This document shows positions 1 to 37,912 of a stretch of 37,912 nucleotides of DNA, in pieces. The notes beneath the pieces were generated by a model. That model searched no databases. It had not been told where the DNA came from and was given only the letters and a program-made list of their open reading frames with translations. Position 1 is the first letter of the stretch, and every line of letters begins with the position of its first letter. This stretch comes from Octopus bimaculoides. Its lineage: Eukaryota. The stretch is taken from assembly GCF_001194135.2 (NCBI RefSeq), contig NC_068982.1:108873161-108911072 (forward strand), read 5' to 3'. Position numbers and translations under genes: made by a program.

Positions 1-328
1 AGTGCCGCCTGGCTGGCCTTCGTGGGATTTTTGAGCGAGATCGTTGTCAGTGCCCCTGGACTGGCTCTTGTGTGGGTGGCACATGAAATGCACCATTTTG
101 AGCGTGGGCGTTGCCAGTACCGCCTGACTGGCCTTCGTGCGGGTGACACGTAAAAGCACCCACTATACTCTCTGAGTGGTTGGCGTTAGGAAGGGCATCC
201 AGCTGTAGAAACTCGGCCAAATCAGATTGGAGCCTAGTGTAGCCATCTGGTTTCACCAGTCCTCAGTCAAATCGTCCAACCCATGCTAGCATGGAAAGCG
301 GACGTTAAACGACGATGATGACGACGAT
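1..328 (+). mobile_element. Young RTE 3'-end repeat (tail GAT/GAC)
   Basis: Near-identical to copies at 10398, 28421, 33065 and 37287. Confidence 0.85.
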
Positions 329-658
329 AATTGTAGTGGCAATGTATTAGCCAGGTTATGAGATCAAATTGTATTTTGCATACTATTGTACTTTTTAGTA
401 AAGCCCATTACTCATTCTATCTAGTTGAAAACATTTCCATTCCTATATTAGAACTAAAGAGATAACAATAGAGAAGGGATAAAGATTATTCAGGGAAATT
501 TAATTTGTAGAACCATTCAACCAATACTATCATTAGAAAACAAATACAAAAGTATAAAACTATCAGTTATATTGCACTTTTATGTTCCTTTTATTACATA
601 TATTTTTTAATTAACAGCTATTAATTTTCATTACATTAAATAATTTTTTTATATATAG

Positions 659-768
659 ATTTTTGCAAGCAGGAGGGTCTCCAGAACGTGTAGTAGAATT
701 GCTTTCTAATAACTATATAGCTGTGGCACAGTGTGTTAACTTATTGGCTGAGTGGCTTATTCTAGTTG
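659..768 (+). CDS. NELFCD: NELFCD exon a: [36 protein letters not shown]
   Basis: Acceptor atatag|, donor |gtgagt, 110 nt, phase 2 to 1. Confidence 0.92.
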
Positions 769-1858
769 GTGAGTAACAGGAATATTCATTTTCGTTTTTA
801 TTTTATTTTATGATACATACTACTGTAATTAGCATGAATTGCAGATTATCTACTGATCAGATAGATTCCTGGCAGTAGTAGAAGATAATTTTTGTTTCAG
901 AAGTAGTATGCTTAATGCTAGAAGTGAGTAAGTATTAACTTTGTTGCAGAAGAAATACAGAAGAAATATAAAGAAATGCAACCTCTTGGAAACAGATTAT
1001 CTTTCTGTGCAGAAGGTTTAACTGTATATATATATATATATAAGAAGCTTAATATTCTATGGTAGATAAGCTAACAAGGAATTTGCATTAACTGGAAAAG
1101 AGTGTTGAATGTACAATACTAATCTATAACATTCCAAATGAGTTAGAGACCAATTGAGGATCAAAGACACTGTCAGTTGTTTAGGGAAGAAAGCTATGTT
1201 CATATAGATATGTGATGTAAATTAATGTTTTTTGGAATTGATGATAGAAGGTAGCAGGAGCTGATAGAAAAATTTTGTGGCGTTTGAAAAATGGCAAGAG
1301 TATATGATCATATTTATATTTCATCTCTAAAAAAAAATTTAAATTTAAATTAAGAGCTTAAAGTAGCTGTTCCTTTGAGAAATATTTCAACAATCAGACT
1401 ACTTCCTTACAGTCTGGTTTGCTTAACTCCATTTAAATTGATACAGTTAACACTAGGACTAATAGTAAAGTTAAAATAATATTAAATTTAATTAGTTTTC
1501 ATAATTGATCAGTTGGTTGTATACAGACTATCACTGTTGTCTATCTAATGAATTGGTTTGGCAATTTTAGCTTTATTCTGCCAATCAACTGTAGCACATG
1601 GGAAGCTAATCAGTTTATTTGGTAAAATTTCTGTTGTTTTAAGTATATCATCATCATCATCATCATCGTTTAACGTCCGCTTTCCATGCTAGCATGGGTT
1701 GGACGATTTGACTGAGGACTGGTGAAACCGGATGGCAACACCAGGCTCCAGTCTGATATATATATATAATTACAGAGGCATCAAGCTGTTAGATCAGGTT
1801 ATGAAAGTTACAGAGAGGGTCATAGCCCAACTAATTAGGGAGCGAATCNNNNNNNNNN

Positions 1859-1899
<41 letters not shown>

Positions 1900-4800
1900 A
1901 AATGGTATACATGCAAGATTGTATAATGTATGTAATTTATAAGTTATATTTTATGTTGGTTCATAGGTGCTGACTACAAAGAAGTTCAAGAGAGAGTTGA
2001 AACATATCTGAAAGAAATGATTTTAAAATGTTTTGACCCAAAGAAAGCCGATTCTATTTTCTCAGTCGAAGGAGAGGTACATATACTCTTCTGACATCTA
2101 TTAAGCTATTTGTATTACACATTGGTTTAATTAGTTTAATTGTTTCTTGAGTCACAATACTTCATAGGTCACTTAACTCTGGTTCCTATAACATTAAGCA
2201 AACATGACAAATCTTGCCATGAATAGAACAGTGATATCATAAAATGTCAAATTTGGCAAACAACTTTCTCATTCTTAACACACACACATTCTAATGATAA
2301 ATGTTATATTTGGAACATTTTCAAAAAGTAATAATTTGACTGCAGTGGTCTTAAATTCAAGAACATATGTTAATTTCTTTTCTTCTGCAGGTCCCTTCGT
2401 GGTTGGCAGAAATGGTTGAATTTTCTACTTGGCGTACATTATTTTACAAATTGGCTGAAGAATATCCTGACTGCCTTATGCTTAACTTTACCATCAAAGT
2501 AAGAAAATCGATAATGTGATTTTTATTTAAATATAATGGTTGGTTTTCATTTACATCTATGTACTTGCTTTAATGTCAGTGTTATAATCATTGGGTTAGA
2601 TTATTAGGTTTAACCTCACTCTTTATTTTTACTGTACACTCCTTGGCTAACATCTATTCCAATTTGCATCAATTTTCAGGAAAGCTGGTTGATTGATCAA
2701 GTCAGTGGCTGTACCACTACTTTGACAACCTAATCACTAAGTTGTTTGGTTATATCTATAATATTGTGAAATAATATTGTGAACAAACACAAAACCTTGA
2801 AGTAAAACATATTGAACTGCTGCAGTGAAAATTATTGAAATGGACCTTATTTGTCTTTGTTTATGGGTTAATATCTAGAAGTAACTACTACCCATAAAAG
2901 GTGTTAAAATTTAGACCAACTTTTATGTTCAGAATTGTTTTTGTTTTCATTTTGAGTGAGGTCATTGCCAGTGCTGCTGGACTGGCTCCTGTGCAGGTGG
3001 CACGTAAAATACACCATTTCGAGCGTGGCTGTTGCCAGTTCCGCCTGACCGGCCCTCATGCCGGTGGCATGTAAAAGCACCCACTATACTCACGGAGTGG
3101 TTGGCATTAGGAAGGGCATCCAGCTGTAGAAACTCTGCCGAATCAGATTGGAGTCTGGTGTAGCCACCTGGTCCACCAGTCCTCAGTCAAATTGTCTAAC
3201 CCATGCTAGCATGGAAAGCGGACGTTAAACGATGATGATGATGATGATGATTTATTGTTAATTTATTAAGAATAGGGCTAGTAGTACACACTATAAAGTG
3301 GTTGGCATTAACCAGCTGTAGAAACCATGCCAAAGCAGACACTGGGATATGATGCAGATTTTGAACCCATTGGATCCTATCAAACCGTCCAACCTAAGCC
3401 AGCTTGGAACATGGACGTTAAATGATGAGGATAGTCTATATCTCTATGAGCACTCATTGATTAACAAGTATGATCAGTGTAGTTAACATGGAGTTTGTAA
3501 TATTGGCACAGTTAATGTATTGTTAGGAACATGTGGCATGCAATGAAGTACAATTAGGTAACTATCTTGGAAATGCAGAATAGTGAATTTTGGGAGAGAG
3601 AATATAGTAGGATGTCAAGAATCAGAGGAAGGGGTTGTAAGAGGTGAGTTTTGAGTAGAGTGGTTGCTAAGATGTGGAAAGACAATTCACTGATACATGG
3701 TACGGGTAGATAGAAAAGGGAGAGAACCCATGCTGGACTGGATCTGCAGTAACTTTACACAATTAAAATTTATTCTTAGGGTCATGCTTAGTGCTTGTAG
3801 AGTTTAGGTCACCAAATGATCCGATAGCTTTCCAATGTTCCAAAATATGATTACAGAACACTTAAGATATATTATGTCCTTACATTTCATAAATCTGCGT
3901 ACAATTAGATTTGAATTTCTTCCTAAGAGCACAGTGCTTATATTCGTCATTGTCATTATCATCATCATATGTCGTTTTTCCATGCGGGCATGGGTTGGAC
4001 GGTTTGACCAGACCTACTAAGCAGGCGAGCTGCGCTAAGTTCCAGTCTGATTTAGCATGGTTTCTGTGGCTGGATGCCCTTCCTAATGCCAGCCACTTTA
4101 CAGAGTGTGGTGTTGGGTGCTTTTTTATGTGGCACCAGCACAGGTGCTTTTACGTGCTGCTGGCATGGATGCTACTATGTGGTACGGGCAAGGGAGCTTT
4201 TTACATTAAGTATGATACATACATTTTACATTAAGTATGATACATACAAGGGAGCTTCTTACAAACTACTGAAATTAAGTTTGGATTGAATTTCAATATA
4301 AGACAGATACTTTAAACGGTGGTTGTAATTAATGCTGATGCTTTTAGACTTTATTTAATTCATTAAACAAATTAAAAAATTGTAGGCTAAACGTTTTTAT
4401 ATTTTCAATTTCAAAGTTGCACAGTGACTTTTTTTTTTTTTTGTCTCAAAATAACAGCAATTCTGTTATTGAGAAATGTTTTACTAGAAATGTTTTTAAA
4501 AATGATTACTATTTTGTCAATCTCTTGTTTTCCATTAACTTTGATTATTCGTACAAACTCATGTACCTATACTTAAGCATGTTTAAACACTTGGGCACAC
4601 ATCTACACACACACACACACACTAACATAATCACTCAAAATTCAATTTATCACGTTGTTTACCTTCAAAACTTATCGGCGTATTGACATTTATTTCGTTT
4701 CAAGTTGATATCTGATGCTGGTTACCAAGGGGAGATAACCTCAGTATCTACAGCGTGCCACCAGATTGAGGTTTTCTCACGGGTCTTGAGAACATCAATC

Positions 4801-7800
4801 ACTACATTCCTTGAAGGAGGTGAAGAAGCACTGGAAAAAAATTTACCAGAATTCACGGTAAAATTTTTTTATATCTTTGAAATATAAATTGTTCTCATCC
4901 ATTGACTTTATTACAGCTTGAAGGCTGCATCAGTACAAAAATATAAGGACTTATATACATCGTCATCATCTTTTAACGTCTGTTTTCCATGCTGGCATGG
5001 GTTGGACGGTTTGACTGCGGTCTGGAGGCTGCGCCAGGTTCCAATTTGATCTGGCAATGTTTCAACAGCATGATGCCCTTCCTAACGCCATCCACTTCCA
5101 GAGTGTAATGGGTGTTGTTTTCATGCCACTGGCACAGGAGCCAGTCAGGCGTGCCTGGCATTGATCATGTTTGGTTAGTGCTTTTTATGTGCCACCAGCA
5201 CGGGGACCAGTCAGTGGGTACTGGCATCGGCCCCGTTCAGATGATGCTTTTTATGTGCCACCGGCACGGGGACTAGTCAGTCGGTCCTGGCTAGAATATG
5301 GACTTATACATACAAACAAAATTGCAGCATAATTATATTTATTATTTTTGAATAATTGTTAGTGAATTTTAGATAAATACTGTAGCTTAGTTGTTAGCGT
5401 GTTGAGTTCATGATCTTAAAGCAATAGGATCAATTTCTGATGTGTGTTGTGTCCTTGAGCGAGGCACTTAATTTAACATTGCTCTAGTCTATTCAGCTGC
5501 AGATGAGTACTAGCTCAGTGCTGGTGCAGCTCTCCTGTCCTCCAGCAATCACATCCTTGATGTTTCACTGGGTCATGGGTAGGAGGGCTGAGATAACGTC
5601 TGTGCCTGTTTACAACTATGTAGATACCTAAAACACTTTGCAAAAGTATAGAACAAGCTACCTGGTTATACTAGTTTCTGATTGATGGCTAAGTGAATTT
5701 TTCAAGAGAAAAATAGTTTTCTTCTCTCTTGTATTTCAAAATTTAAAAACCCTAGCAATAAATAGGTAATGAATAGTTATAAAACAAGTCTCATAACCCA
5801 TTGGGTTAAATGGATGTCATTACACACAGTGTATATAAGATATGTTAGAGTGGTAGAGCTTATTCCTTTCATTTCGACTATACAAATTACTGCAAGAGGT
5901 AAGTCCATAACTGAGTTCCAGTTATGGACTTGATACAATGATCATCCTTTTGACTGCTTGTTCTGTTCTCTATTCATTCAGTTACATAAATATGATAATT
6001 AGCAATAGATTCATAAAAAAATACTTTGCTTATGGTTCAAAATATATGACTGGTCGATGGAAACATTAAGTTCTTATTTCTGGCTTCAGTCATTGAACTG
6101 TGACCATGCTGACATGTCTCTGCTATTCGTTTGAAGTTTATTTTATCCTCCTCAATACTTTCTTTGATACTCATTTTATTGAGCTCATAAGAATAGAAAG
6201 ATAAAATTGACCTTGGTGTAAAAGGTTGTAACCATTGCAGAATAAAATGAAATGTCACTCTTTTCTCCTTAATCTAACACCCCCACCCACCCATCACCAC
6301 CACTATCATCATCATCATTTCATCACCTTACATCTGCTCCTGTACCTGTGTTCTTTGCCTGTGAGAAACCTAGCGGAACCTCCTCTCCACCTTACTCCCT
6401 GGAGACAGCACAAATCTACATGTCTCTGTTCTCATGCTCACTTTCTCTCTGGTCTTTACAAATCCTCTGCATTCAAAGCCCAACTCTTCCTACCATGTAG
6501 CATCACATTGAAATTGAAGGTGCAAGTTTCATATTTTATTCTTGTCCTTAACTTCTCTTTTTTATTTATATATTTGAATATTGTCAAAATACTTGTTTTT
6601 AATAGTTCAGTGCCCTCCCAACAGCTAAATCTTAGATAAAATAAGCATATTTTGTTACTAGTTAGATTTAAGGAGATTGTGTGAAACCATTAATATTGAC
6701 AGAAAAATATATTTTAGAAGTTCTTTTATCAAAACAAGTGAATGTTGTAATTTTCTTAATTGTTGTATCAATTCTACAATTATTGAATAGAAATTAACAG
6801 GAAAATTATACATATATATATATTACTATTTAAGAAAATGGTGTGCCATGGTGAACATACTTACCTATACAGCCAAGTGTTGATGCAGTTATTGTCACAG
6901 GAGATAAAAGGGGGATCAAACTTGAGAAGATTGTGTCAAGAGTTACAGAAATGTGCAAACGACAGGTAATATATTTTTGTTGAGGCTCTATTTTTTAAAC
7001 ATGATTTAATTACTCTTAGTATAACTGATACTTCTCAATCCTAGATTAGGGAAAAGAAGGTTTCAAATTCTGAGCAGTGATGTCATATCAACTAACGCTA
7101 CTATTGTTACTACCTTAGAATCACAATTTAGTAATAATGACATTTTTATGGTGACTGAGTCCAGCTGTGAGTCCACTAGTTTTATGCTCAAAAGAAAACC
7201 AAGTATTCTTCTTTCAAGAATGTATTTTTCTTTGTGTATTGATATTCAGATATTTTTTTGCATCATTTAAATAAAACAATTATTTTGTATGTGGTAAAAA
7301 AAGTTCTTTTACATAAAATATTATATAGCCATCTATGTATCATACTTAATGTGTATACTTTGCTGATAGGCTATTTATTGTGGTATTTGTCCAGGGGTAA
7401 TATCTCTTATGTACATGCTGTGTTAAAAATGCAATAAATATCATAGGGAGACGAAAATTACTCAAGCAGCAGCCAGTGAGAACACTAGGTGCTGGAGTGA
7501 TTTTTGTTTTCCTCTAATATTTGTCATGTTTTTAACACCGCACATTCATAACAAATTTTATCTCAGGACAAATACTGCAGTAACTGGCCTATCAACCTTT
7601 TAGCATTTAAGCCAAATAATATTCTATCTGTTTTATGTTCAAATCACCCAGCTCTGGCCTCTCTTATCTACCCTACAATGTCATTTAAAAGTAAACAGTC
7701 ATATCATTGATATCTTGAAGCTATAAGATAATGCATAATTAACTCAAAACAATATGAATGAATAAACATTGCATTTGACAGTAAACTGAATGCTAAAGGA

Positions 7801-10800
7801 TTAATGGTGTATATATACATTAAATATGATAAAAGGTAGCTATATTATGATATATAAAATTATTTAAATCATAAGTTGTAGATGTGTTATAAAAATGGTT
7901 TCATTAAAAATACAACTAATCTTCAATACACAAGTAGGTTTTCAATTATGTTTCCTGCCATTCCAGAGGACTTGATGTTACACCAATTACTATGGCACTG
8001 AGTGGAGCTGCAGCTTATCCTCGTGCCTGTCAAGCACTCTCATGCATGTTGTCTCGGCAGTCATTAAACCCGGCAGATATTACCATTGTAAGTGTGTTTT
8101 CTAACAAACTTAAGTATTTTTTGACTTCTTTTCATTTACTTTTTGCAATTTTATATCAATTAAGCCATGTTGATAACAGGATCTATCTTTAAACTGAAGC
8201 AAGCAAAGTTATTTCTTTTGTCTGTAAACACCACACAATATTTATGGTTTAAGTTTGAATCCATGACCATCTGTATGTGTGTGTGTGTGTGTATCATCAT
8301 CATTTAATATCCGTATGGTTTGACAGGAGCTGGCAAGNNNNNNNNNNNNNNNNNNNNNNNNNNNNNNNNNNNNNNNNNNNNNNNNNNNNNNNNNNNNNNN
8401 NNNNATATATATATATATATATATATACAGGTGCAGGCATGGCCGTATGCTTAAGAAGCTTGCTTTCTCAACCGTTTGGTTTCAGTCTCACTATACACCA
8501 CTTTGAGCAAGTGTCTTCTATAACAGCCCCAGACTGATCAAAGCCTTATGAGTAGACTTGAAAGACAAGAAACTTTATATGTGTGTTTCTGTTTTAGTGT
8601 GTCCTTATCTTGACATTCGATGGTTGCAAACAAGCATTATTGTCATGCAACTGGTGTTCGTTTCCAGTTTTCTGTGAAAAGCATGTCTTAGGAAACATAT
8701 CAAACGTAAACCAGCATATAAAAACACATGCAAAGCAATGATGGTATATATCATTCAACTTTTTTGTCGCAGTCGGTGTCTTCCAAGCAGTCTCACTAAT
8801 TCAGTTTTAATCGAAATCAAATTTAGTTTTTTTAATTATGCTTGACTAGTGATAAGCTGCATTTAGACATAAAATACTTAAAATCTGGTGCAGTAGAACA
8901 AAAGCTAAGAGAAAAATGTATAGACAAAACTGGTTGACTGATGGGTAGTAATGCTCAGCATCGACACTTTGAATCCACACCATTCTTTTAATTTTGATTA
9001 AGAATTATATTGATAATAATATGAAAGAGAAATGTTAAAGGAATATATTGGTAAAGGTTTCGTAAAATTTTATACGTTAGAAAAAAAGATATTTAATTTT
9101 AATTATCAAAATTTTTATGGATTTTTGTGTGATATTGAGCTGCACCAGGCTCCAGCTGTCTGTTTTGGTATGGTTTCTACCACTGGATGCTCTTCCTAAC
9201 ACCAACCACTTTACAGGACAGGTTTATTTAGCCAGAGGGGAAGCAGATAAGAAAAAATTTGCCAATGTTCTGCGCCATGAGGACCAAAGACTCGAGGTAT
9301 TTCGTGTTGCAAGACAGTGTGTGAGAGAGAATTGTGATGTCGTGGGAGAGAAATGTGTTCGTATGGATGATGGTACGTTTGCACTAAACGAGGCTGCAAA
9401 GAAAGAGGTATGGAGACGCCACTACGAAAGGTTGCTCAATAAAGAGAATGAATGGGAGGAAGAGAGTTTGCCGAATGTTGACCCAACAGAGGACCCGCAA
9501 TTCGAGTTGACAGTACCATGGTAGATAAAGCTATTAAGAGTATGAAGACAGGGAAATCCCCCTGCCCTTCAGGAATCACTGCAGAGATGCTCAAAATATC
9601 TGGCAGTGTTGGCTATAGCCTAGTCACCCGTATTGTTAACCAGGTGATACATGAAGGAGTCATACCCAATGACTGGTGTAGCAGCACCATAGTCAACTGC
9701 TACAAAGGTAAAGGTGACGCTTTAGATACAAATAATTACAGAGGTATCAAGTTCTTGGATCGCAAGGAATGAAGCCAGTATACTCCGATGGATGTGTAAT
9801 GTAAGTGTGCATACTAAACAGAGTGTTAGTACATTGAGAAAAAAGTTGAACTTAAGAAGCATCAGTTGTGGTGTGCAAGAGAGACGATTGCGCTGGTATG
9901 GTCATGTTGCGAGAATGGATGAGGATAGCTGTGTGAAAAAGTGCCACACTCTAACAGTTGAGGGAACCTGTGGAAGACCTGGGATGAGGTTGTGAGGCAT
10001 GACCTTCGAACACTGGGCCTCACCGAGGCGATGACTTCTGACCAAGACCTTTGGAAATATGCTGTGTGTGAGAAGACCCGGCAAGCCAAGTGAGACCTAA
10101 ATCTAAGGCCTCAGCCAGCCCACTTATACGTACCTTCCTTCATTGGACACTAANNNNNNNNNNNNNNNNNNNNNNNNNNNNNNNNNNNNNNNNNNNNNNN
10201 NNNNNNNNNNNNNNNNNNNNNNNNNNNNNNNNNNNNNNNNNNNNNNNNNNNNNNNNNNNNNNNNNNNNNNNNNNNNNNNNNNNNNNNNNNNNNNNNNNNN
10301 NNNNNNNNNNNNNNNNNNNNNNNNNNNNNNNNNNNNNNNNNNNNNNNNNNNNNNNNNNNNNNNNNNNNNNNNNNNNNNNNNNNNNNNNNNNNNNNNNATT
10401 TGAGCAAGATTGTTGCCAGTGCCGCCGAACTGGCTCCTGCGCAGGTGGCACGTAAAATACACCATTTTGAGCGTGGTCGTTACCAGTACTGCCTGACTGA
10501 CCTTCGTGCCGGTGGCACGTAAAAGTACCCTCTACACTCTCGGAGTGGTTGGCGTTAGGAAGGGCATCCAGCTGTAGAAACTCTGCCAAATCAGATTGGC
10601 GCCTGGTGTAGCCATCTGGTTTCACCAGTCCTCAGTCAAATCGTCCGACCCATGCTAGCATGGAAAGCGGACGTTAAACGACGATGATGATGATATATAC
10701 ATTTATGATAAAAAAATTTACATATATTTAAATAATAATCCTTGATGTTCATTGCTCTTTAACAGTTGTTTAAGCGTTATTCTGAAGGAAACCCTCCACC

Positions 10801-13800
10801 AGTAGAATTGATCAGGGTGCCAGCTTTTCTTGGTAAGTAGTAACATCTTTTTTAAAAAGAATGTTTTTGACTTCCATTCTTCCATATATTGAATAATCTC
10901 TCGTTATTTGGTTATTTGCTTCAGTTTCCAGATGAAATGTTTGACACAGTAGTGTCCTGTTTATTACTTGAGTAATAATATTGGTTTCAAATATTGGCAT
11001 AAGGTCGGCAATTTTGGGGGAGTGGGTAACTGGTACTTATTTTATTGACTCTGAAAGGATGAAAGGCAAAGTCAACCTCAGTGGAATTTGAATTCAGAAT
11101 GTAAAGATGAACAAAATACTGCTAAGCATTTTCCCTAGTGTGCTAACAATTCTGCCAGCTCACTGCCATGTACTTGAGTAATATTATTTATTTTAGTTTG
11201 ACAGGAATTCTGCATTGTGCTCTATCTAAGTGCACTTAGTTTGGGTGTCGGGAGTGAAAGAAATAGGATGGGTCAGGTAGGAGAAAGAGGTGATGTAGGA
11301 AAGCAGTAGGGAAATAATGTGGAGTGTTGGGGAATAAATGGTATCATTTACTGCACCTGAGTGAGTAGTGGCATTATTAGAAGAGTGATGGAGGTTGAAG
11401 TGTGGATTTAGTGAATAGTGTGGATAAGCGGTAGAGACAATGATCAGTAGTGCATGGTGATGAAGAGTATAAGAATACTGAAGGTAATACATTAAACCAG
11501 GAGAAGGCTTTAGAGAGAAAGATGATGAGTAGTTGGATAAGTTATGAGAGTGTGTGCATGTGTGGGAGAAGCTGATGTAGTGCATGATGAGAATGAAAGA
11601 CATGGTGGTGGAGAAGGTGAAATGAGTGGCTGTACGTGTCATTTGAAAACATGAGTGGAGATGAAAGTATTAAATACTAGCAGAAATACCCGGCTTTGCC
11701 CGGGTTAAAGAGGATAATGAAATCTAAAAACGCTGTCTAGACTACGCAACCCTCAACTGTTAGTAGCTACGATACCATATTTCTACATTAATAACTCTCC
11801 AATCCATGCCAGCATGGAACATAGACATTAAGTGGAATGCCAGTCTCTCATCTGGGAAGGCCTTGAAATCAATGTTACCAACTGGGGACTATGTGTGTCG
11901 CAGTGATAATAAAAAGACTCAAAGGAGGTCTGCAACGAAATAATTTTACTCAACACTTTGCAAGTGAATCAGTGGAGGCAAAGATGCGTCTCATTTACTT
12001 GACAATTTATGCACCACATTGCAGAAATCACAATGTAAGTATATCTGAAAGGGTAGTCNNNNNNNNNNNNNNNNNNNNNNNNNNNNNNNNNNNNNNNNNN
12101 NNNNNNNNNNNNNNNNNNNNNNNNNNNNNNNNNNNNNNNNNNNNNNNNNNNNNNNNNNNNNNNNNNNNNNNNNNNNNNNNNNNNNNNNNNNNNNNNNNNN
12201 NNNNNNNNNNNNNNNNNNNNNNNNNNNNNNNNNNNNNNNNNNNNNNNNNNNNNNNNNNNNNNNNNNNNNNNNNNNNNNNNNNNNNNNNNNNNNNNNNNNN
12301 NNNNNNNNNNNNNNNNNNNNNNNNNNNNNNNNNNNNNNNNNNNNNNNNNNNNNNNNNNNNNNNNNNNNNNNNNNNNNNNNNNNNNNNNNNNNNNNNNNNN
12401 NNNNNNNNNNNNNNNNNNNNNNNNNNNNNNNNNNNNNNNNNNNNNNNNNNNNNNNNNNNNNNNNNNNNNNNNNNNNNNNNNNNNNNNNNNNNNNNNNNNN
12501 NNNNNNNNNNNNNNNNNNNNNNNNNNNNNNNNNNNNNNNNNNNNNNNNNNNNNNNNNNNNNNNNNNNNNNNNNNNNNNNNNNNNNNNNNNNNNNNNNNNN
12601 NNNNNNNNNNNNNNNNNNNNNNNNNNNCTTTCTCTCTCTCTCTGAAAGTATCTGTCATTACAGTATCGAAATGTGATTGTTTCAGTTAGTGGAATAGTTT
12701 CATTTTTAAAGTGAAAGTATTTGACATGAGTGTTTTTGTTTCACTTTTGACACGTAATACTTAAATAGTGGAGGAGATATTATGTTGCCGTGGGCTCGAA
12801 CTCTGCAAGAAGTTGAAAATTTTTTTGACTAAAACACAACTGGGAACCCTAAGTAAGGCATCTGTAAAATTTGAATGAAATTGGTTGCGTAGTTCTCGAG
12901 TTTTAGGGATTCACACACACACACACACAGACAGACAGACACACATTCTCATTTTTATATATATAGATAGATATACAGGGTGAGCCAAAAGTCACACACC
13001 AAATGAGTTCAGTACACTCCGGAATTGTGAAAAATATACTTCAATTTTTCTAAAATTGAATAAAATAAATTAAATGATGGATACACATGTACATGAACAA
13101 AATGAATAATAATAATGTAATATAAATGTCATATGTTTTGGTACATGATTTTTGCTCTCCCCACCTCGGGTGTGTGTGTGTGTGTGTTTGTATATTGAGT
13201 TATAAGAACAATTTAACATTAGTCTGAAGTATTGCTCAATATTTTCATTTCAGAGTACATATTTGTTATACTTCTTACAAGAAAAGGGTGATAGTAACTT
13301 TGCAATTTCAGGCTTTGTTGGACTGTCTGATGAAGGTTAGCATGCTGAAGCTTCTAAGTTATTGTCCTCCACTTTTCTTGTAAAAGTATAGTTTGTGTAT
13401 GTGCATAAGATCTGACTGTAACAATGAGACCAGGAGTTCTTAAACTAGGGTATATGAGAGAAATTGAACGATATACAAGAGAAGTTGTGGGGATATGTGA
13501 GATTTATAAAAAAAACACTGGAATTCTGAAATAATCACTGCCAAGTAAACACAACACAGGTGTATAGAAAATGTTTGGAGAGCCTTTTGTTGTTCCTATT
13601 CACTTTTCACCATCACTGTCAACATCCACTTTTCCATTTTTCCATGGGTCAGTCAGAGTTTGTTGAGGTTGATTTTCTACAGCTGAATGCCTTTCCTGTC
13701 ACCAACCCTCACCTGTTTCCGAACAAGGTAATTTTCCCCCATGACTAGGCATGTTTTCATAGAATATTGCAAACGAAGGGTACTGCTTGCATGACAGTGA

Positions 13801-16800
13801 TACTCATTTACAACTACCACATGCTGTCACAGATACACACACATACATATATGATAGGTTCCTTTCAGTTCTTGTCTACCAGATCCACCCACAAGACTTT
13901 GGTTGACTCAAGGCTATAATAGAAGACACTTTGCCTGAGTTGCCATGCAGCGGGACTGAACTCAGAACAATGTGGCTGGGAAGCAAAGTTCTTACTACAC
14001 AAATGATATGTGGGTGTGCTTAGAATTGTGTTATCTCATAAAGATTAAAACATTAAATTGAATTAAATTAATTTCTTACTTAAATACAAGGCTTGAAACT
14101 TTATGAAAAGGAACAGTCAGTTGTATCAACTTCATTATTTGACTGTATTATATTTATTGACCCTAGAAGAATGAGTGGTAAAGTTAACCATAGCAGGATT
14201 TGAACTCATCAAAATTAAGTTTAATTATTTATAAATAATACGTCTATTATCCGTTCTATAGTATTCAACCATTTTACTCTATATTCTTCACATGATATAT
14301 ACCAGCACTGCTGGACATGATAAAGAGGTGTGCAGATTCTTAAACTTTTACCAGAAGTAAAAGTTTAAGACCACTCTTGTTAAGGAGGTGAAATCGATTC
14401 ACATTCCGCAGTTGTCTGCCTGCCTTTTTTTTTTAACAGAATTAATCATTAAGATAATAATTGGTTCTTATCATTTGGAATGTAACTTTAATTAATTAAA
14501 ATTTAGTGGCCTATGATATCACAATATTATGTTAGCTGTACCAATTGCTTTTAGGCAGTAGATGTTCCTAAGATCTTTTTCCTCCAAGCATTCATCATCA
14601 TCATTTAACACCCATCTTCATGCTGGCATGGACTGGATAATTTGACAGAATCCAATAAGCTGGAGAACTGCATTGACCTCCAATGTCTGCTTTGGCATGG
14701 TTTCTGTGACTGGATGCCCTTCCTAATGCCAACCACTTTACAAAGTGTACTGGGTGCTTTTTTTTTTGACACTGGCACTAGTGAAGTTGCCAAGTAACTT
14801 CCAAAACAAAGAAAAGACCCTTTATTGAGTGGGGCTGTGGTAGAGAAGGAGGTGGTTTTATGCCTGTTGTTAAAAGGCTGAAGTATGACAGACACAGGTG
14901 TCTTGCTAGAGAAGTGATACCTGCATTATATAAGGGTGAGTGGAAGTGGCTGGAGAGAAGACAATGAGGTGGTGACAAGGTATCAGTATACTTACAAGAT
15001 GCAAGAAAGTGAATATAAGAGAGAATACAGACAAAAAATCAGTGGTGGATGTATAGATTCATTTGAGTGTGAGAGGTTCCTAACAAAATATCAACTTTTT
15101 GTTTCTTTCAGAATTACTTATTGAAGCCTTGTTTAAACCTGGTAGTCGTACCATCAACCGTGAGCACAAACCGAAGTATATCTATCTATTAGCATATGCT
15201 GCTAGTGTTAATGATACATACAAAAAAGTGAGTTTTCCCTTCAGATTTTCCTTGATACATTTCTGACAAATTTCTGTGGTATAAATTTAATTGACATTGT
15301 ATTGATCTGTAATATAAGCAACAAAGCTTTAATTAGTTAGAGGGAGGGTAGATTGCTGGTCATTTTTATTATTGAACTTCAAAACATGAAATAAAAAATT
15401 GTGACACAGGATTTTCAACTGAGAAGATAATTAAAATATAACTAAATATTTGAAGATATTTCATCTGATACTCAACTGACTCTGCCATTCATGATCCACT
15501 CATTTCTATATCACATGATCTTGTTAATCATTTATGAGTCTTTATGAAGATTACAATCTAGGTATTAGTGAGAAAAATTTGTGACACAAGTGAAAATGCC
15601 TGCTGGTAAATTTTCTGATTTTCAATGAAGTTTATTCAAATGTCTCTCAAATTGACTCACAAAAATCACTCATATTTTATTATGTGGTCCTTTTATATCA
15701 CTATAACACTTTATTGTTGAACCCCAGATCAGCCCTGATTGAACAAATTTGGTTCAGACTTTAGCATAGTCTTATTTTTAGGCAGTGCGTCTGAGACTAA
15801 ATTATACAATGTATTTTTCACTCTAATTCTTTTAATAACAATCCATCTGAGGTTAATCTTGGTTCTATGATACAAACTTCCTGTTTTAAAGTGATTTAAA
15901 TTAAAAACTTCCATCAAAATTTCACATTAATCTATGTTCCAAACATCAATAAAGAAAGATGTTTTACTAAATGCTTCATTTTAAAAAAAAATTCAATGAA
16001 AAAGAAACTTGTGTATTTCAGCAAAAATATTGTTGTTTAAAGACAGTAGGGTATTATTTTAGGGAGATTTGACTGCTATGTTTAGCACATTGAATGATCA
16101 TGTAGAGGCTTCTTTTGTTGGCTCACACATTTTTTTACTTGTTTATAGACGAGGGTTAAATTTACAGTTATAAGTCTTAGCTGGAAACTTCATCATCATC
16201 TATTTCAAACTGCTAAATGTTTGGCCTAGAACTCAAAAAATATGGTTTGAATTACTAAGAAATGTTAACACTAAATGTTATGTAATATTGTTTCTATTTT
16301 TTAAGGGTGTACGGAAGTATGTTAACAAAGATGAACTGAAACCAACTGTTCAAGCTTTGGAAAAAACCCAGACGTTATGTAGTGAAAATAAAGGTTCATC
16401 GGAATTAATTGCTGATATAAACACGTTGTTCCAATGTATACGGTAAATTTACATGCTTTTTTCTGAAACTTTTATTTGTTTGGTTAGGAAGAAGAACTTG
16501 TTGTCATTGCAGCTCCTCTGAAGGTTGTAAGATTGATGTACTTAATGTTTGTTCTAAATAGTTAATAGCTGCAGGGAAAAACATAGACTGGAAAGGTAAT
16601 TCAGAGGGTCAACATTTAGGAGAAGGATTTTTTTAGTGATAGGAATAGGTTTGGGTGGGACATTATATATGATGAGAGAAGACAAATGAGTTTGGAATTC
16701 TTGGCGTGAACTTGCCAGGTCAGATAAAGAGAGGCTACTGTAGTACAAGTTGGAAAGGTAAAAAAAGGATGCAACAAGCCTGGGCCAGAGGTTGGAATGT

Positions 16801-18366
16801 CTTGATAAGGGACTTCATGCCAATAAATTAGGTGCTCCCTCCCAAACTTTTCAGGGTGGGATGCAGTACTCCATCGTGGGTCTCACTTGACTTTGAAGAG
16901 GATTAGTAGTTTGGTATATTTATTATCATTTTCTGTGATATCATTTTCTGACTAAGCCGAAACTGTGTTGCCATTGGCTTTCATTGTAGTGTTTTATTTG
17001 ATAAAAATTTTACCTGAACCCCAATTACTGAATATGATTGTTCGATAGATGAAAGATTTGACAATCTCATTGTAAGTAGAAATTTTCTAGTCATTGGTAC
17101 TGTACTGTATCCTTTGCTAAAACATTTGTCCATTTTGTTTAACCATTTGACTGTGTAATTAAATTTCATGTTCATTCTGTAATGATGTTATCCACCAAAA
17201 TATAGAATTTATATTTTCTGATTCTGCAATATTTTTTCAGTATCTCCTGTAGGTATGGTTTTCATATCCACCACTAAAAGAATTTGATTCTTGCTCTGTA
17301 AGGAGATCATCATCATCATTTAACGTCCGCTTTCCATGCTAGCATGGGTTGGACGATTTGACTCTGGACTGGCAAGCCAGAAGGCTGCACCAGGCTCCAA
17401 TTTGATCTGGCAGAGTTTCTACAGCTGGATGCCCTTCCTAACGCCAACCACTCCGAGAGTGTGGTGGGTGCTTTTACATGCCACCGGCATGAGGGCCAGT
17501 CACACGGTACTGGCAACGGCCTTGCTCAAAAGTTGTTTTTTACATGCCACCTGCACAGGAGCTAGTGGCACTGGCAACGACATCGCTTGAATGATTTTCT
17601 AACATGCCACCAGCACAAGTGCTTGAAGGTGACGCTGGTAACGATTACGCTCAAATGGTGATATTTACGGGCCACTAGCACGGAGATATTTGATAAAATA
17701 TTTGAAAAAATTAAGAAAATCTACAAACATTCAGTTTGTGTTTTGTATCACAAATTATTTAAATTATGGATAATTAGATGTAAAATTGTTCAAAACTGTT
17801 ACATAATTCATTATCTTTTACAAAACATTGAATTTTATATATATATTGTATATATCTGTGTATCAGTACTAATAATTTATGACTCATATTGATTACATCT
17901 ATGCTGGGTGTCTCTCTAAATAGGTTGTAGAACGATTTCATACATATGATCTTATAGCAGATAGACTAACAATTTGCAATTAATTTTAGTCTGCCACGTT
18001 TATGCATACATAATATGACCATCTACCACATGGTGAAATTTTAACTTACAACTTATACATGGCAGTTGACGGAAGTAGACTGAGATTCAAAGATATGTTT
18101 TATATGACATCTGAAGATCATTTTTACTGTAACTTCTTATTTTATAACCATCATCATCATTATTGTCAATTTGATGTCTATTTTTCCATACCCAAATGAA
18201 TTAAACAAAACTCGCTGAAGAAGATTTTTAATGACTTTTACCTGCTTCCAAGCAAAGTAATATTTCCTCATGGTTGAAAGATTGGGAATGATTAGCAGTG
18301 CTTTTATGTCAGTGGCTCTTGTTCACAACCGTCATGTGATATCAAGACAAGGACATGCGTGCGTGT

Positions 18367-18419
<53 letters not shown>

Positions 18420-21400
18420 TACACTCACATGTGTTTCTTTTATTTTCCCTCTACCTAATCCACTCAAGACTTTGGTTGGTCTCGGGCTGTAGTAGAATAT
18501 ACTTGCCCTCAGTGCCACATAGTGGGACTGAATCTGAAGCCATGAGGTTGTGAAATGAATTTCTTAACTGCACAGCTAAGCTTGCATCATTTAGCATCCA
18601 TTTTCCATGCTGCATGGCTTAGACAGTTTGACTGAATTGATAAGCTGGAGAGATGCACCAGGCTCCAGTCTGCTTTGGCTTGGTTTCTATGGCTGGATGC
18701 CCTTCCTAATGCCAACCACTCCACAGAGTGTACCAGGTGTCTTTTACGTGTCACTGGCACAGGTGCTTTTACATGTCACTGGCATAGGTGCTTCTATGTG
18801 TTGCCATGGCAGATTTTTTGGGCTGTAGATGTAAAAGTCTAGTTAGAAATACCATCAACATTAAATAAATAATGGAGTAATAAATGCAGTAGTTAAGTTC
18901 TACTATTTAATTAAATTAATTATTAAAACTGTTGTAGAATAGTGGCCCAAGGAGAAAAAAAGTTTACCAATCTTCTAGCTATAGCAAACTACTTATCAAC
19001 AAAAAGTAAGTGTGGTGATTATGTTAAGACAAAAGTAACAGGTAAGAGTATGTAGAATTTTATGGAATGAAAAACATTATTATCAGATACTAATTTATCT
19101 CATTAAAAATCAGTAACATCTTTTTATAGAACAGTTTTCTTATATTTTCTTTCTCAACAGGTTTTCAGTAGTGGCAATGGGTGTTCTACGTTGGGTTGAT
19201 TATACAGTATCAGATAAAAGTTATTTCAAACTCAACACTGATCACACTCCTTTACATTTGGTTCTTGTGGATGAGGTAATTTAAACATATTTTTTGGATA
19301 ATTCTTTGTGAATATTAAACATATTGTTGACATTCACAATTGCATATGCTTAATATTCACAAAATATATTTTTGTGATAATTCTTTGTGAATATTTATGA
19401 TTAAATCTATATTCCTTTTGATGATAGTATAAGCTACTGATATGTGACCAGATGTCACTACCATTGAAGAGCAGTGAACTGTTGGTAAAGTGTTGACATA
19501 TAAATAAATGGCTTGACATATGACTCAAGCTGATGAGTTGGAACCAGAACTGTTTTAGTAAGATTATCATGAAGATAATCCATCTATTTGTGTTTCAGAA
19601 ATAAACTGGTTACGTGGTCAAGGTTGTGTATATTATCAAAATGAAATCCTAATTAACTATTCAAGGGCTGTACAATTCACACTGCTAAAATAGTAATCTA
19701 ATGGATAGATATTATCAGTGCAGGAAATGTATTACAGTGACTCATTTGTGTTTCAAGTTCAAGGGAAGTAGTTTGACTATATTCTGCATCTGTATATTTA
19801 TGTGTGTGTGTTTGTGTTTCTTTCTTTCTCAGTCTGCTTGTTTCTCATGCAGTCTCACTTGATCAAGGTCTAAAAATATACCTCAATGTTATCATCATAG
19901 GTATGGGTTGGATGATTTGTCAAAATCCAACATACCAGAAGACTGCATCACTCTCTGAAATCTGCTTTCTATGGTGTGCTAAGAACATTTTTTTTTCTGT
20001 GGCTTCAGCACTAGTGAGGACATCATAAAGCTTGCAACATTAAGATCCCTATTTGCTGAGTGGGACTACAGCAGAAATAGAGGTGGCTTTATGCTAGATG
20101 ATAAAAGTTTAGAGTATAAAAGAAGGGCCAAAGCAAGTTTCTTGTTGAAGAGATACATAGCTGGTTGCATAATAAAAAGGAGAGTGGAAGTAGTCTGTGT
20201 GGAGCTAGAAAGAGAAATAAAGATGGTGGTGACAAGGTATCAAGGTGGGCTCTGGGGGAAGAAGATCAGAAAGGGAGGCTGGATAGCAATTGCAAGTGTG
20301 TATTGAGAAAATAAGGGATGGTGAGAAATGGGTGTATTGAGGGATGGTAAGAAATGGGTGTATCAAGGGATGGTAAAAAATGGGGTTACTCCTTACTCTT
20401 TTACTTGTTTCAGTCATTTGACTGCGGCCATGCTGGAGCACCGCCTTTTTTTTTTTAGTCGAGCAAATCGACCCCAGGACTTATTCTTTGGAAGCCTAGT
20501 ACTTATTCTATCGGTCTCTTTTGCCGAACTGCTAAGTTACGGGGACGTAAACACACCAGCATCGGTTGTCAAGCGATGTTGGGGTGACAAACACAGACAC
20601 AAACATATACACGCACATACATATACATATATACGACAGGCTTCTTTCAGTTTCCATCTACCAAATCCACTCACAAGGCTTTTGGTTAGCCCGAAGCTAT
20701 AGTAGAAGACACTTGCCCAAGGTGTCATGCAATGGGACTGAACCCAGAACCAATTGGTTACATAGAAGGGCAAAGTGATCAATATAAAATGTGAATGATG
20801 CAGGACAATGTAAGAAAAGGGATGGATCTGGGTAGTGAAAAAGATAACTGGTATCATAGAAAAGATGATAAAATATGGCGTTCTACCCACATTTAATTAT
20901 AGCAACATAATATTGCAGTTGGCAAGTGATGGAGAGATCAGTGATAGAGAACGATGGGGTAAAGGGAAGATTTGGTAAGGAAATTAGGCGAGGGATGTTG
21001 TATATATAGACATTGTGTATGCTTTCGGACATTTCGTTTCACCAAGATGGGTGTGTCTTCTCAAGCACCACATATCAACAATTATCCTCGTCCCTTATCA
21101 TCTCCCTGAGATTCAAACTCCTGTTCAAGTTAATTCTGTAAATTTCCAGCTACATTTATGTATTTTAGAACTTTCTGAACTGATTATGTTAGTTAAGAAC
21201 ACCCAATGTATTCTTTCATCTGTATACTGTCATGAGGATGAATTTAATTTTATTCCATTGATTCTTTCACATGCATTTTCTTTCCTTTTCCTGTCTTGTA
21301 AAATTACTTGGAAACCTGACTTGTGACAGTAGCATGAAAAAACACCCAGTCCACTCTGAAAAGTGGTTGGTGTTAGGAAGGGCATCCAGCTATAGGCCCC

Positions 21401-24400
21401 ATGCCAAAACTGACATTTGAGCTCATTTGATCCTGTCAGTCTGTCCATTCCATGCCACAATGGAGAATGAATGTTAAATGATGATGTTGATGATGATAAG
21501 TACTTAGTCAGCTGAACATTTGATGCTTCCTCTAATCTTAATTACTTCTGTATGTCTTGCACACCAGAATTGCCACAATACCCCTACATCCTTTGTATTT
21601 GTTTGTACTCAACATCAAACTCGTTGAGCAATAATTTTCCACATAGTTTCCTCAGCACACTTCAGACTACAGAGATTTTGAAGATCTACTTCTTTGTTAA
21701 ATTTGTATTAACTACTGTTTATTGTGTTCTCCACAGATTGTAACTAGTCACATGCTGCTACATCAGAAAGCTCTTGACCTTTTAATTCGATTATTTGAAG
21801 CCTCTTATGAAGAACTTGATGTTTTAGTTAGAGTAAGTAATTTCTTAGCTCACAGTTTGTTTCTGTTTTCCTTTTCTTATATTATTAAAATGCTCAGCAA
21901 TTGAGCTTATTAATTCTCGTCTGCAAAGTTATCAATCCATATTTTTACCATTGGAAATATATTAAAATATACTTCTGTTTCTGTGTTGAACATGAAAATT
22001 AAATTCCAGTTTGGTTTCATTTATGTAATTTCTCTGCCATGAATGAAATATAATAATATATTTTAGAAATTCTTCTTGTTTTAAATTAAGAAGATTAGAG
22101 GTTTCTGTTTCACTTGTAATTCTTTCTTCTTCAGTTGGAACTAAAGAAAACTGTCCTCGATCGAATGGTGCATGTTTTCAGCCGAGGCTGTGTCATTCCC
22201 GTTGTGAGTTACATAAGAAAGTGTCTTGAGAAACAAGATACTGATATCTCTTTGATACGTCATTTTGTTACGGAGGTATGTTAAAGTGAACTAATTAATT
22301 TTGATTTTCATATCTTTGTAGGTGGTGAAGTGGCACAATCATTAGAACATTGGATAGAATGCCTTGCAATATTTATTCCAACTCTCCATCTCCTTAGTTC
22401 AAATCCCACCAAGATCAACTTTACTTTCATCCTTTTGGGAGGGCGATGGGGTAGCAGAGCTGTAAGAATACCAGATTCAGTGTCTGGTGGTATTTGCTTT
22501 CTGAGTTCTTTGCATTCTGAAAATCCTGCCGCGGCCTATTTGGGTGGTAGACTTAATCCATTGCGCAGATTAACACCACCACCTGGTTCTTTGGGTGCCT
22601 TTTGTGGAGTCCAATTTGAGCAAGCATTTAGGTCAGGTTTCTGGTTTGAGGTTTTCTTCCCTTCATTCCCACCAGTTTCAGAGGCTCTGGAAAGGGCCAT
22701 GTACACTGCTGTTTCTCTTAGTTATAAGATGAATACAAAATAATAAAAAGAAAAAAAACATGAAAACAAGAAATCCTCTTCATCATCATTCTTTTTATGT
22801 CATGTTTTTCATTCTGGTATGGGTTGGACAGGATGTTTTGAGATAGTGTTTTATGGCCAGATGCCTTTCTTGATGTCAATTTTTGTGACACAGGAAATTG
22901 TGTATTTATTTTAAAAGTCAATATATCCATGATCAATTTTAAAAATATATAAATCATATTTCTATCTGTCCTTTAATATATTGTGACCTTTTAATTGGAA
23001 AGTTGTGTAACATATGTTTAAATGTGTGGTTAAGAAGTTTGCTTCCCAGCTACATGTTTCCAGGTTCACCCACTGCATAGCACTTTGAGTAAGTGTCCTC
23101 TGCTATAGCCCCAGGCCCACCAAAGCTTGTGAGTTGATTTGGTAGATAAAAACCGAATGTGTGTGTGTGAGTATCTGTCTGCATGTGTGAATGAAAGGCT
23201 AAGTTGACCTCATTGAAATCTGAACTTGGTGCAGAGTCAGAATGAATTCTATAAAGCATTCCTTCTAATGCTCTGGTGACTCCAGTGTGTCCTTAGTCTT
23301 TTTTTTTTTAAGGCAGTAAAATGTGCTTTGAGGTAGATCTGGCTACTATCTCTAGCAGGTCAAGCGACTATGTAGAAGTGCCCTCATTAGCTCATTTAAA
23401 GAATGTTTACCCTTTTCCTGAGCATGTTTTATATAATCTATTTCCTACATGTTTCTTGGAGAGATTTAGCAAAATAACCAACTCTAATCCTTATTAAGCT
23501 GATGTTCAAGAAAAAGTCTCACATTAGATTATAATAGGATGTTGTAATTTCAGTATGAACACTTTAAAAGGAGGCTTTATATCAGAACTAGATGCAGTCT
23601 CAAGTGGGTGGATGTTATCAAAAAGGTTAATAAAAAATCTTCCATTGCTGGCTATTACAATCCATATCTTGTTACTTAATAAGAGCTTTCCAGAATATTC
23701 AGTCTATTGCAATAGTTTCTTCATTTTTCAATGACCTAATAGAAAAATGATTGTTGAGTTGATATAAATGTAAAATAGTTGATAAAATCTCAAATGCTAT
23801 TGCTAGAAAAAGTTATTTCTTTATATTCTTTTATATTTTTAGAAGCATTGTTACTGTAAGCCTAGAATACTGAATGACTGATCACAGTATGGTCCTATTA
23901 TAACAAAGCAAATACCTTAAATAATTTAATCTCTCTAAATTCTATTTATTCATCATGGTTGAGATGTCATGTGAAAATATTTGTCTCAATTATTCAGTTA
24001 CACTTTAACATTTTTGAATTGTTGGCAAATCAGTTGAGTTTTTAGAAAGTCAAAAAGAATGCCTCATAGTATTTGTCCAACTCCCTGCTTTCTGAGTTCA
24101 AATCCCATCAAAGTCGACTTTGCTTCATCTTTTCACGGTCAATAAAAAAAATAGTACCAATCCTAGGTTGTGGATTGGCAAAACTGCATAAGAATATTGG
24201 ATTGAATGCCTTGCAGTATTCATGCCTGCTCTTTGTGTTGTGAATGTAAATCCCATCTTGGGTTGTAAACTTAATCCATTGCCCAGTTTAATAACACCAC
24301 TTGGTAATTTGGGTACTGTTAATGGAGTTCACTCTGATGAAAGCTTTCAGGTCAGGTTGCTAATTGAAGTATATCTTCTTCTTCACTGTTCTACCAGTCT

Positions 24401-26846
24401 TGGAGGCCCTGTAAAAGCACATGGGCTCTACCATCACTTCTGATAAAAAAAAATCTCACCATCATTTTTCATTTTAAGTTATTAATTTTTGTATTTTAAC
24501 ACAAGCCTTTCCTGTAAAGGCATGTGTTAAAATTACTGATTGAATCAACCTAAGTATATTACTGTTATTTATTTGAGTAACTTTGAAATCATGAATAATG
24601 AAATTGATTTCAGTTTAATTTTAACACAGAAATATTATGGGTCATCATACAGAATACCATGTGGCTTCTTGTGCCAAAATCATCTTCACATCTTCACTTT
24701 ATTAACAAAAGTAGTGAAATGGCATGTAGCAGATCTTCTTTTATTTGTTTCAGTTTTTGTAGCAGATGTTCTTTTATTTGTTTTGTGATCATGTGTATAC
24801 TGTAGTCTATGATTTTGTCAGGGGCAGGAATAAAGAGCCAACGTGAAATTTTGCGTTAAGCTTGGGAAGTTTGCTACAGACATTGAGCATGCTTCGGCAA
24901 GCTTACAGCAATGAGGCAATGGGTTGTACACAATGTTTCGAATGGCACTGGTGCTTCAAAAGTGAAAGAAAGTCCCTGGAAGTTGATGAGAGATCTGGAA
25001 GACCTGCCATGAGTGTCGCCCATGAAAATGTAGTATTGTGCATTGAGAATTTGTCCCCACCAGGGCCAAATCGTTAGTCAAGAGTTCTACTGTAATGTTT
25101 TGAAGCGTTTGTGGGAGGGCATTCAGCAAAAATGACTGGATCTGTGGAGCATGAAGAATTGGATTCTTCACTGAGCTCTCCTCACTCGTGAGTTTCTCAC
25201 CAAAAGCAACATGGTATCACTTCTGCACCCACTCTATTCAGCTAATTTAGCACCTGCAGACTTCCATCTCCTCCCCAAGATGAAAAGTCAGCTCAAAGGT
25301 CACCATTTTAACTCTGTTGTTGAGATCCAGAGCGAATTGCAGAAGGTCCTTGACACACAGAAAAACAATTTCCAGGCTGGATTCCAAAAGGATTCCCAGG
25401 AATACTGGGACTGTTGTATTGCTATGCAAGGTGACTATTTCAAAGGAGATGATTTGAAAACTTAGGTAAATAAGTTATTTTTTATTAAACATAATTAGTC
25501 CGGAAACCTTGCTCAAGGTACCGTGCAGTGGGACTGAACCTGGAACTTTCTAATCTGACTAAGATACAGAGATTCTATTTCTGGTTAATTTTTTCACAGT
25601 GATGGTAGTGCTGGTGGTTGATGTTTGGTTATTAATAATGCATACAGTTAGGAATCAAACTTCTTACCATACAGTCATGTCTGCACCTACTAAAATCTAC
25701 CAGATATTAGGGTCTGTCAGTAAATATAGATTTGAAAGAATTTAATGAATGTTAAGATTGTATTCTGAGAAGTTTGGTGTGAAAATTTAAATGTATTTGT
25801 AGGTTCTTGATATGATTACACCTCCCTATACTGCTGAGTTTGTCCAGTTACTGTTACCTCTCATTGAAAATGAAGATATCACAGGTTCTTTAAAAGTTGA
25901 AGATGGAACTGATCCAGTCACAGAATTTATTGGTAAGTTATTTCTGAGTGATATTCTCCTAAATAGTTTTGACTGCTATTAAATAAATGATATCTTTATT
26001 ATATCAGATACAGAGACTTATTTGTGTGAGATAGAGAAATTTATGTTGGTGCATGTTAGTGTGTATTTGTGTGTATGTGTTGTTGTTGTTTAGCCCAGCT
26101 ATCCTTGGCAAAGAGGCCTTCCAGTCACATTTTGTCTTCTATTCAGGTGTGCATTCTCCTTTTAAAATAGTTGTGTGTCATTTGAAGGAGATATGGCTTC
26201 TATTTCTAGCAGGTCATGTTACCACATAGAGTGCATTGATTCAAGTATATATGTGTATATGTGTTACAATTAATGGTGCCTGACTTCATGAGTTTGTGAC
26301 TCTCTCAATGTATTACTTGATTTGATGAATGTCCTAAGTCAACGAGTGTATGAAACCTAATTTTGGAAGAATATTCTGCTAGTTAGTTCCATTACTTAAA
26401 GTTCTCATGTTGACCAATTTTGATAAAACGATTTTCTTTATCAATTATGGTTTTAAAAGCTACCAACTTTCATGGAATTGAAACAAAAATCAATACAAAA
26501 TCTTTATTTTACTCGGTTTGCATTCCAAAGTTTACATTGTTAGTATTTGAGTAATGGATATATGTGACATTTTACTTATAAACTCACATGAACTTTTAAT
26601 TCCTCTTTTTTATCAGAAATCTTATAGATTAAATCTTTACAATCTATAAATCCAACAATTACTTGGGATTCATAATGTAGAATCTCAGGAAATTTAAAAA
26701 CTAACCATCAAATTTTTAAATAATAAATTTGTGAAAAAAATTACTTTCAGTAAGACTTGTGTTTATTTTTTATGTTACTTCTTAATTTTCTATGCATATT
26801 TTCTTCTTCAGCTCACTGCCGGTCAAATTACATCATGGTAACGTGA
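659..26846 (+). CDS. NELFCD: Negative elongation factor C/D (NELF-C/D, TH1-like), spliced gene, 5'-partial, 14 coding exons
   Basis: The 14 exons join in frame through GT-AG introns: 1570 nt, 522 aa plus TGA. Translated motifs ([93 protein letters not shown]) match the NELF-C/D sequence as I recall it. Confidence 0.97.
1647..1757 (-). mobile_element. Young RTE 3'-end repeat, short
   Basis: Begins (CAT)n-CGTTTAACGTCCGCTTTCCATGCTAGCATGGG. Confidence 0.85.
1768..1848 (+). mobile_element. RTE reverse-transcriptase fragment [27 protein letters not shown]
   Basis: Direct translation. It overlaps and extends the motif at which the 9.7-kb copy breaks off. Confidence 0.8.
1859..1895. repeat. (TA)n microsatellite
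   Basis: Seen directly, next to the gap 1849-1858. Confidence 0.95.
1967..2076 (+). CDS. NELFCD: NELFCD exon b: (G)[36 protein letters not shown]
   Basis: Acceptor tcatag|, donor |gtacat, 110 nt. Confidence 0.95.
2391..2498 (+). CDS. NELFCD: NELFCD exon c: [36 protein letters not shown]
   Basis: Acceptor ttctgcag|, donor |gtaaga, 108 nt. Confidence 0.95.
2948..3251 (+). mobile_element. Young RTE 3'-end repeat
   Basis: Same consensus, (GAT)n tail. Confidence 0.85.
3295..3432 (+). mobile_element. Degenerate RTE 3'-end repeat
   Basis: Contains CCAGCTGTAGAAACC and ends GGACGTTAAATGATGAG. Confidence 0.6.
3947..4175 (-). mobile_element. Older RTE 3'-end repeat
   Basis: (CAT)n start; GGCTGGATGCCCTTCCTAATGCC core. 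Confidence 0.75.
4705..4857 (+). CDS. NELFCD: NELFCD exon d: [51 protein letters not shown]
   Basis: Acceptor tttcaag|, donor |gtaaaa, 153 nt. Overlaps track ORF 4705..4887. Confidence 0.96.
4958..5292 (-). mobile_element. RTE 3'-end repeat with three ~65-bp internal units
   Basis: Tail plus three GTGCCAC..GCAC..CCAGTCAG units. Confidence 0.8.
5385..5530 (+). mobile_element. Third SINE-like family (second copy near 30465-30600)
   Basis: Shared TGTGT(C/T)CTTGAGC(G/A)AG...TTTAAC...C(T)ATTCAGCTG / CTACTCAACTG. Confidence 0.5.
6329..6435 (-). mobile_element. Short RTE endonuclease fragment
   Basis: Homologous to 35972-36060. The minus strand reads [28 protein letters not shown]. Confidence 0.7.
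6835..6965 (+). CDS. NELFCD: NELFCD exon e: [43 protein letters not shown](R)
   Basis: Acceptor tttaag|, donor |gtaata, 131 nt. Confidence 0.95.
7592..7804 (+). mobile_element. TTAA-flanked MITE (piggyBac-like)
   Basis: TCAACCTTTTAGCATT ... AATGCTAAAGGATTAA inverted ends; homologous to 28925-29146. Confidence 0.65.
7967..8087 (+). CDS. NELFCD: NELFCD exon f: [40 protein letters not shown]
   Basis: Acceptor ttccag|, donor |gtaagt, 121 nt. Confidence 0.95.
8293..8337 (-). mobile_element. RTE 3' tail fragment cut by an N gap
   Basis: (CAT)n-TTAATATCCG...GGTTTGACAGGAGCTGG. Confidence 0.55.
8429..8700 (+). mobile_element. tRNA-headed SINE (head type A)
   Basis: Head AAGAAGCTTGCTT...GGTTTCAGTCTCACT...GCAAGTGTCTTCTA...AAAGCCTT; recurs eight times in the window. 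Confidence 0.7.
9135..9216 (-). mobile_element. Older RTE 3'-UTR fragment abutting the 5' end of the + strand LINE
   Basis: GCACCAGGCTCC...CTGGATGCTCTTCCTAACACCAACCAC. Confidence 0.65.
9215..10694 (+). mobile_element. 5'-truncated, internally deleted RTE-clade LINE (ORF remnant, 3' UTR, (GAT)n tail)
   Basis: Translates to [64 protein letters not shown] and [21 protein letters not shown]...EKTRQAK* (stop near 10092). It continues across the N gap into the common repeat ending GGACGTTAAACGACGATGATG. Confidence 0.9.
10154..10397. other. Assembly gap (others: 1849-1858, 8338-8404, 12059-12627)
   Basis: Runs of N. Confidence 1.
10766..10832 (+). CDS. NELFCD: NELFCD exon g: [22 protein letters not shown]
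   Basis: Acceptor taacag|, donor |gtaagt, 67 nt. Confidence 0.94.
11001..11187 (-). mobile_element. SINE head B plus Nin-like body (further copies near 14085-14210, 23190-23295, 32865-33000)
   Basis: TGGTACTTATTTTATTGAC...AAAGGATGAAAGGCAAAGTCAACC...GAATTTGAATTCAG. Confidence 0.7.
11250..11665. repeat. Purine-rich low-complexity block (similar blocks 20250-20385 and 20760-21000; pyrimidine-rich 31780-32370)
   Basis: Strong strand skew, very few C on the + strand. Confidence 0.6.
11676..12968 (+). mobile_element. Non-autonomous Helitron/Helentron-like element (contains a 569-N gap)
   Basis: 5' ACTAG followed by the hairpin ACCCGG-ctttgc-CCGGGT; 3' AAATTTGAATGAAATTGG...(CA)n(GACA)n...CATTTTTATATATATAGAT. 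Architecture recalled from Lep1/DINE-1-type elements; no TSD seen. Confidence 0.6.
12972..13010 (+). mobile_element. Possible solo Tc1/mariner-type TIR (TA-CAGGGTGAGCCAAAAGTC)
   Basis: Motif only; no partner end found. Confidence 0.25.
13609..14000 (-). mobile_element. SINE: head A, (CA)n, RTE-like tail
   Basis: Head at 13830-14000; CAGCTGAATGCCTTTCC tail at left. Confidence 0.7.
14592..15010 (-). mobile_element. Old-subfamily RTE-tailed repeat with purine-rich upstream part
   Basis: Shares the tail core; its upstream part resembles 19888-20250 and 35100-35500. Confidence 0.65.
15112..15227 (+). CDS. NELFCD: NELFCD exon h: (E)[38 protein letters not shown]
   Basis: Acceptor tttcag|, donor |gtgagt, 116 nt. 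Confidence 0.95.
16306..16442 (+). CDS. NELFCD: NELFCD exon i: [45 protein letters not shown](R)
   Basis: Acceptor tttaag|, donor |gtaaat, 137 nt. Confidence 0.95.
16540..16800 (-). mobile_element. Degraded CR1/L2-group LINE C-terminal fragment
   Basis: Minus strand [13 protein letters not shown]...LNYLSSLCF loosely resembles the YY..LCS.ELAS...LWNSLP..VFP tail. Confidence 0.3.
17306..17670 (-). mobile_element. RTE 3'-end repeat
   Basis: (CAT)n-TTAACGTCCGCTTTCCATGCTAGC consensus. Confidence 0.85.
18149..18586 (-). mobile_element. SINE: head A, long (CA)n, (CAT)n tail
   Basis: Same architecture as 13609-14000. Confidence 0.7.
18368..18415. repeat. (CA)n microsatellite
   Basis: Seen directly. 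Confidence 0.95.
18586..18800 (-). mobile_element. Older RTE 3'-end repeat
   Basis: Core GGCTGGATGCCCTTCCTAATGCCAACCAC. Confidence 0.7.
19161..19275 (+). CDS. NELFCD: NELFCD exon j: [38 protein letters not shown]
   Basis: Acceptor caacag|, donor |gtaatt, 115 nt. Confidence 0.95.
19888..20250 (-). mobile_element. Old-subfamily RTE-tailed repeat, degraded
   Basis: Similar to 14592-15010 (GTGGTGACAAGGTATCA shared). Confidence 0.55.
20386..20760 (-). mobile_element. Young SINE: head A plus ATAAGTAC/GGGGTCGAT body (Nin-domain-like)
   Basis: CpG-rich, little decayed. The minus strand reads GATAGAATAAGTACTAGG...GGGGTCGATTTGCTCGACT...GAAACAAGTAAAAGAG. Confidence 0.75.
21335..21498 (+). mobile_element. 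Older RTE 3'-end repeat
   Basis: GGTTGGTGTTAGGAAGGGCATCCAGC...GTTAAATGATGATG. Confidence 0.7.
21737..21832 (+). CDS. NELFCD: NELFCD exon k: [32 protein letters not shown]
   Basis: Acceptor ccacag|, donor |gtaagt, 96 nt. Confidence 0.94.
22135..22275 (+). CDS. NELFCD: NELFCD exon l: [47 protein letters not shown]
   Basis: Acceptor cttcag|, donor |gtatgt, 141 nt. Confidence 0.96.
22320..22740 (+). mobile_element. SINE dimer: head B with Nin-like body, then head B with body X
   Basis: AGTTCAAATCCCACC...CTTTCATCCTTT, followed by a body homologous to 24245-24440. Confidence 0.55.
23024..23185 (+). mobile_element. SINE head A copy
   Basis: GTGGTTAAGAAGTTTGCTTCCCAGC...CTATAGCCCCAGGCCCACCAAAGC. 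Confidence 0.7.
24030..24440 (+). mobile_element. SINE dimer: head B with Nin-like body, then head B with body X
   Basis: Same order as 22320-22740. Shared ACTTAATCCATTGC, AGGTCAGGTT and ACCAGT..GAGGC motifs. Confidence 0.55.
24828..25508 (+). mobile_element. Mariner transposase pseudogene, internally deleted, both ends truncated
   Basis: [48 protein letters not shown] and GDYFKGD* motifs; partial 3' TIR AGTCCGGAAAC. Confidence 0.85.
25508..25690 (-). mobile_element. SINE head A fragment interrupted by a 100-bp templated insert
   Basis: GTGCAGTGGGACTGAACCTGGAAC [insert] CAGTTAGGAATCAAACTTCTTACCATACAG. Confidence 0.75.
25803..25932 (+). CDS. NELFCD: NELFCD exon m: [43 protein letters not shown]
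   Basis: Acceptor ttgtag|, donor |gtaagt, 130 nt. Confidence 0.95.
26078..26235 (-). mobile_element. (AAC)n-tailed short repeat family (other pieces near 15715, 16036-16112, 23305-23395, 32768, 33612-33820)
   Basis: Shared G(A/G)GATTTGGCTGCTATTTCTAGCAGGT motif and a GTTGTTGTTTAGCCC end. Confidence 0.55.
26812..26846 (+). CDS. NELFCD: NELFCD terminal coding exon n: (A)[10 protein letters not shown]
   Basis: Acceptor cttcag|, TGA at 26844-26846. Matches the family C-terminus (AHCKSNFIMVN-like). Confidence 0.94.
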
Positions 26847-26915
26847 AAGATAATTTACCTAGTGGTAGTTAAAGGATGAGCATGAACTGGATTTCAAGAT
26901 AAACAAATGTCAGAA

Positions 26916-26921
26916 AATAAA
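26916..26921 (+). promoter_or_regulatory. Candidate polyadenylation signal (AATAAA) for NELFCD
   Basis: First AATAAA after the stop, 70 nt downstream. The hexamer is common in AT-rich DNA. Confidence 0.35.
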
Positions 26922-27717
26922 GCCGAACATAATGCCTTCTCTGAAGCCATTCATATCCATTGCAACAGAAATATCTGGAAAAATGTCAGTCTCTACTTAA
27001 CATCACTGGATAGCTGATTAGAAAAATACTAAATGTCTATGTTACATCGTTTGGAAAATTGACCAGTTTGATCATTATTGAGAATAATGATATTTTACCT
27101 CAAATATTTCTATTTTACTGTCAATTTAGTAAAAACAGAATCTTGGTTTCTATACTTTCTAATCTGACTGTAAGATACAGAGATTCTGTTTCTGGTTAAT
27201 TTTTTCACAGTGGTGGTAGTGTCGGTGGTTGATGTTTGGTTATTAATAATTCATAATGTTGTTTTTAATTTTTGTGAGTCCCTTATTAATTGGTTTATGC
27301 AAATAGTAAAAATCTAATAGTGATTTAAAATTTAGTTTAAATGAACTATTTTTGCCTGCCTGTTGTGTTTCTTTTTTTTTTTTTGTTACTGTGTGAAATA
27401 TAATTTTAATTCTTTAGAATTAGAATAGAATTATGATGCTATTTAAATCAATAGTTAACAAATAGTCTCTTATTTAAATAGCAACTACAGTGATGGTCAT
27501 GTTTATGATCTTGTGCATACATTAACTCCTGGTATTCTGATTGTTATAAGATTGAAAATTAGTAACTACAACTTAAGCCGGAAAATATGTCTCAATTCTT
27601 CAAGGGACCAACATTTGAAGTCTTTAGATTTGTTTCTGAGGACTGTACATATTTAAACTGTTATAAGTTTTTACATTCATTCCATTATTAGCTTTAGAAA
27701 AGTGTAGCCTCTGATGC

Positions 27718-27758
<41 letters not shown>

Positions 27759-27781
27759 TTCTCTCTGACACACACACACAC
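27718..27781. repeat. Compound (CTGT)n-(CT)n-(CA)n microsatellite
   Basis: Seen directly. Confidence 0.9.
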
Positions 27782-28221
27782 AGAGCAGAGAACCAATCTT
27801 AATTTTATCTGAAACTTTGTAATCAGGGGTGTGAATGGTTCAGTTGATGTTAAATCATATGAGAAATAGATTCAAATATCATGAAAAAAATACTGAGCTA
27901 TGAATATGAGAAGTACTGTTAAGCATCATGAGTAATTCAGCTAACGTTTAAACTATATTGGTATTTTGTATTCAATTCCGTTTTCCTTCTTGATAAATCT
28001 ATGGAGACCTATAGTGTTATGGATTATCTCATCAAATCAATGTTGCTGTTCTTCCTGATGTCTGTCTTCAGCTGTAGGTACTTGTCCCTCATTTGTTGTA
28101 TTTTGACTCTAATTTTCTCTTCTATAAGGGACCTTTATCATAAAACTACCAATACTCATTGCTACATCCACATCCTAATGTGCTATTGCCTGTGTGATGT
28201 CACTGATCTGATCAACTATCA

Positions 28222-28259
28222 TTATTTCATCCAAAACTCAAAAACAATACATCTGATAT
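28222..28259 (-). CDS. Candidate terminal exon of an unidentified convergent gene: (D)IRCIVFEFWMK*
   Basis: Minus strand T-rich tract ending ttattttccag|. The phase-1 frame ends TAA-TGA-TAG and is phase-compatible with 34161-34211. Confidence 0.3.
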
Positions 28260-28420
28260 CTGGAAAATAAATTATTTTTACATTAAAAAGAACAAAAACC
28301 TAACAACTTCATATTTTGTGTTTTCTCTCTATTTATTCTCATGTGTTCCATGTTTTCTCTGACTTACAAAATATTTAAAACAAGTTTGTATCAGTTCTCT
28401 ATAATCTAGGTACAGCGAAA

Positions 28421-28785
28421 GCAAAATCAGGATGGCACCTGTGCCCAGCGTCACCTTTCTGGCACTTGTGCCCGTGACATGTGTAACGATTTTCGAGCGA
28501 GATCGTTGCCAGTGCCCCTGGACTGGCTCTTGTGCAGGTGGCACATAAAATACACCATTTTGAGTGTGGCCGTTGCCAGTACCGCCTGACTGGCCTTCGT
28601 GCGGATGACACGTAAAAGCACCTACTACACTCTCTGAGTGGTTGACGTTAGGAAGTGCATCCAGCTGTAGAAACTCTGCCAAATCAGATTGGAGCCTGGT
28701 GTAGCCATCTGGTTTCACCAGTCCTCAGTCAAATCGTCCAACCCATGCTAGCATGGAAAGCGGACGTTAAACGATGATGATGATG
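28421..28785 (+). mobile_element. Young RTE 3'-end repeat (two internal units)
   Basis: Consensus match with (GAT)n tail. Confidence 0.85.
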
Positions 28786-28924
28786 TTATTGGGAATAAAA
28801 AAGCATTCTTCATAAAACTCCAGTTCCTATTAACTTTAACTGCCATAGTATTGACTAATGTTAAATCTACATGTCCACATGCATTTTGAAAAAGAAAAAC
28901 TGTGCATTGATTGATACTTAAGAT

Positions 28925-29146
28925 TTAACACTTCAGCATTTCTCTGTTAAATGTGATGTTTATTTATCCACACTATTTGGAATTTATCATGCACTATCTC
29001 AGAGTTTAGAGATTTTGATGATGTGATTGTTTATTTTTAGAATAACATTGTAGGGCATGTATGAGAAGCCAAATCTGGCTGGTTTAAAGATAAAACTGGT
29101 GGAATATTTTGGGTGGATATAGCCAGTTTAAATACTAAAGGATTAA
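28925..29146 (-). mobile_element. TTAA-flanked MITE, second copy in opposite orientation
   Basis: TTAACACTTCAGCATT ... AATACTAAAGGATTAA; reverse-complement match to 7592-7804. Confidence 0.65.
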
Positions 29147-29450
29147 TCTTCAAAAACACTAGTTAATTTTTTTTTTTTTAACCCACTCTCTCCTGAGATT
29201 TTCAAAGCTGAGAATAAATATTTTCTCTTCCTCTACACTGTCAGCAATCTTTTTCAGAAATTACTAAAAAATCTATTCAAGTAAAATTAAATGAACTCCA
29301 TTTAACAAAAGCATGCCAGTTATTTTCTTTTAAAATTGTTTCATATGGCATAGAAAAATTTATGTTAAAAAATATTTATGGGCTCAATTAATATCGAGAA
29401 AGGAAAAAGTCAAACACACTGATGTAAGATTAGTAATATAAAGTGCATAT

Positions 29451-30328
29451 TATGAGGTCTGACCAATAAGTATCCGGACTATTGCCATAGCAACAAAGCT
29501 AAAGCATGCAGAGTGAAGCCACTTGGTACAGATTGACCTTGAACTCTGCTGTGCATGCACATTGCTCTAACATTCTAGTTCACTTCCGCTGTTTACAGCA
29601 GTGCTTGGAAGGAAGGTTTTTAGCATGTGATTGTCGTGTTGACTTTAACAGAGAAAGTTGTCATGATGATACCTGCTCAGATGCCTATGCAAAGTTGCAG
29701 AAAGTGTATGGAGAGGAGTGTATGAGCTGCACACAAGTGTATGAGTGGTTCAGACGTTTCCAAGATAGCCGAAAAAATGTCGATATTGTCGAACATTCTG
29801 GGAGACCTGCAACCAGCAGAACTGAGAAAAACATCACAGATATGCATGCAGCTGTAAGGGGAAATTGTTGAGTCACTATCTGTGAGTTATCAGAGGATGT
29901 GCAGATTAGTTACAGTTCAGTTCAGTCCATTATCACTGAAGATTTGAGTATGAGATATGTTTCTTCCAAAACTGCTTTCAGCTGACCAAAAAGACTTTCA
30001 GGTTTCAGTTGCACAAGATCTTGATTGTGTCAAGAACAAAAACTTATTGAAAACTTTGCGTAGGCCTCTGATCAGGTATCGCCAAGCTTTTGGCAAAATT
30101 TGATGCAGATTCTCTGCTCAAGTTTCTCTGTCTTGGTCAATGTGTTGATCACACGCTACACACCTTCCTTCAAAGCACTGCTGTAAACAGCAGATGTGAG
30201 CTAGAATGTTAAAACTTAGTGTGCATGCCCAGCAGAGTTCAAGGTCAATCTGTGCCAAGCGGCTTCACTCTGTGCTTTAGCTTCATTACTATAACAATAG
30301 TCCAGATACTTATTGATCAGACCACATA
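29451..30328 (+). mobile_element. Non-autonomous mariner with ~165-bp terminal inverted repeats
   Basis: TA at both ends. Arms 29453-29617 and 30161-30326 are reverse-complementary; the interior encodes YAKLQKVYGEECMSCTQVYEWFRRFQ...HSGRP (transposase HTH). Confidence 0.88.
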
Positions 30329-30901
30329 TACCAATTGTGTGAAAAAAATCTGATGAATTTCTGCATCACCTTCTTAATATAAATTACTTGTTCCTGTCTT
30401 TTAAAGATGTTTTATTTAGCAGTTTTCTGTTGAAGTGTACTTTGTGTGTATATTGGTGGTAACACCTGGCCTACTAGTTAGGAGTGTTCAGCTCACGACC
30501 TAGGTTCATTTCCTGGACTAGGTAATGCTTTGTGTTCTTGAGCAAGTGACTTCATTTTAACTGTTCCTATCTACTCAACTGATGTAGCCTTTTCTCTCTT
30601 TAGTTGTCACATCCTGGTAAGGCTGAGAGGATGTCTGTCAGCCAGTGACTACACAGACTGAATCATGTACAACAATTTGCTGAATCATGTACATGTTTCC
30701 AAGCCATATTCACTTGTGAGTGATGACTGGTTCTATTGTATACAGTGCTATTCTTATACATTAACCTTCCTCCTTTCAGAAGTAATAAAAATACTATTTT
30801 ATAAAAAAAATGTTTGTCAGGGACTGTAGAATTAACATAAGTTTTTAATTGTGGACTAGATTAGCAAAATGTATAACCTTTTTTCTAAAGTAATATTTTA
30901 C

Positions 30902-30949
30902 CCATCCTCTATGAATTTTACAATTTCTTTTAAAGAATTTTGCATTCTT
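30902..30949 (-). other. Exon-like 48-nt segment (KNAKFFKRNCKIHRGW or RMQNSLKEIVKFIEDG)
   Basis: Minus strand ctgac...ttggttcatacag| and |gtaaaa. Open in phases 0 and 2 but not 1, so it cannot be chained directly after 34161-34211. Confidence 0.2.
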
Positions 30950-31166
30950 CTGTATGAACCAAAAGATTTTTTATGTCAGCTTCTCAGTTGAAAGAATGCA
31001 TTTTAAAGAATCAATTATGATAATAAGGACTGAATGTGCCAGTGTGTTACACACAAATAATAGATTTCATTGATCTCAGTTATCTATCTTCCTACATAGT
31101 ATCCTATTTGTCAATATTGTTATCACACTTTTTCTCTCTCTCACTTATGTATGTAATATATATATA

Positions 31167-31384
31167 TATGAGGGGTTACTGAAAAATTCCTGGCTTTAAG
31201 AGTATTGTAAAAGGCTTGGTTGAAGGCCCAACCTTTGAAGTTCTTTTACAGGGCTTAGAAAAACTGAAGGTTTACTGCAATAAGTTTGTGAATCTGAGAG
31301 GAGAACATGTTGAATAAAATCATAATTAACTGATCCTGTATTTTCTTTTAACCAAAGCCAGGATCTTTTCAACACCCCCTCAAA
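31167..31384 (+). mobile_element. Mariner-derived MITE (~215 bp)
   Basis: TIRs TGAGGGGTTACTGAAAAATTCCTGGCTTT / AAAGCCAGGATCTTTTCAACACCCCCTCA; the interior reads GLEKLKVYCNKFVNLRGEHVE* (transposase C-terminus). Confidence 0.8.
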
Positions 31385-31394
31385 TATATAGAGA

Positions 31395-31755
31395 CACAGG
31401 TGTGGCTGCATGGTAAGAAGCTTGCTTCCAACTACTTGGTTCAAGTTTCAGTCCCACTGCATGGCAACTTGGGTAAGTGGTTTCTACTATAGCCTTGAGG
31501 CAACCAAAGTCTTGTGAGTGGATTTGGTAGAGGGAAACTGAAAGAAGCTTGTCGTATATATATACATATATATATATGTATATATCTGTGTGTGTGTGTA
31601 GTACCTGTATTTTAAAGGACCACACTTTCTGTGTTCTATGTTTAAGGGTATGCATGTCTCTGGAGTGCTCACCACTTGCATGTTAATTTCACAAGTAAGT
31701 TGCTCTGTTAATCAGATCAACTGGAACTCTCATCATCATAACCAACAGTGCCAGT
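31395..31755 (+). mobile_element. SINE head A with microsatellite and body
   Basis: TGGTAAGAAGCTTGCTTCC...GGATTTGGTAGAGGGAAACTGAAAGAAGC. Confidence 0.75.
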
Positions 31756-32532
31756 TAGTTATGGTCCCTCTCTGCTGAACCACTTTCTATTGACTTTCTC
31801 ATGTCACTATATATCTCATTCTCCCCATACACTTGTCTTTTTCTCCACTCACTCTTGCAACTGTCCACCCATACGACATCTCTCTTTCTCCCATCTTTCT
31901 GTTTATTCTTTTATTATTCTGCTGCTCTTCACCTTTCTGTACTCTATTGCCAGTGCCCCTGATCTTTCCCTCAACTCCACCATTCACTACATTCCTCTGC
32001 CCTACCCAACCTCTGGTCATCATCTCTCATCCTTTCATTTAACTCGTATTTATCATTGACACCCTTCTGCCTCGATCCTTGTTCATTTAGTATATTCACA
32101 CCATGATGCCATTTCTAACTTACCCCTCTTTCTCTCCATATATTCTTGCAATCTCTACCCATGAAAATTTTGGCTCCAGGTCCACCTCATCACCATTATC
32201 ATTTCTGTATCCAGTTACAGATTAATTACTCACCCCAATTTCTGTATAGTATGAGCAGTCTTGTATCTCCTCCACAGCAAGACAATTGTTCTAGTTCCTT
32301 CCTTCATACTCTAACTTTTCACCAACTAACATAAAACTGTTTCCCCTCTCCATTGTAGTCCTTTTCAGTTCAACAAAATCTTAGTCTTGTCAGCTACATG
32401 GTGAATTCACTAGGATTGGTGGCACTAAAATAGCTCCGTCCTCAGACTGCATCATGCTCCTGTGTCAAATCATTCAAACCTGGCCAACATGGAAGACAGA
32501 AGTTAAAAGATGAGGATGTATATGTATGTATT

Positions 32533-32559
<27 letters not shown>

Positions 32560-32565
<6 letters not shown>

Positions 32566-32722
32566 GTGCAGGCATGATGAGGTATAGGCATAGGTGCAGC
32601 TGTATCTTTTTATAGTTGAAAAGGTTCCTGCCTAACCATATGATCTTGGGTCCAGTCCCACTGCATAACATCTTGGGCATGTGCCTTCTACTTTACATCC
32701 AGGCTGACCAAAGCCTTTGTAA
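32560..32722 (+). mobile_element. SINE head A copy
   Basis: GGGTCCAGTCCCACTGCATAACATCTTGGGCATGTGCCTTCTA. Confidence 0.65.
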
Positions 32723-33064
32723 TATAAAAACCTTAAGGTGACATGCTGGCAGAATCATTAAAGCACTGTTGATGTTATTTAGCTCCTGGTCAGCTTCAAT
32801 CAAGCAGAGATGATCAAAGGCATTCAGACATAGTATGCTTCATAGATTATCCAATCTCCTTTTTAAAAAATGCAGTATAATTCTTTTACTCACTGGTTTC
32901 AGTTTCAGTTTCAGTCATAGGATGGCAACTATACTGGGATACCCACTTCAAAGGTTTTGTTGATTATATCAACCCCAAGCACTTTGGTACTTAATTTGTT
33001 TGACAAATGAAACATAAAGGCAAAAAATGGGCTTTTATCTAAAGAGAGGTAACTCAGTTGGACT

Positions 33065-33343
33065 TTGCCAGTGCCGCCGAACTGGCTCCTGTGCAGGTGG
33101 CACGTAAAATACACCATTTTGAGTGTGGCCATTGCCAGTACCGCCTGACTGGCCTTCGTGCCGGTGGCACATAAAAGCACTCACTACACTCTCGGAGTGG
33201 TTGGCGTTAGGAAGGGCATCCAGCTGTAGAAACTCTGCCAAATCAGATTGGAGCCTGGTGTAGCCATCTGATTTCACCAGTCCTCAGTCAAATCGTCCAA
33301 CCCATGCTAGCATGGAAAGCGGAAGTTAAACGACGATGATGAT
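33065..33343 (+). mobile_element. Young RTE 3'-end repeat
   Basis: Consensus match. Confidence 0.85.
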
Positions 33344-34160
33344 TTTCACTTTATGCTGATATAAACACACACATACACACTCTCATGATGTGTATCCACT
33401 TATTTTCTGTTGACTTAACTCACAAACTATTGGTAAACTTGAGACCATGGTAGAAAGCATCCGAAGTGCTTTTAAATGAGATCAAACCTCTGAATATATG
33501 GTTACTTAGTGAACTTCTTAACCTGATGACTATGAAGCGGTGATTTGAAACTTTTAGTTGCTATTTACTGTAAGCTAACCAGACACAAAGAGACTCTTGT
33601 CTTATTAAATAATGATGTTGTTTAACCCTAGGTTAAGTCTCATCAACTAGACTTATAATGGAAAACATTTCAGGCATAACCAAACTGCCTTTGGGGTTAT
33701 CAATGACATTATATATAATGTATTCTTCACTTTTACCCTTTTCTTTTTTTTACGATGGTATGAAGTGAGTTATTTGGCTGCTATTTTTAGCAGGATGAAT
33801 GGCCATGCAAAATCTCCTGTATTGGGCTTGTCAATAAAGATGCAAGCACTGATGAGAAAAAGAACAATTTTAACTTATATTATAAAGAGCTGGGTTACAG
33901 ATTTATTCAGTCTGCCATTTGGTACCCCTAAGTGGATTATGATAATGTCAGGATGAAGATTTACTTTTGAAAAAAACTATAAATTAAAATACAATGCAGC
34001 TTCTAAAATATGTAAGAAACATAATGCAACAAATTGGCATGAAAAAAAGAATATGAGATTAATATATTACAGCTTTTAATTTCACCCTTCTTCCTACTTC
34101 AGTTAAAATAAGCCAGAAGTCAGTTGTATTTTATTACTCTAGGGTCAATAAAATATGTAC

Positions 34161-34211
34161 CTGTAATATACCAAGGTTGATTCACTTGACTATGAAAATT
34201 AATCTTCATAT
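34161..34211 (-). CDS. Candidate internal exon of an unidentified convergent gene: (x)MKINFHSQVNQPWYIT
   Basis: Minus strand gtttctttttgccag|51 nt|gtacat. Only the phase 1-1 frame is open. Confidence 0.35.
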
Positions 34212-34823
34212 CTGGCAAAAAGAAACCAATATTCAACCAACTTGTACTGTTGACAGTAATTTAAAACTTTAGATCTGGTTTAGTAAATGTTGATTTTATT
34301 TTGCTAGCAGAGAAATGCAGTTAAGAATGTTAGGAGAAATCATATCTGTTTTGAGTAAACAGTTACTTGGTTTCATTCAAAGATTATTTATAGATATGAT
34401 CTGTTTATGGGGATTTATAAGAAATCAATGTTATTAAAGTAGATCAAAATAAGAAGACTTTCTTCAGTAGAGTAAAGGAAGTAAGCAAATTTAAGTAGTC
34501 TCAATTGATTGGGGAAGTGCACATTTGTGCTGCAGCTGTTGTTGCTATTAACACAAGAAACACAATTGTATTTAGAATGTAGTTTGTAAACAAAACTAAA
34601 ATAATCAACTTGCATTATACTGTGCTTGAGTATAACTTATAACCAATTGATGGCAAAAATATCTGTTAGTTCTTAAATATCTAAGAAGTCTATAAAATTC
34701 ACAACAACCATTCTGCACTAGAAAATTCAAGATTTATGCCTGAACCTTCACTTGAAATACTGTTACATAGAACTTGAAATACTGTTACATAGAACTATGT
34801 CTGAATATATATATATATGTATA

Positions 34824-35500
34824 TCATCATTTAGCATCCGCCTTCTATGCTGGCATGGGTGGGATGGTTTGACAAGAGCCAGCCAGGCAGAAGCCTGCAT
34901 CAGACTTCTGTAACTGTTTTGGCAGGATTTTTTCAGCTGGATGCCCTTACTAACACCAACCACTCAGCAGAGTGGACTTAGTGCTTTTTATGTGGCACAA
35001 GCACAGCTGAGGTCAGTTTTGGCAAGAATTTTGCAGCTGGATGCCCTTCCAAACACCAACTACTTTACAGTGTGGACTGGGTGCTTTTAAGTGGCACTTG
35101 CACTCACAGGGTCACCAAGTACTTGCAAGACAAAAAACAAACTCTTTTGGGAGGGGAGGGGGCATTGGAGAAGGTGCTCTTGTATTGGATAATGAAAAGT
35201 GATAGTGAAGCAGAGAGACAGAAGAAGGTGTCTTGCTGTAGAGGAGGTACTAGGTTACCTGGTCCAAGAGAGAGAGAACAGGAATGAAGACAGAAACAGG
35301 TGCACTGCTGCAATGGAAATACGCGGTTACCCAACCTGATGGAAGTGCAGGAGAAGAGATAGACAGTGGGAGGCAGCAGGATAGAGATGGTAGCAAAGTG
35401 CTGGGCATACTCACAAGGAATGGGGATCAGAATATAAATGGGATGATTGAGTAAAGGAAGAGAGAGATATAGATGGTGATAAGTGCCAGGGCATACCCTT
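34824..35500 (-). mobile_element. Old-subfamily RTE-tailed repeat with duplicated core
   Basis: Tail at 34824. CAGCTGGATGCCCTT occurs twice (near 34935 and 35035); the purine-rich upstream part resembles 14592-15010. Confidence 0.6.
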
Positions 35501-35589
35501 GAGGTTCGAACTCCATTATAAAAGTGGCAGGATATTGCCAACGGCTATTCTGTGTGTTCATCTGATCCTGGCAGAAATTTTTCTCATCT

Positions 35590-36172
35590 GAGAAAACCTG
35601 AATATATCATTTGCATCACAGGACTCCAGCAGTTTTGTTCCCTCCTCATTGCGGGAACCAAATCCACAGCCACCATGTACACCATGTTGTCCAACATACC
35701 CATTGAAGTCGTCAGCCACAAAGAGAAGGTCCCTGTCATTCATTGACGAGGTGGTCTGCAAGAGGTTGTCATAAAACTGGTCTTTTTGTCTATCAGGTAG
35801 CCCTGACTGAGGGGCATAGGCCAAGATAATGATTGCTAATCCATGTTGCAGCACCAATCTAATCTTAAGTATTCTATCACAGACTCTGACTACCTCGATT
35901 ACCTTATCAGCCCATTTCTCTGCAAGATGCCCACACCCTCAACCCCATTTGTTCCCTACCCAGAAAATCTTATATCTATGTTCTTTGCCTGTGAGGAACC
36001 TAGCAGAACTTCCTCTCCACCTTTTTTCTTGGATGCAGCACAAATCTAGATGTCTCCGTTCAAGCATCGCAACAATCTCACCAGATCTACCTTTCAATGT
36101 GCCAACATTAAGTGAACCAACTCGGAAGGTGTGGGCCCGTGAGACCCTGGGATAGGAGGACAGCAGCATCAT
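35590..36172 (-). mobile_element. RTE-clade LINE AP-endonuclease (5') remnant
   Basis: RVGSLNVGTLKGRSGEIV, DLCCIQEKRWRGSSAR, AYAPQSGL, LFVADDFNGYVG and GFGSRNEEGTKLLE are typical APE motifs; frameshifted. Confidence 0.88.
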
Positions 36173-36485
36173 GTACCTGAAAAGAAAGCTCGCATTTGGC
36201 AGAATTCATAAACATACAATGGCCTTCAACCTGCATATACTACACCATCAGTTTATGCACTGCATAATCACTACATTCCATAGGAGATAAACACTAAGTA
36301 GCATTTAAGTCACTGGAGGTGTTCAGAGGAAAGACGTCTGATAGAGGTCAGAGGATAAAGACTTCTGGTATAGGTGGCGGTGGTGGGATGGGTGAGCACA
36401 CCGTGAAACAGCAAACACTCTGGCTGTTGGTGTGAAAGAATAACAACAACAACAACAACAGCAATAATAATAATAATAATAATAA

Positions 36486-37040
36486 ATGCCCTGATGCAGT
36501 ACCAGGCAGTGGCTCTCATGGCTTCTGATATTAATTGATTGGAAGTGTTATCATGTACATTGTTTTGTTTTGGTATAAAATATGGGCTACAGCAAATATT
36601 CTGTTCAATACCACAGATTTGCTTGTCAGTTGCTTGACCGTAACCAGTTGAGCATGTCTCTTAGTGGCTGACGATATGTGCATCTCTGATCACGAGCAGA
36701 AGTAGTGCGGGACCATCATAGCATGTGTTGAGAGGAGTTCTTTGGGGTTTGAATAATTCACCTTTGGAAACATGAGTATTTTGCTCAACATCCTTAAACA
36801 AACCTTATTCAGGGACCTTTTGAGTGGGATGGGCTACTCGACCTGAAAAAAATTCTAACTGTGTCCCACCTGCGAGGTCATGCGCTGTTTATCTTGATAT
36901 GAGACCACTATGTCATGCACATATGGTTGTGATGCATGTGCCTAGTGTACCCTTATAAGACGGGTAGTCATGATGGGTATACTGGGCTTCATATATTTTA
37001 CCCCAGTGTCACTTTGATGGCATGCACTGCTCTCTCACTC

Positions 37041-37076
<36 letters not shown>

Positions 37077-37091
37077 AACAATAATAATAAT
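36486..37091 (+). mobile_element. ~555-bp element embedded in (AAT)n, probable non-LTR 3' end
   Basis: Complex sequence bounded by (AAT)n at 36463-36485 and 37041-37091; no ORF. Confidence 0.55.
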
Positions 37092-37286
37092 GAGATAGAA
37101 TTGGACATTTGCATTCTTAAGTAGAGCTATAACCAACAGTTTTTAGTCAGCCAAACTGTGATAAAACTAGATAAATGAATAGCAATAATAAATGAGCGTG
37201 AAAGAGAGAGAGAAGGGAGAAAGAGGGAGAATTGGATTGCATGTAGAGATCTTAAGTTTTCTCTAACATACGGCATGTATATATAT

Positions 37287-37912
37287 ATCATCATCATCAT
37301 CATCGTTTAACGTCCGCTTTCCATGCTAGCATGGGCTGGACGATTTGACTGAGGACTGGTGAAACCAGATGGCTACATCAGGCTCCAATCTGATTTGGCA
37401 GAGTTTCTACAGCTGGATGCCCTTCCTAACGCCAACCACTCAGAGAGTGTAGTGGGTGCTTTTACGTGTCACCCGCACGAAGGCCAGTCAGGCGGTACTG
37501 GCAATGGCCACGCTCAAAATGATGCATTTTATGTGCCACCCGCACAAGAGCCAGCCAGGCGGCACTGGCAACGGTCACGCTCAAAATGGTGCATTTCATG
37601 TGTCACCCGCACAAGAGCCAGCCCAGGTGCACTGGCAACGATCTCACTCGAAAATCCTACGACGGCCCCGCACAAGAGCCAGTCCAGGGGCACCGGCAAC
37701 GATCCCACTTGAAGGTCCATACACATGCTGCGGGCACAAGTGCCAGAAAGGCGACGCTGGGCACAGGTGCCATTTCGATTTCGCTTGCCCCAATAAGTCT
37801 TCGCAAGCTGAGTTTCGTGTCCAATGAAGGAGACGGCGTTGGCATTGGTGCCAGTCATCAAATTTAACTCGATTTCGATTTCACTTGCCTCAACAGGTCT
37901 TCGCAAATGGAA
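37287..37912 (-). mobile_element. Longest young RTE 3'-UTR copy (four internal units), runs off the window
   Basis: Consensus tail. GTGTCCAATGAAGG at 37817-37830 is the reverse complement of 10137-10150. Confidence 0.88.

What the first reader, a model, noticed from the sequence alone, without database searches (positions are those of the whole stretch)
25545..27255. A 100-bp piece of the NELFCD 3' region is pasted into a SINE inside the gene's own intron
Seen: 25545-25644 matches 27154-27255 in the same orientation, with five substitutions and one 2-nt indel. The source starts about 310 nt past the stop codon. The intronic copy splits a SINE head exactly: GGACTGAACCTGGAAC | insert | CA(TA)CAGTTAGGAATCAAACTTCTTACC, compared with intact heads near 13950-14000. 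Junction microhomologies are AC (left) and CATA (right), with no TSD, no polyA and essentially no SINE loss. Inference: the intronic copy is the derived one, a templated repair patch from DNA 1.6 kb away or from the gene's own RNA (polymerase-theta or RNA-templated break repair).
Basis: partly seen in the sequence, partly recalled or inferred. Interest (0 to 1): 0.7.

Follow-up and report, generated by a model that had tools for sequence, protein, structure and literature searches.

The report
Templated 100-bp patch inside an intronic SINE
A 100-base stretch lying just downstream of the NELF-C/D gene was copied, long ago, into a SINE in one of the gene's own introns, with the clean, microhomology-flanked junctions typical of error-prone break or fork repair: a tidy example of a known kind of mutation, not a new mechanism.

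Summary
Window 25545-25644 and 27154-27255 are direct copies with 95 matches, 4 transitions, 1 transversion and one 2-nt indel. The gene is NELF-C/D (Pfam TH1, E 1.7e-116). Its stop codon is at 26844-26846, so the downstream copy starts 308 nt past it. Removing 25547-25640 lets the intronic SINE fragment align without a gap to five other SINE copies in the window. There is no target-site duplication, poly(A) tail, terminal inverted repeats or lost target bases. Microhomologies are AC on the left and CATA on the right.

The best reading is a microhomology-mediated templated insertion copied in cis from 1.6 kb downstream. It could have arisen by break repair or by a replication template switch. 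The pair diverges by 5%, against 18-28% between SINE copies, so the insertion postdates the SINE.

Three things stay open:
- Which enzyme acted (Pol theta or another).
- Whether the template was DNA or RNA.
- The genome-wide copy number. No close relative of this genome was reachable in any collection, so neither the repeat test nor the empty-site test could be run. Proximity statistics cap the dispersed-repeat alternative at about 3%.

This is an ordinary class of event; interest is modest.

The parts
25545..25644 (+). Intronic (derived) copy of the 100-mer. 25547-25640 is the 94 nt that belong only to the insert.
   Evidence: 95/100 identity to 27154-27255. (removing 25547-25640 restores a gapless SINE).
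27154..27255 (+). Downstream copy, the inferred donor, 308-409 nt past the NELF-C/D stop codon and in the same orientation
   Evidence: Its flanks match nothing else in the window.
25545..25546 (+). Left junction microhomology AC, shared by the SINE (..GGAAC) and the donor flank (..TATAC)
25641..25644 (+). Right junction microhomology CATA, shared by the SINE (CATGTGG in other copies, CATACAG here) and the donor (CATAATG). The looser pattern CAT-NNN-GTT is shared over 9 nt.
25497..25546 (-). Left half (plus-strand view) of the recipient SINE fragment. The SINE sense strand is the window minus strand. The SINE tail is missing to the left of about 25497.
25641..25690 (-). Right half (plus-strand view) of the recipient SINE fragment, i.e. 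its 5' head-side part
24847..25465 (+). Degenerate, internally deleted mariner-like transposase remnant just upstream of the SINE fragment (context only)
   Evidence: 42% identity over 48 aa to the window ORF 29503-29868, which hits Pfam HTH_48 of the Mos1 transposase.
25803..25932 (+). Penultimate coding exon of NELF-C/D. The insertion lies 158 nt upstream of its acceptor site.
26812..26846 (+). Last coding exon piece ([11 protein letters not shown], then stop), with TGA at 26844-26846
26916..26921 (+). AATAAA hexamer, the only canonical poly(A) signal between the stop codon and 28266. It lies upstream of the donor.
27133..27191 (.). Potential hairpin at the donor: perfect 11-bp arms AAACAGAATCT (27133-43) and AGATTCTGTTT (27181-91). 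The copied segment starts at 27154, inside the loop.
   Evidence: I1. (DNA fold -10.8 kcal/mol, z -2.4, 6 of 200 shuffles as good).

Best explanation
A DNA 3' end arose inside an old SINE fragment in the second-to-last intron of NELF-C/D, either at a double-strand break or as a nascent strand at a stalled fork. The SINE lies antisense to the gene. That end paired through 2-4 nt of microhomology with sequence 1.6 kb downstream on the same chromosome. About 96 nt were copied (27156-27251). The end then re-paired with the original site through the microhomology at the other junction, and the strand was sealed.

The result is a direct 100-nt copy with the donor left intact, no target-site duplication, no tail and no lost target bases. 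Both copies have since drifted apart by about 5%.

Shown: the two copies, the interrupted SINE, the form of the junctions and the relative age.

Inferred: that the nearby copy is the donor, that the template was DNA, and the pathway. The pathway could be polymerase-theta-type synthesis-dependent end joining or a FoSTeS/MMBIR-type template switch. The exact return to the next base of the SINE fits a template switch slightly better.
For: - Two copies only in the window, 95/100 identical, in direct orientation, 1,609 bp apart.
- The intronic copy interrupts a repeat that is contiguous in five other copies. Removing 94 nt restores a gapless alignment.
- Junction microhomology is AC and CATA. The chance of at least 2 plus at least 4 nt is about 4e-4.
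- No TSD, poly(A) or TIRs are present, and no Rfam family matches.
- Pair divergence is K2P 0.052, against 18-28% between SINE copies. The insertion is therefore much younger than the SINE and was not part of it at integration.
- Under a dispersed-family model, exactly one other copy within 1.7 kb and none in the other 34 kb has probability at most 0.033 at any density, and 1e-3 at 1,000 copies.
- The features match published class 2 templated sequence insertions, which have no TSD, no poly(A) and junction microhomology (PMC5110952). They also match germline templated inserts copied from sequence near the break (PMC4490562).
Against: - Genome-wide copy number of the 100-mer is unknown, and no orthologous empty site could be examined.
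- 100 nt copied from 1.6 kb away is longer and more distant than typical Pol-theta templated inserts. Those are short and come from 'close proximity' to the break. MMBIR searches have only looked within 100 bp.
- Nothing in the window shows that the downstream copy is in its original context.
- The microhomologies are short, and their significance was judged after the fact.
- The window comes from a draft assembly with gaps, although none is near the feature.
Confidence: 0.65

Rival explanations
1. The anatomy is the same, but the template was RNA. This would be the gene's own nascent or read-through transcript, reverse-transcribed at the break by a polymerase with RT activity or by a LINE RT acting without its endonuclease. 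That is class 2 TSI in the strict sense.
For: - The donor and the break site lie in one transcription unit, and the copy is in the sense orientation.
- The bottom-strand 3' end at the right junction (..TATG-3') could prime on CAUA of the RNA, which gives the observed orientation.
- Class 2 TSIs are reported to be RNA-derived (PMC5110952).
Against: - The only AATAAA after the stop is at 26916, upstream of the donor. Mature mRNA made from that site would not contain the donor, and only read-through RNA or a longer 3' UTR isoform would.
- The copy carries no A-to-G (editing-type) differences relative to the donor. At the two A/G sites the copy has A and the donor has G.
- No splice junction or poly(A) can mark an RNA origin here, so the idea cannot be tested from sequence.
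Confidence: 0.12
2. The 100-mer belongs to a dispersed repeat family, or both copies derive from a third locus. The downstream copy would then not be the donor, and the proximity would be coincidence or local hopping.
For: - The window is packed with repeats.
- Uniqueness of the 100-mer could not be tested genome-wide.
- Other two-copy families exist in the window, for example 6343-6431 against 35973-36061.
Against: - The proximity probability is at most 0.033 at any density.
- 95% identity is far higher than for the other two-copy pairs in the window, which are 73-85%.
- The insert has no TIRs, TSD or tail, so it is not a canonical transposition even under this model.
- The flanks of the downstream copy match nothing else in the window.
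Confidence: 0.15
3. Assembly or gap-filling artefact: the 100 nt were placed in the intron by mistake.
For: The window is a draft scaffold with four N runs.
Against: - The copies differ at 5 substitutions and a 2-nt indel, so the intronic copy is not a misplaced duplicate of the downstream one.
- The junctions fall at single-base precision inside a SINE and carry microhomology.
- The nearest gap is 13 kb away.
Confidence: 0.04
4. A chimeric retrocopy: the LINE reverse transcriptase that was integrating the SINE jumped to another RNA and back, so the 100-mer entered together with the SINE.
For: Template-switch chimeras are known for LINE reverse transcriptases (general knowledge).
Against: - The SINE sense strand is the window minus strand, while the 100-mer is in the sense of the gene on the plus strand. 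An antisense transcript would be needed as template.
- The 100-mer pair is about four times less diverged than the SINE copies are from one another.
- A double switch that returns to the very next SINE base is unlikely.
Confidence: 0.02

Closest known systems
Class 2 templated sequence insertions (TSIs and TSIPs; Onozawa and Aplan, PMC5110952)
   Same: A copy of another genomic sequence is inserted and the donor is kept. There is no TSD, no poly(A) and no LINE target motif, and the junctions carry microhomology. The event was inherited through the germline.
   Different: The human cases mostly come from distant loci or other chromosomes and are argued to be RNA-derived. Here the donor is 1.6 kb away in cis, and a DNA template is at least as likely.
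Polymerase-theta-mediated end joining with templated inserts (TMEJ, SD-MMEJ; PMC4490562, PMC2943611)
   Same: Priming uses 1-4 nt of homology. The template lies near the break on the same molecule. The process contributes to natural germline indels.
   Different: Typical inserts are a few to a few tens of nucleotides, are copied from within tens of bp, and usually come with a small deletion. Here 96-100 nt were copied from 1.6 kb away with no deletion.
Replicative template switching (FoSTeS and MMBIR templated insertions; PMC8421209)
   Same: A microhomology-guided switch to a nearby template and back leaves a short insertion that duplicates nearby sequence. A clean return to the original template is possible.
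   Different: The cases described are mostly in cancer or in pathogenic complex rearrangements, and they were searched for only within about 100 bp. This is a single, simple, old germline event.
Filler DNA at T-DNA and CRISPR break junctions in plants (for example PMC10923293)
   Same: Templated filler, sometimes tens to hundreds of bp long, is copied from sequence near the junction with microhomology.
   Different: That setting is experimental or T-DNA-based and in plants. I did not check the size and distance figures in those papers.

Membership tests
Templated insertion at a break or fork (class 2 TSI, TMEJ or MMBIR type) | The insert is a copy of another genomic sequence and the donor is retained | tested here: met
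   95/100 identity between 25545-25644 and 27154-27255, with both copies present
Templated insertion at a break or fork (class 2 TSI, TMEJ or MMBIR type) | No target-site duplication, no poly(A) tail, no terminal inverted repeats | tested here: met
   The junctions read GGAAC|TTTCT.. and ..AATAATG|CATAC. The gapless SINE alignment after in-silico excision shows neither duplication nor loss.
Templated insertion at a break or fork (class 2 TSI, TMEJ or MMBIR type) | Microhomology between donor flank and recipient at the junctions | tested here: met
   AC on the left and CATA on the right. The joint chance is about 4e-4.
Templated insertion at a break or fork (class 2 TSI, TMEJ or MMBIR type) | An empty (pre-insertion) site exists | tested here: inconclusive
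   Only a proxy was available: five paralogous SINE copies are contiguous across the site. An orthologous or allelic empty site could not be fetched.
Templated insertion at a break or fork (class 2 TSI, TMEJ or MMBIR type) | The donor is single-copy and not a mobile family | not testable with these tools
   The 100-mer is unique within the 37.9-kb window. The metagenome scan found nothing for the 100-mer, but it also found nothing for the high-copy SINE control, so that negative result says nothing.
Templated insertion at a break or fork (class 2 TSI, TMEJ or MMBIR type) | Dependence on Pol theta, or on RT or an RNA template | not testable with these tools
   This needs genetics or biochemistry. 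The sequence does not discriminate between them.
LINE-mediated retroposition (class 1 TSI, processed retrocopy) | TSD of at least 5 bp, a 3' poly(A) and a TTTT/A-like target | tested here: not met
   No duplicated target and no A-run at either end. The target is GGAAC|CATG.
DNA transposon or MITE | Terminal inverted repeats and a TSD, with several copies | tested here: not met
   The ends TTTCTAATCTG.. and ..TTATTAATAATG are not inverted repeats. There is no TSD, and only two copies are in the window.
Helitron | Insertion between A and T without a TSD, with ends 5'-TC...CTRR-3' | tested here: not met
   The insertion lies between C and C, and the ends are TTTC.. and ..AATG. The definition of the family is from general knowledge.
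NELF-C/D (TH1) gene | Match to Pfam TH1 above the curated cut-off, reaching the C-terminus | tested here: met
   PF04858 at 390.7 bits against a cut-off of 24, E 1.7e-116, up to profile position 578/579. The best homologues are NELF-C/D of fish and bivalves.
SINE (the recipient repeat) | Short dispersed repeat with a pol III-type head and a simple-repeat tail | tested here: inconclusive
   Six copies of about 130-200 nt are in the window, with (CA)n or (TA)n at the tail side. A box-B-like GGTTCAGTCCC lies on the minus strand (read by eye). ARAGORN and the Rfam tRNA model give no hit. I assign it to the octopod SINEs from memory only.

The most novel reading that the evidence does not exclude
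The patch was reverse-transcribed from the gene's own nascent or read-through transcript at a break in the intron. That would make it a natural, germline-fixed case of transcript-templated repair in cis.

A variant reading concerns the cause of the lesion. The break or fork stall may have been provoked by the SINE's pol III box B acting as a fork barrier, because the insert sits about 7 nt from the box-B-like motif. The donor strand may have been exposed in the loop of a hairpin, because the copy starts in the loop of the hairpin at 27133-27191.
Probability: 0.1. Interest if true: 0.55.

Novelty: new member of a known kind. Interest (0 to 1): 0.3.

Why it matters
If the local-donor reading holds, this is a clean, datable natural example of a long (about 100 nt) templated insertion copied from 1.6 kb away in an invertebrate germline. 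That is at the upper end of what is usually ascribed to Pol-theta-type repair, and such events are easy to miss because most detection pipelines look for templates within about 100 bp.

A genome-wide count of such interrupted-repeat patches could measure how much this pathway contributes to intron growth in a repeat-rich genome. Old SINE copies serve as built-in empty-site controls for that count.

On its own it has no evident effect on the gene. It lies 158 nt upstream of the acceptor, but it does bring a 3'-splice-site-like TTTTTTCACAG motif into the intron.

Tried and rejected
Attempts to reach related genomes all failed:
- A protein search with 290 aa of NELF-C/D exons returned no close relative. 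The best hits were 52-77% identical, from fish, bivalves and unnamed transcripts.
- A search with the neighbouring mariner-remnant ORF, meant to catch the orthologous locus 80 bp from the insertion, gave 1 candidate and no hit.
- Exact look-ups of two window ORFs (25211-25465 and 25812-25982) were not on record.
- A metagenome scan for a 23-mer conserved in both copies found nothing. The control scan for a 20-mer of the high-copy SINE also found nothing, so the negative result is uninformative.

Ideas rejected:
- A small RNA gene in the 100-mer. Rfam finds nothing, and the 100-mer alone does not fold better than shuffles (z -0.6 and +0.5).
- A MITE, Helitron or LINE-mediated insertion. The junctions do not fit.
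- A SINE subfamily that carries the module. Five other copies lack it.
- An RT template-switch chimera. The strands are opposite and the ages differ.
- Mariner ends as the cause of the break. No TIRs were found.

Two calls added nothing. The sigma-70 promoter and terminator scan is irrelevant to a eukaryotic locus. The sub-threshold Rfam hits (mir-297 and others) fall on (CA)n microsatellites.

Full report
**1. The observation**

A self-comparison of the window finds 25545-25644 and 27154-27255 as a same-strand pair, 93.1% identical over 102 columns, E 4e-39. A global alignment gives 95 matches, 4 transitions, 1 transversion and one 2-nt gap (TG, present only in the downstream copy), K2P 0.052. 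Nothing else in the 37.9-kb window resembles the 100-mer, apart from a 23-nt chance match inside an exon (E 0.03). The sequence is not low-complexity, has no terminal inverted repeats, matches no Rfam family and does not fold better than shuffled versions.

**2. The setting**

The plus strand carries a NELF-C/D (TH1) gene.
- Exon pieces at about 615-773, 1936-2091, 2355-2516, 4700-4870, 16300-16443, 19160-19276, 21720-21810, 22130-22281, 25803-25932 and 26812-26846 were read from the translations.
- A concatenate of eight of these pieces (all but those at about 4700-4870 and 19160-19276) scores 390.7 bits (E 1.7e-116) on Pfam TH1, up to profile position 578 of 579.
- The nearest proteins in the large database are NELF-C/D of fish, bivalves and other animals.
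- The last two coding exons have canonical splice sites, and the stop TGA is at 26844-26846.
- The only AATAAA or ATTAAA between the stop and 28266 is at 26916. Whether the downstream copy lies in a 3' UTR or just beyond the proximal poly(A) site is open.

**3. The recipient**

On either side of the intronic copy lie the two halves of a short dispersed repeat. Five further copies of that repeat are in the window: 13835-14001, 20591-20759, 18379-18574, and in reverse 23023-23157 and 31403-31597. These copies carry (CA)n or (TA)n on one side. On the window minus strand they have a box-B-like GGTTCAGTCCC, so the sense strand of the element at 25497-25690 is the minus strand, antisense to the gene.

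I recognise the sequence from memory as the common octopod SINE. No tool confirmed a tRNA origin, and the organism was not identified.

When 25547-25640 is removed, the intronic fragment aligns to the five other copies with no gap at the junction: GGGACTGAACCTGGAAC·CATACAGTTAGGAATCAAACTTCTTA against the consensus GGGACTGAACCTAGAAC·CATGTGGTTGGGAAGCAAAGTTCTTA. The insertion therefore neither duplicated nor deleted a single target base.

The fragment lacks its tail to the left of about 25497. There a degenerate, internally deleted mariner-like remnant ends (24847-25465). No mariner ends could be defined.

**4. The junctions**

- Left: recipient ..CTGGAAC and donor ..TCTATAC share AC.
- Right: the donor reads AATAATT-CATA-ATGTT and the recipient AATAATG-CATA-CAGTT. 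CATA is shared with the SINE, which reads CATGTGG in other copies. A looser CAT-NNN-GTT is common to the donor and the SINE.
- The G at 25640 is not SINE sequence, so the copied tract runs at least to that base.
- In this base composition, shared runs of at least 2 nt and at least 4 nt at two random junctions occur with probability about 4e-4. That is a post hoc figure but a telling one.
- There is no A-run, no TSD, no TTTT/A target and no A|T target.

**5. Direction and age**

The intronic copy is an insertion relative to a repeat family, so it is derived with respect to its own site. The two copies differ by 5%, whereas copies of the SINE differ from one another by 18-28%. The 100-mer therefore arrived long after the SINE and was not part of it at integration. 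That, together with the opposite strands of the SINE and the 100-mer, argues against a reverse-transcriptase template-switch chimera.

**6. Is the neighbour the donor?**

I could not count the 100-mer in the genome.
- The protein database holds no close relative of this gene or of the neighbouring transposon remnant.
- Exact look-ups of two window ORFs found nothing.
- The metagenome collection lacks even the high-copy SINE.

What can be said comes from position. Suppose the two copies were independent members of a dispersed family of any density. Exactly one other copy within 1.7 kb and none in the remaining 34 kb then has probability at most 0.033. The maximum falls near one copy per 38 kb. 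For 1,000 copies in a genome of about 2.7 Gb, a size I took only for illustration, the probability is about 1e-3. The pair is also far more alike (95%) than the other two-copy repeats in the window (73-85%). Even if a family existed, the intronic piece shows none of the marks of transposition, so it would still be a captured patch and only the donor would change.

**7. Mechanism**

The anatomy is that of a microhomology-mediated templated insertion.
- *Break version.* A 3' end within the SINE (..GGAAC-3') pairs with the complement of ..AC at 27154-55 and is extended for about 96 nt. It then dissociates and anneals through CATA to the other end.
- *Fork version.* A nascent strand leaves its template after GGAAC, copies the same tract, and returns through CATA to the very next base. 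The lack of any target loss fits the fork version a little better, but clean break repair is also documented.
- *RNA version.* The bottom-strand end ..TATG-3' primes on CAUA of a sense transcript. This is possible only if transcription runs past the AATAAA at 26916. At the two A/G differences the copy has A and the donor G, so there is no editing-type footprint.

The copied tract begins in the loop of a potential hairpin with perfect 11-bp arms (27133-43 and 27181-91; z -2.4). A single-stranded loop could favour annealing, but this is weak and may be coincidence.

**8. Comparison with what is known**

- The features are those listed for class 2 templated sequence insertions in humans: no TSD, no poly(A), microhomology (PMC5110952).
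- They also match the templated inserts of polymerase-theta end joining that shape natural indels in C. elegans (PMC4490562).
- MMBIR-type templated insertions (PMC8421209) are the replicative counterpart.
- This case differs in scale. About 100 nt from 1.6 kb away is longer and more distant than typical TMEJ inserts, and much nearer than the mostly interchromosomal human TSIs.
- It fails the tests for LINE-mediated, MITE and Helitron insertion.

**9. Verdict**

It is a new member of a known kind and of modest interest. Its main value is as a well-preserved example and as a template for a genome-wide search.

Noticed in passing
window 26-321, 2950-3268, 10399-10693, 17307-17587, 28488-28783, 33065-33342, 37286-37586 and weaker copies: A repeat of about 300 bp is present at least nine times in 38 kb at 84-95% identity, on both strands. 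It is a much younger and more abundant family than the SINE that received the patch.
   Followed up: no
window 29451-30328: A mariner-like element has inverted ends of about 210 bp (29451-29660 and 30119-30328, 83%). Its ORF at 29503-29868 hits the Mos1 transposase HTH domain (Pfam HTH_48, E 7.5e-07).
   Followed up: partly
window 24847-25465: A degenerate, internally deleted mariner-like transposase remnant lies in the same intron and ends about 30 nt before the truncated SINE. It gives no Pfam hit itself but is 42% identical over 48 aa to the element at 29503-29868. No terminal repeats were found.
   Followed up: partly
window 25584-25598 and 27195-27209: Both copies of the 100-mer contain a 3'-splice-site-like motif, TTAATTTTTTCACAG|TG. 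The intronic copy puts it 205 nt upstream of the real acceptor at 25802.
   Followed up: no
window 26916-26921: AATAAA lies 70 nt after the stop codon, and the next poly(A) hexamer is not until 28266. The gene may therefore end before the donor segment.
   Followed up: partly
window 19283-19316 and 19362-19395: A short local duplication (34 nt, 91%) lies in the intron just after the donor splice site of the exon that ends near 19276. A palindromic ttgtgaatatt/aatattcacaa sits between the copies. This may be another small templated or slippage event.
   Followed up: no
window 9081-10090 (+) and 35561-36205 (-): These ORFs look by eye like fragments of LINE reverse transcriptase or endonuclease, but Pfam gave no significant hit at E 0.01.
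   Followed up: partly
window 22319-22701 and 24056-24423: Two direct copies (73-78%) of another repeat lie within the same intron, upstream of the mariner remnant.
   Followed up: no
window 18356-18420 and 32500-32563: Sub-threshold Rfam mir-297 hits (38 bits against a gathering score of 90) fall on (CA)n microsatellites at SINE tails and are artefacts.
   Followed up: yes
window 1849-1858, 8338-8404, 10154-10397, 12059-12627: Four runs of N mark assembly gaps. NELF-C/D exons may be missing there. The protein database returned no near-identical NELF-C/D at all.
   Followed up: partly
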